64,000 nt of DNA from an uncultured Acidimicrobiaceae bacterium. Lineage in GTDB: Bacteria > Actinomycetota > Acidimicrobiia > Spongiisociales > UBA5794. The DNA is taken from the NCBI GenBank assembly GCA_964505525.1, contig CAZDIQ010000001.1:5544-69543 (forward strand), written 5' to 3'. Of the stretch, positions 1 through 64,000 are shown one piece after another. The notes under the pieces were generated by a model. It worked only from the letters and a program-made list of their open reading frames with translations, did no database searches and was not told the DNA's origin. A program made the translations under genes and the position numbers. Position 1 is the stretch's first letter; every line of letters starts with the position of its first letter.

Positions 1-42
1 GACCGAGAACGTCGACATGCTCAACATGGCGACAGCCTACGA

Positions 43-3000
43 TCAGCCGCCAAGCTGTGCGAGGATGCCCGGCAGTTGCACATTGACCCGGTCGTCGACC
101 GTAGCAACCATCCGCGTCCGGACCGGGTCGCTGATACCAGCAGCAGCGAGCCGCCGATCGAACCCGGCGACGTCGAAACCCTGCAACTTCGACAACTGGA
201 ACGCCGCCTCCTGATCCGACATGTCGCCATACAGGCGCCGACCCTGAGTCGACGACCGCAACGTCGACGGTTCCACCCACGTCTTGCCCGGAGCGAACGA
301 CGGCTTGTCGGCACCCATCGCCCGGTACTGGCCGGAGCCGCCGACGTCAATCCGGTACAAGGTGCCACCAGACGTGAGGACGTTGTCGCCGCCCATCCCG
401 TACGCATCCCACGACGACGCCAACGCGTCAGCGTGGAACCCGTTACGTGCCTGCATCTGAATGTCCGGGGTCACGTCCGAACCGACGATCTTGCCGAGCG
501 AACCGTCCGGTTCCTGGATCGCCTTCTTCGCGATGAACGACCGGCCCTCATGATCGAAGATGGCGGTGTCGTCCACCGGGACGCCCAGCTGCCGGTACAG
601 CATCTGTGATGCCAACTCGGACTCGGCGTGCTGACGGGACTGGGCGGGCTTCACAAGATACTTCTGGCCGTCCTCGTCGCGGTACCAGCCGCCGCCGTTC
701 GAGCCGAGAGGGCCACCCGTCTTGTGCATCGCGTCGAACTCGGCCATCGACGACGGCATCGACGAGACAGGCGCATGAACCGCCTCCATCTCCGCTGCGG
801 CCGCCTTCTGCTTCTTCGTGTACGCCGCCTTCTGCCCCGGTGTCATCGAGTTGTAGTCGGTGGGCGGAACGGCCCCGCCGCTCTTGGTCCACTTCCCGTT
901 CGCGTCGCGAGGGACATCCCCCCCAGCAAACGCGAACGACACCGGGATACCCGACATCGCGATCCGTTGCGTCAACGACATCCCATGCCGTTTGCTGTCG
1001 ATCGACTCGCGGGCACCGAACAGACGGGCCTGGCCGAGCAGCTGAGTCATCGGCACCGAAACTTCAACGACACGCATCCGGCGCGGAGACTCACCGACCG
1101 ACAGCGTCGCCTCCGCCGCCCAACGATGATGCCCGTCGAGAATGAACCCGTCCGCTGACACCATGACCGGCTTATCGCCGGGCTCCATCCGGCCGGAATG
1201 AATCGCTGTGATCATCTGGCCGACCTTGCGGCCGTCCAGCTGGTTCTGCGTCGCACGCAGTTCGGCCGGGTCCTTCGTCGTCACCCGGCTAGTGATCCCC
1301 CGCTCACCGAGGTAACCGACGAAGTCATCAACCCGGTCCGACGGGATCTGCGGCATGTCATGACGAGCCAACTGATTGTCGGCCACCGCCCCGAACAGAT
1401 TCGGGTGACCGTCGATCGTCACCTTCGTCAAGTCGGACGAACCTGGCCGGGTACCCAACTCCTCGATCAACGGGACAGCAGCAGCCGAACCGACGGTCAC
1501 CTTGCCGCCGTCGATGATGACGTCTGCGTCACCGACTGCCGAGGCGTGAGCAACGCCACCGCCCCTCGCCCAGCGGCCCCACGAATCGCGGGGGACGTCC
1601 GACGACTTGAACACGACCGTCCCGGTGGCAGCAAACTCGCCGAGCCCAGACCCGCTCTCCACGATCGTCGCGCGCGGTTCCCGCTTCGAGATACCGGTGT
1701 TGTCGATCACGATCCACTCGTCCATCAAGCCGCGGGACGACCGGAAGTTCTCGAAGTTCTTCGTCGACCCGTTCGGCAGACGCGACTGTTCGATGTACGA
1801 ACCCGGCACGTAACGGCCGCCGTCCTGCCACCGCTTGAACGCGGACGCCTTCGACTCGGACACCGGGACCTTCACGAACACGCCACGCACCGAGTAGCCG
1901 TCGTTACGGAAGTTGCCGATATCACGGGCCGGACTCGACGCCATCGTCTTGTCGATGACGACGTTCATGCCACGAGCACGAGCCTCGATCACCATGCGGT
2001 CAGCGATGTGACCGGACTCGACATGCAGCAATGCGGCATGTTCCCCGTCCGTCATGCCCGGCACCCGTCGCACCATCCCCCGGTCCAACATCTCCTGCTT
2101 CACGCCGTCCGGGTCGATATGCAGGAAGCCGTCCGAGTCGACGAACGAACCACGCGTCTCGCGGCCACGATGGAAACCGTCAGGATGATTCAAGGCCGAA
2201 CCCTTACCTGCCCCCGGAGGCCCACCCAGGAACACGACCTCACGGTCGTAACGTGCGTCGCCGGACATCATCTTGTCGATGATCTCGTTGTGTTGTGCTG
2301 TGCGTTCAGCCGTCCATTCGTTGCCCGGCAACGCGTCATGTTGAGCGACCGTCGAAGCCGGGCCGTGCATATCCAGGTTCTCCAACACGGCGCTCCGGGC
2401 GTCGCCGACATCCGGGGCCGCAGCCAACCGATCGGAAAGATCGGAGATCGCCACATCAGTCTGAGCCGACGTAGCCCGACCAATCTGAGCGTCGCCGTGC
2501 AAGTCCGGGGCGCCGACCCCGCCCGCAGTCGGACCCTGCTGCGGTGCGCCCGGCGCCGAAGCGCACCCGGCACCCTTACACCACTTGCCGTCCGGTGCAC
2601 GCGGGACACCAGCCGTCGGGCCACCACCACGGTTACCACGGAACTCGGCGCGCTCGCCGCCGCAGGTAGGGCACACCGCGAACAACCGGAACGTGCGGAC
2701 CTGGTCACCCTCCCAGAACATGATCTCGTCGAACTCGACACGGCCGGAACCGTCACCGAGCGTCACGCCCCGAGACTTCTCGACGGTGAGCCCGGCCGCT
2801 GCCAGACTCGCAACCAACACCGACTGGGCGTCGCCCATCTCAACGAGCGGCCCCATCACGCCCTGACCGATCACGTCGCAGGAGAACGGGGCGACCCCCG
2901 CCGAGAACTCGTCCAACGACGCGGCGAGCACAGCAGCGTCGGCGTCGACAACAGCCGCCAGCGCAGTCACCTGATCGGATCGGAACGCGACGGTGAGCAC
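43..3000 (-). CDS. Polyvalent virion/cargo protein: zeta-toxin-like P-loop kinase + ParB-type nuclease + C-terminal kinase-like domain
   Basis: 985-aa ORF. Walker A 'VVFLGGPPGAGKGS' in a zeta-toxin/AAA-kinase-like context. 'ILDGHHRWAAEA' matches the ParB N-terminal nuclease DGHHR motif. C-terminal 'GGDNVLTSGG..YRIDVGGSG' resembles the HxDNxL / DFG catalytic loops of PI3/4-kinase or HipA-like kinases (weak). Carries three 'VPRDxxGKW' motifs and one 'TPGQKAAYTKK' motif shared with the neighbouring MuF protein. Confidence 0.6.
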   Translation of the reverse strand: MLTVAFRSDQVTALAAVVDADAAVLAASLDEFSAGVAPFSCDVIGQGVMGPLVEMGDAQSVLVASLAAAGLTVEKSRGVTLGDGSGRVEFDEIMFWEGDQVRTFRLFAVCPTCGGERAEFRGNRGGGPTAGVPRAPDGKWCKGAGCASAPGAPQQGPTAGGVGAPDLHGDAQIGRATSAQTDVAISDLSDRLAAAPDVGDARSAVLENLDMHGPASTVAQHDALPGNEWTAERTAQHNEIIDKMMSGDARYDREVVFLGGPPGAGKGSALNHPDGFHRGRETRGSFVDSDGFLHIDPDGVKQEMLDRGMVRRVPGMTDGEHAALLHVESGHIADRMVIEARARGMNVVIDKTMASSPARDIGNFRNDGYSVRGVFVKVPVSESKASAFKRWQDGGRYVPGSYIEQSRLPNGSTKNFENFRSSRGLMDEWIVIDNTGISKREPRATIVESGSGLGEFAATGTVVFKSSDVPRDSWGRWARGGGVAHASAVGDADVIIDGGKVTVGSAAAVPLIEELGTRPGSSDLTKVTIDGHPNLFGAVADNQLARHDMPQIPSDRVDDFVGYLGERGITSRVTTKDPAELRATQNQLDGRKVGQMITAIHSGRMEPGDKPVMVSADGFILDGHHRWAAEATLSVGESPRRMRVVEVSVPMTQLLGQARLFGARESIDSKRHGMSLTQRIAMSGIPVSFAFAGGDVPRDANGKWTKSGGAVPPTDYNSMTPGQKAAYTKKQKAAAAEMEAVHAPVSSMPSSMAEFDAMHKTGGPLGSNGGGWYRDEDGQKYLVKPAQSRQHAESELASQMLYRQLGVPVDDTAIFDHEGRSFIAKKAIQEPDGSLGKIVGSDVTPDIQMQARNGFHADALASSWDAYGMGGDNVLTSGGTLYRIDVGGSGQYRAMGADKPSFAPGKTWVEPSTLRSSTQGRRLYGDMSDQEAAFQLSKLQGFDVAGFDRRLAAAGISDPVRTRMVATVDDRVNVQLPGILAQLGG

Positions 3001-3013
3001 GACCAGATGCTAG

Positions 3014-3256
3014 TCAGACGGCATCCGGGAGAGCGTCGTACACGGCCCGCGCTTCCTCCTCGGTCATCAACCCGAGATGCTGCGCCGACGTGATCGTCGC
3101 GTTCGACACGTTGTTCACCACGTCAGCGCCGCCGTCCGTCTCCGGATACTGCGGGGTGTCCCGATACACGAACTGGGCTGCCGCCGCAGCACCAAACTCC
3201 TCCAACGTGAACTCGCCGTCATGCAACCGTTCGAGCAGAGCGAGGAGCTTGTTCAC
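3014..3256 (-). CDS. hypothetical small acidic protein (80 aa); possible immunity/chaperone for adjacent toxin proteins
   Basis: ORF with non-Arg-rich composition, sandwiched between the MazF-like and polyvalent genes and 3 nt upstream of the polyvalent gene. No recognisable motif. Confidence 0.35.
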   Translation of the reverse strand: MNKLLALLERLHDGEFTLEEFGAAAAAQFVYRDTPQYPETDGGADVVNNVSNATITSAQHLGLMTEEEARAVYDALPDAV

Positions 3257-3990
3257 GAATCCAGTGTACGAGAACGACCGACACGGAACCGGCGCATCCT
3301 CAGCTGCACCTTCGGTGCCCCCTGCCGTTCGGTCAGATTGTCGATGATGTCCTGGAACACCGGCTTCTTCACGTAGGCACCCTCACGCCGATAGTTGACG
3401 TCGTCGATCTGCACGAACCGGTCCAGCTTCAAGAACGACTCCCGCTCCGACTTGTCCCAGTCACCCGAACCGATCGACGGTCGGTCACCGTCACGCCCAG
3501 CCTTCGACGTCAACTGCACACCGACCAGGTTCTTGCCGTCCTTCGTCCGTCCGATGATCAGCACCGGACGGTCCTTCGACTGGCGCGGGTCCTCCTCGAA
3601 CGGCACCCTGGCCCACACGATCTCGCCGGGGTCGGCGTGACCGTCCGGGTGGCGCGGCCGGTACGCGATCCGAACGTCCTCGAACGGGACATCCGGAAGA
3701 ACACCAGCCGGACGCGTCGGACCGCCAGGCGGCGGCGGGATACGACGACCAGGCGGCGGCGGGATCGGACGACCGGAACCGCCCGGCCCACGAGTCCAGC
3801 GGCCATCCGAGTCGCGTGGCACATCAGCCGACCCGGCAGCGACCAAAGCCTCCTCGACCGGCGGATAGACGTACGGGTCGAAGTCCGGGTCGTCGTCAAC
3901 GATGTCCGCCCACCACTCGATCACCGTCGACGCGGCACCGTCGCTGACGATCTCCAACTCGGTGTCAGCCATCCGCGCTTGCGTACTCAT
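3253..3990 (-). CDS. MazF/PemK (Kid)-like mRNA-interferase toxin domain protein with N-terminal 'VPRD..GRW' motif and Pro-rich linker
   Basis: C-terminal 'GEIVWARVPFEEDPRQSKDRPVLIIGRTKDGKNLVGVQLTSKAG' aligns to the Kid/PemK core 'GEIWLVSLDPTAGHEQQGTRPVLIVTP...VVPVTSGG'. N-terminal ~110 aa contain 'ADVPRDSDGRWTRG' and 'RPIPPPPGRRIPPPPGG'. ATGA overlap with upstream MuF gene. Confidence 0.55.
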   Translation of the reverse strand: MSTQARMADTELEIVSDGAASTVIEWWADIVDDDPDFDPYVYPPVEEALVAAGSADVPRDSDGRWTRGPGGSGRPIPPPPGRRIPPPPGGPTRPAGVLPDVPFEDVRIAYRPRHPDGHADPGEIVWARVPFEEDPRQSKDRPVLIIGRTKDGKNLVGVQLTSKAGRDGDRPSIGSGDWDKSERESFLKLDRFVQIDDVNYRREGAYVKKPVFQDIIDNLTERQGAPKVQLRMRRFRVGRSRTLDS

Positions 3991-6900
3991 CAGTCGACCA
4001 ACTCCACTTCCATGTACCGGTAATGGCGTCCCTGGTTGCCGTAACTGTCGCCCGGCGTGATGTGATCAGAGATCATCGTCACTCGATACTTGCTGTTCGC
4101 GGGCATGATCGTCTCCGACTCGTGCGTGTAGGACACCAATGATGGCACCCGCCGCGAATCGGTGAGCTTCACGATGACACGACGGTTGCCATGATCGGAG
4201 AACGACTCGGCGATGTTGAGGTCAACCGACCATGACCCGAACCCCTTGTCGACGTAGACGTCGCCGACCTTCAAGTCCAATTCCTGCATCGTCGAACCCG
4301 AACCGGAACCCTTGCCCCGATACATCTGCCGGGGAGCCGGTGTCGCCGCAGGCCCCTTGTACGCCGACTTCATGTCGGCGACCTTCTTGGTCACAGCAGG
4401 GCCGTGACTCTCGCCGCGTTTCATCGTGCCGTTCATCGGCCCGTACCCGGACCCGCCATACGAGTCGATGGCATACCGCTGATCCGTCGTCAGCTTCGCT
4501 GATTGAGCCGACTGACGTTGCGAATGGTGACCCTTACCGACGTCCTCGCCCTTCAACGGTCCGGCAGCCTTCACCGAGTTCATGAACGACTCGCGCGCGG
4601 CGCCCCCGGTGTAGGTGTGGACCTCGTGCGCTCCAGCCGGACCGGACGTCTTCGCGCCCTTCAAGTTCTGGCCCTTCGTGTACGCCGCCTTCTGCCCGGA
4701 CGTCCACGAATCCCACTCCGGAGGCTTCGGAGTTTCGAACTTGTTCGGCTGCTTCGGGTTGTTCTTCTTCGTCCACGCCGCCTTCTGACCCGGAGACATC
4801 GACGACCAGTTCGCTGGCTTACCGACCGCGCCCGGCGCGGCGACAACCGGCACAGCCGTCGGCTTCGCCGGGAACCCGGAGGCCACCCCGTTCTGCATCT
4901 TCGCCGTCGCCAGATGCGAACGAGGGATCTGTTCGTCCTGATAACCGGACGCTTTCAAAGCAGAGACGTTCGCCTGATAGTCGGCCTCATGAAACTTGGC
5001 AAGCGACGCCCGTTCTTCCGGGGTGTGACTCGCCTTGACCTGATCGACGGACTTGCCGGAGTGGTGAGCGATCAGAGCGGCCCGCTTCTCATCCGACATG
5101 GCGTCGATCTGGTCATCGGTGAACATGACCCGAGCCCCCGTCGGGTTCGGGCCACCCGTCGGTCGACGTTCCCCCGTCTCACGCAACACGGCACGACGAG
5201 ACTCCCTCGGCCCGGCCGCGTGCCCGTCGTTGTAGCCCAACTGTTCGTTGAGCACCTTGCGGTCAGCGATGTGCTGATCGTTCATCGCGCGCATGGCGTC
5301 GCGACGCTCGTCCGGAGTTGACGGCGTCAGCTTCGGAGCGTTCTTCGCCAGGTAGGCGTCGACCGTCGCGTCCGACGCCCCGTCCACGTCCGGCTTGTCC
5401 AACGTCCTACCACCGTCGATCTTCGAGGAGATGTGGAACTGCTTCATCTCCTCCAATTCGGCGGCCTTCGCCAGCTTCTCCTGTTCGGCGTCGTACGCCG
5501 CCTGCTTCGCCGCGGCAGCCATAGCAGCGTTCTTCTTCTTCGTGGCGGCCGCCTTCTGCCCCGGCGTCATCGGAGACATGTCCATCTCCAACTGGCCGTT
5601 GCACTGTGCGCCTTTGCACCACTTCCCGGTCGGGTCGCGAGGCACCGCGGCAGCCGACGCGGTCACCGCCTCGATCCAGCCACCACAGTCCGGGCACATC
5701 ATCGACGCCGACGCGACCAACGGATCATCCAAGTCGTAGATGTGATCCGGGTCAACGACCTCACCGCCGACGATCCACTGGTCATACGCACCGAAGAACG
5801 GCGACACCCGCCGCGTCGCGAGGAGCCCCTGGACGGGCTGATCGAAGACGTCCAAGTCCGGGTCGTCCCAGCCAAGTGGGAACGCCACCACTTCGTCGTC
5901 GATCCGGTCAGTCGCCTCGGCCTCCGTGAGCGCGGCGAACCGGACACGAATCACCGACAGGCCAGCAGCCTCCCAGGACGGCCGTACCGGATACGGCTTC
6001 TCCCCGCGATGCTTGTTGCAGCCCGAGCATGACGGGATCAGGTTCGGGAACGACTTGATTCCACCGTACGATCCGCCTTCGTTCAACGTCAGGATCTTGT
6101 CCTGCTCCATCGACGCGTGACCGCCGCGTCCCTTCGGGGACGTCTTGATCCCGCAGTGAGTGCACGGCACATACCCGCGCTTGTTACCGCCGTACTCGTC
6201 GAACAAGGCTTCGCCGCGGGCGCGGCGTGTCGCCGCCGAACCACGGTTGTCGCCACCCGCCCGGCCCTTACCTTCCTTCGCTTTCTGGGCCTGCTCCTTA
6301 TTGTGGGCGATCTTCTCCGCTGACGGCTGCGGCACATCGCGGGCCTTCTGATTCGACAGGGCCTGCGTCTCGGCTAGCTCGGCTTCCGACGCGAACCATT
6401 CGGCCGGGGCCGACACACGAGCCTGCGGCGACTTCTTCGCGAACTCGGCCGCGTCCATCGTCTCCAACATCTGGCCTTCGTTGCACTGTGCGCCTTTGCA
6501 CCACTTCCCGGTCTGGTCGCGTGGCACCGCAGCGATCCCGGCAGCGAACTCCGACGGCACTTCTGGCAGGCCGCACCGGGCACATACCGAAACGGTCGAA
6601 GCGATGAGGACCTCGCCTGGCAGTGAGATGGGCTGAATGGTGTCTGAATCGACCGGTATGCCGTTCACGACGTACTGCGTGTAGTCCAGGTCATCGACAT
6701 AGTTGACGGTGAGAGGACCGACGAGAGTGGTCAACCGTGGCAGGTCGTCACGGGTGAGAGCGAAGTCGCCTCCGCCGATCATGTCCCAGCCGTAAGCCCG
6801 AGCCGACACGGTCTGACCGTCGACCCATCCGGCAGCGGCCACGAGCCCGCTAGCAGCCCGGAAACAGGACGTGCACGACGGCAGCAGATTCCCGGCAGCG

Positions 6901-8228
6901 AGCGACCCTCCCGCCGACCACGGCACGATCGGTTCCGGGACGATCATCGCCATCCCGGCCGTCGGGTCATCAGTCAGCTTCAACCCGCAATGCACACACG
7001 GCACGAAGCCACGGTCGTTCCCCCCGAACTCGGCGTACAGGTCCGAACGAGCCCGGTTCCGGGCAGTGACCGACGGTGCCCGCGTCGACCCGGACAACTC
7101 GACCCGGCCAGCACGGCCCCGCTTGTACCGGGCACGCTTCTGAGCGGCACCGAACACGGCCCGCGGCGAATAACCCTGCGCGGTGAGAACCGTGTCCGAG
7201 CCGCGCATCGTCGCTCGTAGCTGCTGGATCAGCTGACCACGAGTCATCGAATGACGACCGACAATCCCTTCACCGCGGGCGTAGGCGAGCAAGGTCGAAC
7301 GGTTCATCTGATCGAACCGGTCCGGGCAGTCCGGGCCTCCCGCCAACCCTTGCAGGCAGAGGGCGCGCAGCACCGCGGCTTGCAGTTCGCCACGGTTCAT
7401 CGTCGACCGGCCGTCGATCGACAAGGTTTGCGCCTTCGCTGTCAGTTCGGCCTTCGTCGCGCCGATCACGCGGCGGGCCTCGGAGCCTTCGACGTAGCCA
7501 AGCTCGCACCGGCAGTTCACCCTCAACTCGAACGGCAGCAGCGGGTCGCCGGGGTAGCGGGCCTGGTAGCCGCCGACTGTGAACGTCGACCCGAACGGGA
7601 CCGTTTCCTGGTCGGCTGCGGCATGCTCGAACCTGACCCGGATATCTCGTTGCGTGATCCAACGCAACGCCGCGGGCTGCGCGTCCTGCATCCCTTCGAA
7701 CAGGCCGCCGTTCGCTGCGCCCTGCAACTCGGTGCGAGCCACCTGATCGGCGATCGCGTCAGTGAACGGCCCGTCCGTCGTCAGTCCCTCGCGGACCGAG
7801 GCAGCATCCCATGCCAGCCCGGACTGTTCACGAGCAGCGATCCATTGATCGAGTCGCAACCGGATCGACGGGGCATAGTCGATCAGGCCAAGCAGTTCCG
7901 ACGCGGCATGACCTACCCGCAAACCGAGCACACCGAGCACACCGAACGTGAGCACCCCGGCCATCAGACCGTCCAAGGTGGCGTCGCCCATCTCGTCGGA
8001 GATGTGCTCGGTGATGATCTCCTCCCACTCGTCGTCGGTGATCAGCTGCTCGTCGTTCGCTGCGGCCGTGAGCGTGCCATGCCGGGCAGCGATCCGCGGG
8101 GCCACCAGGTCCGCGGCAGCCTGGTAGGCGCGCCGGAACGCTTCGAGGCCGACCAGCCATGTCTCGTCGTCGAGCAGCTGGACTGGTTCGGAGTCGACCG
8201 CTTCGGCCAAGTCCATCGCCACGGTCAC
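3990..8228 (-). CDS. MuF-like minor capsid protein / polymorphic toxin with C-terminal ADP-ribosyltransferase (exoenzyme R-S-E type) domain
   Basis: 1412-aa ORF immediately downstream of portal. 'ELRVNCRCELGYV' matches the MuF/SPP1 gp7 CRC signature. Two Cys-rich 'YVPCxHCG...NLxPSCxxC' modules. C-terminal ~200 aa carry 'YRG' (Arg), 'GFGSWS' (STS-like) and 'THESETI' (ExE), the ordered catalytic triad of C3/Vip2-type ARTs. Repeated 'VPRDxTGKWCKGAQCN' and 'PGQKAA(A/W/Y)TKK' motifs. Confidence 0.65.
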   Translation of the reverse strand: MTVAMDLAEAVDSEPVQLLDDETWLVGLEAFRRAYQAAADLVAPRIAARHGTLTAAANDEQLITDDEWEEIITEHISDEMGDATLDGLMAGVLTFGVLGVLGLRVGHAASELLGLIDYAPSIRLRLDQWIAAREQSGLAWDAASVREGLTTDGPFTDAIADQVARTELQGAANGGLFEGMQDAQPAALRWITQRDIRVRFEHAAADQETVPFGSTFTVGGYQARYPGDPLLPFELRVNCRCELGYVEGSEARRVIGATKAELTAKAQTLSIDGRSTMNRGELQAAVLRALCLQGLAGGPDCPDRFDQMNRSTLLAYARGEGIVGRHSMTRGQLIQQLRATMRGSDTVLTAQGYSPRAVFGAAQKRARYKRGRAGRVELSGSTRAPSVTARNRARSDLYAEFGGNDRGFVPCVHCGLKLTDDPTAGMAMIVPEPIVPWSAGGSLAAGNLLPSCTSCFRAASGLVAAAGWVDGQTVSARAYGWDMIGGGDFALTRDDLPRLTTLVGPLTVNYVDDLDYTQYVVNGIPVDSDTIQPISLPGEVLIASTVSVCARCGLPEVPSEFAAGIAAVPRDQTGKWCKGAQCNEGQMLETMDAAEFAKKSPQARVSAPAEWFASEAELAETQALSNQKARDVPQPSAEKIAHNKEQAQKAKEGKGRAGGDNRGSAATRRARGEALFDEYGGNKRGYVPCTHCGIKTSPKGRGGHASMEQDKILTLNEGGSYGGIKSFPNLIPSCSGCNKHRGEKPYPVRPSWEAAGLSVIRVRFAALTEAEATDRIDDEVVAFPLGWDDPDLDVFDQPVQGLLATRRVSPFFGAYDQWIVGGEVVDPDHIYDLDDPLVASASMMCPDCGGWIEAVTASAAAVPRDPTGKWCKGAQCNGQLEMDMSPMTPGQKAAATKKKNAAMAAAAKQAAYDAEQEKLAKAAELEEMKQFHISSKIDGGRTLDKPDVDGASDATVDAYLAKNAPKLTPSTPDERRDAMRAMNDQHIADRKVLNEQLGYNDGHAAGPRESRRAVLRETGERRPTGGPNPTGARVMFTDDQIDAMSDEKRAALIAHHSGKSVDQVKASHTPEERASLAKFHEADYQANVSALKASGYQDEQIPRSHLATAKMQNGVASGFPAKPTAVPVVAAPGAVGKPANWSSMSPGQKAAWTKKNNPKQPNKFETPKPPEWDSWTSGQKAAYTKGQNLKGAKTSGPAGAHEVHTYTGGAARESFMNSVKAAGPLKGEDVGKGHHSQRQSAQSAKLTTDQRYAIDSYGGSGYGPMNGTMKRGESHGPAVTKKVADMKSAYKGPAATPAPRQMYRGKGSGSGSTMQELDLKVGDVYVDKGFGSWSVDLNIAESFSDHGNRRVIVKLTDSRRVPSLVSYTHESETIMPANSKYRVTMISDHITPGDSYGNQGRHYRYMEVELVD

Positions 8229-10312
8229 ACTCCGACAGGAGCGAGGACAGCCTGCTCGACGATCCCCGCGACCATTGCCTGCGGGACGCGCAGCCCGTTG
8301 ACCGGACGGATATCACGCAACAGGTTGTCTTCGGCGTACTGCTGCATGTCCTCGGCCAGCCGGAACGCTGCGAACGATGCCCGGTCAGCAGCGTCGCGCG
8401 GTTCGAACCCGACTCCTTCCAGATAGTCGGACATCCAGGCCCGAGTCTGAATGGACAGTTCATCCCACGCGTCCTTCAACAGCACCTTCGGCGTCAGGGA
8501 GAACTCGGTCAACTCGCCAGCGGTGACCATCGACATGACCTGCGTCGCACGGACGTGCTTCACCCGGTCACGCAGGATCGGGTTCTTCGTCTTCGCCAGA
8601 TTCACGATCCGGTTCCCGGCGCGTTCCATCGCCCGGCCGAGAGCGGCGTCAGCGGCAGTCGTCAACCGTTCAACCATCATCGACGCGACCACAGCCTCAT
8701 CAACGTTCGCCGGTTCCTCCGAACCGGTAGCAGGCACAGTCTCATCGGGTGCCACCGGATCGTTCTCCGTCGTCTCGTTGTCGAGCGGGGTGCCGACCTG
8801 GCCGATCTGCTCCGCGTCGACGTCCTCCATGCCAGAGATCAACGGCAGCAACTTCGCGTACACCGCTGGCTGCGTCGACACCAGCTGCCACAGACGACGC
8901 TGACGGATCGTGTCCTTCGACGCCAGGTCGGCCTTGCTGAACCCGTTGGCCGTGAGAATCGCCTCGTCCGACAGCCAGTCAGCAAGGTCACGGGCCGACT
9001 TCGCTTCGTCATTCCGGGCGATGACCGGCGACGGATCAAACTCAACCTTGAACCCGGCGGCCTCCTCCTCAGACATGCCCTCGAACGCCATCAGCATCGG
9101 ACGCAGATACGAGTTCGTGATGAAGTCGGCGATCAGCTGCCCGATCGGCTGGATGTGCTTGACGATGAACTCGGCGTCGATGTTCGCTGCGGTCCAATGA
9201 TTCGCCGTCGACTTGCCGGACACGATCTCCGGAGGGGCGTCCAAGCCTGCCGCCAACCGGCCGAGCGCCTCTTGACGGAGCGACTGCAACGACAAGGCAT
9301 CCAGGTCGCGGGCCAGCACGATGATCTCAATCCCGGAGCCGCCCTCGCGGCGTGGCCCGGTGATCGCCAACGGCATTACCCGTGACGCCGACGTCGGGTC
9401 GAGCAGCGGGGCCGTCATGTGTTCGAACAGTTCGTCGACGAAGTCCGGTTCGCCGTCCTCGACGTCAGGGTCCGAGTCGTCGAGCGGCGTCGCGCCCATC
9501 ACCTGCAAGTCGTCCGGGATGTAGATGAGGTTCGCCGGGATACGCGACTTAGCGATGGCGTCGACCACCTGTGTGAGCGTGACGATCTCCTGCAAGATGG
9601 GCAGAACCCGGCGAACCTCAGAGTCAGCCAGATCCGAGTAACGCGGCGACGACCGCCAGATACGAGCCGTGTACGACTCGTCGTCCATCGGGACGGCCTC
9701 TGTGAAGTTCGCCCGCTTCCGCATCAACTTGCCTTCGGCGTCAACGTAGACCTCGTCGACCGACAGGAACTCCCACACCAAGTCCTGGTTCTCGTCGTTC
9801 GTGCCGCACAGATGCGCCTCACCCGTGCAGTACAAGTTCCAGGCGCAGCGGCGCACAAGGTCTTCCATGCCGCCCTGCGGGCCGACGAACGCCCGCATCA
9901 CGTTCGACGGCCGGTCGTCGTAGTCGTCGTCGGTTTCGTCCTTGTCGTCGATGGCCGGGTCGTTCGCCAGCCAGCTGGCCTGTTCCTTCGACCACTTCCG
10001 GACCGGGAACGAGCACAACGACACAGTGTTCGCCTGCAAGTTCAGCACCGCCCCGAGTTCCCCGACCTCGATCGCGAAGTCCATCGACTTCTGCTGCCAC
10101 GTCCGGTCGGTCTTCGACATGAGCCGACGCCGCGAACGGATGACCCGATCCTCGTCGCTGATCTTGCGGAGCGCCGACGACGACACTTTCGGGTTCCGGG
10201 ACGGTTGCTGCATCGCGAACTCGACCGGCTTCGTGGAGAACAGACGCTTCTTGCCCTCATCCAACGACACAGGCTTCTTCGGTTGACGCGCCATCGGCGT
10301 CACGCTACTCAA
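8225..10312 (-). CDS. portal protein
   Basis: 695-aa acidic protein directly upstream of the MuF gene; size, position and composition typical of portal proteins. No motif-level proof. Confidence 0.5.
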   Translation of the reverse strand: MSSVTPMARQPKKPVSLDEGKKRLFSTKPVEFAMQQPSRNPKVSSSALRKISDEDRVIRSRRRLMSKTDRTWQQKSMDFAIEVGELGAVLNLQANTVSLCSFPVRKWSKEQASWLANDPAIDDKDETDDDYDDRPSNVMRAFVGPQGGMEDLVRRCAWNLYCTGEAHLCGTNDENQDLVWEFLSVDEVYVDAEGKLMRKRANFTEAVPMDDESYTARIWRSSPRYSDLADSEVRRVLPILQEIVTLTQVVDAIAKSRIPANLIYIPDDLQVMGATPLDDSDPDVEDGEPDFVDELFEHMTAPLLDPTSASRVMPLAITGPRREGGSGIEIIVLARDLDALSLQSLRQEALGRLAAGLDAPPEIVSGKSTANHWTAANIDAEFIVKHIQPIGQLIADFITNSYLRPMLMAFEGMSEEEAAGFKVEFDPSPVIARNDEAKSARDLADWLSDEAILTANGFSKADLASKDTIRQRRLWQLVSTQPAVYAKLLPLISGMEDVDAEQIGQVGTPLDNETTENDPVAPDETVPATGSEEPANVDEAVVASMMVERLTTAADAALGRAMERAGNRIVNLAKTKNPILRDRVKHVRATQVMSMVTAGELTEFSLTPKVLLKDAWDELSIQTRAWMSDYLEGVGFEPRDAADRASFAAFRLAEDMQQYAEDNLLRDIRPVNGLRVPQAMVAGIVEQAVLAPVGV

Positions 10313-10326
10313 CCGCGGACAGAGAT

Positions 10327-11022
10327 TCAGCGACCGGCGACCAGCAGATCGCGGGCTTCGACCAGACGACGGAAGTCGTCGGCCGAACCGCCCGCGTCAG
10401 GATGCAACCGTTTCGCCGCCGTCCGGAACGCGGCCTCTACCTCATCGGCGTGGAACAACGCCGAGAACAGGACGTCGGCTTCCGTTTCCATGAACCGCTT
10501 CGCTTCGTCGTACGACATCGCGGCGGGCATCGGCATGCCCGAGCCGAGTTCGTTCCAGCCCTTGTACTGCTGACCGTCACGGGCGATGCCGTACCGGTCC
10601 ACGAGCCGCAGAGCTTCCAGTCCGAGAGCGACAGCGCGGACGTTGTCCTGCCACACAGGCCGCCCGCTGCCCCAAGGTGAGTGGATGAACTTGTCCGACG
10701 CATACCGCAACGGCCCGTACTGCGACTGGAACGAAACGATCACACCGTGATAGCCGGGCGGGCGGGCGTCGGCCCGGATGCCGCCGTCTCGACGGAAGTC
10801 CTTCGGACGGATGTCGACCTGCAACACGATCTCGCAACCCGCGGTGGCGATCATGTCGACCTCGCGGAACAGCAGGGACTTCGTCTGCGTCCACGTCGAG
10901 TCGAACCGGGACCGTTGCGGGTTCGGTTCACGCTTGAACGGCCACCCGGATTCGAACGGCCGGGCTACCAGCCGGTCAGTCACCGTCGTCCTTGCGGGCC
11001 TCGGCTTCGTCCGGTGTCTCAA
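10327..11022 (-). CDS. J-domain (DnaJ-like) protein
   Basis: C-terminal 'MSYDEAKRFMETEADVLFSALFHADEVEAAFRTAAKRLHPDAGGSADDFRRLVEARDLL' contains the invariant HPD tripeptide in J-domain helix II/III context. Confidence 0.6.
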   Translation of the reverse strand: MRHRTKPRPARTTVTDRLVARPFESGWPFKREPNPQRSRFDSTWTQTKSLLFREVDMIATAGCEIVLQVDIRPKDFRRDGGIRADARPPGYHGVIVSFQSQYGPLRYASDKFIHSPWGSGRPVWQDNVRAVALGLEALRLVDRYGIARDGQQYKGWNELGSGMPMPAAMSYDEAKRFMETEADVLFSALFHADEVEAAFRTAAKRLHPDAGGSADDFRRLVEARDLLVAGR

Positions 11023-11383
11023 CCACGATGTGTAGTTCGTCCTCGTCCAGTTCCTCCAAGTCGAAGCCCGGATACCACTGCACGAACGTCGACAGCAGCA
11101 GCGACCCGGCCAACGCGTTCAACACGACGCGGGGAAGCGGCAGCCGGTACAGGACGACGCAGCCGAGCGTCACCCAGAACCCGAGGCAGTGCGGGCAGCC
11201 GGTCAGATCGCCGAACCAGAACCGGATGCGAGTCCTCCGCATGTCGATCGAGCCGTCCTCACGGACCGATACCTCCGACAGCTTCTTCTCCAACACGGCG
11301 CGCGGCTTCTTGCCGATCTCCTCGAAGAACCATGCCCGGATGAGACGGGTAGCCGCCAACGCGGCCATCGCCGTGCGGATCAC
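10976..11383 (-). CDS. putative membrane protein
   Basis: Hydrophobic segments 'FWVTLGCVVLYRLPLPRVVLNALAGSLLLSTFVQW'; ATGA-type coupling to upstream gene. Confidence 0.35.
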   Translation of the reverse strand: MIRTAMAALAATRLIRAWFFEEIGKKPRAVLEKKLSEVSVREDGSIDMRRTRIRFWFGDLTGCPHCLGFWVTLGCVVLYRLPLPRVVLNALAGSLLLSTFVQWYPGFDLEELDEDELHIVVETPDEAEARKDDGD

Positions 11384-11820
11384 TTCGACCTGCCCTTCGT
11401 GGACTTGGTCTTCGGTTGCGGATTGAACCGTCGTTCGGTCTTCGGCTTCGACGGCAACACGGGCAGACCAGGGTCGTCGTCTTCCAACACGACGACCCCG
11501 ACCTGACGAGACTTCGACGGGACAGGCGGGTTCTCACCAAACATGGTGACGTACGCCGCCTGCGATTCGGGGGTGCGGAGCCGGTCGGTTTCACCGGCCC
11601 ACCACAGAATCGTCCGCCACTCCCAGGCACGGACACCGTTCACGTTGTCGTAGTCCGGTGGCGGCAACACACCACGACGGCGCATCATGTGCACCGACCG
11701 TTCCTGGACGCCGAGACGAGGCCCGATCTCCAACGCTCCGACCGGGTCCGGGTCACACGTCGGCGACGGTGGCACCGGTCGGTCGAATGGTCGCCACGTG
11801 CCGTTCGTGTCGTCGCTCAT
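11380..11820 (-). CDS. hypothetical protein, possible HTH DNA-binding
   Basis: Start placed at ATG with strong SD (GGAGGGAG) about 8 nt upstream. 'LEIGPRLGVQERSVHMMRRRGV' resembles an HTH. Confidence 0.4.
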   Translation of the reverse strand: MSDDTNGTWRPFDRPVPPSPTCDPDPVGALEIGPRLGVQERSVHMMRRRGVLPPPDYDNVNGVRAWEWRTILWWAGETDRLRTPESQAAYVTMFGENPPVPSKSRQVGVVVLEDDDPGLPVLPSKPKTERRFNPQPKTKSTKGRSK

Positions 11821-11859
11821 GGTGCTCCCTCCATCGGCCCGGCAATGTAGCACATCATG

Positions 11860-13935
11860 TCACGCCTCTCCGCCCAATGCTCGTTTCAGCAGACGGGCAA
11901 ACACTTCGCCGTAGGTCGACGTCGCAGCGATCTTCGCCTTGTCGCCGTCCGTGACAAACCGCATCTCCGCACGTTTCGTCGCCAGGACATCCATCCGGAT
12001 CTCGTCGATCGTGTCGACGCACACCAGATAGTGAGCGGCGATCGGATGCGGGTCGTTCATCCGCCACGCCGCCCGAGCATCAGCCTGATCGTGCTGGCCC
12101 GGTGTCCAGCACAGCTGCGCGTGCAGCACATTGTGCGCCTCAGTCAATGTGAGCCCCTCGCCCGCGGCGTCGATCTGTAGGACGATCGCCTGCAACGGCT
12201 CCAAGCCTTCGACGCCCTGGAACCGGTCGACGATCACGTCCCGGTCAGCGCGCTTCACCGACCCAGCGATGCGCGGTATCGGCGGGTCGACCGCCGTCGT
12301 CAACGCGTCGATCATGTCGATGTTCTCGGCGAACACCAGCAGCTTCTCCCCCGAGTCGAGGAAGTCGGCCGTCCATTCCTTCGCCGCGTGGATCTTCGCC
12401 TGCCCAGCCAACCGGCACAAGGTGTTCACCAGCATCAGCTGCGCCGCTGACCCCGCCTTCATCGCCGCGGCGACCGCCGCCGACTCCGGGTCCTGACCGA
12501 GTTCGATCGCCTTCTCGCGGGCCTTCGCCACGAGGAACTCCAGGAAGTTCTCCTCCGCCGCCCGATACTCGGCCAGCACAGCCGGGTCACCGTCGACGTA
12601 AGTGACCTGCGGGACGATCTCCGAAGTCCCGTCCTCGTTCAACACGCCGAGAGCCTTCAACACTTCGTCCGGGTCGGGACGCCAAGCGCACACCGTCCGC
12701 AACCGGCGCGACAGACGTTCGTCGGCGCGCAGCTGCTTCTTCGTTCCGAACTGGCCGCCCCGACCGATGATCGTCAACTGCGGGTGAACCTCATCCCGCT
12801 TGTTCCGGACCGGTGTCCCCGTCAACAGGTAACGGGGGGAGGCCATCGGCATCGACGCCGACACCGCCGCGACACCCTTCGTGCGACGGGTCCGCAGATT
12901 GATACAGCGATGACCCTCGTCGACGATCAACGACTTCACGCCGAGCGCTATGAACTGGTTCGACCAGGACGAGTCGCGGTCAGGGTCCCCGATGATGTCG
13001 TAGTTGCAGACCCAGTAGTCGGCCAGACGGTCGCCGAGCAGTTCCTTCGCCCGGCCGAGCCGATCCGCCTTGATCCCCTCACACACAACCGACGACCGGT
13101 GCGGGGTGATCGCCTTGATCTCGCGCGTCCAGTTCGTCTTCAACCCGGACGGTGGCACCACCAGACATGGGAACACGTCCTCACCCTGCGAGGCCAACTG
13201 TTCGAGAGCGGCGATCGCTACGGTCGTCTTGCCTGCGCCCATCGTGGCCCACGAGAAACACTGCCGCGCCGTGGCGAGATACTCGACACCGGGATGTTGG
13301 AACGGGCGAAGCTCGCGGACGACCTTGTCGGTCAGCAGCCAACCCTCCGAAGGTTCCAACGCCCGCGACAAGGCCAGCATCCGTTCGGCTTCCTCGATCG
13401 CCCGCGTCAGGTTCGACGCGTTCCCGACGAACTGCACCCTCGCTAGGACGCGCAGGTCGAGAACGACATCAGTGGCGTTCTCGTTCGGGATGAACCAACG
13501 GCCTGTCGCCATCTCCTGACGGCCGTCAGCCTTCTCCAACATCTGCCAGACGTCCTTACGGAACGGTCCCTCGACGATCAGTTGATCGCCCTCTGCTGAC
13601 ACCCGGTAAGGGAACTCGTCGGGTGACAGTTCAGGGATGGCCTTCACCGCTTGCGAGAGAACCCAGCCGTGTATGTGGGCCAGGTGGCGGATCTGTTGAA
13701 CGTTGCCGATGTGGATGGCCCACCGGTTCGCTTCCCGGTCGTATCGGTAGCCGGGGATCGACTTGATCGCCGTGATGTAGCCGTGGTGCTTCTCGGAGAA
13801 CTTGACGAACAACCACTGGCCGTCGCGGGTCACCACTCCGGCAACCCGGCGAGATCCGGTCTTCGTCGGCGCGGCGCGGCGCGTCGTACCGCCGCGTCGT
13901 GGAGTGCTGAACGGGAGAGCCTGACGGTTGTTCAT
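11860..13935 (-). CDS. SNF2-family DNA helicase
   Basis: Motifs 'GAGKT' (I), 'DEGH' (II), 'LTGTPVRN' (III) and C-terminal helicase motifs. Start moved to internal ATG (MNNRQ...) because the upstream 100 aa are Arg-rich overlap with the preceding gene. Confidence 0.75.
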   Translation of the reverse strand: MNNRQALPFSTPRRGGTTRRAAPTKTGSRRVAGVVTRDGQWLFVKFSEKHHGYITAIKSIPGYRYDREANRWAIHIGNVQQIRHLAHIHGWVLSQAVKAIPELSPDEFPYRVSAEGDQLIVEGPFRKDVWQMLEKADGRQEMATGRWFIPNENATDVVLDLRVLARVQFVGNASNLTRAIEEAERMLALSRALEPSEGWLLTDKVVRELRPFQHPGVEYLATARQCFSWATMGAGKTTVAIAALEQLASQGEDVFPCLVVPPSGLKTNWTREIKAITPHRSSVVCEGIKADRLGRAKELLGDRLADYWVCNYDIIGDPDRDSSWSNQFIALGVKSLIVDEGHRCINLRTRRTKGVAAVSASMPMASPRYLLTGTPVRNKRDEVHPQLTIIGRGGQFGTKKQLRADERLSRRLRTVCAWRPDPDEVLKALGVLNEDGTSEIVPQVTYVDGDPAVLAEYRAAEENFLEFLVAKAREKAIELGQDPESAAVAAAMKAGSAAQLMLVNTLCRLAGQAKIHAAKEWTADFLDSGEKLLVFAENIDMIDALTTAVDPPIPRIAGSVKRADRDVIVDRFQGVEGLEPLQAIVLQIDAAGEGLTLTEAHNVLHAQLCWTPGQHDQADARAAWRMNDPHPIAAHYLVCVDTIDEIRMDVLATKRAEMRFVTDGDKAKIAATSTYGEVFARLLKRALGGEA

Positions 13936-13954
13936 CGCAAGCGACGAGCGTAGG

Positions 13955-14698
13955 TCATCGTGCGACAGATTCGCAGAGTTCGATGGGGACGAGCAACGGG
14001 CCACTGCCAGTGTCCGGTTCGTTGCCCCAGCCTCGCGAACGGACGTCCACGGCGACGCCGATCCGTTCGCCTTCGTACATGATCCTGCCGACCGCTGGTC
14101 GTGGCTGCATCGCTCCCAACTGACCGTGGTCGGTGCCGTGCGGGGTCCGCCACCGGACCAGGCCGACGTCGTCAGCTTCGACGGTGGCGTGGCCGAGTTC
14201 GACCATCTCCGCGATCGACGCGTACTGGGCGTACATCCAGGCATCCTCGGCGTGGCGTTCGGCGGCGAGCTTCATGCCGTTCGAGGTCCGGTATTGGGAC
14301 TGGTCGTCACGGTCGTAGAACCCGAACTTGCCGTCGAACGCTGCCGGGTGCTGCTCGGCAAGTTCCGTCGCTGTGGTGACGGCCCAGGCATGTACCTTCG
14401 TGCGGACAGATTCCGATGCATCCTCGTAGCCGCAGTGACTGTCGTTCAGGCGACGGACCGCGCCGTACGACGAGACGTGCCATCCTCGTTCGCTGTCGAC
14501 CACGGTCAGCGAAGCGATGTCGTGGACGATGCCGTTCACTTCGATCGTGTGGCCGAGCCCGAACCGGTAGCCTCCGAACCGGACAGAACGTGTGAGCGCC
14601 GAGGTCAGGGCGTAGGCGACCGGCAGTGCGCCGAGCATCCGGTTGCCGACGACAAGGACTTCGGTCGGGGCGATGTCGCCCGCCAGCAGGACGTTCAT
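13955..14698 (-). CDS. hypothetical protein (247 aa)
   Basis: Clean ORF in operon, ATGA-coupled to neighbours; no recognisable motif. Confidence 0.4.
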   Translation of the reverse strand: MNVLLAGDIAPTEVLVVGNRMLGALPVAYALTSALTRSVRFGGYRFGLGHTIEVNGIVHDIASLTVVDSERGWHVSSYGAVRRLNDSHCGYEDASESVRTKVHAWAVTTATELAEQHPAAFDGKFGFYDRDDQSQYRTSNGMKLAAERHAEDAWMYAQYASIAEMVELGHATVEADDVGLVRWRTPHGTDHGQLGAMQPRPAVGRIMYEGERIGVAVDVRSRGWGNEPDTGSGPLLVPIELCESVAR

Positions 14699-14925
14699 TG
14701 TGGTTGCTCCATCAGGTCGGTTCGGTGGACGCGGGCTTCGTGGAACGTGACGTCACCGTCGCCGGTTGACGACGTCGCGCCGACCGAGCCGGTCACCGAA
14801 GCGGTGAGCGCAGCGGAACGGGCTTCGGCCAGGCAGTCGAGGCAGTCGTCGTGGAGCCAGGAGACGACCGTCCAGTAGTCCGGTTCAGTGCCGTCGTCGT
14901 TGTATTTGCCGATGCCGAACGTCAT
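14698..14925 (-). CDS. hypothetical small protein (about 76 aa)
   Basis: In-frame real-looking C-terminal part of track ORF 14695..15465; start ATG overlaps stop of upstream gene (ATGA). Confidence 0.35.
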
Positions 14926-16340
14926 GCTGCAACTCGATTCTTGCGTGTCCAGGCGGCCTTGCGGCCAGCGGTCCAGGTGTCGAAGTCGGCGGGCTTCTCG
15001 CCAGCGACGGTGACCGGAGCGGTCACGGCGACGGTGTGCTCCGGGCAGTGCGGCGTGTATCCCTTCGTGTCGGCGGTGGCGTACACGTCGTTGCGACAGC
15101 CCGACTGTTCGCACTGGTGAGCGACGAACGGGATCAGGTTCCCGTCGGCGTCGACCGGGGCCAGCTTGACCAGCTTGCATTCGGTCTGCTTGCCCCACTT
15201 CGGGTCGTCGATGTGGTTCTTCACCTTGCCGGTCCAACGGACCCGGTCGCCGACCCTGACGCCCCACAGGTCGTTGCCTGAACCGAACGTCGTGACGACG
15301 CCTTCGTCGGTCTGGACCGTGACCCGCTTCGAGGCGCCGTACGCCGTTTCGACGGTCAGTTCCACGATCACTTCGCCGATGACGACGATCTTCTCGCCGA
15401 CCTGGCCGATGAAGTTCTGGGGCCGTTCGGCCTTCGTCTCGGCCTCCTCGGTGTCCTTCCGCCACACGAACGGCAGAGCAGCCAGCAGGCCCGTCATGCG
15501 ACGGGAAACCTTCCCGGCGCTCAATGCCAGTTTGGCGTTGTAGATGAAGTCGCTGTCGTTCGCCGACTTCGTTTCCAGCCAGGCGACGACCTGATCGGCG
15601 TCGGCCCGACCGGCCGAGAGGTCGAAGCCATGAAACACTTCCGCCATCCGCTTCGCGGTCGTGCCGTAAGCGATCTCATCGGCCCGGTCACGGGTCGGCC
15701 AACCCTCGCTGGTCTTCGTGAAACCGTGGATGCGGGTCACCGCGGCGGCGATCGCGAGGTACTCCATCGGAAGAACGACGGGCTTCGCATGCCCCTGGAA
15801 GTCGTCGTCGTCGAAGAACCCGACGACCGCTTCACGGAGCCACAGGACGTTGGCCGGGTCGACACCGAGGAACTCCAACACGCAGGTCGTGCCGACAGCG
15901 AGCCACCGTTCGTCGTCGTGGCGGAACACGATCGTCGTGTTCCGTTTGACGTTGATCCCGCAGTGATCGCACAGCGAACCACGGAACCGGAACTCGTCCG
16001 GCAGGGCGATCTCGTCGGTGATCGCGCCGGGAAACAAGGCGACCCAGGCTTCACCGTCGACCAGAGTGTGGTCCAGGACGGCGATCGGAGCCCATCCGGC
16101 GTGGCGGGCTTCGAAGCCGTGGACGGTGACCTCGTCGTACTCGGTCCAGGTGCGCTTGATCCCGGTGACTTCGTCGTGTTCCTCGACGGTGACGATCTCG
16201 CCGAAGGTGACGGTGGCGGCCGGGGCGCCCAGTTTGGCGAGCCGCTTGTTCATCTTGACCAGCTTCTCGTTCACCTTCGCCGTGGCATCCGTGCGGATGC
16301 CGCGGACGGTGTGATCCACGGGGAACAGTTCAATCGTCAT
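14922..16340 (-). CDS. hypothetical protein (about 473 aa), Cys cluster, C-terminal 'TWTAGRKAAWTRKNRVAA' motif
   Basis: Long clean ORF preceded by conserved leader copy A (SD GAGAGGAAG). 'CDHCGINV...TTCVLEF' Cys motif. C-terminus shares the PGQKAA-TKK motif family. Confidence 0.5.
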   Translation of the reverse strand: MTIELFPVDHTVRGIRTDATAKVNEKLVKMNKRLAKLGAPAATVTFGEIVTVEEHDEVTGIKRTWTEYDEVTVHGFEARHAGWAPIAVLDHTLVDGEAWVALFPGAITDEIALPDEFRFRGSLCDHCGINVKRNTTIVFRHDDERWLAVGTTCVLEFLGVDPANVLWLREAVVGFFDDDDFQGHAKPVVLPMEYLAIAAAVTRIHGFTKTSEGWPTRDRADEIAYGTTAKRMAEVFHGFDLSAGRADADQVVAWLETKSANDSDFIYNAKLALSAGKVSRRMTGLLAALPFVWRKDTEEAETKAERPQNFIGQVGEKIVVIGEVIVELTVETAYGASKRVTVQTDEGVVTTFGSGNDLWGVRVGDRVRWTGKVKNHIDDPKWGKQTECKLVKLAPVDADGNLIPFVAHQCEQSGCRNDVYATADTKGYTPHCPEHTVAVTAPVTVAGEKPADFDTWTAGRKAAWTRKNRVAA

Positions 16341-16346
16341 GGGCAC

Positions 16347-16407
16347 TTCCTCTCTCGATCCGACAAAGTAAGTGTACCACGATCTGCTACAGAACGCAAC
16401 GGTCGGG
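16347..16407 (-). promoter_or_regulatory. conserved promoter/leader module copy A
   Basis: About 80% identical over 55 bp to 19680..19740; contains GTAcCA-N5-TGCTAC and SD GAGAGGAAG. Confidence 0.55.
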
Positions 16408-16770
16408 TCAGCGTTTCACGGCACCCGGTAGCTGTTCGATGTCGAGCAGGTCACGCCACACCCGGTGGAGAATCTGAGCGAACCCTCTCGAATGCTTCCG
16501 GAGGACCGCATCCTTGAAGTTGTCGTAGTCGATGTCCGCGGCTAGCTCGACGAGAGCAGCCTGCCACACGGTCCGTGGGATCGTAATGCGGTAGCGGTAG
16601 TCGGACTGACCGGGCTTCGATTCGACGATCTCGTCATCCCGATCGTCGAGCGCCTCGGTCTGCGTGAGAAAGACCAGGTCGGTGTACGACCTGGCCCGCA
16701 CCATGATGAGGTCAGGGTCGTCGCGGTGCTCGACCGCCGAGTACATGCCGAGAGTAGTGATGATCCACAT
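16408..16770 (-). CDS. hypothetical protein (120 aa)
   Basis: ORF between clamp gene and 473-aa gene. Confidence 0.4.
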   Translation of the reverse strand: MWIITTLGMYSAVEHRDDPDLIMVRARSYTDLVFLTQTEALDDRDDEIVESKPGQSDYRYRITIPRTVWQAALVELAADIDYDNFKDAVLRKHSRGFAQILHRVWRDLLDIEQLPGAVKR

Positions 16771-16783
16771 GTGTTTGAGCCTC

Positions 16784-17839
16784 TCAGTTCGGGCACCGGA
16801 CAGGCATCTGCAACAGAGTCCAGCCGGGGGCAGAGGGGTGGATCAGGACGGGCTTCAACTCGTCGAACACGGTGACCGTCACCGTGTCAGCGTCAGCCTC
16901 GGCCAGTACCTGACGGAGCAGTTTCGGGTTCAACGACACGGTCGGAACCTCCCGGTCAGTCTCAACGGGGATACCGGACTTCGATCCGGCGACGTCGCGC
17001 ATCGTGACCACCAGTTCGTCGTCAACGACAACGAACCTGGCCGACGCCCCTCCGGCCAGTTCCAGCTTGCCGAGACGGGCAGCGAGTTGACGACGGTCGA
17101 CCGTGAACGACGAACCGTACCCGGTCGGGATCAAGGCCTGCCAACTCGGGAACTCGCCGATCGTCTGACGGACCACAACAGACGTCGTGGCGTTGAAGAA
17201 GTGCACGGTGTCATTCGTTGCGAAGTCGACGTTCAGGTCGTCCCCGTCGAACATGGCGGCCACGATCTGGACACCGTCGCTGGGCAGCAGGACCGGCCTG
17301 CCGAAGTCGACGACATCGTCAACAACCATCAGACGGTACGAGTCCGTCGCGACCGCACGACCGGCGTCGAACAGCACCGACGTCAAGACAGCACGAGTCG
17401 GGTCAATCGACGCGGCCGTCGCGGCGAGACGGGCAGCCCGAGCGAACCCGGTCGAATCGACCTCAATGGGATCGTTCCGGTCCGGGATGACATACACCGG
17501 GTTCTCCATGAACGACAGCGAGTATTCCAAGTCGCCTGCGACCATGACGACCTCGTCGGACGTCACGTCGAGCGAGACACGTCCGGCGTGAGCCATCGCC
17601 CTCGCGAACCGCTTCAACAGCCCGGCGTCGACTGTGATCGTCGTCGCCTTCTTCCCGGCGACCGGGATCTTCGCCGACGCGGTCGTCATGTAGTCGGTCG
17701 CCGTGACCGTAACCCGTTGGTCACGGAACGCGAGAGTGATCGAACCGGCAGACGCCCTGCCGACAAGTGTCACCGCCTTAGCGAACGCGGTTGCGTCGGT
17801 AGTGAACGTGGCCGTCTTCACGGCGAGAGAAGTAGACAT
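16784..17839 (-). CDS. dnaN: DNA polymerase III beta sliding clamp (DnaN) homolog
   Basis: 'DSYRLMVV', 'FPSWQALIP', 'LNPKLLRQVL', 'KPVLIHP' correspond to conserved DnaN blocks. Start set at ATG (MSTSLAV) with AAAGGA SD. Confidence 0.65.
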   Translation of the reverse strand: MSTSLAVKTATFTTDATAFAKAVTLVGRASAGSITLAFRDQRVTVTATDYMTTASAKIPVAGKKATTITVDAGLLKRFARAMAHAGRVSLDVTSDEVVMVAGDLEYSLSFMENPVYVIPDRNDPIEVDSTGFARAARLAATAASIDPTRAVLTSVLFDAGRAVATDSYRLMVVDDVVDFGRPVLLPSDGVQIVAAMFDGDDLNVDFATNDTVHFFNATTSVVVRQTIGEFPSWQALIPTGYGSSFTVDRRQLAARLGKLELAGGASARFVVVDDELVVTMRDVAGSKSGIPVETDREVPTVSLNPKLLRQVLAEADADTVTVTVFDELKPVLIHPSAPGWTLLQMPVRCPN

Positions 17840-17853
17840 GGGTTGGGGTCCTT

Positions 17854-18657
17854 TCATTGCATGGATTGAGCTTCGGTGAGAAGCGGACCGTCGTAACCGA
17901 GTTCGGTCAACGTGTCCGACATTCTTCGAGTGAGATCGAGCAGCGCCGCAACGGATCGCTTCTGTCCGGTCATGGCTTTCGCCTTGTCGATCCACGGTTC
18001 AGGTTGCAACGCGAACCCGAACTGCATCTCGGCAGACTTGGCCTGTTCGGCGGCGATCTCGTCGACCAGTTTCCGGAAACGGACGGCCCCCATCCGAGGG
18101 TTCGCCAGCCACGCTTTCAAGCCGACCGACTGGTGGGCCGAGTCGAGTCGACGTAGCTCCAACGCTGCGGCAGGAGTGACCGCCTCAGCGTCGATCGCGG
18201 CTTGAACGTCGGAACCGAGTTCGAGCAGGTCGAGTCGCCACCGGACACGGAACTCGGCGACCCCCGCGATCGCAGCGATCTGTTCGACGGTCTGCCCGGC
18301 GTCGCGTCGTTTGCCGTAGGCGCGGGCTTCCTCCATGATCGACAAGTTCACGCGGCCGGTGTTCTCGGCGAGCATCAAATCGGCCTCGGCCTGTTCGTCG
18401 ACGTCGCGGATCGTCGCTTCGATCGTTACCCGGCCGAGCAGCTGATAGGCGCGCCAGCGGCGTTCCCCGGCGATCAGCCGGAAGCGGCCGTCGTCGAGTG
18501 GGCGCACCGCGATCGGTTCGGCGAGTCCGACCGCGGCGATCGACGCGGCCAACTGTTCGAGTTCGGCCAGGTCGAACACCTTCCGGTCGTTCGTGCCGGT
18601 GACGATCTGGTCGACCGGGATCGTGTCGACGTTCACTGGACGGTCACCATTCGGCAC
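17854..18657 (-). CDS. parB: ParB-like partition/nuclease-domain protein
   Basis: 'FRLIAGERRWRA' matches the ParB-N GERRxRA box, plus 'NLSIMEEARAY' in an HTH region. Confidence 0.6.
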   Translation of the reverse strand: MPNGDRPVNVDTIPVDQIVTGTNDRKVFDLAELEQLAASIAAVGLAEPIAVRPLDDGRFRLIAGERRWRAYQLLGRVTIEATIRDVDEQAEADLMLAENTGRVNLSIMEEARAYGKRRDAGQTVEQIAAIAGVAEFRVRWRLDLLELGSDVQAAIDAEAVTPAAALELRRLDSAHQSVGLKAWLANPRMGAVRFRKLVDEIAAEQAKSAEMQFGFALQPEPWIDKAKAMTGQKRSVAALLDLTRRMSDTLTELGYDGPLLTEAQSMQ

Positions 18658-19054
18658 CGTCGCGTTCGCCGAAGTGGTTGGGGCCGGAGCAGTTGATCGC
18701 CGACATGCCGTGCTCGCACTCCGCGAGTTCTTCGGCGGTGAGTGGGGGAGGTTCGTACCCTTCGGCGAGCAGGATGTCAGCGATCGCGTCGTACGCCGAC
18801 CACGGCGCGTACGGGAACACGGTCCGGTCGTCTACCGTGGTCCCGTCGGCCACAGCGACGATCAGGTACCGCTGCGGTGGACGCTGACCTGGTTCCTCCG
18901 GGAACCATGCGTCGTCGAAGTAGTCCTCGTCGTCGGCCGGGACGTACGGCTCGAACGCGACCGGCTTGATCGTGACCGGCACTCCGGCCGGGCTAACCCA
19001 CGTTTCGGTGGCAGGCATGCTCACCAGCCTTTCTGGTCGCACACGGCGACCCAC
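18644..19054 (-). CDS. hypothetical protein
   Basis: ORF, GTG or internal ATG start. Confidence 0.3.
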   Translation of the reverse strand: MGRRVRPERLVSMPATETWVSPAGVPVTIKPVAFEPYVPADDEDYFDDAWFPEEPGQRPPQRYLIVAVADGTTVDDRTVFPYAPWSAYDAIADILLAEGYEPPPLTAEELAECEHGMSAINCSGPNHFGERDGAEW

Positions 19055-19332
19055 TTGTCGATGGTCACACGGGCCAGGTTCTCGGCGTCGAGGCCGTACC
19101 CGCCGTGACCGGCCTCGGCGAGAACGGACGTCTTCGCACCGCGGGTCTTGCTGATGCGGACGGCGTACTCGTCCGACGGGAGGAGTTCGACGAACAGGTG
19201 GGCTGTCGCGTGGGCGAAGCCCATCTTGAAGCGGACGGTGTTGGCGTCGACAATCGTCGCCTCACGCAGTCCGAGTTCCATGAACGTCCGGATGCCCAGC
19301 TGGGCTTGAAGTTGGGCGTAGTCGATGCTCAT
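19021..19332 (-). CDS. hypothetical protein
   Basis: ORF in operon. Confidence 0.35.
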   Translation of the reverse strand: MSIDYAQLQAQLGIRTFMELGLREATIVDANTVRFKMGFAHATAHLFVELLPSDEYAVRISKTRGAKTSVLAEAGHGGYGLDAENLARVTIDKWVAVCDQKGW

Positions 19333-19673
19333 GCTGCGGCCCGCAGCTTCTTCGTGAGGGCGGCCTTCTGACCGGGGGTCAGTCCTTCGTACAGGTTGCT
19401 GACGTCCTCCTGGACGGCGACGAGACGCAGATTGACACCGACGGTGATCCGGTCGTCGTTCCGGAACGAGCGGGTCTTCTCGCGGCCGGGCTGCCCGCCG
19501 AACACGGTGAGTTCGGTGCCGCCGTGACGGGCGTACCGGAACTTGAATGGGAACTGTTCGCCGTCGACGTTGATCAACGCTCCGAGGGTCATCAGGTCAC
19601 CGGTCGTGGTGCTGGCGGTGGCCTCGTGGCCGAGGTTGACCTTCCCCATCTTGCGACTGGTTATTGCGGTCAT
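19329..19673 (-). CDS. hypothetical protein ending in 'LTPGQKAALTKKLRAAA'
   Basis: First gene after conserved leader copy B (SD GAAGGAG 7 nt from ATG); C-terminal shared motif. Confidence 0.5.
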   Translation of the reverse strand: MTAITSRKMGKVNLGHEATASTTTGDLMTLGALINVDGEQFPFKFRYARHGGTELTVFGGQPGREKTRSFRNDDRITVGVNLRLVAVQEDVSNLYEGLTPGQKAALTKKLRAAA

Positions 19674-19679
19674 CTGCAC

Positions 19680-19740
19680 TCCTTCTCTCTCGATCCGACA
19701 AGTTCAGTGTAGCAGGTCATGCTACGTAACGCAAATCGTG
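19680..19740 (-). promoter_or_regulatory. conserved promoter/leader module copy B
   Basis: Contains perfect GTAGCA-ggtca-TGCTAC (19709..19725) and SD GAAGGAG. Confidence 0.55.
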
Positions 19741-19822
19741 ATGCGAGAGAGCCCGCCCGGCCTGCCGGGTACAAACCGGCAACCGGACGGGCTCGACTCC
19801 CAGCGGACTGGGAGGAAGTTGC

Positions 19823-19858
19823 CTCCGGGGCGGTAGCGGGCGGACGCCACCCCGGAGG
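19823..19858 (-). terminator. GC-rich stem-loop (9-bp stem CCTCCGGGG/CCCCGGAGG), likely terminator of gene 19866..20135
   Basis: Perfect 9-bp inverted repeat 8 nt downstream (minus sense) of the stop codon; no U-tract, as is common in actinobacteria. Confidence 0.45.
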
Positions 19859-19865
19859 CGATCTG

Positions 19866-20135
19866 TCAGACGGACTTCCGTCGACGTGCAGCCACCGTAG
19901 CCGCGGCCCCGACACCGAGCACCAACGCCCCGGCCAGAGAGACGATCCGGGTCGCGTCAGAACCCGACGTCGCCAACTCGGCGGGAACGGTCGTCGGGGG
20001 AACAGTCGTGGTCGACACGGACGTCGCCGGGCATTCCGGGGACGGAACGTACGACTCGCAGTCGGCAGCAGAAACCGTCGGGGCCGCGACGAACGTGGCC
20101 ACCGCGGTGAGCAGGATCAGGATGCGGTCCATCAC
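19866..20135 (-). CDS. small secreted protein with sortase-type (LAxTG-like) C-terminal sorting signal
   Basis: N-terminal signal peptide 'ILILLTAVATFVAAPTVSA'; Thr/Pro-rich middle; C-terminal 'LATSG' + hydrophobic stretch + 'RRRKSV'. Confidence 0.45.
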   Translation of the reverse strand: MMDRILILLTAVATFVAAPTVSAADCESYVPSPECPATSVSTTTVPPTTVPAELATSGSDATRIVSLAGALVLGVGAAATVAARRRKSV

Positions 20136-20968
20136 AGCAATGTTGCCTGACCCACCGACACGGCCGTCCCGGCGATCGAATGACGGCCAGTCCAGCGGCC
20201 GACGACATCTTCTGTCCGGTCATCCGGATGCACCAACGGGTACTCCTCGATCAGCTGACCGTCCAACGTCATGCCCATCTCGGTGCGTGGGGCGGCGGAC
20301 TGTTTGAAGTAGAACGCGATCTCGGCAGCCGCGCATCGGTCGCGGACGTCGCGTGCCCAGTCATGATCCATCGGCCGGTAGCCGGGGCCGGACTCGCCGC
20401 CGACGATCACCCACTGGATGTTCGTCAGGTCAAGCGACGGGACCGGGCCGAGCATCGGCTCCACACTGAGGAAGTGAACGACCGCGGGGATCGACGTCAG
20501 GCTCTTGGTCCGGAACGTGTACCGGTCGTTCTCGATCGACGTCCCAACCCAGATGTTCGCCGGGACTTGTTTGAGGCCGTTGCGTGCCAGCCAGCCTTCC
20601 GAGTCTTCGGTGCCGTTGAAGTACGCGGCCATCAGCTGCGGCCGTTTCGTCAACACAAGATAGTCATGCTGGACGCGGAGCATCTGAGCGAAGATCGTGT
20701 CGCGCTGCTCGTCGTTGAAGTCGACGTGGAACAGATCCGACATCGAGTTGACGAACACACGAGACGGGCCAGACTTGCGAAGGAACTTCGACGGCTCACC
20801 GATCTTGTTCTCTTTGTAGGTCGGCGTGAACCCGTTGGGGAACGACCCCTTCCCGAACTTCGTGGTGATCGTCTCGGCGTAACAGTTGTCGCAGCCAGGC
20901 GAGATCTTGTCACATCCCGTCGTCGGATTCCAGGTGTGCTCCGCCCAGCGGATGCGAGTGTCTTTCAT
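20132..20968 (-). CDS. phage Gp37/Gp68 family three-Cys-motif protein (DUF5131)
   Basis: 'TWNPTTGCDKISPGCDNCYAE' and 'VFVNSMSDLFH' are the family signatures. Confidence 0.7.
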   Translation of the reverse strand: MKDTRIRWAEHTWNPTTGCDKISPGCDNCYAETITTKFGKGSFPNGFTPTYKENKIGEPSKFLRKSGPSRVFVNSMSDLFHVDFNDEQRDTIFAQMLRVQHDYLVLTKRPQLMAAYFNGTEDSEGWLARNGLKQVPANIWVGTSIENDRYTFRTKSLTSIPAVVHFLSVEPMLGPVPSLDLTNIQWVIVGGESGPGYRPMDHDWARDVRDRCAAAEIAFYFKQSAAPRTEMGMTLDGQLIEEYPLVHPDDRTEDVVGRWTGRHSIAGTAVSVGQATLL

Positions 20969-20998
20969 GGACCAAGTGTAGCACCACGGGCGACAGCA

Positions 20999-21583
20999 TC
21001 ACGACGGAGTGAATCCTTCGGGAATGAGAAGCTCGTACCGTTTGACCATGCCACCGTGAGAGAAGAACAGCAGCCGCGACTTCCGGTAGCCAAGCTTGTA
21101 CAGCCACGCCTCCCACAACTCGTCGGCGATTGTCGTGATCAACGTGACCGGTGCACCCTTCGGCAACGTGATGCCCAAGTCTTTCAAGATGATGTGCGGG
21201 ACAGGTCCGAGCGCACGAGCGATCCGTGTTGTCAACACCGGGGTCGTCGGAGCCTTCGCTGCGACGGTATTCAACTGGGTCGTCGGCCAGCCGTAAGCGT
21301 CCAAGTCGATCAGGTCGAACTTCGACAAGTCGAGCGCAACAAGCAGGCGAGCGTTGTCGACCTTCAACGTCCCGGCCCCACGTTCCTTGTGATCCGACCG
21401 ATACAGCTTCACGTCCCAACCGTCCGGCAGCACCGCCCTCGTCATGTCCCACAGACGGCCGTGGCCGTGGAACGCGTCCAACACCCGGATCGGCCGCGGA
21501 GTTCCGAGCAGTTCGACCGCCTCAACTCGGAGCGCGACCTTCGACGCGATGTGATCGTTGTCGGTCAGAGTCTGTTCGGTCAT
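20999..21583 (-). CDS. three-Cys-motif partner protein (TcmP-like, methyltransferase fold)
   Basis: Immediately upstream of and co-oriented with Gp37/Gp68. 'VLDAFHGHG' (SAM motif I-like) and 'LIDLDAYGWP' (motif IV-like). Confidence 0.5.
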   Translation of the reverse strand: MTEQTLTDNDHIASKVALRVEAVELLGTPRPIRVLDAFHGHGRLWDMTRAVLPDGWDVKLYRSDHKERGAGTLKVDNARLLVALDLSKFDLIDLDAYGWPTTQLNTVAAKAPTTPVLTTRIARALGPVPHIILKDLGITLPKGAPVTLITTIADELWEAWLYKLGYRKSRLLFFSHGGMVKRYELLIPEGFTPS

Positions 21584-22161
21584 CAGTTCACCGTCGAGCG
21601 GACCGTCACGCCGTCGATGCCGTCCAACTGGTCGAGGATCTCCGACACCCGATCCCACTCGTCGAGGTCGACCGACACGAGCACATGGGCACGCTTCAAC
21701 GGTTTCAAGTCGACCGACTTCGGCTTCTCGGCTGGCTCGTCGTCGGCTTCGGGCAGCAGGTCAGCGATCACCGCCGACAACGAGTCCGACAAGGTGCCCT
21801 GATCGACAAGTTCGTTCAACAGGTCCGAGTTGATCTCGGCCATGCTTCCGATCGGGTCCATCAACGCCAGCATCTCATTCTCCTCAGCCTCCGACAGTTC
21901 CACCCAAGCAACCGGGATCGGACCGTCCTGTGCGAGCCCGACACGCATGTGGCCGTCCACGACCAAGCCTGTCGTCCGGTTCACGATGACCGGCGCGACC
22001 CAGCCGACATCATCCAGCACCGACGTCATCGCAGCCTTCTGCTGATCGCCGTGCACCCGCGGGTTCCGCGGGTTGGCTTCCAACTCCGACGCGGTGATCT
22101 CGCCGTACTCGACGATCCGATTCCGCCACTTGGCGTCAACCTTCGGTTTGCGTACTGCCAT
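21583..22161 (-). CDS. ParB/Srx-like nuclease-domain protein
   Basis: 'VVDGHMRVGLA' resembles the ParB-N DGHHR core; acidic C-terminus. Confidence 0.45.
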   Translation of the reverse strand: MAVRKPKVDAKWRNRIVEYGEITASELEANPRNPRVHGDQQKAAMTSVLDDVGWVAPVIVNRTTGLVVDGHMRVGLAQDGPIPVAWVELSEAEENEMLALMDPIGSMAEINSDLLNELVDQGTLSDSLSAVIADLLPEADDEPAEKPKSVDLKPLKRAHVLVSVDLDEWDRVSEILDQLDGIDGVTVRSTVN

Positions 22162-22945
22162 CGCCCCATCTCACTTCTCTCATGGCGGCCTCATCACCGG
22201 CCGCCGCCTTGTATCGCTCCGCCAACTCGTACTGCTCCTGATGCCGGTCATGCCCGTACGTCTGCGTCAACGGCTGAGGATGCCACAGATGCCAGCAGGC
22301 GCCTTCAAGCCGGGTGTGCGGCCCCCACAGGGTGTCGACGGACAGACCGAACGACGTGTCGTCAGAACCCCACTTCGCGAACCGTTCGTCGTAGCCGGTC
22401 ACCGTCGCGAACGCGCCGCGCGGTACGACGACCATCCCGGACCAGGCGACGTTCTCGCCCACCCATTCGCAGTCCTCATCCGGCCACCGGATCGGCCTCG
22501 ACGGATGATCGCGCAGGACCCGTTCCGAAGCTCGACGGTTCAGCTTGACGTAGAAGCGGGGCATCACCCACGACGCCGCCCCGGACAGGACGAGGTCGGC
22601 GGCATGAACAATCCAATCCGGGTCGAACACGGTGTCCGCGTCGGCGATGACGAACACGTCACGCGCCGCCCTCGACGCCGCAAGGTTGATCGCCTTCGGA
22701 TGATTGAAGTCACCAGGATCTTGCCGACGCCCACCGCCGTCATCGGCGACGATCACTTCGACCGACGGCAACAGCGCCGCCCATCGCCGCGCCAGCCAAC
22801 GCCACGACGTAGTGCGATGCCCGCGATCCGGACGGTACGGGACCAGCACCGAGACATGAGGCTGGCTCACGCTACGCCCTTCGCCTGATTCCACCATTCC
22901 GGATGAGGACGGTCCGGGGAGTTCCGCCAGAACGTCGCCGCGCAC
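22136..22945 (-). CDS. family-2 glycosyltransferase
   Basis: 'VIVADDGGG', 'IADADTV', 'GYDERFAKWGSDDTSF' are GT-A signatures. Confidence 0.6.
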   Translation of the reverse strand: MRGDVLAELPGPSSSGMVESGEGRSVSQPHVSVLVPYRPDRGHRTTSWRWLARRWAALLPSVEVIVADDGGGRRQDPGDFNHPKAINLAASRAARDVFVIADADTVFDPDWIVHAADLVLSGAASWVMPRFYVKLNRRASERVLRDHPSRPIRWPDEDCEWVGENVAWSGMVVVPRGAFATVTGYDERFAKWGSDDTSFGLSVDTLWGPHTRLEGACWHLWHPQPLTQTYGHDRHQEQYELAERYKAAAGDEAAMREVRWGDGSTQTEG

Positions 22946-23457
22946 GACGGACAGAGCGGTCCGTGCCAGCCGCGGGCGTTCGTCTCATTCCCACAGTCCG
23001 GGGTCATGCACACCGTCGCCCACGGATCGAAACCCGCAGGCAGCACGATGTGAGCGTTCCGTTCGACGATCCACTGACACATGCCGACCAACTGTGCATG
23101 GATCAACGTCGACGACGGTGCATGCTTCCACGCCTTGAACAGAGCCTTCGTGTGCTTCCGGCACAGGCCGATCGTCTCGGCCCCGTTCTCGCAGTCCGAC
23201 ACGAGACACAACACCACAGGCGGCTCGCCGGAGAGAGCCCGGTCGACGACCTGCTCAATCGAGGACTCATCGACGAACAGGCCCGAAACGAGTTCGTGCA
23301 TGTTCCAGGTATGCCGGTTCGAGATCTTGCCGAGATAGCCCTTGCCGATGACCGGATCACCCCGCTTCAACCGGCGACGGGTCGTCGCTTCGGTCAAGCC
23401 AAGGAGATGGGCGACGGTGTCAATCCCAACGATGCGAGGCGGTGAGACAATCGGCAT
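22867..23457 (-). CDS. putative DNA-binding protein (N-terminal HTH, C-terminal Cys-rich)
   Basis: 'VAHLLGLTEATTRRRLKRG' HTH-like; 8 Cys in C-terminal half. Confidence 0.4.
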   Translation of the reverse strand: MPIVSPPRIVGIDTVAHLLGLTEATTRRRLKRGDPVIGKGYLGKISNRHTWNMHELVSGLFVDESSIEQVVDRALSGEPPVVLCLVSDCENGAETIGLCRKHTKALFKAWKHAPSSTLIHAQLVGMCQWIVERNAHIVLPAGFDPWATVCMTPDCGNETNARGWHGPLCPSCAATFWRNSPDRPHPEWWNQAKGVA

Positions 23458-23460
23458 AGC

Positions 23461-24516
23461 TCACAGAGGTTCTTCGCCGTTGTCGTCTTCGAGGTCGTCG
23501 AGGTCGTCGAACAACGGGCCGTCCAAGATGCAGACGTACTTGTCGTCTTCGAGAGCGATGGCGTTCAACTCAACCAGTTGATCGAGCAGCTGCTGGGCAC
23601 GTTCCGCCGACAAGTCCAAGTCGTCGGTGATGACCTGGACGGTCAAATGTCCGACCGTCGCGCCGTGGGCGTACACCTTCGCCAACTGGGCCTTCTCGGC
23701 TTCGGCCAGCATCCCATCATCGGATGCGTCCTCCGCGCCGAGGACCGAAGCAAGGAAGTCGTCGATCACGTCGCCGTAGTCCGATTCGATTATCAGGTCG
23801 ATGCCTTCCATCGACGGCATCGCGTTCACCGTCTCCTCCGACAGCTTCACCGGCATCACCAGGCCCGAGACGTTCACGTCGCCGGTCGCGTTGATCGAGA
23901 TCTTCGCGACGCCGTTCTGGCCGCCCAACGCGAACTCGATCGAAGCCTTGTCCCACAGGGCCGACAGCTTCCCGAGACGGAGGATGCCGTCCGCTCCGAA
24001 CCCGATCAGGCCGGTCGGCTTCCAGTCATGCCCGAACCACAACGCCCGCCACTCTGGGAACGCCCCCTCGAAGCGGGGAGTTTCGATCCGTTCGTCATAG
24101 GCGTTGTTCATCTGGAACCACACCGACGCCTGCGTCATCCCTTCGAACGAGCCCTGCGTCGACGCGTCGGACATCTCGCCGAAGCCGAGCGTGATCGACA
24201 CCGGAGTGTCCTCGCCGTCCTGTTTCGTCATCTGCTGCGCGTACTTCATCAGCCCCAGGACCCGTTGATCCGGGTCCGAGCAGATGGCAACCTCGTCGGG
24301 CAGGACGTCCGCTCCGGGCTCGGGGTCGTCGTAGCCGAGGACCGGAACCCACGCCTTCAACAGCAGATAGCCGTCCGTCGCGACCAGCCGGATGCCTTCG
24401 CCGTACATCTCGATCAGCGTCGACCGGTACAACGCCGGACGCTTCTCCTCGTTGCCGCAAGCGAGAGCTACCGAGTGCCAGGAACGGCCAAGCACCCAAG
24501 CGTTGAACTGCATCAT
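23461..24516 (-). CDS. second beta-clamp (DnaN)-like protein
   Basis: 'GIRLVATDGYLLLKAWV' matches the DnaN 'ATDGHRL' block. Start at tandem ATG with GAAGGAGA SD; first gene leftward from divergent promoter region. Confidence 0.45.
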   Translation of the reverse strand: MMQFNAWVLGRSWHSVALACGNEEKRPALYRSTLIEMYGEGIRLVATDGYLLLKAWVPVLGYDDPEPGADVLPDEVAICSDPDQRVLGLMKYAQQMTKQDGEDTPVSITLGFGEMSDASTQGSFEGMTQASVWFQMNNAYDERIETPRFEGAFPEWRALWFGHDWKPTGLIGFGADGILRLGKLSALWDKASIEFALGGQNGVAKISINATGDVNVSGLVMPVKLSEETVNAMPSMEGIDLIIESDYGDVIDDFLASVLGAEDASDDGMLAEAEKAQLAKVYAHGATVGHLTVQVITDDLDLSAERAQQLLDQLVELNAIALEDDKYVCILDGPLFDDLDDLEDDNGEEPL

Positions 24517-24604
24517 GTCTCCTTCGTCGGATTCCGGTCGGACGACAGGACCGTAGCACGAGTTGCGACATGTAGCATCCGGTGCTGCTACCGTCGCGTC
24601 GGTC
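24517..24604. promoter_or_regulatory. divergent promoter region between clamp-like operon and terS/terL with two GTAGCA palindromic sites
   Basis: GTAGCA-cgagt-TGCGAC (24553..24569) and GTAGCA-N8-TGCTAC (24572..24591). Confidence 0.5.
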
Positions 24605-25216
24605 ATGGCGAACAGGAAACGGAAGACGAAGGCGGAGCTTCAAGCCGAGGCCAAAGCCGCCGAGCAGGAACGGGTCGTGGTCTGGGCCGAACAGTTCGGG
24701 GCACCGATCGCGATTCTGCAAGGCTGGAACATCGACGACGGGACATGGCATCCTCAGTCACCGGTCGGGCTCATGTTGCAGGCCATCGCCTCACGAGGGG
24801 CGCATATCACGACCGCCGCACAACTCGGAGGGCTGCGGAACATCATGCAGCTGATCGCCCGTGGTCACGAGTACATGGTCGACGCCGCCGAAGACCGGGC
24901 CTACATCCCGATCGACGTGCGTGTGTTCGTCGACCTGGTCGTTCAGATTGAGCAGGCCGAAGCGTTGATCGAAGTCGAACTCGTGAAGACGGTCCGGGAC
25001 GGGGCGAAGACCGACCCGAAGATCGCGTTGGCGATGCTGTCGCGACGGTTCGGTCAACGCTGGCGTGAACAGCAGGCCATCTTCACCGCCGACGAACACG
25101 ACGAACGTGACGCCGCCGTGTCGAAGGTGCTCGCGAACCCGGACGCGGCGTTGGCGCTCGCCGAGATCGCCCACGAAGTCGAAGACACGGTGCAGGAGCA
25201 CGAACGCGGTAGCTGA
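24605..25216 (+). CDS. terS: terminase small subunit (putative)
   Basis: Basic N-terminus 'MANRKRKTKAEL', about 200 aa, stop overlaps terL start (TGATG). Confidence 0.5.
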   Translation: MANRKRKTKAELQAEAKAAEQERVVVWAEQFGAPIAILQGWNIDDGTWHPQSPVGLMLQAIASRGAHITTAAQLGGLRNIMQLIARGHEYMVDAAEDRAYIPIDVRVFVDLVVQIEQAEALIEVELVKTVRDGAKTDPKIALAMLSRRFGQRWREQQAIFTADEHDERDAAVSKVLANPDAALALAEIAHEVEDTVQEHERGS

Positions 25217-26742
25217 TGCGTACCCACGACCTGGCCTCACGGGCGTGGAAGGCAATGCCCGACACGATGGGCCGCCGACTGTCCGACGGCACCTACACGG
25301 CACCGGAGCACGTCAAGCTCATCTCATGGCTGCTGACGTTGAACGCGAACCGGTACGTCCCGCGGCTCGGGATCTCGATGCCTCCGGGTTCAGGGAAGTC
25401 GGAGGTCATCGACTACTACGACTCGATCCACCTGTTGGAACACGACCCGCGACGAAGGATCATTCTCGCCTCCTACTCCGGTGAACTGGCCGAGGAACAA
25501 GGCAAACGGGTCCGCAACACGATCGAGTCGAACTATGACCTGCTCAACCTCCGGCTCATGCAAGACAGCCGGGCCGCTGACCGGTGGCGTACCACGATGG
25601 GCGGCGGGATGTGGACCGTCGGCATCGGCGGTTCGATCACCGGTCGCCGCGCGTCGAACTTGAAGATCGACGACCCGCACAAGAACTTCGCCGAAGCCAT
25701 GTCGATCAAGAACCAGGTCGACACCTGGAACTGGTACGGGTCCGTGGCCCGCACCCGCATGCTGCCCCGCTCGTCGCTGGCAGTCGTCCAAACCCGGTGG
25801 GCTGAGGGTGACCTGATCGGCCGGTTGAAGTCGAACGACGAAGGCAAAGACGACTGGCTGTTCGTGTCGCTCCCGGCGATCGCCGAGAAAGACGAGACGA
25901 TCGTCACCGTCCTCGGCGACTGGTATTACAAGCTCACCGCGATGGGCGTCACCCGGTTCCCGGTATGGGAACGGGAGAAAGGTCAAGCCCTGTGGCCCGA
26001 GTTGGAACCGGGGGTGCCGTGGTTCGACGAAACGGAGTACGCCGAGATCCGCGCCGACGTCGGCGAAGTCGTCTGGGCTGGGCTGTACCAGCAACGCCCG
26101 TCGCCCGCCGAGGGCAACCTGTTCAAACGATACGACTGGCGGCGTCTCGACGGGCCGATGCCAGCAGGCACCTACACGTACGTTCGGCGTTGGGACTTGG
26201 CGTCAGTCGAAGGGGGCGGTGACTGGACGGCCGGGATGCTCATGGCGATCAATCACGAGACACGGCACATCTACATCATCGACGCCCGCCGTGCCCGGCT
26301 CGGCCCGACCGAAGTCGAAGCGTTCGTGCACATGACCGCTGTGGAGGACCGCGACAACTACGGCACCGTTCTCACCCGCGTTGAACGCGAACCGGGATCG
26401 TCCGGCAAGAACGTCGAGACGAACTACATGGCGAACGTCCTCGCCGGGTTCCCCGCCAAGTTCCTGCCGTCAACCGGAGCGAAGGAGGTTCGAGCCCTGC
26501 CGTTGTCCGGTCAGGTAGGTGCCCGCAACGTGTACCTGTGCCGACGGGTCCGAGCGAACGGGGAGACGACGATCCCGGACTGGTGGGAGTGGCTGATCGA
26601 GGAAGCGGCCGTGTTCCCGAACGGCACACACGACGACCTCATCGACGTCGCCTCACTCGCCTACGTCGATCTGATCGAGGAACAACCGCGCCGGTCACGG
26701 ACGAAGGTCGGGTCGTCGGCCCGCAAGCAACTCGGGTTCTGA
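25216..26742 (+). CDS. terL: terminase large subunit
   Basis: Walker A 'GISMPPGSGKS', Walker B 'LKIDDPH', 'LYQQRP', C-terminal nuclease 'THDDLIDVASLA'. Confidence 0.9.
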   Translation: MRTHDLASRAWKAMPDTMGRRLSDGTYTAPEHVKLISWLLTLNANRYVPRLGISMPPGSGKSEVIDYYDSIHLLEHDPRRRIILASYSGELAEEQGKRVRNTIESNYDLLNLRLMQDSRAADRWRTTMGGGMWTVGIGGSITGRRASNLKIDDPHKNFAEAMSIKNQVDTWNWYGSVARTRMLPRSSLAVVQTRWAEGDLIGRLKSNDEGKDDWLFVSLPAIAEKDETIVTVLGDWYYKLTAMGVTRFPVWEREKGQALWPELEPGVPWFDETEYAEIRADVGEVVWAGLYQQRPSPAEGNLFKRYDWRRLDGPMPAGTYTYVRRWDLASVEGGGDWTAGMLMAINHETRHIYIIDARRARLGPTEVEAFVHMTAVEDRDNYGTVLTRVEREPGSSGKNVETNYMANVLAGFPAKFLPSTGAKEVRALPLSGQVGARNVYLCRRVRANGETTIPDWWEWLIEEAAVFPNGTHDDLIDVASLAYVDLIEEQPRRSRTKVGSSARKQLGF

Positions 26743-26844
26743 CGCGGCAGAGCCCCCGCACACCTACGGGGACTCTGGTGCCGTGATGGGGAGGAGTCGA
26801 ACCTCAACGGCTGGAGCCGTCTACGACGCATCTACGTCGCGGCA

Positions 26845-26876
26845 GGCACACCGTCAGCCTGCTGCCGCATCCGGCG
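26845..26876. terminator. imperfect GC hairpin in convergent region between terL and 26878..27096
   Basis: GGCAGGC...GCCTGCtGCC inverted repeat directly after minus-strand stop. Confidence 0.3.
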
Positions 26877-26877
26877 A

Positions 26878-27096
26878 TCAGTGATCGGAACCGACCGCTA
26901 CCCGCGACCGCAACGTCGCGACGTACTTCCCGTCGATCCGGTCCGGGTAGACGTGGAACGTGCAACCCGGCCACGCGTCGACGACACGCGTGCAGGCGTC
27001 GACCAGGGCGTCCCGGTCAGAGTTCGCTACGTCGACGGTCTGCGACGTGGCGAGTTCCGCGCACAGCCGTGCGACCTGTTCGTGAGTCATCGTCAT
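26878..27096 (-). CDS. hypothetical protein (72 aa)
   Basis: ORF 'MTMTHEQVARLCAEL...'. Confidence 0.4.
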   Translation of the reverse strand: MTMTHEQVARLCAELATSQTVDVANSDRDALVDACTRVVDAWPGCTFHVYPDRIDGKYVATLRSRVAVGSDH

Positions 27097-27167
27097 TGTG
27101 CACCCCCTCAGAATCCATGTCGTTCACCATGCTACATGCGGTAGCGGTTCATGGCAATGGGGATTCG

Positions 27168-27485
27168 TCAGTACGACCAGCCGGGCTTGTCGACCACGTC
27201 CGCCCACGCCCGCGCGCCGTGGCGTTGACCGGCGCCGAGGCCGAGGATGCGGGAACAGTCCACGCAGCGCCGGTCGATCGGTGGAGGCCACGTCGCGGTG
27301 ATCGACATGTCCGGCTGCCCGGCGATGTCCCACAGCAACGGGAACGCGTCGGAGCCGCACACGGTGCGCTGCTCGCGGCGCGACCTGTCCCAGTCGATCG
27401 GTGGCCGCAGCGACGCGTGGATCGTCGTATGGGACGTCAACGCCAGACACACATGGTCGTCGAGGATCGGAAACAACAGGCCCAT
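27168..27485 (-). CDS. hypothetical protein (105 aa)
   Basis: Low-Arg ORF coupled 3 nt after upstream gene. Confidence 0.3.
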   Translation of the reverse strand: MGLLFPILDDHVCLALTSHTTIHASLRPPIDWDRSRREQRTVCGSDAFPLLWDIAGQPDMSITATWPPPIDRRCVDCSRILGLGAGQRHGARAWADVVDKPGWSY

Positions 27486-27500
27486 GTTTCACGTGGCACA
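27485..27500. promoter_or_regulatory. parS-like site TGTTTCACGTGGCACA (14/16 to TGTTTCACGTGAAACA)
   Basis: Direct comparison to the canonical chromosomal parS. Confidence 0.4.
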
Positions 27501-27944
27501 TGAAGGGGCAGGGGGTGCCGACGGTGGGCTGGACGGTGGCGGCCAGTTCGACGGGCGACGCGGGGACCGCGGGTCGATCGCCCAACCCAACCATCCGGAC
27601 GTGACCCCCAACTCGTCTGGAGGGTCAAGGTTACGCAACGTCGGTTCGGCCAGGCCGTTGCCGTCATCGTCGATCTGCTGCACTTGGATCGTCACGGACC
27701 CGGACGCCCGCCACTCGTTGCGTTGCGTTGTGAACGGGACGCCGTGCTCGTCCTCGTTCAACGTGCCGATCGTGACGAGCGTCTCCTCCAACCCGAAGTC
27801 GAGCACCTTGTACCGGGACAAGCCGTAGACGAGATGATCTTCGCGCCACAGGTTCTCGAAGGTGACCTTGCCGTCGACGGACCGGAGCGGGATGTCGATG
27901 TGTGGCAGGTTCAATCGCTGTACACGGCGGGTCGGTTTAGCCAT
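27489..27944 (-). CDS. hypothetical protein (151 aa)
   Basis: ORF. Confidence 0.4.
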   Translation of the reverse strand: MAKPTRRVQRLNLPHIDIPLRSVDGKVTFENLWREDHLVYGLSRYKVLDFGLEETLVTIGTLNEDEHGVPFTTQRNEWRASGSVTIQVQQIDDDGNGLAEPTLRNLDPPDELGVTSGWLGWAIDPRSPRRPSNWPPPSSPPSAPPAPSCAT

Positions 27945-27971
27945 GATCGAAGCGTACGACCCGGCCCGACA

Positions 27972-28655
27972 TCACCGAGCGGTGCCCCATGCCGGGACGG
28001 CAGCATCGCAGCGTAGAGCGGCGATGCAATGCTCGGTGCGGTCGGCGCGGATGACCCACACGGTCCAGCCGACCGGTTCGCCGTCGCGGCTGTGGCAGCG
28101 CATCTCCATCGTCCACGACCCGGCGCGCCACAAACGGCCGATGACATCAATCCAGGACTGCCATTCGTCGTCTGATTCCCACGGGACGGTCCGGCCTAAT
28201 GCTGCGACCTCGCCGCTCGTCATGGACCGGAAGCGGCGATAGTCGACGCCTTCGAGAGACGCCGCGATGGCGGCGATCTCGGCCAGCTGATGGTCGTCGG
28301 ACAGGACCGCGATCTTGTGGATGCCGGTCAACGGGCGGGGGACGTCGCGTTGGCGGCGGGCGACCGTCAGGAACAGGGCAGTCGGATCGCCGACCGGTGT
28401 GCCCGACAGGACGGTCGGGGCGGTACGTGGCGTGTTGAACCAGCGGGTGTCCACCCGGATGACAGGGCAGCCGATCAGGGTGTCACCGGACCAGATTCGG
28501 GCGTAGCCGGAGACGATGAGCGCACGAGCGGTCCGTCGGATGCGGGCTGTTGACTGTTCAGTCCAGGCCGGTTCGTGGTAGACGGAGCCGGACAGGTTCG
28601 ACAACGACAGCCACTCCCACATGGATTGCACGAGGCGGAAGTCGTCTACCGGCAT
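27972..28655 (-). CDS. hypothetical protein (227 aa)
   Basis: ORF. Confidence 0.4.
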   Translation of the reverse strand: MPVDDFRLVQSMWEWLSLSNLSGSVYHEPAWTEQSTARIRRTARALIVSGYARIWSGDTLIGCPVIRVDTRWFNTPRTAPTVLSGTPVGDPTALFLTVARRQRDVPRPLTGIHKIAVLSDDHQLAEIAAIAASLEGVDYRRFRSMTSGEVAALGRTVPWESDDEWQSWIDVIGRLWRAGSWTMEMRCHSRDGEPVGWTVWVIRADRTEHCIAALRCDAAVPAWGTAR

Positions 28656-28833
28656 CGCACCAGGACGCTACTTGACGTCGGAAGTGGAGTGTGGCCCGGC
28701 GCAACCCTGCGGTCACGCCGAGCCTCACTCGGCACTGGGTTCCGGCTCTGAAACTGAGCTTGTCGGATCAGAAGTCAGGAGCCGTAGGCCCAGTGACAAC
28801 AGTGTAGGCGTGGGGGCGACAGTGTCGTCAACG

Positions 28834-30183
28834 TCAGAACACTTCGTCCTGATTGTGCGGCCGGTAGTCGCTCGCCGGGACGCCGCCGTATCGGGCACCG
28901 AACAGCGTCGAGCCGTAACGGAGCGGGTCGTTGCGGTCCTCGACCGACCAAGGCAGCCGTTTGTCGGCACCGCGGATCACAGTCGACGGCAGCCAGATGT
29001 CCGAGTCGCGGGGGACACGGAACTGTTTGACGGTCATCTCGACCCCGGTGCCGCCAGGGACGATCCTGGTCGACGTGTCGTCGTCGGGCGGATGAATCGA
29101 GAAACCGACGTCAGGCCAGTCAACCCATCGTTCGGAGCCTCCCGGCGCGCCGTGGTCACCGCGGGAGAAGTGGGCTTCCAACGCGATCGCGAAGCCGTAC
29201 CGGGCCGACAAGGTATTCAGCGTGGCATGCAACGCGAGGGCGGCTGTCTCATAGTTCTCGCCGGGTTTCATCATCGACATGTACTTGATCGGCCCCATGA
29301 CAAGCACCTGCGGCTGGGACCGTTGGATCGCGGCTTCGAGCGCGGCGAGTCCTTCCGGGGATCGGATGTCGATCCCGCCAGGCCGGTGCAGCAACGCGGG
29401 CCGTCGAAGGTCGAACACGGAGTGCGAGTCGACTGAGCGTTGCAGCCCGAACAGGATGGTCCGAGTCGACGACGTGATATCCCAAGCCCCCGCTTCTAGC
29501 TCGACGATCAAGGCGCGGCGTTCCTGTTCGGTTCGTTGCCCCGTCCACGGGTGCACGCCATTCTCGGCGCAGTACCCGATCTGGCGGAGCAGCGTCGACT
29601 TGCCGATCCCTGCCTTCGCGACGACGAGCAGGCGTTGCCCGCGGCGCAGGAGGCCACGCGCGATCCACGGTTGGACTTCGTCTCGGTCTTCGCCGGAGTC
29701 CAAGGTCGCCATGTCGTCGTAGTAGCCGTGGATGATCGAGTCGGCGTGACGGCGTAACAGTTCTGACTCGGCCAACTGATCCGACACGGTGCGGGCCACG
29801 TCGACGGCTTGTTCTTGTGCGTATCCGGCGTCGGTGAGACGTGCCCCGATGACGATGAGCGCCCGCGACTTCGAATGGTCGAGCACGACCTGCGCGTATC
29901 GGCCGACGTTCGACACCGCTGGCGTTTCGTTCATCAGTTCCGTCAGCCAAACGATCGCGTCGTGCTGGTCCGGGATGCCAGCCGCGACGACAACCTGGTC
30001 CACTCGTTCGCCTGCGGCGGTGAGCGTGGCGATCGCATGGAACGCTGCCTGGTGTTGCGGGGCGTAGAAGTCGGCTGACGTCAACGCTGCTGTCGCTGTC
30101 TCGCAGGCTTCTCGTGCTATCAGGCACGACCCGATGACGGCACGTTCGGCGTTGAGGTCGTGCGGTGGGATGCGGTCAGCCAT
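28834..30183 (-). CDS. dnaB: DnaB-like replicative helicase
   Basis: N-terminal 'IPPHDLNAERAVIGSCLI' (DnaB N domain), Walker A 'VVAKAGIGKST', RecA-fold C-terminal. Confidence 0.65.
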   Translation of the reverse strand: MADRIPPHDLNAERAVIGSCLIAREACETATAALTSADFYAPQHQAAFHAIATLTAAGERVDQVVVAAGIPDQHDAIVWLTELMNETPAVSNVGRYAQVVLDHSKSRALIVIGARLTDAGYAQEQAVDVARTVSDQLAESELLRRHADSIIHGYYDDMATLDSGEDRDEVQPWIARGLLRRGQRLLVVAKAGIGKSTLLRQIGYCAENGVHPWTGQRTEQERRALIVELEAGAWDITSSTRTILFGLQRSVDSHSVFDLRRPALLHRPGGIDIRSPEGLAALEAAIQRSQPQVLVMGPIKYMSMMKPGENYETAALALHATLNTLSARYGFAIALEAHFSRGDHGAPGGSERWVDWPDVGFSIHPPDDDTSTRIVPGGTGVEMTVKQFRVPRDSDIWLPSTVIRGADKRLPWSVEDRNDPLRYGSTLFGARYGGVPASDYRPHNQDEVF

Positions 30184-30709
30184 CCGCGGGAACGAGTTCG
30201 ATCGTCAGCGGGCCGTGCACGATCCGATGCTCGATGCCGACCATCACCGAGATGAACTTCGCGAGGTCGATCGCTTCGAGCCGTCCGTCGAGTTCCAGGT
30301 CGTTCCTGATCCCTGCGATGTCGTCGGCCAGCTGGGAGGCAGCGAGCGCCGGGTCGGACTGGACGATGCGCTTGTATCGCTCCTCCTGCTCGATCAGCAG
30401 GTTGTCCCGGTGGTCGGATTCCATCACCCGGATCAGCAGATCGACTCGCCTCGCTCGGCGTGCCCCCATGTCGGCGGCATGCTCGATGATCGCTGACGGC
30501 AAGATGTCCTGCGGGGACGTGGTCAGCATCATCGCCTTGATCGCGGTCATCACGTCATCGACGATGATCCGGCCGTGCTTCGTCCCGGCGATCAGATGCT
30601 GCCACACCTTGCGTTGCAAGTCCTTGCGGGCCGGGTCCAACCAGCTGGGCCGGTTGAGCATCACAGCGTACGCCTGGACGGACTGGTCGATCACGAGTGT
30701 GTCATTCAT
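30176..30709 (-). CDS. hypothetical protein (177 aa)
   Basis: ORF between initiator and helicase; could be a helicase loader. Confidence 0.35.
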   Translation of the reverse strand: MNDTLVIDQSVQAYAVMLNRPSWLDPARKDLQRKVWQHLIAGTKHGRIIVDDVMTAIKAMMLTTSPQDILPSAIIEHAADMGARRARRVDLLIRVMESDHRDNLLIEQEERYKRIVQSDPALAASQLADDIAGIRNDLELDGRLEAIDLAKFISVMVGIEHRIVHGPLTIELVPADG

Positions 30710-31787
30710 CGTTGGCCTCCGGAAGCTGATGGAAGCTAGAGCTTCGCGCTCGTTCCGACATCACTTGCCGCAATGCCCGAACCTTCGCCACCTGCTCTAC
30801 GGACACGTCAGCGATGATCGCCACGGTCGCATCGTCGCCTCCGCGGGCGATCTGGTTGTCGGCGGTGATGAACCACTTCTCGCCGCGGGCCTGGGCTTTG
30901 TCTCGCACGATCTGCCAGGCCCCGTCGAAGTCGCCGCGGGCGATCGCGGCGTCCATCTCGTCGACCTGGGCCATCTCGATCGCCTTGTCGATCCCGGCCG
31001 CCGTGATCGCCGCGACCTCAACCGAACCAATCTCGTCGGTCCAGCGACGATCGTTCAGCCACGTCGAAGCATGCGGCCGTTTCGAGTGCGGGGTCTTCGC
31101 CTGCTCCCACCAGCGGCCCCGCGCGATGGCCGCGTCGATGATCACCTGCGGGTCCACCTTGTCCTTCATCGCCTTCGCCCACGCGCGCTGAGCCGGAGCC
31201 TTACCATCCTTCGTCCGCGGATAGATCGACCAGAACTCATCAAACCGATCAGCAACTTCAACACGCTCCACCGCAGGTGGAGCAAGCCCCAAGTCCAACG
31301 AAGGAGCCGCGGTGTTGTTCTCCTGATCTTCTTCTGTTGTTCTAGTAGAAGCGGTCACCACATGACCAGGCCCTGGTCGTGCCATGACCGGGGCCTGGTC
31401 ACCACATGACCGGGCTTCGTCGACCCTGGTCACCACATGACCAGGGTCGCCTTCCCATACAGCGTGGTCGAACCAGATGACCCATCGCTTGCCGCCCTCG
31501 CCCTGCGGTATCTGAATCGTCTCTAACTCGATGATGCCCGCAGTGACCAGCGTGGCGACAGCCGCGCTCACCTTGCCCGACGAGATCTTCAATCTGGCGG
31601 CGATGGAGTTCCTGGTGACGTTCTCCTCGTACCCGTCAGCGTGCGACGCGAGCCACACAGCGATACGGAACGCGTACGGATCGAGCGACATGTCCTCGGT
31701 CCGCCAATTGGGGGTGCTCGTCCAGCCTCGACGGCCCTTCGATCGGATAGCACCTGGCGTAGAGGCGGGGCGGATGTTAGAGTTCAT
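30702..31787 (-). CDS. putative replication initiator (winged-HTH) containing iterons
   Basis: N-terminal 'NSIAARLKISSGKVSAAVATLVTAGIIE' wHTH; gene sits upstream of dnaB-like; the coding sequence contains 4-5 GGTCACCACATGACC repeats. Confidence 0.5.
   Translation of the reverse strand: MNSNIRPASTPGAIRSKGRRGWTSTPNWRTEDMSLDPYAFRIAVWLASHADGYEENVTRNSIAARLKISSGKVSAAVATLVTAGIIELETIQIPQGEGGKRWVIWFDHAVWEGDPGHVVTRVDEARSCGDQAPVMARPGPGHVVTASTRTTEEDQENNTAAPSLDLGLAPPAVERVEVADRFDEFWSIYPRTKDGKAPAQRAWAKAMKDKVDPQVIIDAAIARGRWWEQAKTPHSKRPHASTWLNDRRWTDEIGSVEVAAITAAGIDKAIEMAQVDEMDAAIARGDFDGAWQIVRDKAQARGEKWFITADNQIARGGDDATVAIIADVSVEQVAKVRALRQVMSERARSSSFHQLPEANDE
31354..31483. repeat. iteron array: GGTCA-N5-TGACC palindromes at 31354, 31376, 31398, 31429 (+ variant 31467)
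   Basis: Three exact copies of GGTCACCACATGACC, one GGTCGTGCCATGACC, one GGTCGAACCAGATGACC; first three spaced 22 bp. Confidence 0.7.
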
Positions 31788-31867
31788 CTGTTCCTTTCGA
31801 TCTCATCGGGTACGGGTCCTCCCACGCTCATGGATTGGTTGGAGTGCCATGCGGATGGCTTCTGTCA

Positions 31868-31906
31868 GCGAACCCCGGTCGGCCTCGAAGCCCGGCCGGG
31901 GTTCGC
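31868..31906. promoter_or_regulatory. 11-bp perfect inverted repeat GCGAACCCCGG/CCGGGGTTCGC (17-nt spacer) in divergent region
   Basis: Seen directly in sequence between initiator start (31787) and plus-strand small genes (32005). Confidence 0.5.
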
Positions 31907-32004
31907 TCGTTCTCACGAGCTTCCGAGCATCGCGCGAGCCACGACGGGATGCAAGAACAACACACCTGTAGTTCACATGTCGCCATGACAGATACGGTTC
32001 CGAC

Positions 32005-32199
32005 ATGCAGCCACTCGTCGTCGTACCCCACCACGTCGGCATCGGCGAAACCAGCCTCGACGGCAAGAAACTCGGTGTGCTCTGCATCAAAGGCGCCGAC
32101 ATCACCGGCCGCATCTCCATCGACGTCGTCCTCGACATGCCCACACTCGGCCAAGTCGTCGCCGCTCTCGACGAACTACGAATGAGCATGATCGAGTGA
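32005..32199 (+). CDS. hypothetical small protein (64 aa)
   Basis: ORF, first of three plus-strand genes. Confidence 0.35.
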   Translation: MQPLVVVPHHVGIGETSLDGKKLGVLCIKGADITGRISIDVVLDMPTLGQVVAALDELRMSMIE

Positions 32200-32417
32200 T
32201 GTGGTGCATCCACACCAACGACGACGGCCGGTTCCGGTTCGCTACCAGCGGCCCCCTCACCGTCACGTCCGTCGACGCATGGCTCCACGCCGATACCGCC
32301 GCCGCGCAACAATGGCAGGTACCGGACGACAACGACCGCACCGTGCAGTTGAAGTTCATGCACGCAACCGGGCTCACGGCAAACGTCGGAGCAGTCATCA
32401 CACATGAGGGAGCCTGA
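32196..32417 (+). CDS. hypothetical small protein (73 aa)
   Basis: ORF, ATGA-coupled. Confidence 0.35.
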   Translation: MMWCIHTNDDGRFRFATSGPLTVTSVDAWLHADTAAAQQWQVPDDNDRTVQLKFMHATGLTANVGAVITHEGA

Positions 32418-32778
32418 CATGGCAGCATTCCGAACCGGCACCGGCAAGACCGAAGACGCACCGAAGGTGCTCGGCCAACCAGACGGCCGCCCACCGATCT
32501 TCGTCGAAGCGACCGGCAGCTACGAAAGCCTCCGCGTCCGCGACCGGCGCTGGGTCACCGGCAGCGCCGTCCCACGAGGACTCGCGGTCGGTGTGCTCGT
32601 CGAGATCCAAGTCCAAACAGCGAAAGCCAAGCCCGTCGACGTCGACGTCGTGATCACACCAGCCAAGCAGGCCCCCGCCAAGGCCGCAGCGAAGGCACCC
32701 GTCAAGAAGGCTGCGCCGGTCAAGAAGGCGGCAGCGAAGAAGACTCCGGCGAAGAAGGCGGCTCCTCGATCGAAGTGA
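32404..32778 (+). CDS. DNA-binding protein with Ala/Lys/Pro-rich histone H1 / HupB-like C-terminal tail
   Basis: C-terminal 'PAKQAPAKAAAKAPVKKAAPVKKAAAKKTPAKKAAP' repeats. Confidence 0.5.
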   Translation: MREPDMAAFRTGTGKTEDAPKVLGQPDGRPPIFVEATGSYESLRVRDRRWVTGSAVPRGLAVGVLVEIQVQTAKAKPVDVDVVITPAKQAPAKAAAKAPVKKAAPVKKAAAKKTPAKKAAPRSK

Positions 32779-33937
32779 GATAGGACGCCGCGCTGGCCTC
32801 CATCTCGCCGACAGCATTCATCAGTTCGACCCGCGACGGCTGTTCCACCCGCCATACCACCGCGGACGGGACACGCTTCTCAGTCGGCGCGGACGGCATC
32901 ACGTCGTCGAAGATCGGTTCCTCACGCAACGTGACCTCGTACAGCATCGGCCGTTCGTGCCGTGCCGCGTACATGAGAGCGTTCTTCCGGTCCGTCGTGA
33001 TGTACACCATCGTCTTGTCCGACGCGTCGAGGCCAGGCCACACACCAGTCTCTGACGGTGGCAGCAGAATGTCACCGCGCTTCAAGCCGTGGCGACCGCC
33101 ATGCCACCAACGGACCCGCTGCCACCACTCCATCGCGTTCGTGCCGTCGCGGCGTTCCATGAACACGCCCATCGCTTCACGGATCGCCGCCAACGGATCA
33201 GTCCCCGTTGGCACCCGGAGATGCACGCCAGAATGCGCCCATTCGGCCTGTGGGGCCGGTGAGGCGTCGACCGCGTCATCCGGGTCGTGTGAGAGCGGAG
33301 TGAACTCCACGACCTCCACCGGTCGTCCACCGGATACGCCGTTCTGAGCAGCCCAGGCGGTCGCCCACGCCTCACCCGCGGCTTGGCGCATCGCTTCGGC
33401 CTGCCACGGCGACACGATCAGCCGCAACGGTTCGAACGGGTCCGTCGGCTTCGAGAACATCGCGAGCGTCTTCGCGACCTCCTCGACGATGTCGATGTTC
33501 GTCGTGTCGTCGTACACGAACTGGTGCACCCACCAGCCTTCATCCCAGTCATCGTCGACCGGCTGCGAGTAGCGGCGCAGGATCGCCTTGCCCGGCCGTC
33601 GCGGTGGAGGCCCGTACTGGTCAGCGAGACTGCCGACAACAATGTCGCGTTCCGTCTCCGACAGTGCGAGCAGCGCGTCGACCAGCTGCTTCATCAAAGG
33701 TTCGTTCAACGGCGTCCAGTCGTCGCTGCCCGCCTCGGCCCAACTGTTCCACGAGGCCCGTTCCTTCCAACACCATTCGATGTGATGGTCCTCGGTGTTG
33801 TCGTCGTCCACGACGCTGTGCAACGCGCCACCGACCCCGTTGCCGGGCTGGTCATACCACTCGCGGACCAGCATGGCGCAGTCCCACATCGCGTCGGTGA
33901 CGTCGATGTCCATGAACTCCATGTCATCCTCGCTCAT
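32720..33937 (-). CDS. Arr-family (rifampin ADP-ribosyltransferase-like) domain fusion protein
   Basis: C-terminal 'WWHGGRHGLKRGDILLPP...VYITTDRKNALMYAARH...PMLYEVTLREEPIFDDV' aligns with Arr blocks 'FYHGTKANLAIGDLL...IYFSALMEPAVWGA...GYIYIVEPTGPFEDDP'. N-terminal about 270 aa unknown. Confidence 0.55.
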   Translation of the reverse strand: MSEDDMEFMDIDVTDAMWDCAMLVREWYDQPGNGVGGALHSVVDDDNTEDHHIEWCWKERASWNSWAEAGSDDWTPLNEPLMKQLVDALLALSETERDIVVGSLADQYGPPPRRPGKAILRRYSQPVDDDWDEGWWVHQFVYDDTTNIDIVEEVAKTLAMFSKPTDPFEPLRLIVSPWQAEAMRQAAGEAWATAWAAQNGVSGGRPVEVVEFTPLSHDPDDAVDASPAPQAEWAHSGVHLRVPTGTDPLAAIREAMGVFMERRDGTNAMEWWQRVRWWHGGRHGLKRGDILLPPSETGVWPGLDASDKTMVYITTDRKNALMYAARHERPMLYEVTLREEPIFDDVMPSAPTEKRVPSAVVWRVEQPSRVELMNAVGEMEASAASYLTSIEEPPSSPESSSLPPS

Positions 33938-34626
33938 GACAGCACAATGTGAATGTTGCGGCCGCAGCCGTCCGTGCCCGAAGGCGCCCACGTGACACCA
34001 GGCAGATACTCGCCGCCCGGCGCGACCTCACCAGTCTCCGTGTCGACCACAGGCGGCCGCCAGAACTGGCCGGACTCGAACTGGCCGAACGGCTTCCGCC
34101 ACGCAGCACCGGCCGGGATGACCACATGCTCACCGCTGGTCGACACGATCACCTGTTCCAACTCGCCGTCGGCGATCATCCGATCAAGTTTGGCCCGCAG
34201 CTTCTTCACGTCGACCTTCGGTTTCCACGACACGAGATCCGGGTCCAGATCCTCCCAGTAGTTCCCGGCCCGTTCGTCGTCGACGGTCAACACCGGTTTC
34301 GTCTGGTTCGACGAGATCGTCCCGTTCGGGGTACCAATCTTCGTCTTGTCGAAGTCGAGGAACGACCGGACCGCGTACTGTTCGACCGTCGACCGCAACC
34401 AATCCAACCGGCGCCGGGTCGGCCCCACGACTCGTTCCTTCTGCTCCGACAAGCGGGCCAGTTCGTTCTGATGCAGGATCTCGTACTCGGCGATCCGGTT
34501 CGTCAACCGGCGCATCGCCGCCAACATGCGCGACACCGTTTCCAGGTTCGCTTCGGATGCGTCAGGGATGGATGGTTCGGCGTCCGGGTCGTCCCAGTCG
34601 ACGTCGTCGAACAGTTCGTACGTCAT
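33934..34626 (-). CDS. hypothetical protein (230 aa)
   Basis: ORF, ATGA-coupled to Arr-like gene. Confidence 0.4.
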   Translation of the reverse strand: MTYELFDDVDWDDPDAEPSIPDASEANLETVSRMLAAMRRLTNRIAEYEILHQNELARLSEQKERVVGPTRRRLDWLRSTVEQYAVRSFLDFDKTKIGTPNGTISSNQTKPVLTVDDERAGNYWEDLDPDLVSWKPKVDVKKLRAKLDRMIADGELEQVIVSTSGEHVVIPAGAAWRKPFGQFESGQFWRPPVVDTETGEVAPGGEYLPGVTWAPSGTDGCGRNIHIVLS

Positions 34627-34655
34627 CGCCTCATCATGCCCGCGAGGGCGACAAG

Positions 34656-34862
34656 TCAGGCTTCGACAAGATGGATCGTCGCGCCCGGATGCGCCTTCAC
34701 CAACGCAGCCGCGCCAGTCACCGTCGAGAACGAGTCGAGCAGTTCGTCACCCAACCGGACGTCATACTTCGGATGGGCAATCCCTGCGGTCGCCGCCGCC
34801 AACGCCGCCTTCCGAGCAGCGGCCCGCTTAGCACACGTACTGCAATCACTGCCTTTAGCCAT
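34656..34862 (-). CDS. hypothetical small protein (68 aa)
   Basis: ORF. Confidence 0.3.
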   Translation of the reverse strand: MAKGSDCSTCAKRAAARKAALAAATAGIAHPKYDVRLGDELLDSFSTVTGAAALVKAHPGATIHLVEA

Positions 34863-34924
34863 CGCCGCGAGGATACCGCGGAGGCCGTCGACGCATCGTG
34901 ATCGTCACAGACCACAGACCGGCT

Positions 34925-35323
34925 TCACTCGACCGGCCACGCGTGCGACCCCGGATGATCCTTGATCGACGCCGCCGCCTCAGAGATCGTGTCGAACGTG
35001 CCCCACACCGTCCCCGACGTGTCGTCACGGACCTGATAACGGGCAGGGACTTCCACCTGCACACTCGACCACATCACCAGACGACCCCCAGCGACAGCGC
35101 GAGCCTCCGCCACCGTGTCGAACATGACGTCGAGCCCGGCCACCGAGTACGCCGACCGGTTGACCGTCACCGTAGTCGGCAGTTTCCGTTTCCGCTTGGC
35201 ACAGTCCGCGCACTCCACGACGTTGACCGTACCCGACAACCCGTCAGTCCTGTCGTTCGTAACGAACGACCAGACCTCCAGACATGCCCTGCACCAGAGT
35301 TGGAGAGGAGTTGGCGCCATGCG
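34925..35323 (-). CDS. hypothetical Cys-motif protein (start uncertain)
   Basis: 'VECADCAKRKRK' region real-looking; upstream part overlaps tail gene so start may be a GTG/TTG near 35225-35237. Confidence 0.25.
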   Translation of the reverse strand, partial: RMAPTPLQLWCRACLEVWSFVTNDRTDGLSGTVNVVECADCAKRKRKLPTTVTVNRSAYSVAGLDVMFDTVAEARAVAGGRLVMWSSVQVEVPARYQVRDDTSGTVWGTFDTISEAAASIKDHPGSHAWPVE

Positions 35324-36623
35324 CCCCATACCCCAGACCACGCGGCTCCGAGAACGCGCCGATCGTTGCCCCCGATCCGCGCCCAGCACCACCACCGCAG
35401 TGATACACAACGGCCCCGGACCAGTGCCATGCCGATGGATACCCGTCCCCCCCTGCGCCTGGAGTCGTCCCGGTATTATCGCCACCGTCGCTCAATGCCC
35501 CGCCGCCGCCACCACCGGCCTGGCTGGCGGTGCCAGTGCCACCCAAATGGTAGTAGGGGCCGCTGGAAGCATTGGGGGCAACATTGCCGCCGTTGACACT
35601 TGCCGAGAACGACGTGAAGTTCGGGGTGAACCCATCGGCGGTGTACCCCTCGAACGAGTTCCGCTTGTTCACGATGGAGGCCACACCGACTCCCTTCACG
35701 AGAGACGTGGTGCTGGTGGGTGCTGGGTGTCCGAACACGGGAATGATCTCTCCGGCCCCGCCGCCGCCACCACGGTTCACGTTGGTGCCGCCCCGCGACT
35801 GCTCACCGCCGCCGATCAGGAGAAAGTCAATCGTGGCTGGAAGGGCGGCCCCCGAGATCGGGTTCATGTGCGCGGTGAAGTTCGCCTTGTCGGCGTTGGT
35901 GTTGCCGGTGTTGATCCAGTGGTAGCAATAGTCGGAGTCGTACCATGTGCGAATCCCGGCAGATTGACTCGTGAACACGTACGAGAACGGGTTGTAAGCG
36001 GGCGCAGCGAAGTACGCATCCCAGTAGGCGAACGTGGCCGGATCGGGCTCCCCTCGGGCGAAGACGAACCCGACAAGACCCGCCTCTGGTGGGCTGTCCG
36101 GGGCAGCGAAGGTGCTTGTGAGCCCGAACTGCACATTCACTCCGTTCGCGTTCGGTACCAACGCGCACGAATTGACCCCTCCCGTCCTGGTGGGACTGAC
36201 AGGAGTGTCGTCGACCCATATGGTCGATCCGCCATCGACTGGGTCGTAGGTTGCGACCCACGAGTCCCAGTTCGTGCCCGAGATGACGTTACTGATGACC
36301 GAGCCGCCCGCCTGGAAGTTGATCCCGACGTTCGACGCTGCGAGGAACCCGATCCGCGACGATGTGCCGGTGTTGACGTCAGGCCACCCCAGCGCCGCTC
36401 GCTGTAGCGTGGCCCCGTTGGCCTTCCTGAACGCCATCACAGTGAACGGGCCGTCGCATGGTGGACCTCCGAAGTGGTTGGTCCAGTTCCCGACGATGTT
36501 CCCCAAGGCGACCACCGAGTTCAGGGTGTCGTTGTTGCCTGAGATGATCAGATCGAAGTCCGACCCAGCGATTCCTTGATTCTCAATGACCTGATCGTCG
36601 GTCATCCCGTTCCAACTGCGCAT
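35244..36623 (-). CDS. Gly-rich minor tail protein
   Basis: Poly-Gly tracts 'GGGGGAGE', 'GGGGGGALSDGGDNTGTTPGAGGDGY' typical of actinophage minor tail proteins; N-terminal 124 aa of track ORF are Arg-rich and excluded. Confidence 0.5.
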   Translation of the reverse strand: MRSWNGMTDDQVIENQGIAGSDFDLIISGNNDTLNSVVALGNIVGNWTNHFGGPPCDGPFTVMAFRKANGATLQRAALGWPDVNTGTSSRIGFLAASNVGINFQAGGSVISNVISGTNWDSWVATYDPVDGGSTIWVDDTPVSPTRTGGVNSCALVPNANGVNVQFGLTSTFAAPDSPPEAGLVGFVFARGEPDPATFAYWDAYFAAPAYNPFSYVFTSQSAGIRTWYDSDYCYHWINTGNTNADKANFTAHMNPISGAALPATIDFLLIGGGEQSRGGTNVNRGGGGGAGEIIPVFGHPAPTSTTSLVKGVGVASIVNKRNSFEGYTADGFTPNFTSFSASVNGGNVAPNASSGPYYHLGGTGTASQAGGGGGGALSDGGDNTGTTPGAGGDGYPSAWHWSGAVVYHCGGGAGRGSGATIGAFSEPRGLGYGAHGANSSPTLVQGMSGGLVVRYERQD

Positions 36624-36703
36624 GTCCCAGACGATCAGAGCGTCGCGGAGCGGTTCGATCGGATGCACAACCAGAGGGTCGCCAGCGTTGAAGCGTTGCC
36701 GTC

Positions 36704-37114
36704 TCACGCCAAGCCGATCCACATTCCGCGTGACGCGCCGCCCCCGAAACTGGCGACATCCAGCGACACCAACGCGCCCGGCGGGACGGAGACAGACAGC
36801 GCGCCGCCCCCGTTGCCGCTGATCGACAGCGTCTGCGCGGTCACACCGTTGACTCGAACGTTCACCGACAATGCCGACGTGTTGACGATCAGCGATGCAT
36901 ACCAGATCGACAGGCTCGTCCCAGCGAACGACAGGATGCCCGGCGACTCGTCGGTGTAGTTGATCAGCCCCGGCCACGAAAACTGGAACGGCCACTCCGA
37001 CCCGCCGCCACCGCCGCCACCGGCCTGTTGACGAATACGACGATCGGCCCTGTTCGGTGCCGGATCGAACAGAGGCTCCGACGCCGGAGAGAACCGCGAC
37101 GACCGGCCGCTCAC
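36704..37114 (-). CDS. Gly-rich minor tail protein (136 aa)
   Basis: 'QQAGGGGGGGSEW', ATGA-coupled to upstream tail gene. Confidence 0.4.
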   Translation of the reverse strand: MSGRSSRFSPASEPLFDPAPNRADRRIRQQAGGGGGGGSEWPFQFSWPGLINYTDESPGILSFAGTSLSIWYASLIVNTSALSVNVRVNGVTAQTLSISGNGGGALSVSVPPGALVSLDVASFGGGASRGMWIGLA

Positions 37115-39036
37115 TCCGTCACCCCCAACGCCTTCGAGAACGCCATCTGCGAGTTCCGGTACTTCGTGTCACCCACAAGCCCTTGCCCGATGCCCTTCAA
37201 CAATTCGAACTGCTCACGCTGCTGCAAATTGATCCGGGCGTTCAACTCCAACGTGATGTCCGCCCGACCCATGTCGGTCTGGACGACCGTGATCGCATGC
37301 ACCTGATACTGGGTCAGGACACCAGTCGGACCGGGACACCCAACCTGATTCCCGACCGAGTACGCGTCGTACGGTGAGTCCGCTTCGCCGAGCGGGTCGA
37401 TCGCGACCACGACCGCATACTTCGGGTTGGCGTTCTCCTCCAACATCACTCCCGCCTGGGACAATGCGTCGTTCAACGTCGGAGCGTCGACGGTCATGAA
37501 CCCCTCGTACTGACCCCACAACGCCTGCGACGCCACATCCTCAATCTCGAAGTAGCCGGACGTCCACTTCACCAGATACCTGTTCCGAGGCTGCACCTGC
37601 GGCACGAACGACAACGACCGGATCGTCTGCGTGTCGACGTCATGCGTGACCTGATAATCGATACCGGAGGGCGTAGCGATCGACCCCTGCACGAACATCT
37701 GCAACAACTTCGTGCCCGGCCTGACCCGCCAATCCACCCACCCTTGATCGACCAGACCGCCAAGCAGATCGAGGACACTGTTCCCGATCGCGATCGAGTA
37801 GCCAGGCAGATACTCCCACGGGTTGCCGAGCGAATCGTTCCAGTCGGTGAAGTCGGTAGCGAACCCGGACAACGCACCGCGGGCCTGTACCTCGCCGATC
37901 GCGTCAAGCATGATCTGGCCCGGCGTCCATCCCGGATCAGGCACCGGATACGGCAACGCGATCCACGACCCGTCGGTGACAACGATGTTCTCAACCGGGT
38001 CAGCGTGATCGTCCAGCCGGGCGACTGCGCACATGAACCCGCCAGGGTTGTAGAACTCCGGAGGCCATTCCGAGTTCACTACCAACGCCGCCAACGTGTA
38101 CGTCCCTGCGGGCAACGTCATGTCGACCCGCTTGTATTCCTGCCAGCAGTGCATGTTGACCAGTTCACCGAGGATCGGCGTGCCGTCGAGGTACAGCGTG
38201 TAGTAGTTGTCGCCGGTGACGAAGATGCCGACGTTCGTTTCGCTGGTCAAGGTGAACACCCGTCGGAAGTAGTTCTTGCCGGGCGGCTGCAAGTCGTCCT
38301 GCCCCCAGATCCAGTAGGCGTCCGGGATCGGCCAGCCGATCGGTGCAGGCACCGGAACGATCTCGACGACGTCCTCCTCACCGTCAAGTTCGGTCGTGTA
38401 TTCCAGGAACGAGAACCGGCCAGGGTCGATCACGTTCGCCTTGTATCCGACAGTGGCCGGGACCCAACCGCCGAGGTTGGGGTAGTCCGGCGACGCGAAC
38501 GTGTACAGCCGATGCTGCGCGTTGACTGGATTCTCCAACCCCTTCGGCGGGTAGACGATCGCCTCGTCTAGCAGGGTGGCCCGGCCCTGCCCGGCCGCCG
38601 TAATCCGCTCACCGGCTTCCTCGCTTTCCGTCAACGCCACAATCTGTGGAGGTTGAAGGATCTCCCAGGTGAACACGACGTCACCGAACATGTAGCAGCG
38701 AACCTCACGGCCGGGGACCAGCTGCGCGGCGTCTGGATCGTCACGTTGGATCGTGAGCCGCCCTGAGCCGACGTCGTTCAACGTGTCCTGGAACTGCACC
38801 CCCGTCTGGGTCGACAACGTCGAGATGAACGTCCCTGACGCGGACCACAGTTCGGCGTACATCGACGGCACGAACGGGTCAGGATCAGGGTCGGCGTTAC
38901 GGACCGAGATACCAGCCACCGGGGTAGCCCCGTCGAACGAGGCCAAGTCGAGAATGTTCGTCTGTGGTGGCCCGACCGCAATCGGGCCGACGACCGCGGT
39001 TTCACCGTCGAATGACGCCAGATCAAGCTCGACCAT
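37111..39036 (-). CDS. minor tail protein (641 aa)
   Basis: Large ORF downstream of tape measure. Confidence 0.5.
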   Translation of the reverse strand: MVELDLASFDGETAVVGPIAVGPPQTNILDLASFDGATPVAGISVRNADPDPDPFVPSMYAELWSASGTFISTLSTQTGVQFQDTLNDVGSGRLTIQRDDPDAAQLVPGREVRCYMFGDVVFTWEILQPPQIVALTESEEAGERITAAGQGRATLLDEAIVYPPKGLENPVNAQHRLYTFASPDYPNLGGWVPATVGYKANVIDPGRFSFLEYTTELDGEEDVVEIVPVPAPIGWPIPDAYWIWGQDDLQPPGKNYFRRVFTLTSETNVGIFVTGDNYYTLYLDGTPILGELVNMHCWQEYKRVDMTLPAGTYTLAALVVNSEWPPEFYNPGGFMCAVARLDDHADPVENIVVTDGSWIALPYPVPDPGWTPGQIMLDAIGEVQARGALSGFATDFTDWNDSLGNPWEYLPGYSIAIGNSVLDLLGGLVDQGWVDWRVRPGTKLLQMFVQGSIATPSGIDYQVTHDVDTQTIRSLSFVPQVQPRNRYLVKWTSGYFEIEDVASQALWGQYEGFMTVDAPTLNDALSQAGVMLEENANPKYAVVVAIDPLGEADSPYDAYSVGNQVGCPGPTGVLTQYQVHAITVVQTDMGRADITLELNARINLQQREQFELLKGIGQGLVGDTKYRNSQMAFSKALGVTE

Positions 39037-39048
39037 GCCAGCCTTCGT

Positions 39049-39459
39049 TTACAGTCGGAACATCTTCGTCGTGCCGTTCGACCAGCGGACGATCACATCC
39101 CCACCGTCCGTTTCGACGTCGATCATCGCCGCCGACGCGAGCGTGTCGTAGAAGATCACCACCCGCGACGTCGCCGCGGAACCGGTCCACTGATAGACGA
39201 TGATCGACCGGATGTCATCACCTGCGCCGACCGCGGTGAACGTGACGTCGTTCGCGTCGCACACACCGTGCACGTTCGTCTTGCCGGACAGGTTGGCCGA
39301 GGCGACGATGACGCTGCCCGACACATCGTCGTAGAACTCGTCGGCGGCGTCGTAGCTGTAGGTGTCGTCCATGAGGGCGCACCGCCAGTCGCTGCCGGTG
39401 AAGTCCAGGTCGCCGTCGGCGAACGCCTGCCGCGACAGCGGGTACATCTGGTTGGACAT
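39049..39459 (-). CDS. minor tail protein (136 aa)
   Basis: Position after TMP. Confidence 0.4.
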   Translation of the reverse strand: MSNQMYPLSRQAFADGDLDFTGSDWRCALMDDTYSYDAADEFYDDVSGSVIVASANLSGKTNVHGVCDANDVTFTAVGAGDDIRSIIVYQWTGSAATSRVVIFYDTLASAAMIDVETDGGDVIVRWSNGTTKMFRL

Positions 39460-39495
39460 GGCCGCAGCCTATGCGATCGGCCGACGAGGGCCGGG

Positions 39496-39996
39496 TTACG
39501 AGCCGACGAGCACGAACCGGCCAGCCGGAACGGTCAACGTCACCCGATACACGGCGTAGCCGGGGTCCTCGACTGGGTTCACAGCACGAGGCAACGTGAA
39601 CTTGACGTCGGCCTTCATCTTCGTGGCCCCGTCCGGCAACGTCAACGTCGCCGGGATCGTGCCACGCCCCGTCGTGACCGGCCCGAAAGCGCCCGAGATG
39701 AGGGTCTGCAAGTTGGCCCACAATCCCATCCACGCGTCGTCGTGTGCCACCCCGTTCTGGTCGGCGTACCCATTCACGAACAAAGTCAACTCGTAGTCCG
39801 ATTCGTCATACCGCGACGGATACGACCGTTGACCGGCCGCGGTCGGCAACAGCACCGAGTCCGCCCGGATCGCATGCTCAACCCACAAGGCTTGCAGGTC
39901 AGTGATGTCCCAGGCCGGGCAGTTCAACGGGAAGTCGTCATCGCCGACGTCGAGCGCGCCGAGGCACCCGTACTCGTTCTCACACCACCCGGCCAT
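39496..39996 (-). CDS. minor tail protein (166 aa)
   Basis: Start overlaps TMP stop. Confidence 0.4.
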   Translation of the reverse strand: MAGWCENEYGCLGALDVGDDDFPLNCPAWDITDLQALWVEHAIRADSVLLPTAAGQRSYPSRYDESDYELTLFVNGYADQNGVAHDDAWMGLWANLQTLISGAFGPVTTGRGTIPATLTLPDGATKMKADVKFTLPRAVNPVEDPGYAVYRVTLTVPAGRFVLVGS

Positions 39997-42900
39997 CAGA
40001 ACTCCTCATCCCAGTCGATCCTGCCCGCGCCCAGGTCGGACAGCTGCGACACGATACGCGTCGCCGTCTTATGTGCGTTCTTCGCTTCGTTCACCGTGAT
40101 CTGCTCGACGTTCACCGACCGGTCCATCGAACGCGATACCGCCTGACGTGCCGCCGCCGACGGCACCAAAGGACGTCCCCCACGGGAACCGTGCGCGACG
40201 TCAGCGGACACCGGGTCCCTACGAGACAAGGCCAGCCCGAACATTTCGGCCACCTGCGACAGCACCTTCTCAGATTGGCGACGCTTCCGCACCCCCAACG
40301 GGATGTACGCCTCGCCACCGGTTTCCGGCTCGGCAAAGACCCGCCACGCCCCGGCCGGTGCCATGTGGGCCGTATGGTTCTCGCGGACCCCACCGTTCCG
40401 GAAGAACAGGAGGCCACCGTCAGCGAACGGGATGCCACCACCGTTTGCCGAGACACGCTGGTTCCGTCCCGCGCTCTCAACTTGCAACGCTTCAAGGATC
40501 TGCCGGTCCCGTTCGGAGATGACGACGTTCACGTTCACCGGCACTTCGATCCCCGCGGCAGCCGCGATGTTCGCGGCTGTGATCGCCGCCTCAACAGCTT
40601 CCTGCATCTTCGTCGACAGCAGGTCCGGTTGGATCAGATTGTCGACCAGCTGCTGCGCGATCGCCGGGTCGAGCCCACCAGCCGTCAACTGGTTCGTCAA
40701 GTCCTGCGACGCCGACGCCAGGAACAGCTGGGCGGCGGTCGCGCCTTGCGTCTCGAAGATGCCCTGAGCCTGAGACAGAATCCCGTTGATCGTCGGCGCG
40801 AGCGTGTCCTGGAACAGCTGCTTCGATTCTTCGGTCGGCGCGGCCAGGATGAACTGGTACAGGCCGATCCCGGCCTCAGCGGCCTGCTGCTTCACGATGT
40901 CGAGCAGCCCGCCAGGGTTCGACAAGTCGATGCCACCGAGCCGGGCTTCCAACTCGTCCAGTTCCCGCAACGCGTCATCAAGGTTGCGTTGAGCCTTCTC
41001 AGCGTCCTGGAACACGAGCGCCCGTTCACGTTCAAGCGCCGCCGCGCCGACCGTCGCGCCAGCGGCACGGGCCGCTTCGATCCGGGCGTCGAGAATGTCG
41101 GCTTCGGTCTGGGCGTCGGCCTGTTCGCGGGCGACGTCCGCGCGTAGATCGGCGATCGTGTCGCGCTGATCGTTGATATCTTCGATCAGCCGCTTGGCTT
41201 CCTCCTGAGCCTTCTTGAATCCGTCGGAGTCGACCAACCCGAGCAACGCCGATGAGATCCCAGCGATGTCCGTCTCGATGTTCTGGCGGGCGACGGTGAG
41301 CGACAGGTTCTTGTCGAGCCCGGAGAACGCTGTCGACACCAACTTCGTCGCGGCCTCAACCCCCTTCAACGCCTCCTCGTATGCCTCCTCCAAGTCTTTG
41401 ACGCTCTTGGCTTCGTCGTCGAGCAGCTGCTGCCGTTCCTTCGCGACCCCGGCCATGTACCGCTGGTTCGCCGCGTAGGCGTCGGCCATCGTCTTGTAGG
41501 ACTTACCGGTCTGGTCGGCGTCAAACTCGGCGCGGGTTCGCAGGGAGTCGAGCACAGGGGAAACGACCCGGTCAATCTCATCAAGTCGTCCAGCGATACG
41601 GGCGACGTCCTCGACGTTGACGATGCGGTTGGCCAACCCTCCCTCGTAGACGTACAACGAGTCGAGGAACGCTGCAATGTCGGCGTCGGTGCCTGCCAGA
41701 AGCTCCTTCAACTCGTCACGATTGATCCGCACCCCGTTCGGCAGCCCGGACAGCAGTTCCTCCATGAAGTCGGTGTCCAGCTGCTGGGACAGGAACTCGT
41801 CGAACGACTCGGTGTCAATGACGTCCTCGGCGGTCAGCTTCTGGGCTTCGGTGATACCGAAGGCTTCACCGAACTCGGTGCGGATCGTGTCGGCGAGCGT
41901 TTCGACGGTCGCCTGGAACTCCTCGGCTTCACGCTTCCCGGCTTGCAGCTGACCGACGATCGCACCGATCGCGGTCGCCCCGACAGCCAACCCCAGCCCG
42001 ATCGGTCCACCGGCCGCGAACCCTGCGGCGGCCGACCCGACCGCCGACACGAACGACGTCACCTTCCCTGCGGTGTCATCGGCGGCGAACCCGATCCCGG
42101 AGATGGCCCCGACGATCGCGGCCGACCCGACGACCGCGGCCGACGAGAACTTCTTGACCGCACCACCAGCGGTATCCATCGACGTCGTCGTCGTCTCCAC
42201 AGCGGCGCCTGCTTCGCTCGCGGCCTTCGCCGTGCCAGGCAGCACCGCCGAGAACCGGGAGAACGACGCCGTGATCGACGTGATCGTCCCAGCGACCCCT
42301 TGTGCGGCCTTGAACGCGACGAAGGCAGTCACCATCGAGGTCAGTACAGGGACTGGGATGATCTCCAAGACGTCGGCGAGAGCGGTGAGCCCCGGCACCA
42401 GAATTGACGCCAACGTCGTACCGGTCTGGGCGACGGCGGGGCCAAGCTCAGCGATGATCCGACCGATCTCTGGCAGCACCCGCCCCATCAACGGCAACAG
42501 TTGAGTGATAACCGGCACGACCCCTTCGAGGGCTGAGCCGAGCCCCGTGAACAATCCTTCGAACGCTGGCGCGAGAGCGAGGCCGAGGTCGTCGACCAAC
42601 GGAAGGATCTGGGGGATGAGCCCCTCGAACGACCGGGCCAGGGCAGGCCCGATGGCCTTCAACGCAATGTCGACCTGACCCTCCAACGGGCCGAGAGCGT
42701 CCGCGACCAAGGTCGACACACCAGAAAACGCGGAGATCAGGTTCAGCTGGATCGTGTCACCGAACGCGGACAGCTTGCCTTGCAAGGTTTCAGCAGCCGC
42801 TTCGATCGACCCGGCGACACCAGGGAACTCCTGCATCCGTTCGAGCAGAATGTCGACGGCGTCTTCCCCGGTGATCGCCCCGTCCTTGATCTTCTCCTGA

Positions 42901-44159
42901 GCCTCCTGGAACGACACTCCAAACCGCTCAGCGACCCCTTCGGCCAGCTGCATCTCGGTGTTGAAGCCAGGCAGAGTCGACGTGATCTGGCGCAGGTCCT
43001 GCGTCAACGGCTTGACACTGGTACGAATCTGGCCGAGCGCGAGCGTCAGCCGACCGAACGCCTCCGGGCTGCTGTTGCCGAGCAACGCGACGATCGCCCC
43101 CAGATCCTTGACGGTCGGGACGACCTCCTCAGCGGTGATACCAATCGCGAGCAGCTGACGGGCAGTGTTCGCGAGGGTTTGCGTGTCGAACGGTGACGGG
43201 ATCGCGAACGCTTGCAGTTCCTTGAACAAGACGTCGGCCTGTTCCGCGGAGCCGAGGATGTTCTCGAACGACTTGATCGTCCCTTCGAGCGCGGCCGCCG
43301 ACTGGACACCCATGACAGTGATCGCTGCGCCAGCCGCGCCGATCGCCGCGACCCCGCCGACTGCCAGGAACCCGAGACGACTGACGAGTCGCCCGATCCC
43401 ACCATTATTCGACGCGGCCTTGTCAGCGACCGCGTCGACCGCTTCGATCTGTGCGGCAGCCGACGCGATCCCGTTGACATCGAACTGAATGTCGATATCT
43501 CGACCGTCCAACGCGGCGACAGCCGCGGTGACCGTCGACAATTGAGACAACGCCGTCGCCGCGTCGACGTCCACGTCGATGTCGACCGGCTGGCCGGACA
43601 CGGCCGTGATGAGCGTCGAGATACGAGCCAGTTCCGCCCGTGCCCCAGCGTCACGGACGATCGGATCAATGATGATCGTGTCCGACTCGACCGACTTCGC
43701 GATAGCCGCCAACCGGAGCAGAGCGGCGTTGGCTTCCTCGATCTGGTCCGTGCGGAGATCGGCCTGCAACTTGATCGTGTCGAACGCGTTGAGGCCAGCG
43801 ACAAGCTGGGCGATGTCACCGCGGGCGGTAGCCAGGTCAAGCTTGACCGGGATATCAATCCCGACTGCCTCGGCCGCCGCCTTGACCCCGGCGATCTCGC
43901 GGGCCATCGGCGCGGTGTCGGCATCGACCGGGACCGTGATCCCACCGGCCGCAGCAGTCCGTTGCAGGACGGCAAGCTCACGACGAATCTCGGCCCGCAC
44001 CTTCGACAAGTCAACGGTGACACCGATGTTGACCTTCGCCTGCTCCTCCAACGTCCGCATCTCTTGCAGCAGACGTCGACGGATAGCGGCGATGTCCCGC
44101 AGCAGCTTCTCGTCAGAGAGCCGAAGGTCACCGGTTGCGGTCGCCAGCGGATCTGCCAC
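39996..44159 (-). CDS. tape measure protein
   Basis: 1387 aa, Ala/Gly/Leu-rich coiled-coil-like, internal hydrophobic segment, GVT start; largest tail gene. Confidence 0.8.
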   Translation of the reverse strand: MADPLATATGDLRLSDEKLLRDIAAIRRRLLQEMRTLEEQAKVNIGVTVDLSKVRAEIRRELAVLQRTAAAGGITVPVDADTAPMAREIAGVKAAAEAVGIDIPVKLDLATARGDIAQLVAGLNAFDTIKLQADLRTDQIEEANAALLRLAAIAKSVESDTIIIDPIVRDAGARAELARISTLITAVSGQPVDIDVDVDAATALSQLSTVTAAVAALDGRDIDIQFDVNGIASAAAQIEAVDAVADKAASNNGGIGRLVSRLGFLAVGGVAAIGAAGAAITVMGVQSAAALEGTIKSFENILGSAEQADVLFKELQAFAIPSPFDTQTLANTARQLLAIGITAEEVVPTVKDLGAIVALLGNSSPEAFGRLTLALGQIRTSVKPLTQDLRQITSTLPGFNTEMQLAEGVAERFGVSFQEAQEKIKDGAITGEDAVDILLERMQEFPGVAGSIEAAAETLQGKLSAFGDTIQLNLISAFSGVSTLVADALGPLEGQVDIALKAIGPALARSFEGLIPQILPLVDDLGLALAPAFEGLFTGLGSALEGVVPVITQLLPLMGRVLPEIGRIIAELGPAVAQTGTTLASILVPGLTALADVLEIIPVPVLTSMVTAFVAFKAAQGVAGTITSITASFSRFSAVLPGTAKAASEAGAAVETTTTSMDTAGGAVKKFSSAAVVGSAAIVGAISGIGFAADDTAGKVTSFVSAVGSAAAGFAAGGPIGLGLAVGATAIGAIVGQLQAGKREAEEFQATVETLADTIRTEFGEAFGITEAQKLTAEDVIDTESFDEFLSQQLDTDFMEELLSGLPNGVRINRDELKELLAGTDADIAAFLDSLYVYEGGLANRIVNVEDVARIAGRLDEIDRVVSPVLDSLRTRAEFDADQTGKSYKTMADAYAANQRYMAGVAKERQQLLDDEAKSVKDLEEAYEEALKGVEAATKLVSTAFSGLDKNLSLTVARQNIETDIAGISSALLGLVDSDGFKKAQEEAKRLIEDINDQRDTIADLRADVAREQADAQTEADILDARIEAARAAGATVGAAALERERALVFQDAEKAQRNLDDALRELDELEARLGGIDLSNPGGLLDIVKQQAAEAGIGLYQFILAAPTEESKQLFQDTLAPTINGILSQAQGIFETQGATAAQLFLASASQDLTNQLTAGGLDPAIAQQLVDNLIQPDLLSTKMQEAVEAAITAANIAAAAGIEVPVNVNVVISERDRQILEALQVESAGRNQRVSANGGGIPFADGGLLFFRNGGVRENHTAHMAPAGAWRVFAEPETGGEAYIPLGVRKRRQSEKVLSQVAEMFGLALSRRDPVSADVAHGSRGGRPLVPSAAARQAVSRSMDRSVNVEQITVNEAKNAHKTATRIVSQLSDLGAGRIDWDEEF

Positions 44160-44385
44160 GCTGGAACACTAACCGCCTCGGTGCCAGGCCGGATGGAGCG
44201 TCACCCGAACAGGTCGTCGGCCTGCTTCAACTGGGCCTGCTTGCGTTGCTCGACGAGGAACTCGTCTTCGACGATCGGGATTCCGAACTTCTTCGCCATG
44301 TCCTTCCACATGCGGCGACGTTCGGCTTCCTTCGGGTACACCCGTTCCATCTGGTAGACGGCGACGATCGCCGCGTCGCGCAGAG

Positions 44386-44949
44386 TCAGTCCGTGGAGGT
44401 TGATTCCGTGGAGTCGCCATCTAGCCCAGATGCCGGGGTTCCCGACGAGGGCGATGGCGGTGGCAGCAACGTAGGGTCCACGGACGCGACGGCCTCTACC
44501 TCCTTCTGCACCCGTCCGAGAACGACTTCTTCAAGCCAAACTCGGAGGGCTCGAACCTCGGCCGGGTCACCGTTGAGTAGCAGCGGGCCGAGTTCGTCCA
44601 CGTCTCGTTCGTCGATGAGCAGAAGACTCTGGTTGACCACCTTGCGCCATTCCTCGGCTTCCTCCTTGACGGCGAGTTCCCGAGAATCGTTCAGCATCTT
44701 CATCAGTTCTTCGTCCGTGACAGAGTCGTCCGCGGCCATCGCCAGTTCACGCCGGGCGCGCCGGGCACGTTCCACGACATGGGCTTGCAGTTGCGCGGAG
44801 ATCGACTCGTATTCCAAGTGCCCGTCGTAGCTGTACGACGCCTTCGCCCGGAACTGCTTCACGCTGACTTCATGCGTGGCCGGGTCGACGACACCCCACT
44901 CGAACGTCTTGCCTACGAACTTGACACCGAACTTTGGGATATCTGCCAT
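44386..44949 (-). CDS. tail assembly chaperone (G); -1 frame continues open to about 44201
   Basis: Directly upstream of TMP; the -1 frame is open from about 44530 to a stop at about 44201-44203 and encodes 'AIALVGNPGIWARWRLHGINLHGLTLRDAAIVAVYQMERVYPKEAERRRMWKDMAKKFGIPIVEDEFLVEQRKQAQLKQADDLFG'. Confidence 0.5.
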   Translation of the reverse strand: MADIPKFGVKFVGKTFEWGVVDPATHEVSVKQFRAKASYSYDGHLEYESISAQLQAHVVERARRARRELAMAADDSVTDEELMKMLNDSRELAVKEEAEEWRKVVNQSLLLIDERDVDELGPLLLNGDPAEVRALRVWLEEVVLGRVQKEVEAVASVDPTLLPPPSPSSGTPASGLDGDSTESTSTD

Positions 44950-44979
44950 GCCGGGATCGTAGCATCGGCTGCGACAGTG

Positions 44980-45288
44980 TCAGCGAGGGTGGCGTTGCAC
45001 CTTCCGGAAGCCGAGCCGACGGAACGTCGAGTAGAAGAACGGCCGCGCCTTCACCGGCCGCACACGACGAGCGAACACGACCACCCCCGCCTTGTTCACC
45101 CACCGCAACGCCTTCGCCTTCTTCGGGAAGATCCATCCGTGCCCCTCATGCACGTACACCCCATACTTCACGCGGGTGTAGAACGTGACGACGAACCCCC
45201 CGGCGACACGAACCGGCCGCAAGATGCCGGACTGATCACGCATGCGTCCGGTGTCGTACGGCTCCTCGGCGCGCAGCACCGCCAACAT
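44980..45288 (-). CDS. putative head-tail connector/tail completion protein (102 aa)
   Basis: Small basic protein in structural operon. Confidence 0.3.
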   Translation of the reverse strand: MLAVLRAEEPYDTGRMRDQSGILRPVRVAGGFVVTFYTRVKYGVYVHEGHGWIFPKKAKALRWVNKAGVVVFARRVRPVKARPFFYSTFRRLGFRKVQRHPR

Positions 45289-45341
45289 CTGCTTGTTATT
45301 CGCGACCCACCAGGCGTCGGCGAGTTCGCGTTCGAACTGCT

Positions 45342-45590
45342 CTACGGCCCGCTGGTCGATGTCGACTCTGGCGATGGCTCGGCTCCTTCCACGACGACCA
45401 CAACGTCGGCCGCTGCGTCCGGTACGGCACGCGTGCGCGGCTTCCGTTCTTTCGGTAGCACCAGTTCAACGGCGTGCCCCGCGGCGATGAACCGGTCAAC
45501 TCGATCGTCGTCCCACGACTTCGCGTCGAATATCGACCCGACCGGGCCTTGCGTCAGGAACGGCCGTTGAATTATCAGACGTCTGCCCAC
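45342..45590 (-). CDS. hypothetical structural protein (82 aa)
   Basis: ORF. Confidence 0.3.
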   Translation of the reverse strand: MGRRLIIQRPFLTQGPVGSIFDAKSWDDDRVDRFIAAGHAVELVLPKERKPRTRAVPDAAADVVVVVEGAEPSPESTSTSGP

Positions 45591-45605
45591 AGAACTCTCC
45601 TTCTC

Positions 45606-46094
45606 TCAGGAACCAGTGTTGCACGGATCGCAGAACGTGACGTCGACTGACAGACGCATCGTCCACCCGGCGCAGTTCCCCATCGGCGGGTCGTCAGTCA
45701 ACGACACGAACCTGATCCACTGGTTCCACGGCGCGCAACACTTGATCGCCGCCAAGGCTTCCCAGCCGGACGCGACGAGTTCCATGCCGTCGATCGACAG
45801 TTTCTCCGCTGACCGTGCCTTCCCGGACTTCGTGTTCGACATGAAGCACTGCGAGTAGATGACGTCAACTTCGGTGCGTAGCTGCATGCACTTCGTCGAC
45901 ATCGCCGCCTCACCACCGGCCGGTGACGTCGACACTTCCTCAACGCGCAGCACGCACGGCGCCGAGCAGCATTCGATCGTCTCGCCGGAGCCAGTGGACC
46001 CGGTATGAACTTCCATACCGGGGCACAATTCTCCGAGGCAGTCGACGATGCGAGCCAACGCGTGCGCCGGGGACGGGAAACCCTTGACTGCCAC
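45606..46094 (-). CDS. Cys-rich hypothetical protein (162 aa, 12 Cys)
   Basis: ORF. Confidence 0.4.
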   Translation of the reverse strand: MAVKGFPSPAHALARIVDCLGELCPGMEVHTGSTGSGETIECCSAPCVLRVEEVSTSPAGGEAAMSTKCMQLRTEVDVIYSQCFMSNTKSGKARSAEKLSIDGMELVASGWEALAAIKCCAPWNQWIRFVSLTDDPPMGNCAGWTMRLSVDVTFCDPCNTGS

Positions 46095-46177
46095 GGGGGA
46101 ACCTTACCCTCGGACGCGACGTGCCCCCGGCATCAGTCAGGCCGGGGGCACGTCTGTAGTCGCTAGGAGGCGAAAGG

Positions 46178-46897
46178 TCAGCTGCCGGTTTCAATCGGCG
46201 AGAACACGCACGCCGACTCGGTGTCTTCTGGCGGGCAGTCAATGAACCGGGTGTACTGCCATCCGACGCCGTCGTTGATCGCCTCGAACGTGTCCTCGTC
46301 GGCCCACGCCGACAGGTAAGTCGGCAGTTCACCGACCGTCGAGTAGTTCCCGAAGATGGACGCCGAAACGGCCGACTGGCCGGTCATCACGAGGTCCGGG
46401 ACGTCGTCACCGTTGTACGTCGCGGCCGTGGTCTGCGCCCACTGTTCGAGGCGAGGGATGAGCACCGCCCGGCACTGCGGCTGCTCGCCGGGAACGCAGG
46501 AGTCCGACGTCGGCTCGAAGATGATCTCCAACGCGACCGAGGTCGTACCGGCGATGTTCACGTCGATGAACCCGACGATGTCCTCACCGTCGTACTGGAT
46601 CGTCTTGTATCCGGTCGCGGCTTCGAACAGCGGGTTCGACCCACAGAACGTGATCGCGTACGAGAACCCGTTGTCGGTCGGGTTCGGACGAGGCTTGTTA
46701 CAGGTCCGGCCCGACACGACCTTCGTGGGGGTCGTCGTCGGGATGTCGACGTTGCGGGTGATCTCCAACGTCTGGATCGCGTCAGCGAGGCCCTTCAACG
46801 CTGGCGTGTCGTTCTCGATGTCGGTCGGGATACGACCGCACTCGTCGAGGACGAACACCGTCATGCGACGGATCACCTGGGAATCGAAACAGGTCAC
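46178..46897 (-). CDS. putative major tail protein (239 aa)
   Basis: Size/position only. Confidence 0.3.
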   Translation of the reverse strand: MTCFDSQVIRRMTVFVLDECGRIPTDIENDTPALKGLADAIQTLEITRNVDIPTTTPTKVVSGRTCNKPRPNPTDNGFSYAITFCGSNPLFEAATGYKTIQYDGEDIVGFIDVNIAGTTSVALEIIFEPTSDSCVPGEQPQCRAVLIPRLEQWAQTTAATYNGDDVPDLVMTGQSAVSASIFGNYSTVGELPTYLSAWADEDTFEAINDGVGWQYTRFIDCPPEDTESACVFSPIETGS

Positions 46898-46967
46898 GGT
46901 TGTACCTCCGAGTTACGGCCGTTCATGGACGGCATCTTAGACACGGCCAACAGGCCGATCGCGGACT

Positions 46968-47783
46968 TCACGACCCGCCGCTCGCTGGACGGACAAGGCG
47001 GCCACGCTTCGGTGCGTCAGCGCGACGAACCCTCGGCCGCTTCTTCACGCCGTGCGGGTTGACGGCACGAATCCAGTAGTCGACGAGCAGCAGGCCGGTG
47101 AGTCCTTGATCGAGGAACGACATCGGGTCGAGAAACCCGACGGTCACACCCTGCCGGGTGACGGTCGCTACCCGTTCCGGGAGCCCACACTCGTCGGGGC
47201 AGACAACCGCTTTCGTGATCTCACAGGCCAGTCTGGCGGCAGCGAGTTCACCACCGGCTGGGACGTCGCGACCCCAAACGTAGGTGACTTCCCACGAGCC
47301 GGGCTGTCCCGGTTCGGCTTCCTGGTCTTGGCAACGCGGCCACGGGTCGCCGTCGACGCGGATCAGCAGCGGCCCCAGCTTCGACGTGCCGAGACGGTAC
47401 GCGGCAGGATCGAGAGTGTCGCCGTCGATGACGACCGACACGATCTCGGTGATCCGCTTCGACGGGAGCAACAGCTTCTCGACCCGCCCACACGAGCAGT
47501 TCCCGTATCCACAACCTCCGCACAGGTATGGGTACAACTGGAAACCTTCGACCAACGGCCAACCGGTCGGGGCCGGGCACGGCTCCGGAGTGTCGCACGG
47601 CTGGATCGTTTCGGTGCACAGCCCGAACCGGCGTCCGGTCGCAGCCCACAGGATCTCGATCGCGAACTGGGTTGCCAACTCGACGAGCAACGGGTCCGGG
47701 TCGTCGCAGTCTTCGCAGGCGATGTCAGCGACCGGCCACCAGCACGGCGCAGTGCCGTCGTCCTCGGCGCTCCATGTCGTCAC
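46968..47783 (-). CDS. Cys-rich hypothetical protein (271 aa), possible Zn-binding structural protein
   Basis: 'YLCGGCGYGNCSCG', 'CPDECGLPE'. Confidence 0.4.
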   Translation of the reverse strand: MTTWSAEDDGTAPCWWPVADIACEDCDDPDPLLVELATQFAIEILWAATGRRFGLCTETIQPCDTPEPCPAPTGWPLVEGFQLYPYLCGGCGYGNCSCGRVEKLLLPSKRITEIVSVVIDGDTLDPAAYRLGTSKLGPLLIRVDGDPWPRCQDQEAEPGQPGSWEVTYVWGRDVPAGGELAAARLACEITKAVVCPDECGLPERVATVTRQGVTVGFLDPMSFLDQGLTGLLLVDYWIRAVNPHGVKKRPRVRRADAPKRGRLVRPASGGS

Positions 47784-47793
47784 ACGGGTGACG

Positions 47794-48495
47794 CTACTCG
47801 GATTCGATCGGGTCCTCGCGGAACTCGTTGAGCAGGGCTTCCATCATCTCCGGTTTGCGGCGGGCGAGCCGATACCTGTTCCGCAGAGCGAGGCCGACGT
47901 CGGAACCGACGGCCCGGTCGCGGCGAGGCGGCGTCGGATGCCACAGATGGATGCAATCTCTCGGTGCCCGGTGGACCGGTCCGGCGAGCGTCGTGAGCGC
48001 CATCCCCCACGCTTCGTCCTCCTGACCCCAGCCAACGAACCGCGAGTCGAGCGGCACCTGCTGGTACAGGTTGGCGCGCATCACGACGCAGCCGCCCCCG
48101 GTGACCGCCGTGTACGGACGTTCGGCGTGATGCTTCGGTCCGATCTGATGCAAGCCGAGCGTCCCCGCGAGCAGCTGTTCAGTGGCGGCACGGGTGAGCC
48201 GAACGACACGACGGTGAGGCATGGCCCAACGAGATGAACCCTGACGGACCGCGGTGATCGCCTGGTCGATGGCAGGAACAACGACATCGGCGTCGGTGAT
48301 GACGAGCACGTCGTCAGGGTCCGGTTCGATCACCGAGAGCGCGGCGTCGACGGCGAGCGCCTTGCACCACGGTTCGTCATGCAGGTTGCCGACCGACACC
48401 TGGAACCCGGCGTCCATCCATCTGGCCCCGACGAAGTTGAGGGCGTCGGCCCGGTGCCGGTCGTCGCCGCCGTACGGGATGACCACTCGGATCAC
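47794..48495 (-). CDS. glycosyltransferase (GT-A fold), GTG start
   Basis: 'VIRVVIPYGGDDRHR', 'VITDADVV'; N-terminal 70 aa of track ORF are antisense-like and excluded. Confidence 0.5.
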   Translation of the reverse strand: MIRVVIPYGGDDRHRADALNFVGARWMDAGFQVSVGNLHDEPWCKALAVDAALSVIEPDPDDVLVITDADVVVPAIDQAITAVRQGSSRWAMPHRRVVRLTRAATEQLLAGTLGLHQIGPKHHAERPYTAVTGGGCVVMRANLYQQVPLDSRFVGWGQEDEAWGMALTTLAGPVHRAPRDCIHLWHPTPPRRDRAVGSDVGLALRNRYRLARRKPEMMEALLNEFREDPIESE

Positions 48496-48710
48496 GGCAC
48501 GACATCCAGGAAACCGGGGATGTCCTCGGTGAACTTGACGCCGTGCCGTTCGAGGATGGCTTCGACGTCGATACCGCACAGGCAGACGTCCCGGTCGGTG
48601 GCCCAGTCTTCCCACGGTTCCCAGTCCCAGTCGGCTTCGGTCACCGGCCAACCAGCCGCGGCCATTCCGTGCACCCCTGAGATCCACTGGCCGCCAGGCA
48701 GCACCACCAT
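48492..48710 (-). CDS. hypothetical small protein (72 aa)
   Basis: Real-looking C-terminal part of ORF 48492..48920. Confidence 0.3.
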   Translation of the reverse strand: MVVLPGGQWISGVHGMAAAGWPVTEADWDWEPWEDWATDRDVCLCGIDVEAILERHGVKFTEDIPGFLDVVP

Positions 48711-48720
48711 CGTGCACACG

Positions 48721-49536
48721 TCAGAACCCTTGCACCGGGGCCGGGTCGTAGATGAGCGGCGGCTGAACATCACCGTCAATTTCGATCGCTGCGCGGGGAC
48801 GGTCCCGGTAGAACCAGCGGTGGAACAGTTCGTCGATCGTTTCGTCGTCGAACTGGCCCCACTGCCGCCAGTGTGCACCGTACATCGGGTCGAGGTCGGT
48901 GGCCTGATAGGCGGCAGCACCGTTACGGATCTTCGACAGGACCTGCTCGACCGAACGGTACGGGAAGTGACGGACGACGAGCGCCGGATTGAACAACGGC
49001 TGCCACTGGTCGTAGACAGCGCCGTGGTTGCCCATCTCGATCACCAGAGACTCGTGCCAGCGCACCGCGACCTTCGGGAACTTCCCTGGAGTGGTGCGCC
49101 GCCAACCGATGCGGAGCACCGGGTCGGGTTCGTCCGGGTCTTCGGCGGTGCACACATGGTCGTACAAGTCGGCGGGCACCACCATGTACGGGTTCGGGAT
49201 GCCAGCCAACGTGTCCGCGATCCGAGGAGCGAACGGCGAGTACCAGATCTCGTCGGCGTCGAACGGGACGATCCAGTCGGCGTCGAACATGTCGTGAGCC
49301 ATCCGGGCGAGGCCGGTCATCTTCGTCGACTGGTAGTAGCCGACTTCGTCGTCAAGCAGCTGCATCGACGGGATGTTGAGGTCGGCCAACGTTTCTTGGA
49401 TGATCTCCCCGGTGCCGTCGGTCGACATGTTGTCGGCGACGATCAACGCGTCGACCTGCGTCGCCATGTGCCGGATCGTCGTCGCGATGACATCGGCTTC
49501 ATCCTTCACCATCGTGCAACCGACTGTCGTCGTCAT
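48721..49536 (-). CDS. family-2 glycosyltransferase
   Basis: 'TMVKDEADVIATTIRHMATQVDALIVADNMSTDGTGEI'. Confidence 0.6.
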   Translation of the reverse strand: MTTTVGCTMVKDEADVIATTIRHMATQVDALIVADNMSTDGTGEIIQETLADLNIPSMQLLDDEVGYYQSTKMTGLARMAHDMFDADWIVPFDADEIWYSPFAPRIADTLAGIPNPYMVVPADLYDHVCTAEDPDEPDPVLRIGWRRTTPGKFPKVAVRWHESLVIEMGNHGAVYDQWQPLFNPALVVRHFPYRSVEQVLSKIRNGAAAYQATDLDPMYGAHWRQWGQFDDETIDELFHRWFYRDRPRAAIEIDGDVQPPLIYDPAPVQGF

Positions 49537-50174
49537 CGGCCTGCCTTCCGGACGTGGTCCCACAGGACCGGGTGGACCATCGGCAGCACGTAGCTGCTGT
49601 TGAGGTCGAAGACCAAGTCCTGGCGCCAGGCGATCAGCAGGTTCTGCCGATACCAGTTCTCGATCTCGTCGTCGTCCCATATCTCGTATCGCAGGTCACC
49701 GGACACACGGAAACCCGACACGTGGAACTGGGACTGCCAGTAGCCGGGCCATTGCTCGTTCAGATGACCGGTGCCACCCTGACCGGGGATCGCAGCCGAG
49801 AAGACGACGACCGGGGCAGCAGCGCACAGTTCACGGATGAACGAGTCGGCCCTGGACCGGTGCAGGTGTTCAGCGACCTCCAAGCAGACGGCCACATCGA
49901 ACGAGTCGGCGAGCCAGTCAAGCGAACCCTTCTTGCCGAGGTCGGCCCGATAGTACCGGTCGCCGAGCGGTGAGCCGTCACCGTCATGACCGTCGACACC
50001 GACGACCTCCCAGCCATGTCCGGCGAACTCGTGAGCCCACCATCCTTCGCCACAACCGACGTCGAGCAGACGCCCAGGTTCCAATGCCAGCCGGTCGATG
50101 AGGAACGGGACCAGCGCCGCCGCCGACGACTTGATCCCCTCTCGGATCACGTCATAGAAGTGTGCGTCGTACAT
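49533..50174 (-). CDS. class I SAM-dependent methyltransferase
   Basis: 'LLDVGCGEGWW' motif I, 'AVCLEVAEHL' motif II/post-I. Confidence 0.65.
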   Translation of the reverse strand: MYDAHFYDVIREGIKSSAAALVPFLIDRLALEPGRLLDVGCGEGWWAHEFAGHGWEVVGVDGHDGDGSPLGDRYYRADLGKKGSLDWLADSFDVAVCLEVAEHLHRSRADSFIRELCAAAPVVVFSAAIPGQGGTGHLNEQWPGYWQSQFHVSGFRVSGDLRYEIWDDDEIENWYRQNLLIAWRQDLVFDLNSSYVLPMVHPVLWDHVRKAGR

Positions 50175-50836
50175 CAGAGTCCTCTCGCTTCGTGGGTTTG
50201 CCGGTAATAGTCGTCGCCGTCCTCGGTGACGTTGAGGTATTCCATCGTCGGACGACTAGAGAACACACGGGTATAGCCGCGAGCCCAGACGTCACGCGTC
50301 AACTGCTGATCTTCTCCCGAGGCTTCCGGCGTCCAGATGATCTCCTCGTAGCGGAGGCCCTCATCCCACAACGAACGCCGGATGATCGAAGCCCCACCGA
50401 CCGGCCACGTCGGCCAGAACGCCGTCTCCTCGTCGCCGGACGCGATCAACCCGTACTGGCCGACTCCCGGATCTTTGAACGCTTCCACGACGTCGTCGCA
50501 CCAGCCGGGCAGGAACCGGGTGTCGTTGTCGATCCGATGCAGCAGCGTGGCTTCTGGCGGTGCAAGGTCGAACCCACGGTTAGTGGCATAGCCGGGGTAC
50601 ATGTTGACGCGCAGCAACAACACACGGACGGGGAGGGAGCCGAGCCATTCCTGGACGTCGCGGCGGGAACCGTTGTCGACGATGACCAACGAGTACGGCA
50701 ACGTGACAGTCGCCAGGTACGACTCCAACGTCTCAGCGGTCAAGTCGCGCCGGTTGTACGAGACGATCACCGAGTGGATGTGATGGACGGTCAATAGCCG
50801 GTTCCGTTCCGTTCGAGGCCGGTGTGATGAACCCAC
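50174..50836 (-). CDS. family-2 glycosyltransferase
   Basis: 'HSVIVSYNRRDLTAETLESY', 'LVIVDNGS'. Confidence 0.6.
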   Translation of the reverse strand: MGSSHRPRTERNRLLTVHHIHSVIVSYNRRDLTAETLESYLATVTLPYSLVIVDNGSRRDVQEWLGSLPVRVLLLRVNMYPGYATNRGFDLAPPEATLLHRIDNDTRFLPGWCDDVVEAFKDPGVGQYGLIASGDEETAFWPTWPVGGASIIRRSLWDEGLRYEEIIWTPEASGEDQQLTRDVWARGYTRVFSSRPTMEYLNVTEDGDDYYRQTHEARGL

Positions 50837-51486
50837 GGGGCGTCGTTACGGGCACCCCAGTACGCGAACCGGTATCCGGCTTCGCGCAACATCATCGTGA
50901 ACTGGCCTTCGGACTGTTCCCCTTCGGGCCAAGCGAAGTCGAACAGACTCTTGCGGTAGATGCACGGGTTCGTGGTGAAGAACAGGCTGTGCTCCAACCA
51001 GCGGTCGCCGTACATCGTCAGCAGTTCCAGGAACGCTTCCGGGTTCGCTTCGACCACGCCGCCAGCGGCCTTCTCGACCGGGTTCCACGCTTGCCGTCGC
51101 AGCGCGACCTGCGCGATGTTGGGATACGAGTCGAGGAGTTCGATCATGCCGTCCAACGGGATCAGCCGGTTGAACGTGAAGTCGTCCTCCAAGTGGAAGA
51201 TGTAGTCGGCTTCCGTCTCGGTTTGCAACACGGACCAGGCGGTACGGATCGCTCCACCGAACCCTTGACGACCGCGGGCATGGAACACGAGCGTCCATGT
51301 CGGGAACATCGACCGTAGCCAACGGTGGTTCTCCTCGTCACCGGAGTCGTCGTACAACCAACGTTCAGTGACCGCCCCGTACGGGACGTTCAGTTCGAAC
51401 GATGCGATCGTGTCGGCGATGTGCTCGCGGCGGCCGTCGGTGATCACCAAGGCTGCGACGTTCCGCCTCGGCCCGTCAATGGTCAT
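50791..51486 (-). CDS. glycosyltransferase-like protein
   Basis: 'YIFHLEDDFTF' DxD-like. Confidence 0.45.
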   Translation of the reverse strand: MTIDGPRRNVAALVITDGRREHIADTIASFELNVPYGAVTERWLYDDSGDEENHRWLRSMFPTWTLVFHARGRQGFGGAIRTAWSVLQTETEADYIFHLEDDFTFNRLIPLDGMIELLDSYPNIAQVALRRQAWNPVEKAAGGVVEANPEAFLELLTMYGDRWLEHSLFFTTNPCIYRKSLFDFAWPEGEQSEGQFTMMLREAGYRFAYWGARNDAPWVHHTGLERNGTGY

Positions 51487-52144
51487 GTCGCTCCTGTCTC
51501 TTCTGTTCGAGGGCTTGGCCGTCAGCAACACCCTTGTCGTAGGCCCGTTGCCGGACCATCACCCCGGCATCCGCTGCGCCCCTCAACAGGGCGACGCATT
51601 CCTCCTGGGTCAACGGGTCCGGGTGGTTGGTGACAGCCTTCACGACGGCCCGACACCGGGCCCCGTTCACGGCGAGCAGTCCCCAACCTTCCGGTAGTTC
51701 CGGGACGATGCGGTCAGCGAGCGGCTTCGGCGCGGCGATCCAGAACCGGTGTGCCCGGCGTCGCCATTCCTCGTTCTTCGTCAGGTCCGGGGTGACCACG
51801 CGGGCGACGGTTCCAGGTCCTCCGTGGTGGTTCGCCATCCAACTGTCAGCGGCGATCTGCTTCAACGCTGCGACCGTCACCCGACTGTGATGGTTCTCGA
51901 CACGCCCGTCCGGCCAGGTCGTCGTGTAGGTGATCGACTCGATCTCCTTCCGCCAGTCCGAATAGGAAACCTTCACTTCCACCGCGTCCATCTCGTACCG
52001 GTTCGATCGCCACAACGCGAGGACGAGCACATCAATCTTCGCCCGATACGACAACGTCGGATGCAGGCAGGCTTCCCGCAGGTGCAGGTACTTGCCGTCC
52101 GGCCAACGGCCGACCAGGGCGGCCTTCACGTCCTCCGCGGTCAT
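51476..52144 (-). CDS. MmcB-like PD-(D/E)xK nuclease family protein
   Basis: 'VGRWPDGKYLHLRE...RAKIDVLVLALW...DAVEVKVSYSDWRKE...RFWIAAP' follows the MmcB pattern. Confidence 0.45.
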   Translation of the reverse strand: MTAEDVKAALVGRWPDGKYLHLREACLHPTLSYRAKIDVLVLALWRSNRYEMDAVEVKVSYSDWRKEIESITYTTTWPDGRVENHHSRVTVAALKQIAADSWMANHHGGPGTVARVVTPDLTKNEEWRRRAHRFWIAAPKPLADRIVPELPEGWGLLAVNGARCRAVVKAVTNHPDPLTQEECVALLRGAADAGVMVRQRAYDKGVADGQALEQKRQERHDH

Positions 52145-52764
52145 CTTGCTAGCGGCCATCGACCCTCCGCCAGCCAGGCGTCGTGCGACGCGATGATCTT
52201 GTCGCGCAGCTTGCGGTCGCCAGCCGCCGACCTGTTCCTGCCGCCCTCACGGGGCACCTGATAGACCGAGTCCACGAACATCAGGTTCGCTCCGGTGATG
52301 AACGCGCGGCGGAACAGCGACCAGTCCTCCCATGCCTCCTCATCCCAGAAGCCTCCGACATCGTCGAACACGGACCGGTGGATCGCTGTGCCGATCGGGC
52401 ACGGGTTCATCGTCCGAATGTCCCGCTCCTGGAAGTGCACAGGCTTCCCGCCACGATGCTGCAAACGGGGGACCATGAGACGACCCCACGGTCCGCCGAC
52501 CTTCTCCATCGTCGCGATATAGCCGGGGGCGAGCGCGTCGTCGGCGTCGAGGAACACGATCCAACCCTGCGGGTCGAACTCGGCCACCGCCTGATTACGG
52601 GCCTGACCGCAGGACTCCGGTTGGTCATGGTGGTACACGCGGACCGGGACCGGCCGGTCGCCTTTGTGGCGGGTCTGTGTAGCCGCTGACGGCACAGCCC
52701 GCCCCATCGCCAGGTCATGCCACTTGCGGTCGCCGTACGTGGCGACGATGACGGTCACGTCCAT
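52141..52764 (-). CDS. family-2 glycosyltransferase
   Basis: 'VTVIVATYGDRKW', 'IVFLDADDAL'. Confidence 0.6.
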   Translation of the reverse strand: MDVTVIVATYGDRKWHDLAMGRAVPSAATQTRHKGDRPVPVRVYHHDQPESCGQARNQAVAEFDPQGWIVFLDADDALAPGYIATMEKVGGPWGRLMVPRLQHRGGKPVHFQERDIRTMNPCPIGTAIHRSVFDDVGGFWDEEAWEDWSLFRRAFITGANLMFVDSVYQVPREGGRNRSAAGDRKLRDKIIASHDAWLAEGRWPLAR

Positions 52765-53007
52765 CTAGAGCCACGTCTCCATGATGACCGGGTCGTCGCT
52801 GGGGGCACGTTCGATCCTCGTCAGGCCCATGTGCCGCATCTCGTCGCGTATTACCTCGACGTCGCCTGCCAGCACGAACTCGCCGTCGCTGGTTCGTGCC
52901 CCGTCAGCAGTGATCGTCCAACGTCGGGCGACGAACCATTCCGGGGCGTCACTCGGATGATCGTAGACCGTCCAGAGTGCCATCGCATCCGGGTCCTCGT
53001 CGCTCAT
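52765..53007 (-). CDS. hypothetical small acidic protein
   Basis: ORF. Confidence 0.3.
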   Translation of the reverse strand: MSDEDPDAMALWTVYDHPSDAPEWFVARRWTITADGARTSDGEFVLAGDVEVIRDEMRHMGLTRIERAPSDDPVIMETWL

Positions 53008-53687
53008 GCCCACAGATGCTTCCGTTTCGCGTAGACAATCCTCCCGGTCCGCATCCGACGTGGCTCGTCCCGGTACATCTTGTCGAGCGGGGCCTTACCC
53101 CACGACGGGTGCAGATGCTCGACGACCGAGTCGTCGGCGAACACCCACGCACCACGCGACTTCGCTGTTTCAACGAACTCGTCGTCGACGAACTCGTGCG
53201 GATACCCCTCGTGCAACACGAGGCCACACCGGTCGATCGTGCCGAACTGGTCGGCGTAGGAACGACGCACGAACGAATGTGTGGCGTGCTTCCCGGCGAT
53301 CACCCGCGGTGACCCGAGATCCTGTGTGCCGACGACACCGACCGTCGGGTCGTCGAAGTAGGCGAGCCCGGCTTCCAGCCAGCCCTCATGGAAGTGCAGG
53401 TCGTCGGCGGCCAGGAACAGGACCGGTTCGACGGTGGCCCGGTATCCGTGGTTGATCTTCTTCGCGTAGTCGCCGATGTGGGCGGCCTTCATCGTCGACT
53501 GACCGACCGAAGTCCTGTTCTCGGCGATGACGTCGTCCACTTCTGCGATCACCGCCGTGTCACCGCTGGTCGTCAGGAACTCGACATGCACCCGACGTAG
53601 ATCGGTGGCATCGGCGAGCGAATCGAAGAACGGGCGGACTCGATGCGGCCGTTGCAACAGAGGGACCAGGATCGCGACGTCAGGCAC
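53004..53687 (-). CDS. glycosyltransferase-like protein
   Basis: 'VAILVPLLQRPHRV', 'FLAADDLHF'. Confidence 0.5.
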   Translation of the reverse strand: MPDVAILVPLLQRPHRVRPFFDSLADATDLRRVHVEFLTTSGDTAVIAEVDDVIAENRTSVGQSTMKAAHIGDYAKKINHGYRATVEPVLFLAADDLHFHEGWLEAGLAYFDDPTVGVVGTQDLGSPRVIAGKHATHSFVRRSYADQFGTIDRCGLVLHEGYPHEFVDDEFVETAKSRGAWVFADDSVVEHLHPSWGKAPLDKMYRDEPRRMRTGRIVYAKRKHLWA

Positions 53688-53717
53688 GACGTCAGTGTGG
53701 CATGTCGACCGACAGCA

Positions 53718-54131
53718 TCATCCGTCGTTGAGACGGCGTTGCATGTCGGCGATCGTCGCTTCGTGCCGTTCGATCGTGGCTTCCATGTCCCGGATCTGTC
53801 GAGACGACGTGACCTCGTACGCCAAGAACTCGCGGCGCGTCAACATGTACTTCTCGTCCTTCGCTATCGCCTCGGCCTCCAACTGGTCGATACGGGCGCG
53901 GAGCTTGTTGTTCTCCTCGACGTAGAAGTTCGTGAACTCCCGCTGGTACTTCATCATCCACCGGACGATGAAGAACACGCCGGTCACACCGGACGTGGCA
54001 AGCAGGACGATCGCGGGAAGGTTGGCGTCCTGCAACGTCTCGGTCAGCCCCCCAGGATCAGCGGTCGCCGTGGTAAGGATCAGATGGGCGACGTCAATCG
54101 GGTTCACCGCGGGCACCCCACACCTGCACAT
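53718..54131 (-). CDS. membrane/coiled-coil protein
   Basis: TM 'AIVLLATSGVTGVFFIVRWMM' then coiled coil. Confidence 0.3.
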   Translation of the reverse strand: MCRCGVPAVNPIDVAHLILTTATADPGGLTETLQDANLPAIVLLATSGVTGVFFIVRWMMKYQREFTNFYVEENNKLRARIDQLEAEAIAKDEKYMLTRREFLAYEVTSSRQIRDMEATIERHEATIADMQRRLNDG

Positions 54132-54531
54132 CGGCTTGGCGGCGGGAGATCGCGACAAGGTTCAGGAACCCGAACACGAGAGTGGTCCCCCCGATCAACG
54201 TCCACACCGACGCGGCTGTCATCCGTGCCCGCATGTCGTAGTCCACTCCGAACAGCAGCACTTCGGAAGCGCGCAGCAGCAGCCCGACGGCGATCGTCGC
54301 CGACGAGAAGATCGTCATGTCGATCGACGTCGTACGGAACCACCAGAGCCCGGCGACGATCGCGAGAACCATGAACGGGATCGGCCGGAGCCAGCCGTCG
54401 AGCAGCACACCGTTCGCGACGACAGCGTTCCAGGCGAGCATCACACCGATCATCGCGATCCACACTCTCAGCCCGGTGTTCACCCGATGCAACGGGTGTT
54501 CCATTGGCAGGTGGTCGGCCGGGTGTTCCAT
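54094..54531 (-). CDS. multi-pass membrane protein (holin candidate)
   Basis: Four hydrophobic helices; follows endolysin. Confidence 0.4.
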   Translation of the reverse strand: MEHPADHLPMEHPLHRVNTGLRVWIAMIGVMLAWNAVVANGVLLDGWLRPIPFMVLAIVAGLWWFRTTSIDMTIFSSATIAVGLLLRASEVLLFGVDYDMRARMTAASVWTLIGGTTLVFGFLNLVAISRRQADVQVWGARGEPD

Positions 54532-54947
54532 CAGTCCGTTTCGCATGCGATCACCGCGTCCGCTCGTTCGAGGGCGAGCGTTTCGAGTTCGCCCGTCACT
54601 TGGTCCAGTTCGGCTGCTATCGCATCGAGAGGTTCGCCACGAGCCAGCAGCACCAGTCCCTCGGCGATGAGGGCGTCCATCTCGCCGTGCTTGATCGCGA
54701 AGTCCGACGCGATCTGTGACCGGCATCCCAGTTCGATACGTAGTTCGCCGTTGATCTTCTGTTGCTCGTCGACGTCGTTCTGGGCTGACGACGCGATCTG
54801 TAACACGCCGACCAGAGATATGACCATCACCAAGATGACCACGACCAGGCAGAACACCGAGAAGTACATGGTGCGCTGCCCGATGTGGCGCAGCTGCTCG
54901 TTCTCGGCGATCGGATCATGCCCATCCGACCGGGGGGTCACCGACAT
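54531..54947 (-). CDS. single-pass membrane protein (holin/spanin candidate)
   Basis: TM 'FSVFCLVVVILVMVISLVGVL' + coiled coil. Confidence 0.4.
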   Translation of the reverse strand: MSVTPRSDGHDPIAENEQLRHIGQRTMYFSVFCLVVVILVMVISLVGVLQIASSAQNDVDEQQKINGELRIELGCRSQIASDFAIKHGEMDALIAEGLVLLARGEPLDAIAAELDQVTGELETLALERADAVIACETD

Positions 54948-54989
54948 GCCCTCACCCTACCCACCACGCTCGGTGGGCAAGCGGACCCG

Positions 54990-56021
54990 TCAGGACACCC
55001 GCGGGTACACGCCGATCAGGTCCACCAGGACATGGATCGGAGTCGGCTGACCGTTGCCGCCGTCGTTCGCTCCCATCAGGATCGTGCCGTCCGGTTGAAG
55101 CGGGAACGGGCGGGCGTTGTCGACGACCTGCCACGGCTGAAAGTTGTTGAACGACGTCGACGCGTTCACACTCATGTAGCCGGGCCGGGCCTGGGCGATG
55201 GCGGTGACGTTCACCATCACCGCCGAATGCTTGACCGGGTCGACTCCGGTCGGCACAGCGAACAGGGCGGCCGGAAGCCGGTTCCCTGCGGTCCGCGAGT
55301 CGTAGATGCGGCGTTCGTCGGTCATGATGATGTCTCCCAGTTTGAGAACGATGCCAGGGTCCGGGCCAGGACCAGGGTCGGGCGGGATCGGCGGTGAGAG
55401 GTACTCAGACAGCCGCAGACGCCACATGGAGGCGTTCCACGGGTCGTACAGGCCGTTGAACGGCTCAGCGTCCCACGCGCCGGACGGGTCGATCTTGCGG
55501 CCACGCGGGGTCGCGTACTCGAAGTGGGTTGTGACCTGGCCGACATGCCAGCCACGGTTACGGAGCAACGCTGTGGAGACGCGGCCCCGGAAGTCGATGA
55601 GCCCGTCCGGCCAGTCCTCGAACGGCCCGCACCCTTCGATCCCGATCGACGAGCCGTTCCCGGCTGGCGCACCCCAGACGTAGCTGCCTACCCCGGCGTG
55701 GTTGCTGCGGCCCGCAGCGATGAGGATGACGTGCGGGTCCAAGTTCTTACCGGTCCACTTCACACCCGGCCGAGTCGCGGTGACCAGCAGCTGCGAGATC
55801 GGGCCCGGCGCGACCGTGTTCCCGGCGATGATCCCGTTGATACAGGACTGCGGGTCGTGACCGACCCGGCACATGCAGGCGGTGTGATGCTCGACGATCC
55901 CGGACGGGAAGAACGCGCCGGGCCGGTAGCTCGACGCCCATCCGGGCACGGTGATGATCTTCGGCTTCACGACCGGGTCCGCCTGCAACGCGGGCAGCAT
56001 CCACAACGCCAGATCAGGCAT
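54990..56021 (-). CDS. endolysin, N-acetylmuramoyl-L-alanine amidase (Amidase_2/PGRP) domain
   Basis: 'VEHHTA', 'RSNHAGVG', 'SSIGIEGCG', 'THFEYA..RKIDP' correspond to Amidase_2 zinc-binding blocks. Confidence 0.65.
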   Translation of the reverse strand: MPDLALWMLPALQADPVVKPKIITVPGWASSYRPGAFFPSGIVEHHTACMCRVGHDPQSCINGIIAGNTVAPGPISQLLVTATRPGVKWTGKNLDPHVILIAAGRSNHAGVGSYVWGAPAGNGSSIGIEGCGPFEDWPDGLIDFRGRVSTALLRNRGWHVGQVTTHFEYATPRGRKIDPSGAWDAEPFNGLYDPWNASMWRLRLSEYLSPPIPPDPGPGPDPGIVLKLGDIIMTDERRIYDSRTAGNRLPAALFAVPTGVDPVKHSAVMVNVTAIAQARPGYMSVNASTSFNNFQPWQVVDNARPFPLQPDGTILMGANDGGNGQPTPIHVLVDLIGVYPRVS

Positions 56022-56232
56022 GCGGGAACTCCACCGTCTGGCCGGTCGTACGGCCAGGGACGTAGTCGATCTCCGGGAGCGTGTCGGGCACGTCCGGGAC
56101 CGGCACCCCGAACGCCTCCGCGGCCTCGTGCAGTTCGGCCTTGTACGCCTCGACAGCTACGGAGTCATCGACATCCTCGTCGAAGTCGTCGAACGTGTTC
56201 TCGTCGGTCACGGAGAGCACGCTACCCGTCAC
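56014..56232 (-). CDS. hypothetical small acidic protein
   Basis: ORF. Confidence 0.3.
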   Translation of the reverse strand: MTGSVLSVTDENTFDDFDEDVDDSVAVEAYKAELHEAAEAFGVPVPDVPDTLPEIDYVPGRTTGQTVEFPHA

Positions 56233-56279
56233 CCGACAGCGCCCGCTCGTCCTCGAACAAGCGGGCGCGCCGTGGAACG

Positions 56280-56742
56280 TCAGTCAGGCGATGGACCGAT
56301 ACCGAAGTTCGGGAACAGCTTCGGGTCTGGTTGACTCGGTCCGGTCGTCGAAGATGTGACACCGAACGGCTTGTAGATGCCGAGGTACATGCCGACCGAG
56401 ATGACGAAGCCGATCAGCCAGGTGATGATCACAGGTTCGGTCAGGGCGAGGGAGCCGTCACCGACGGTGTTGTTCACGATGAGAGCGTTCAAGGCGTTCA
56501 ACGCGAGAGTGATCAGCGCCTTCCATTTCGCGGCGAGCGCAGCGGTCGTGGCGATGCCGTTGACGATCGGGATGACCGCGGCGACGAGCAACGACACCGC
56601 CAACGCGGACAGGCGTAGCTCGGCGACCGTGTCACCCGGATCGACGTCAGCCGCCGACGCGACGAGCGGCGCGGCGCACCAGGCGACGAAGGCCAGCAGG
56701 AACGCTGCGAGCAGCATCCGCCAGCGGGTGGTGAGGTTCATG
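56280..56742 (-). CDS. membrane protein with signal peptide
   Basis: 'MLLAAFLLAFVAWCAAPLVASA' + 3 TM. Confidence 0.4.
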
Positions 56743-56802
56743 GTCGAGACTCCTTCGGTAGATGGTTCGACGAGAACCAGCATGACACGCGAAGCGGTCA
56801 GG

Positions 56803-58479
56803 TCAGGTGAACTCCATCGTGTACGAGATCCGCATCGCATCATCCACCGTCTTCTCGATCGGATCAGGCAGCAGGGAACGGGACGCGAAGTTCGGTTCGT
56901 CGGTGAACGCGTGGAAGCTGACGTTCGCGACACCGTTCGCGGGACCTTGCGTAGCGTCTTGCACCCAGATTGCCCCGTCCATCGCGACAAGCCGAGGCCC
57001 CGCGATGCTGATTCCTACCGGTTCCGTGGTCGGGGTGAAGGACGCAATCGGGGACCACGGGTCCGTTGCGACAGACGAGTTGTTGTTGGCGACGGACGGA
57101 ACGAAGGTATCAACGTCGTATGGGCCACGGTTACTTTGGATACTGGTGGTCCCTGATTGGGGTGAAGCCAACGTCAGTGATGCACTCGCCTGCGCGTAGA
57201 CGACGAGCACCCCAGCCCACGCTCCGGTCTGATCGACGTTGAAGATGAACCCATCCAACGTCTTGATCCACAGGAATGTGCCGTCCCATTCGACGCCGGT
57301 CATCTGGCGGGCGGCTGCATCAACCGTCGGGAAGCTGGCGGGAAGACCGGTCACAGCGATCGTTGAGATGATGCTCCCGTCGGAAGCATCAATCTTGTAC
57401 AGCCGAGACGTCGTACCTGCGGCGACGGAACCGACAGCCCAGATGTCGGTGCCGTCGTAGGTGACGTCCAGCAGGTATGACTCAGTAGTAAACGTCGCTG
57501 CGTTCGCGTTGGAGTAGGTCAACGATCCACCGTTGGTGACACGTCGCACGAAAGGTCGGCGGCCGGTCGTCGAACCGGTCGAACCGACTGCGATCCAGTC
57601 TGTGCCGATGCGGTGCAACCCGAGGGTCGTGAACGTTGCTGCGGCGATGGCGTTCCCACCGACTCCGGCAGCGAAAGCGGCGGCGCTCTCATCGGCGGCT
57701 GCGTCGACGGTGTAGTTGCCGTTGACGTCGAACGTCACGTTGTAGGAGATCAGCTTACGACCCGACGCGGAGATCGAAAGCTGGTACAGCTTCCCTGATC
57801 CCGGATCATAGTAGGAAGCCATGTCATTGATCGCTGTCCCGAGAGTCAGGAATTGAGTCGAACTACCCGAGAGGACGCCGTTGGACCATCCAACTGTCGA
57901 CGAGTACCGGCGCGAGTACAGGGCGACGTCACAGATGAGCGGGTCACCGGACGCTGACGACCAATAGAGACGTCGCCAGCCGACCGACTGGAAGATGCCG
58001 TTGCCGTTCCCGGTGGTCCATTCCCACGCGAACCCTGCCGAGTCCGGACCGACCGTGCACAACGACGGCACAACCAAACCCTGCTTCGCCGACGGTGCTG
58101 CCTGCCCCCACTTGTGTGCCCACGCGATGACATCACCGAACGCGAACATGTCCGTCGGGTCTTCCGCCGTGTCATCAGTCCAGCAGGCAAGATGATCATT
58201 CGAGAGCCGTTTCGCTGACCGCGGGTCGCGGCCCTTCTCATCCAACGTGATCCCGTCCAGTGGCGCGGCCAGCCCCCACGTCCACGCCAGACGTTGCAGG
58301 GCCTTCGCGTACCGTTCCCACTGGACGGTGTTGACGTAGTTGTCGGCCTCTTGTCGTTCCTTCACGCGGCCACGCGAGTCGAGTAGTTCGACCCGGACGC
58401 GGCCCTTGACGCGCAGGTTCGGGGTGTTGACGATCTCGGCGATCTGTCCTGCGGCACGGCGGTCATCAAGCTTCATGGA
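56803..58479 (-). CDS. putative tail fibre/receptor-binding protein
   Basis: Ser/Thr/Gly-rich beta-rich sequence; start at MKLDDRRAAG. Confidence 0.4.
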   Translation of the reverse strand, partial: SMKLDDRRAAGQIAEIVNTPNLRVKGRVRVELLDSRGRVKERQEADNYVNTVQWERYAKALQRLAWTWGLAAPLDGITLDEKGRDPRSAKRLSNDHLACWTDDTAEDPTDMFAFGDVIAWAHKWGQAAPSAKQGLVVPSLCTVGPDSAGFAWEWTTGNGNGIFQSVGWRRLYWSSASGDPLICDVALYSRRYSSTVGWSNGVLSGSSTQFLTLGTAINDMASYYDPGSGKLYQLSISASGRKLISYNVTFDVNGNYTVDAAADESAAAFAAGVGGNAIAAATFTTLGLHRIGTDWIAVGSTGSTTGRRPFVRRVTNGGSLTYSNANAATFTTESYLLDVTYDGTDIWAVGSVAAGTTSRLYKIDASDGSIISTIAVTGLPASFPTVDAAARQMTGVEWDGTFLWIKTLDGFIFNVDQTGAWAGVLVVYAQASASLTLASPQSGTTSIQSNRGPYDVDTFVPSVANNNSSVATDPWSPIASFTPTTEPVGISIAGPRLVAMDGAIWVQDATQGPANGVANVSFHAFTDEPNFASRSLLPDPIEKTVDDAMRISYTMEFT

Positions 58480-58531
58480 CGTCTCCTTGGATGTGAATCG
58501 TACGGTGCCCGAACAGGCATGGTGGTGATCG

Positions 58532-61500
58532 TCATTCCGGGAACCCAGGGAAGCCGTCCGCCACCCGCAACGGCCCGTAGTAATCGAACCACACGGTCTG
58601 ACCGTTGATATAGGCACCGTTCAGCACCTGGGTGACCCCCTCGTGCTCGAATGACGCGGACAGGGACTCGCGGTCGCTGATGTTCAGGTAACACATCCCC
58701 ACCAAATAATCTTCGATGCCTTCGTCGTACAGTTCGGCCGGGATCGGGATGACATCAACGAACGTCTGATACTTGTAAGGCCGTCGCTGACCGTTGGCGT
58801 ACACGACACCCGAGGTCGACATACCGCCAAACGGCTGATCCAGCAAGTTGAGGAAGTTGAAAATCGACGATTCCTTGATCACATCGACCACAACAGGCGA
58901 TTCCGGATCGGACAGGTCGATCGAGGCGATGCTGGAGCCGACGTCTTCGCAGCGCACCACGGCCCAGCCCGGCCCATCAATCATCACGTACGAGTTATCG
59001 TTCAAGCTGATCGTGACGTTCTCGGTTGCGGCCACGAACGGGGCGGTGGGGTCGGACACGTCGATCAACAGCAGGATGCCGTCATCGTTGGAGTCCGCGC
59101 CACAAGCGATGTAGATGTGGCCGTCCATGACGTGCATGCGGGAGAGGTCGCCATCCGCGAGCGGCACGGTGGTGAGCGACCCGATAATCGACATGTCGGC
59201 CGGGTCCGAGACGTCGACAACGAACAACACTCCACCGTCTTCGGCAAGGTTCGAGTCGACGACCCACAGGTATGCGAGCCCCGCGTGGAGGCCGAACGCG
59301 ACCGACTTGATCACCGCGTAGAAGCCCGTCGCAGCATCCATGTCGATCTCCGACAGAACGATCCCGTCGGCGTCGTATGCGGACAGCATGGACGCGTAGT
59401 CGTTGTCTGTGTCCCAACGTTGGATGAACGCGACCTGCTCGGTCGCCGCGAGCAGCAGCCCGTCGGATGGTCCCGCCCCGATAGAGAACGTGACCTCCGT
59501 GATCGGGTCATCGTCCGGCAGCAACTGGGTGAAGCTGACCGTAACGGGATCGCCCCACTCAGCGGTGATCACCTTGCCGCCAGGCGTGATACCCAACCAC
59601 CGCCAGTCCTCCGGCATGTCCCACGACCCGACCTTGAACCCGGAGCCGCCCCCCACTTCGACGGGGATCGGCGCGGACCATTCCGACTTGCCTCCGGCGT
59701 TCACCGACCGAATCCGGTAGGCGTACGAACCGGGCGGAACTTCTGCTGACGAGAAGATCGGCCCCCACCAGATCGGTCCACCCGGTGCAGGCACATACGT
59801 CCCGCCACCCGTCGACACTTCAACCTCGTACCAGACGGCACCCGGCACCGGAGGCCATTCGATCGTGACTGTCGACCCGTCGACATCGACCACAGCTTCG
59901 GACTCGTCGACCGGGATCGGCGCGATCCAACCGTCCACCTGCGCTGCTTCCATCAACGAACCGATCTGTTCCTCTGTGAGCACACCCGTGAAGATGGCGA
60001 AGAAAGCGTGACCGCCCGCCACCGAGTTGTTCAGGGAGTACGACGAGGCGAGCCACAGATCCGCCGTGTCGTTGGGGACGGTACCCGTAGCTCCGGAGAA
60101 GTCGGTCTTGCCGAGCGGCGTGTTCGAGTTCTTGTACTGCTCAATCGTGGCGGCGTCGGTGTTGCCGTCCATCGTGACGCAGAATGCCTGCCACGCGTTC
60201 AAGCCAACTGCGGCAGTGGGCGCCGTCGCGCGCCGCAGGATGCCGCCGTTCGCGATCATGAGTTCGCTGATCAGCTGGCCGGTCGGATTGAGTCGAACAG
60301 CGAACTCGTTGCGTTGGTTGGGCGCCACACCCTTGCCCCAGAACCGCTTGTCGTCGAGCGTGATCGGCCGTGACAGCCAGAACAGGGTGATGCCCGAAGA
60401 TCCCGGCGTCCAGGCGTCGGCATCCGGGATGACGACGGCCGACGAGATCATTTGCACAAACCGATCGGAGATCGGCCCCTGCACCGCCCGGTAGGTCACC
60501 CCCCCGGCCGTGGTGCTGTGTCGGGCGTTGCCGGAGGAGTCCTGCATTTGCCCTGAGGCGTCGTTCAGCTTCCAGAACCCGGTCGGCGTCAACGCCAGGA
60601 TGGCGGCGCTCAACGCGGGTGAGAACACGTCGACCTGCGGTTCGTCGTCGACGTCCAAGACGGTGTAGTCGATGTTCTCGGTCGCGTCGACGTCGATCAC
60701 ATCCAACAGTTCCACGACAGCCGTATCGTCCACCGCGAGCACGTCGTACGGAACCTCATCGTCCACGTCGAAGTCGATCTCCGGTGGAATGACCAACTCG
60801 AACGTGCAGATGCCACGGAGGCTGTTGGAGGAAGGGCCGAACTGCATCGTCCGTATCGGCGCGGCCCCACCATCCGGATCTTCTTCCCACGCAATCAGGG
60901 TTCCGTAGCCATCCGACAGTGAGTTCTGCTTCAACAGTTCGGTCGCCACGTCGAAGCTCGTGAACGTCAAGGTGTTGTATCCGTGCGCGAAGTACATGAC
61001 GGTGCTCGGCGCACGCTGCAACGCCAACGCAGGGGATGACGCAAGGTTGACGTTCGCGCGCCGCGCGTCAACCGCCGCACCCAACTGTGCCGGAGAAGTG
61101 CGAATGCACACCGCTCCGGACGAGGCTGTGGTTCCCGACGCGATCGGGACCGGTCCCGTCTCGTCGCCGACCGCGCTGGGCAGATGGCTGATCGTCATGA
61201 CGTAACCCGAGCCGTACGACGTCTGCGTGAACACATCCGTGAACCCGACATAGGTCGGCAACGAGAACCCCCATTGAAGAACCCACAGCGACTCGCCGGG
61301 CTGGATTCCGTCCGGGTAGGAAAGCGTCCGGGGGGACGCCGGTCCGGATGTCGTGACGTCGTAGATGATCGGCGGATTCGGGAGCGTCTCAGCACAGACC
61401 GGGGCCGACCACGGCGACATGCTCTCCGGGCCGATGGCTCGGACCCGATAGCAGTATTCGGTGCCTTCGTCGAGGCCCGTCTCCTCGAACGACGTGCCCA

Positions 61501-61729
61501 CGAACGGTGACCCGGCCACAGCGTTCCAGGAGCCACCGTCGATCGACACCTGGACCGCGTAGCCGGTCGCGTCGTCGACCGCGTCCCAGGAGACGAATAT
61601 CTTGTCGTCGTCCTCGGCTATGACGGTCAGCCCGGCCGGTGTCGGGAACGGCGGCCCACTGGTGACCCCGGTGCCTTGTGACCCTTCACGGAGCCCGGTG
61701 CCGTTCGACCCCGCCCGTACGCCGGTCAC
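58532..61729 (-). CDS. large fibre-like protein with FN3, LamG/ConA-like and LVIVD beta-propeller repeats
   Basis: FN3 ('TGYAVQVSIDGGSWNA...EYCYRVRAIG', 'VWYEVEVSTGGGTYV...YAYRIRSVNAGGKSEWSAP'), LamG-like ('ITLFWLSRP...NEFAVRLNPTGQL'), LVIVD-like repeats ('LFVVDVSDP','LLLIDVSDP','SIASIDLSDP'). Confidence 0.55.
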   Translation of the reverse strand: MTGVRAGSNGTGLREGSQGTGVTSGPPFPTPAGLTVIAEDDDKIFVSWDAVDDATGYAVQVSIDGGSWNAVAGSPFVGTSFEETGLDEGTEYCYRVRAIGPESMSPWSAPVCAETLPNPPIIYDVTTSGPASPRTLSYPDGIQPGESLWVLQWGFSLPTYVGFTDVFTQTSYGSGYVMTISHLPSAVGDETGPVPIASGTTASSGAVCIRTSPAQLGAAVDARRANVNLASSPALALQRAPSTVMYFAHGYNTLTFTSFDVATELLKQNSLSDGYGTLIAWEEDPDGGAAPIRTMQFGPSSNSLRGICTFELVIPPEIDFDVDDEVPYDVLAVDDTAVVELLDVIDVDATENIDYTVLDVDDEPQVDVFSPALSAAILALTPTGFWKLNDASGQMQDSSGNARHSTTAGGVTYRAVQGPISDRFVQMISSAVVIPDADAWTPGSSGITLFWLSRPITLDDKRFWGKGVAPNQRNEFAVRLNPTGQLISELMIANGGILRRATAPTAAVGLNAWQAFCVTMDGNTDAATIEQYKNSNTPLGKTDFSGATGTVPNDTADLWLASSYSLNNSVAGGHAFFAIFTGVLTEEQIGSLMEAAQVDGWIAPIPVDESEAVVDVDGSTVTIEWPPVPGAVWYEVEVSTGGGTYVPAPGGPIWWGPIFSSAEVPPGSYAYRIRSVNAGGKSEWSAPIPVEVGGGSGFKVGSWDMPEDWRWLGITPGGKVITAEWGDPVTVSFTQLLPDDDPITEVTFSIGAGPSDGLLLAATEQVAFIQRWDTDNDYASMLSAYDADGIVLSEIDMDAATGFYAVIKSVAFGLHAGLAYLWVVDSNLAEDGGVLFVVDVSDPADMSIIGSLTTVPLADGDLSRMHVMDGHIYIACGADSNDDGILLLIDVSDPTAPFVAATENVTISLNDNSYVMIDGPGWAVVRCEDVGSSIASIDLSDPESPVVVDVIKESSIFNFLNLLDQPFGGMSTSGVVYANGQRRPYKYQTFVDVIPIPAELYDEGIEDYLVGMCYLNISDRESLSASFEHEGVTQVLNGAYINGQTVWFDYYGPLRVADGFPGFPE

Positions 61730-61732
61730 GGC

Positions 61733-62983
61733 TTACGGCTCCGTGATGTAAAGAACGCCGACGACGGAGCCTGCCTCGACAGTGACGAACAGATCCTGCG
61801 ACGGCAACGGCGTCGGGAACGCCCACGTGACCGTCTCACCGATCGCCAAGTTGATCGGGATGAACGGATCAGCCGAGCCGTCGACACCGAACCGAACGTA
61901 CACCGTCGACACATCCTCAGCCGTGTTCTCGATCGACCAGCCATGCAACGCACCCTCATAGGCCGTGTCATCCGAGACAGCGATGACCGACGCCACCCCC
62001 ATCCGACCCGACACCAACGTCTGCGAAAACAGTAGCTGCGCTTCGACGTCCTCGTCAGTCCAACCCTCCGACGTGTTCGCCAGCAACACTTCGATCTGAC
62101 CGGTCGTCCACGCCCCATCCCCGCCACCGCCGCCACCACCGCCGAGCGCGGAGACATCAACCAGGACACCGAAATGGCAGCACGGATCGAAGTTGGCTGC
62201 CGCGAACCGTTCCGCCCGATACTCGATCCGGTTGTGCCGGTAATCAGTCGCCTCCGTCAGCGTGTCCGGGTAGACGGTGATGTCACCGAGCCGATACTGG
62301 ACCGGGCCGGTCGCATAGACCCACATCGTCCCGGTTTCCGGGGTCGCGTTGTCCGGGCCGAGGCCCGGATAACCAGTCCCAGCGACGACAATGTCGCCAC
62401 GGTTCGGGGTGACGATACGTTGCCCGTCCGTCTCGACAGCGGAATCAGCGAACCAGGCGTCAGCGATCAACGTCGGGGCGTGGATCATCCCGCGGCCACC
62501 ATGCGCGCAATCCGACAGGGCCTGACTGAGCGTCGCGAGTGCCGTGACCGGGTCGAGCGGCGCTCCCCCGGCAAGGACTTCCGCGCCTGCCGTCAGGTGA
62601 GCATTGTCCGGCTTCAACGTGCCGGTCCACAGTTCGTACTCCAACGCCTTCGACGACGCCGCGTCCAGCTGGCGTCGGGCACGCCCGGCGTAGTCCTGTG
62701 TCGAGAACCCGACCGCCGAACATTCGAACGCCGACTCGACAATGAACGGGTCCGTGTCGTAGCAGTCCAAGTTCTCCGGGGCGGCCGACTTCGACGGCGG
62801 TTCGCCTTCGGGCCACGTGTCGCAGTCCGGGTCCCACAGGCCGACCTCGACACAGTTCTCCGGGCAGACAGTGAAACCAAGCTCCCAACGGGTCGGGTCC
62901 GTCGCGGCGACAGCCGACAACACCAGCCCATGCTTGGCTCCGGTCGCCGGGATCGGGTTGGCGATTGCGTACAGACCTGGCAT
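61733..62983 (-). CDS. structural protein with poly-Gly tract (416 aa)
   Basis: 'SALGGGGGGGGDGAW'. Confidence 0.35.
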   Translation of the reverse strand: MPGLYAIANPIPATGAKHGLVLSAVAATDPTRWELGFTVCPENCVEVGLWDPDCDTWPEGEPPSKSAAPENLDCYDTDPFIVESAFECSAVGFSTQDYAGRARRQLDAASSKALEYELWTGTLKPDNAHLTAGAEVLAGGAPLDPVTALATLSQALSDCAHGGRGMIHAPTLIADAWFADSAVETDGQRIVTPNRGDIVVAGTGYPGLGPDNATPETGTMWVYATGPVQYRLGDITVYPDTLTEATDYRHNRIEYRAERFAAANFDPCCHFGVLVDVSALGGGGGGGGDGAWTTGQIEVLLANTSEGWTDEDVEAQLLFSQTLVSGRMGVASVIAVSDDTAYEGALHGWSIENTAEDVSTVYVRFGVDGSADPFIPINLAIGETVTWAFPTPLPSQDLFVTVEAGSVVGVLYITEP

Positions 62984-63159
62984 CAGTAGTCCCCTACCCC
63001 GGTGACGTCGGCGTTCATGCGAGCGATCCTAACGACGCCGCACCGCTTCGGGTGGGAACCCTGTAGCCGACGGGACCCGACACGCGGGATGGCCCCGACA
63101 TTGCTGCCGGGGCCATCCACTCGCTGTGCAGCCTCTCGGCCGCTATGTGATGTCCAGGG

Positions 63160-63915
63160 TCAGCTGGACCCGCAAGCCCGCAGCGCCGAGGCGTACGGTG
63201 CACGGGCACCCGACGGGCAAACCACCGAGTCGATGCGGACCGATTCGCAACCGAGCATCGCGAAGCCGATCCACTCCTCCATGAACATGGCGAAGTCGTT
63301 CGTCTTGTTGAGCGTGTGGTCACGGACCAGGCCGAGGTCGAGAGTGCCGCCGTCGAGCCGGACGAACGTGCCCGGCGCAAACAGGAAGCTCGTGACTTCC
63401 AGCGGGAAGTCGTTGAGGTCACCCTCGATCTGCGGGTCGGCGAGCGTGTTCAACGCCTCGGTCGACGTCGGGTCGTCGTAGTAGAACGTGACGTCCAGGT
63501 TCCGGACCGAAAGCGCTTCGGTCACGGCCGAGTCCGGCACGTTCATGTAGTCGAGGCCCTGCGACCCGTCGTTGAACAGGTCGGCCTTGACCAGATCGAT
63601 CGACCAGTCCGGCATCAGAGCGTTGAGACGTGCCCCTCGCGGCATGTGGTGACGCTTCCGGTAGCCGACCGCTGCGACCGTCAGGTCGTAGAGCAGGCTA
63701 CGAGAAGCACCGTACGAGCCGATGCCGTTGGCGTGCGTCGAATGCGCGTCGATGGCGTCGAGGTAGTACCTCTGCTTCTTCAACGTGAACTGGACGGCGA
63801 CGTCCTCCTGGAAGTTCTCGATCAACTCCGGGAACGTCCGGTATTGGAGGTTGTCGAACAGCGTGCACTGCGTGATCGCCTCCACGAGCACTTCGTCGAT
63901 CTCCGGGCATGTCAC
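63160..63915 (-). CDS. hypothetical structural protein (possibly capsid-related; may extend beyond window)
   Basis: ORF at window edge. Confidence 0.25.
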   Translation of the reverse strand: MTCPEIDEVLVEAITQCTLFDNLQYRTFPELIENFQEDVAVQFTLKKQRYYLDAIDAHSTHANGIGSYGASRSLLYDLTVAAVGYRKRHHMPRGARLNALMPDWSIDLVKADLFNDGSQGLDYMNVPDSAVTEALSVRNLDVTFYYDDPTSTEALNTLADPQIEGDLNDFPLEVTSFLFAPGTFVRLDGGTLDLGLVRDHTLNKTNDFAMFMEEWIGFAMLGCESVRIDSVVCPSGARAPYASALRACGSS

Positions 63916-64000
63916 CCGGTCGCACGGCTTCTCGACGAGCGGGTTGGTCTGCGCCGAGTCCTCGCAGTCGTAGAAGCCGATCGCGCCAGCGCCTGCGATG

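Follow-up and report, generated by a model that had tools for sequence, protein, structure and literature searches.

A conserved multi-glycosyltransferase cassette in an uncultivated soil phage and its probable role in glycosylation of C-terminal serine tags on virion proteins

In the experimentally characterised mycobacteriophages Che8 and Corndog, capsid and tail-tube subunits are glycosylated at their C-termini, as stated in PMC12619734 (citing Freeman 2023), PMC11600133 and PMC12363180. The capsid and tube proteins of these phages end in ...TGS, ...DGS, ...VGS or ...GDS, and these sequences, together with the wording "C-termini", suggest that the acceptor is the terminal serine itself. Che8 gp110 and its counterpart Corndog gp38 (phrog_854) are reported (PMC12363180) to be essential for capsid glycosylation.

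The locus considered here comes from an uncultivated soil phage with a genome of ∼100 kb, of which 64,000 nucleotides (the window, i.e., the whole stretch of DNA that was analysed) are considered here, and about 36 kb outside the window was inspected in part. Between positions 53687 and 47794 the minus strand encodes six soluble GT-A glycosyltransferases, a class I SAM methyltransferase, an MmcB-like PD-(D/E)xK protein and two small ORFs. In order of transcription, the genes of this region and an outlying relative are as follows.

53718..56021, minus strand: lysis block upstream of the cassette, with an endolysin and two transmembrane proteins
54990-56021, minus strand: Amidase_2 endolysin (phrog_880, Pfam Amidase_2)
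54531-54947 and 53718-54158, minus strand: the two transmembrane proteins (hydrophobic segments, KD19 2.2-3.4)
53004..53687, minus strand: GT_A, first cassette gene, GT-A fold
52765..53013, minus strand: orf82, small coding ORF (82 aa)
52141..52764, minus strand: GT_B, GT2 glycosyltransferase
51476..52159, minus strand: MmcB-like PD-(D/E)xK protein, likely start 52144
50791..51486, minus strand: GT_C, GT-A glycosyltransferase
50174..50836, minus strand: GT_D, extra GT2 glycosyltransferase, start more likely at 50794
49533..50174, minus strand: class I SAM methyltransferase
48721..49536, minus strand: GT_E, GT2 glycosyltransferase
48492..48710, minus strand: orf72, small coding ORF (72 aa)
47794..48495, minus strand: GT_F, last cassette gene
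22136..22945, minus strand: GT_G, seventh glycosyltransferase, outlying paralog of GT_F

All nine genes listed in the initial annotation were found on the minus strand, at the positions given there or a few codons away; that list had overlooked the two small coding ORFs. The GT-A signatures it had reported in six cluster genes were borne out by Pfam, PHROGs, AlphaFold/Foldseek, orthologs and a DxD-type motif that follows a beta-strand in all six proteins (TDAD, DADE, DND, EDD, DADD, ADD). Its placement of the cluster between tail and lysis genes was also correct, with the lysis block upstream and the head-tail adaptor and major tail protein downstream. The cluster forms one tightly coupled operon, in which the start codon of a gene overlaps the preceding stop codon or follows it after 10 nt; this coupling extends into the adaptor gene. 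No internal promoter or terminator signal in the cluster rose above shuffled controls.

Two of the three glycosyltransferase families of Che8 are found in this phage. GT_B is related to the glycosyltransferase domain at the N-terminus of Che8 gp108; it matches phrog_14775 (6e-9) and phrog_8858, both of them Che8 gp108 families, as well as Pfam PF00535 (Glycos_transf_2; 2.4e-7, above the curated cut-off), and has orthologs at the matching position in L022, L023, GX15bay and IMG/VR loci. GT_F and GT_G correspond to the Che8 gp109/Corndog gp37 family. GT_F, which has no Pfam match, hits phrog_1721 ("galactosyl transferase"; 6.7e-11) and is aligned with Che8 gp109 by hhalign at 81% probability; its ortholog in L021 is equal in length (45% identity), and the one in L022 carries Pfam Glyco_transf_7C. 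The earlier assignment of GT_G to GT2 is upheld by a Pfam GT2 match of 26.5 bits, alongside matches to phrog_1721 (9e-21) and, by hhalign, to Corndog gp37 (96% probability). No homolog of Che8 gp110/Corndog gp38 was detected in PHROGs and hhalign searches; the initiating enzyme, if any, would come from a different family. An origin of the cluster as a set of recent paralogs was rejected, as only GT_F and GT_G resemble each other (32% identity).

GT_C, which has no Pfam match itself, belongs to the phrog_3047 "galactosyl transferase" family (3.6e-19); 6 of 13 orthologs match a Pfam GT2 family, its EDD motif is invariant, and it is 42% identical to a galactosyltransferase of GX15bay. GT_E matches Pfam Glyco_tranf_2_4 (4.5e-12, above the curated cut-off) and has orthologs with 43-57% identity in GX15bay, L021, L022, L023 and IMG/VR loci. 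GT_A is the most conserved glycosyltransferase of the cassette, with >575 homologs at 50-62% identity and no match among 50,697 deposited phages. Its Pfam match, to Glyco_tranf_2_3, is 23.5 bits, under the 27-bit cut-off; its AlphaFold (AF2) model (pLDDT 96.6) is matched by Foldseek to SpsA, TarP, RmlT and PcManGT (E, 1e-9 to 1e-7). GT_D matches PF00535 (Glycos_transf_2) at 5.6e-13, above the curated cut-off, and has no similarity to the remaining glycosyltransferases. The interleaved methyltransferase, noted earlier as class I, matches Methyltransf_23 (9.9e-13), has VGCGEG as motif I and presumably O-methylates sugars. Its orthologs in L022 and L023 (53-58% identity) occupy the matching position.

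The top NCBIfam match of both GT_D (1.7e-7) and GT_A (1.5e-6) is the mycofactocin glycosyltransferase MftF, and the methyltransferase is weakly similar to MftM, which methylates the mycofactocin oligosaccharide (0.0026). These enzymes might then synthesize or modify a small molecule or an oligosaccharide, either free or linked to a lipid (for instance, a methylated glucan resembling the sugar chain of mycofactocin), and so form an auxiliary metabolic module with no connection to the virion. However, the MftF and MftM scores are about 17-30 bits against curated cut-offs of 200-280, as expected of generic GT2 and class I methyltransferase similarity, and no mycofactocin genes are present. Such a module, which would also leave both the synteny with virion genes and the tag association described below unexplained, is extremely unlikely.

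Five of the glycosyltransferases and the methyltransferase make up a conserved cassette with the order A-B-C-(methyltransferase)-E-F. GT_A relatives are present on 224 IMG/VR contigs. Downstream sequence was sufficient for comparison at 49 IMG/VR loci. All five glycosyltransferase families are present at 41 of these, and the gene order is ABCEF at 30 and ABCMEF (M, methyltransferase) at 7; the methyltransferase, an optional member between GT_C and GT_E, is present in 13 of 80 IMG/VR loci. L022, L023, L021 and GX15bay share collinear orthologs, and the cassette also occurs in actinobacterial metagenome-assembled genomes and in a genome contig of Parafrankia soli NRRL B-16219 (a putative prophage). 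Elsewhere among phages its position is between capsid genes and those for connector or tail proteins. The cassette is widespread and, so far, apparently undescribed. The cluster had been called unusually large, which holds in comparison with cultured mycobacteriophages (three glycosyltransferases) but not with the norm of five at those 49 IMG/VR loci, to which this phage adds one. That addition is GT_D, which lies outside the conserved cassette and for which neither deposited phages nor 80 IMG/VR cassettes yielded a match. The nuclease, GT_D, orf82 and orf72 are lineage-specific insertions into the cassette.

The cassette is associated with a short C-terminal tag on virion proteins. Among 1,098 distinct ORFs from cassette loci, called with a crude GC3-based caller, the commonest C-terminal dipeptides were GS (63) and AS (43), which together account for 9.7% of ORF ends versus 1.2% expected; these ends are concentrated in ORFs of capsid or tube size that lie on the same strand as the cassette. 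Within a single family of HK97-type capsids, the extension was present in 9/9 cassette-linked capsids versus 2/51 capsids without a cassette (Fisher p about 5e-6 for a strict subset, 5 versus 2/51, and 4e-9 overall). Two capsids have the tag with no cassette within 8 kb. A recognizable tagged ORF was missing in 15 of 66 upstream regions of cassette loci and in L108, L113 and L114. No GS or AS tails were found on the structural proteins of GX15bay, although it shares GT_B, GT_C and GT_E, so the presence of these three does not by itself imply the tag. The association itself, like the gene identities, the conservation and order of the cassette and the status of the nuclease as an insertion, is established.

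The C-terminal Gly-Ser that capsid and tail-tube proteins have in Che8 and Corndog also occurs on virion proteins of this phage. In the window, 5 of 67 ORFs end in GS (expected, 0.34; P = 2.6e-5), and the capsid protein ends in GSS. Four of the five are virion proteins encoded in the structural block beside the cluster and are listed here with the capsid.

63160..64000, minus strand: major capsid protein, C-terminal part (phrog_777, 4e-42), ending ...ACGSS; 595 aa in full, leaving the window
46968..47783, minus strand: head-tail adaptor (phrog_783, 3.5e-66), ending ...ASGGS
46178..46897, minus strand: major tail (tube) protein (phrog_792), ending ...IETGS
45606..46094, minus strand: 162-aa protein among tail genes, ending ...CNTGS
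39496..39996, minus strand: 166-aa protein just after the tape measure gene, ending ...PAGRFVLVGS

The fifth, a small-terminase-like protein, is encoded elsewhere and is less certainly a virion protein. Comparison with orthologs identified the GS tails as short lineage-specific extensions. The full-length capsid gene is present on L013, and a capsid relative on L023 that adjoins the cassette ends in ...ACDAS. Five of 68 adaptor homologs end in GS, one of which, on L021, is encoded directly downstream of GT_C, GT_E and GT_F orthologs. The GS tail of the tube protein was added after a conserved C-[ED]-L-R-A core and is lineage specific (3 of 18 representatives); the orthologs in L021 and L020 likewise end in GS. 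Orthologs of the 162-aa protein in L019 and L018 are without the ∼6-residue GS extension, and those of the 166-aa protein end in ...PAGRFA, to which the copy in the window adds 5 residues ending in GS. The capsid and the major tail protein are predicted glycan acceptors and the adaptor a predicted additional one; the 162-aa and 166-aa proteins are possible acceptors.

The cassette-tag evidence and the GS and GSS endings in this phage give good, if indirect, support to a virion O-glycosylation system acting at C-terminal serine tags. We consider it probable (roughly 75%) that the cluster is a late-expressed, cytoplasmic module for virion-protein glycosylation whose core cassette acts on C-terminal serine tags. 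The core is the conserved, horizontally mobile GT_A-GT_B-GT_C-(methyltransferase)-GT_E-GT_F unit carried by many uncultivated actinobacterial phages between capsid and tail genes. Its soluble GT-A enzymes would assemble an O-linked oligosaccharide from nucleotide sugars of the host, presumably with one linkage per enzyme, and the methyltransferase presumably O-methylates one of the sugars. The glycan would be attached to a short tag with the ending Gly/Ala-Ser-COOH, which cassette-bearing phages have acquired on their capsid and tail-tube subunits. In this phage the system is expanded, both by GT_D within the cassette and a second gp109-like enzyme, GT_G, elsewhere, and on the acceptor side by the five GS-ending proteins and the GSS capsid. 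We infer the terminal serine as acceptor, the sugar chemistry and the division of labour among the enzymes from sequence comparisons; by analogy, the benefit to the phage may be surface shielding. The initial comparison with the virion O-glycosylation cassettes of some mycobacteriophages is thus supported by the Che8 families, by soluble late-operon enzymes encoded directly upstream of virion genes, by the shared tag and by the co-occurrence of tag and cassette in many unrelated phages.

Phage glycosyltransferases can also be directed at the host envelope. The top structural matches of GT_A include RmlT and TarP, a prophage-encoded wall-teichoic-acid glycosyltransferase; the PHROGs category of these families is "moron / host takeover"; and a copy of the cassette occurs in bacterial genome contigs that are possibly prophages. 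It is therefore conceivable that the enzymes modify arabinogalactan, lipoglycans, teichoic-acid-like polymers or capsule during infection or lysogeny, blocking superinfection or altering receptors in the manner of Gtr- or TarP-type enzymes. However, the likeness of GT_A to these proteins (11-16% identity) is that of the generic GT-A fold, none of the cluster enzymes has a transmembrane segment, and the cluster genes that were scanned yielded neither a flippase nor a gene of the polyprenol type. Moreover, the cassette is part of a late structural operon, with translation coupled to that of the adaptor gene, and elsewhere lies between capsid and connector genes, and an envelope target would not explain why C-terminal [GA]S extensions of capsid and tube proteins accompany it. 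Thus, it seems unlikely that the host envelope is the substrate.

The MmcB-like gene between GT_B and GT_C had been flagged as unexplained. Its PD-(D/E)xK pattern was confirmed: D43, E61 and K63 (the D...ExK motif) are invariant, the AF2 model (pLDDT 91) has PDB 3dnx as its sole significant fold match (E, 8e-6), and 7 of 28 relatives weakly match Pfam MmcB-like PF06319. The protein belongs to phrog_5429 ("DNA repair protein"). Its relatives sit in replication/recombination modules, beside genes for DnaB, primase, Pol III alpha, RecA, an SMC-like ATPase, Ku, AAA_24, YqaJ, HerA, RtcB and DNA methylases, with no glycosyltransferase within 6-10 kb at 13 loci. The nuclease is missing from L022, L023 and GX15bay and from all 49 IMG/VR loci whose downstream sequence was long enough. 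It is best explained as an unrelated DNA-metabolism gene, a mosaic insertion that is co-transcribed with the cassette and stands outside the glycosylation chemistry.

The gene does overlap with those on either side (4-19 nt at the start, 11 nt at the end) and so is co-expressed with them, and the cassette clearly moves between unrelated phages. A functional part in the cassette could thus be imagined, either as a homing-type selfish endonuclease that mobilizes it or as a non-nuclease scaffold for the glycosyltransferases. Yet the cassette moves without the nuclease in all of the copies just cited, the catalytic D...ExK residues are invariant, as expected for an active nuclease, and the relatives occupy replication/recombination neighbourhoods. 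Both roles are very improbable.

A nuclease inside the cluster, in a phage rich in DNA-metabolism genes, could also point to hypermodification of phage DNA with an oligosaccharide, e.g., on 5-hydroxymethylpyrimidines, as a defence against restriction to which the nuclease would be functionally linked. Phages with DNA glycosylation by multiple glycosyltransferases exist (Pyle et al. 2024, as cited in PMC12619734). However, the window genes that were scanned yielded neither a thymidylate-synthase-like hydroxymethylase nor any other gene for base modification, and the nuclease is missing from every other cassette copy, with relatives that never adjoin glycosyltransferases. Modification of DNA, which leaves the conserved capsid-tail position and the protein-tag association unexplained, is very unlikely, and modification of virion proteins remains the preferred reading.

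The two small ORFs have no counterparts in other cassettes: orf82, between GT_A and GT_B, has no family matches and is absent from 80 IMG/VR cassettes, and orf72, between GT_E and GT_F, has no homolog among IMG/VR cassettes. Both are coding ORFs. orf82 has coding-type GC3 and is called as an 80-aa gene in Logan assemblies. The frame of orf72, which differs from that of GT_F, is the only one in the gap with coding-type GC3 and without a stop codon, and it is also called in Logan contigs.

The window has a G+C content of 64%, and nearly all of its genes lie on the minus strand. A megablast comparison of the region with 50,697 deposited phages gave no DNA-level match. The window sequence recurs on Logan metagenome contigs (SRR30863580, SRR30863582, and SRR16798008), which reach 100,320 bp in length, and the phage is known from Logan, JGI, and NCBI metagenome contigs only. 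Relatives of its head-tail adaptor are scattered over Mycobacterium, Gordonia, Microbacterium, and other actinobacterial phages at identities of no more than 38%, and thus the window was considered to derive from a novel actinobacteriophage. An IMG/VR scan with the single adaptor protein recovered no relative, and alignment-based scans were required.

In the direction of transcription, the gene order starts with the capsid, a phrog_779 protein, a 1,065-aa fn3/ConA-like protein, a 557-aa protein, and the lysis block. The glycosyltransferase cluster comes next, followed by the head-tail adaptor, the major tail (tail tube) protein, the tape measure protein, and the minor tail proteins. Replication genes and a divergent terminase come after these, and the portal and a giant MuF-HNH protein are found further on.

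Genes of the window outside the glycosyltransferase cluster, with C termini where these are discussed in the text
63160 (3' end), minus strand: major capsid protein, phrog_777, 595 aa in full; C terminus ...ACGSS
54990-56021, minus strand: endolysin (Amidase_2) of the lysis block, with transmembrane proteins alongside
46968-47783, minus strand: head-tail adaptor, phrog_783 (3.5e-66); C terminus ...ASGGS
46178-46897, minus strand: major tail (tail tube) protein; C terminus ...IETGS
45606-46094, minus strand: 162-aa protein among the tail genes; C terminus ...CNTGS
39996-44159: tape measure protein
39496-39996, minus strand: 166-aa protein after the tape measure gene; C terminus ...VLVGS
24563-25216, plus strand: small-terminase-like protein, upstream of the large terminase; C terminus ...HERGS

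The lysis block and the 557-aa and 1,065-aa proteins (54990-58476 and 58532-61729) interrupt the series of virion genes, with the capsid on one side and the adaptor on the other. The 557-aa protein was without a family match, and the 1,065-aa protein is of the fn3/ConA-like-lectin type. The large terminase (25216-26742, plus strand) and the portal (8225-10312, minus strand) are on opposite strands, about 15 kb apart, with replication genes between them. In having its head genes dispersed in this way, the window resembles some Rhodococcus phages, for which an unusual gene order has been reported.

The initial annotation had listed six or seven glycosyltransferases, a methyltransferase, and a nuclease in this region. 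All of these genes were present in the window, and the glycosyltransferase assignment was confirmed in that six adjacent genes had Pfam, PHROG, or fold support together with DxD motifs. Two small coding open reading frames (ORFs), designated orf82 and orf72, had been missed.

Genes of the cluster, in the direction of transcription, and the outlying seventh glycosyltransferase
53004-53687, minus strand: GT_A, glycosyltransferase; below the Pfam cut-off; AlphaFold model (pLDDT 96.6) matches SpsA, TarP, RmlT, and PcManGT
52765-53013, minus strand: orf82, small ORF
52141-52764, minus strand: GT_B, glycosyltransferase; Pfam GT2 model above cut-off
51476-52144, minus strand: nuclease
50791-51486, minus strand: GT_C, glycosyltransferase; phrog_3047; Pfam GT2 (PF00535) match in 6 of 13 orthologs
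50174-50836, minus strand: GT_D, glycosyltransferase; Pfam GT2 model above cut-off
49533-50174, minus strand: methyltransferase; Methyltransf_23 (9.9e-13)
48721-49536, minus strand: GT_E, glycosyltransferase; Pfam GT2 model above cut-off
48492-48710, minus strand: orf72, small ORF
47794-48495, minus strand: GT_F, glycosyltransferase; phrog_1721 (6.7e-11)
22136-22945, minus strand: GT_G, outlying glycosyltransferase; Pfam GT2 model above cut-off; phrog_1721 (9e-21)

A DxD-type (or ExD/xDD) motif, as in GT-A/GT2-like enzymes, was found in all six clustered glycosyltransferases, and Pfam GT2-type models scored above cut-off for three of the six, as well as for GT_G. A profile search of GT_C against PDB sequences gave only a weak match to B4GALNT1. 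The methyltransferase matched Methyltransf_23 at 48.6 bits (cut-off, 27), as well as Methyltransf_25 and Methyltransf_11, and with the motif I sequence LLDVGCGEG it is a predicted class I SAM-dependent methyltransferase. A mycofactocin-like small-molecule pathway was considered as another function for the cluster; its sole basis was NCBIfam matches to MftF and MftM, far below threshold, which were treated as generic or spurious. An NCBIfam match to thymidylate synthase was equally weak and was treated in the same way.

The cluster genes overlap by 1 to 19 nt or are separated by 0 to 10 nt, and this run extends into the adaptor gene. Scans for promoters and terminators returned fewer matches than in shuffled sequence, and no signal stood out. 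Together, these features show that the cluster belongs to the late structural operon. Tandem duplication was rejected as the source of the many glycosyltransferases because only GT_F and GT_G, at 32% identity, were detectably alike. A longer version of GT_F (47794-48717) was also rejected; the GC pattern of the extension is noncoding in that frame, a different frame holds a 72-aa ORF, and the ortholog in a close relative of the phage (contig L021) has the shorter length.

A conserved cassette was defined from IMG/VR, JGI, Logan, and GTDB contigs, its carriers being putative prophages and uncultivated phages of actinobacteria. GT_A had no relative in the 50,697 deposited phages, and GT_D likewise was without a relative in any deposited phage. 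Metagenomic homologs of GT_A numbered more than 575, at 50 to 62% identity, and an IMG/VR scan located a GT_A relative on 224 contigs. Orthologs of GT_A, GT_B, GT_C, the methyltransferase (MT), GT_E, and GT_F, at 30 to 60% identity, retained their order and orientation and adjoined capsid and tail genes whose products end in [GA]S. In both an unrelated siphophage with an HK97-type capsid (L022) and a 111-kb relative of this phage (L023), the six genes are present in exactly this order, at 35 to 59% identity to the window, and are flanked by capsid genes and tail genes. Among 49 fetched IMG/VR loci that extend 4.5 kb or more downstream of GT_A, all five glycosyltransferase families were present in 41, with the exact order ABCEF in 30 and ABCMEF (M, methyltransferase) in 7. 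Relatives of the nuclease, GT_D, orf82, and orf72 were found in none of the 49.

The window has the order A-[orf82]-B-[nuclease]-C-[GT_D]-MT-E-[orf72]-F on one strand. By this comparison, the cluster corresponds to the canonical cassette plus four insertions specific to this lineage (orf82, the nuclease, GT_D, and orf72). The window thus differs from all of the other copies examined in its four interleaved extra genes, and it also differs in having the lysis block and three large genes between the cassette and the capsid gene. Only two genes separate the capsid from the cassette in the 111-kb relative. In L021, GT_C, GT_E, a DUF1643 gene, and GT_F are directly upstream of the adaptor. L021 is the nearest relative with cassette genes, and its DUF1643 gene (1206-1607) lies between GT_E and GT_F, the place taken by orf72 in the window; this junction seems to be an insertion hot spot. 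A genome contig of Parafrankia soli NRRL B-16219 (NZ_MAXA01000047) also carries the cassette and is possibly a prophage. There, the cassette has the form ABCEF and adjoins a gene for a capsid that ends in ...TAGS. Further copies were found on contigs of Solirubrobacterales, Ilumatobacteraceae, and Mycobacterium metagenome-assembled genomes. A literature search found no prior description of the A-B-C-(MT)-E-F cassette.

The products of several virion genes in the window share a C-terminal Gly-Ser ending. GS endings were found in 5 of 67 window ORFs, versus 0.34 expected (P = 2.6e-5). Comparison with orthologs indicates that these endings are appended tails. The 166-aa protein ends in ...PAGRFVLVGS in the window versus ...PAGRFA in its relatives. 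Relatives of the tail tube share a C-[ED]-L-R-A core, to which ...GS is added in just 3 of 18, GS-ended tubes being found also in L020 and L021. Just 5 of 68 adaptor relatives have a GS end, and one of these five (in L021) is encoded directly downstream of cassette glycosyltransferases. The ...ERGS ending of the small-terminase-like protein was not counted among the predicted substrates, as chance alone would give about 0.3 to 0.8 endings of this kind in the window.

The same endings were associated with the cassette in other phages. The two most common C-terminal dipeptides among 1,098 distinct ORFs from 80 IMG/VR cassette loci were GS (63 ORFs) and AS (43 ORFs), which together accounted for 9.7% of ORF ends, versus 1.2% expected from composition. 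On the cassette strand, these ends were concentrated in ORFs of about 290 to 330 aa just upstream of GT_A, which encode capsids, and in ORFs of about 120 to 220 aa downstream, which encode the tail tube and its neighbors.

As a within-family control, the HK97-type capsid found ahead of many cassettes was compared across 80 relatives. All nine of those with cassette genes after them end in ...LEP-x-x-[AS]-S. Of the 51 followed by 2.5 kb or more of sequence free of cassette genes, 49 end at a conserved ...YPF-x-x-L-x-P core or are otherwise untagged, and 2 have a GS tail. The association of tag and cassette was significant both in the strictly comparable subset (5 versus 2/51; Fisher P = 5e-6) and overall (P = 4e-9). 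The controls SPI1 and GX15bay were without tails. Two IMG/VR contigs (L135 and L187) have HK97-type capsids that end in ...GSGS or ...KSGS, and the 8 kb downstream of these capsids hold no cassette gene. In these genomes, either the glycosyltransferases are encoded elsewhere or another enzyme set uses the same tag.

The conclusion is that [Gly/Ala]-Ser tails at the C termini of virion proteins go together with the cassette. Read most simply, the tail would serve as the glycan acceptor, with the tagged virion proteins as the predicted substrates. GT_A is a candidate for the initiating enzyme, a guess that was made because it is the most conserved enzyme and the first in the cassette. In this phage, the tag is found on connector proteins as well, and on proteins whose genes lie among the tail genes. 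Modification of the host envelope was considered as an alternative role for the cluster. However, this explanation lacks a membrane component in the cluster, none of whose proteins has a membrane-spanning segment (the neighboring lysis proteins do), and it leaves the tag association unexplained.

Virion glycosylation has been characterized in the mycobacteriophages Che8 and Corndog. According to published reports, Che8 gp108 to gp110 and Corndog gp35 to gp38 glycosylate the capsid and tail-tube subunits, with the glycans at the C termini (PMC12619734, citing Freeman et al. 2023; PMC11600133; and PMC12363180), and Che8 gp110 and Corndog gp38 (phrog_854) are essential for capsid glycosylation (PMC12363180). 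The window resembles these phages in encoding a cluster of small, soluble GT-A enzymes together with a methyltransferase function, and in Corndog the cluster is likewise inside the structural operon. In the deposited genomes, the capsid and tail tube end in ...NKTGS and ...YSDGS in Che8 and in ...PLVGS and ...IKGDS in Corndog. These G-S or G-x-S ends are similar, at the sequence level, to the ...GSS and ...TGS ends of the window capsid and tube. Che8 gp109 and Corndog gp37 are members of phrog_1721, the family common to GT_F and GT_G (hhalign probabilities, 81 to 96%). GT_B matched two families of the N-terminal domain of Che8 gp108, phrog_14775 (6.3e-9) and phrog_8858 (9.5e-4), both of which gp108 itself matches; the direct pairwise similarity of GT_B to gp108 was weak (E value, 0.003).

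There are also clear differences. No homolog of gp110/gp38 was detected among the seven glycosyltransferases by PHROG, BLASTP, or hhalign (hhalign probabilities, <1%). The window methyltransferase belongs to Methyltransf_23, had no PHROG match, and had no similarity to Corndog gp35, whereas the methyltransferase of the mycobacteriophages (Corndog gp35 and the C-terminal domain of Che8 gp108) is phrog_6608. It may have the same role despite the different family. The window has six or seven glycosyltransferases compared to three in Che8 and Corndog, and these include GT_A and GT_D, which are without relatives in deposited phages. Unlike in Che8 and Corndog, tags are also present on the adaptor and on two proteins encoded among the tail genes, and the cluster harbors a nuclease gene. 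Because a gp110/gp38 relative was not found and the methyltransferase and gp35 belong to different families, the system appears to work like that of Che8 and Corndog but not to be simply a member of it. The interpretation of the cluster in the initial annotation as a virion glycosylation system like those of mycobacteriophages gains support, as a prediction, from the glycosyltransferase families held in common with Che8 and Corndog and from the association of cassette and tag.

Among deposited phages, the record that comes closest to the cluster is Caudovirales GX15bay (MK557849), from a mangrove-soil metagenome, which also has six clustered glycosyltransferases and a methyltransferase. GX15bay is the sole deposited record with part of the cassette set, namely adjacent orthologs of GT_B (35% identity), GT_C (42%), and GT_E (43%) in the order of the window. 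It differs in being without orthologs of GT_A, GT_D, and GT_F, and its cluster precedes the terminase gene instead of separating the capsid genes from the tail genes. GS or AS ends were expected on the structural proteins of GX15bay, and none was found there. Thus, it is not claimed that GT_B, GT_C, and GT_E alone imply the tag. The small-terminase-like protein of the window, which ends in ...HERGS, has an equivalent upstream of the GX15bay terminase (19531-19863), and this ends in ...DELEGS. These two ends may be due to chance, about 0.3 to 0.8 of the kind being expected per genome, or they may mark a further tagged protein.

The nuclease gene had been described as MmcB-like PD-(D/E)xK, and its presence in the cluster had been left unexplained. 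In an alignment of 28 family members, D43, E61, and K63 were invariant within the motif D-A-V-E-V-K-V-S-x-S-D-W. Weak matches to PF06319 (MmcB-like) were obtained for 7 of the 28 relatives (best E value, 0.0016), and nothing else recurred. The window protein itself had no PF06319 match at an E value of ≤1 and reached no Pfam threshold. Profile searches of the family against PDB sequences were uninformative. The structural model (pLDDT 91) has a restriction-endonuclease-like alpha-beta core, and a Foldseek search of the PDB returned 3dnx as the single match with an E value of ≤0.001 (8.3e-6; probability, 1.0; TM score, 0.66 on the target). PDB 3dnx (SPO1766) is what we take to be the structural representative of PF06319. 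The window nuclease resembles the MmcB-like family in its PD-(D/E)xK-type core and conserved D...E-x-K-x-S-x-x-D motif. It differs from the 146-residue 3dnx chain in an extra insertion of about 55 residues (approximately residues 70 to 125) and a long C-terminal helix, and its family is phage-borne. The earlier assignment thus stands at the superfamily level, on the basis of motif and fold, but does not reach the Pfam threshold for MmcB-like.

Relatives of the nuclease are encoded within modules for replication and recombination. Their genes adjoin those for DnaB, primase, Pol III alpha, and RecA, and others are next to an SMC-like ATPase, Ku, or a DNA methyltransferase. In IMG/VR phages, the neighbors were AAA_24, YqaJ, HerA, RtcB, a PAPS-reductase-like protein, and a C5-methylase. 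No glycosyltransferase was found within 6 to 10 kb of nuclease relatives in 13 loci. Because of these genomic neighbors, and because the nuclease is absent from every other cassette, its predicted role is that of a DNA-metabolism gene inserted between GT_B and GT_C. It would then be a passenger, cotranscribed with the cassette but outside the glycosylation chemistry, which accounts for its presence as a mosaic insertion into an otherwise stereotyped operon.

This status as a passenger contradicts the further possibility that the cluster glycosylates phage DNA. In addition, no dNMP hydroxymethylase (thymidylate-synthase homolog) was found among the window genes scanned; about one-third of the genome, roughly 36 of 100 kb, is outside the window, and the search covered only part of it.

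Virion glycosylation in phages is, as a phenomenon, already known. To our knowledge, demonstrations of glycosylated phage particles are so far limited to a few mycobacteriophages. Freeman et al. 2023 (Cell Host Microbe 31:1216) reportedly describe the evidence beyond actinobacteriophages as scant. That the cassette and the [Gly/Ala]-Ser tail constitute a general, portable "writer plus tag" system of soil actinobacterial phages is given a probability of about 0.45, a little short of even odds. If this is so, any virion protein that gains a tail of two to five residues would become glycosylated, and one sequence rule, the C-terminal Gly/Ala-Ser extension, would predict which virion proteins are modified. 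The system would be distinct from the characterized mycobacteriophage one, because the gp110-type enzyme is absent, and much more widespread. A different, larger, and well-conserved enzyme set would do the job done in Che8 and Corndog, with one copy available in the cultivable Parafrankia soli NRRL B-16219. Virion glycosylation would then be common among environmental phages rather than a peculiarity of mycobacteriophages, and the tag would be sufficient to direct glycosylation of heterologous proteins. This would bear on phage surface chemistry in soil and on antibody shielding, which is relevant to therapeutic phages, and might offer a compact tag for enzymatic protein glycosylation.

Several other features of these genomes were observed. 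Ku is encoded next to a nuclease relative in one contig (L007), and this phage itself (L013 1218-4573, outside the window) has Ku together with an ATP-dependent ligase, a nonhomologous end-joining (NHEJ) pair, a few kilobases upstream of the capsid gene. A DUF5131 gene is near a nuclease relative in L208, and in the window a DUF5131 (phage Gp37/Gp68-type) protein is encoded at 20132-20968, about 1.2 kb from GT_G. Three neighboring minus-strand genes at 43-8228 have the look of a toxin-bearing head-protein set. The product of 3990-8228 is a 1,412-aa fusion of a MuF-like head-morphogenesis protein and HNH-type nuclease regions, that of 3253-3990 is PemK/MazF-like, and that of 43-3000 has 985 aa and a Zeta_toxin domain. 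It is possible that these proteins are polymorphic toxins packaged in the virion.
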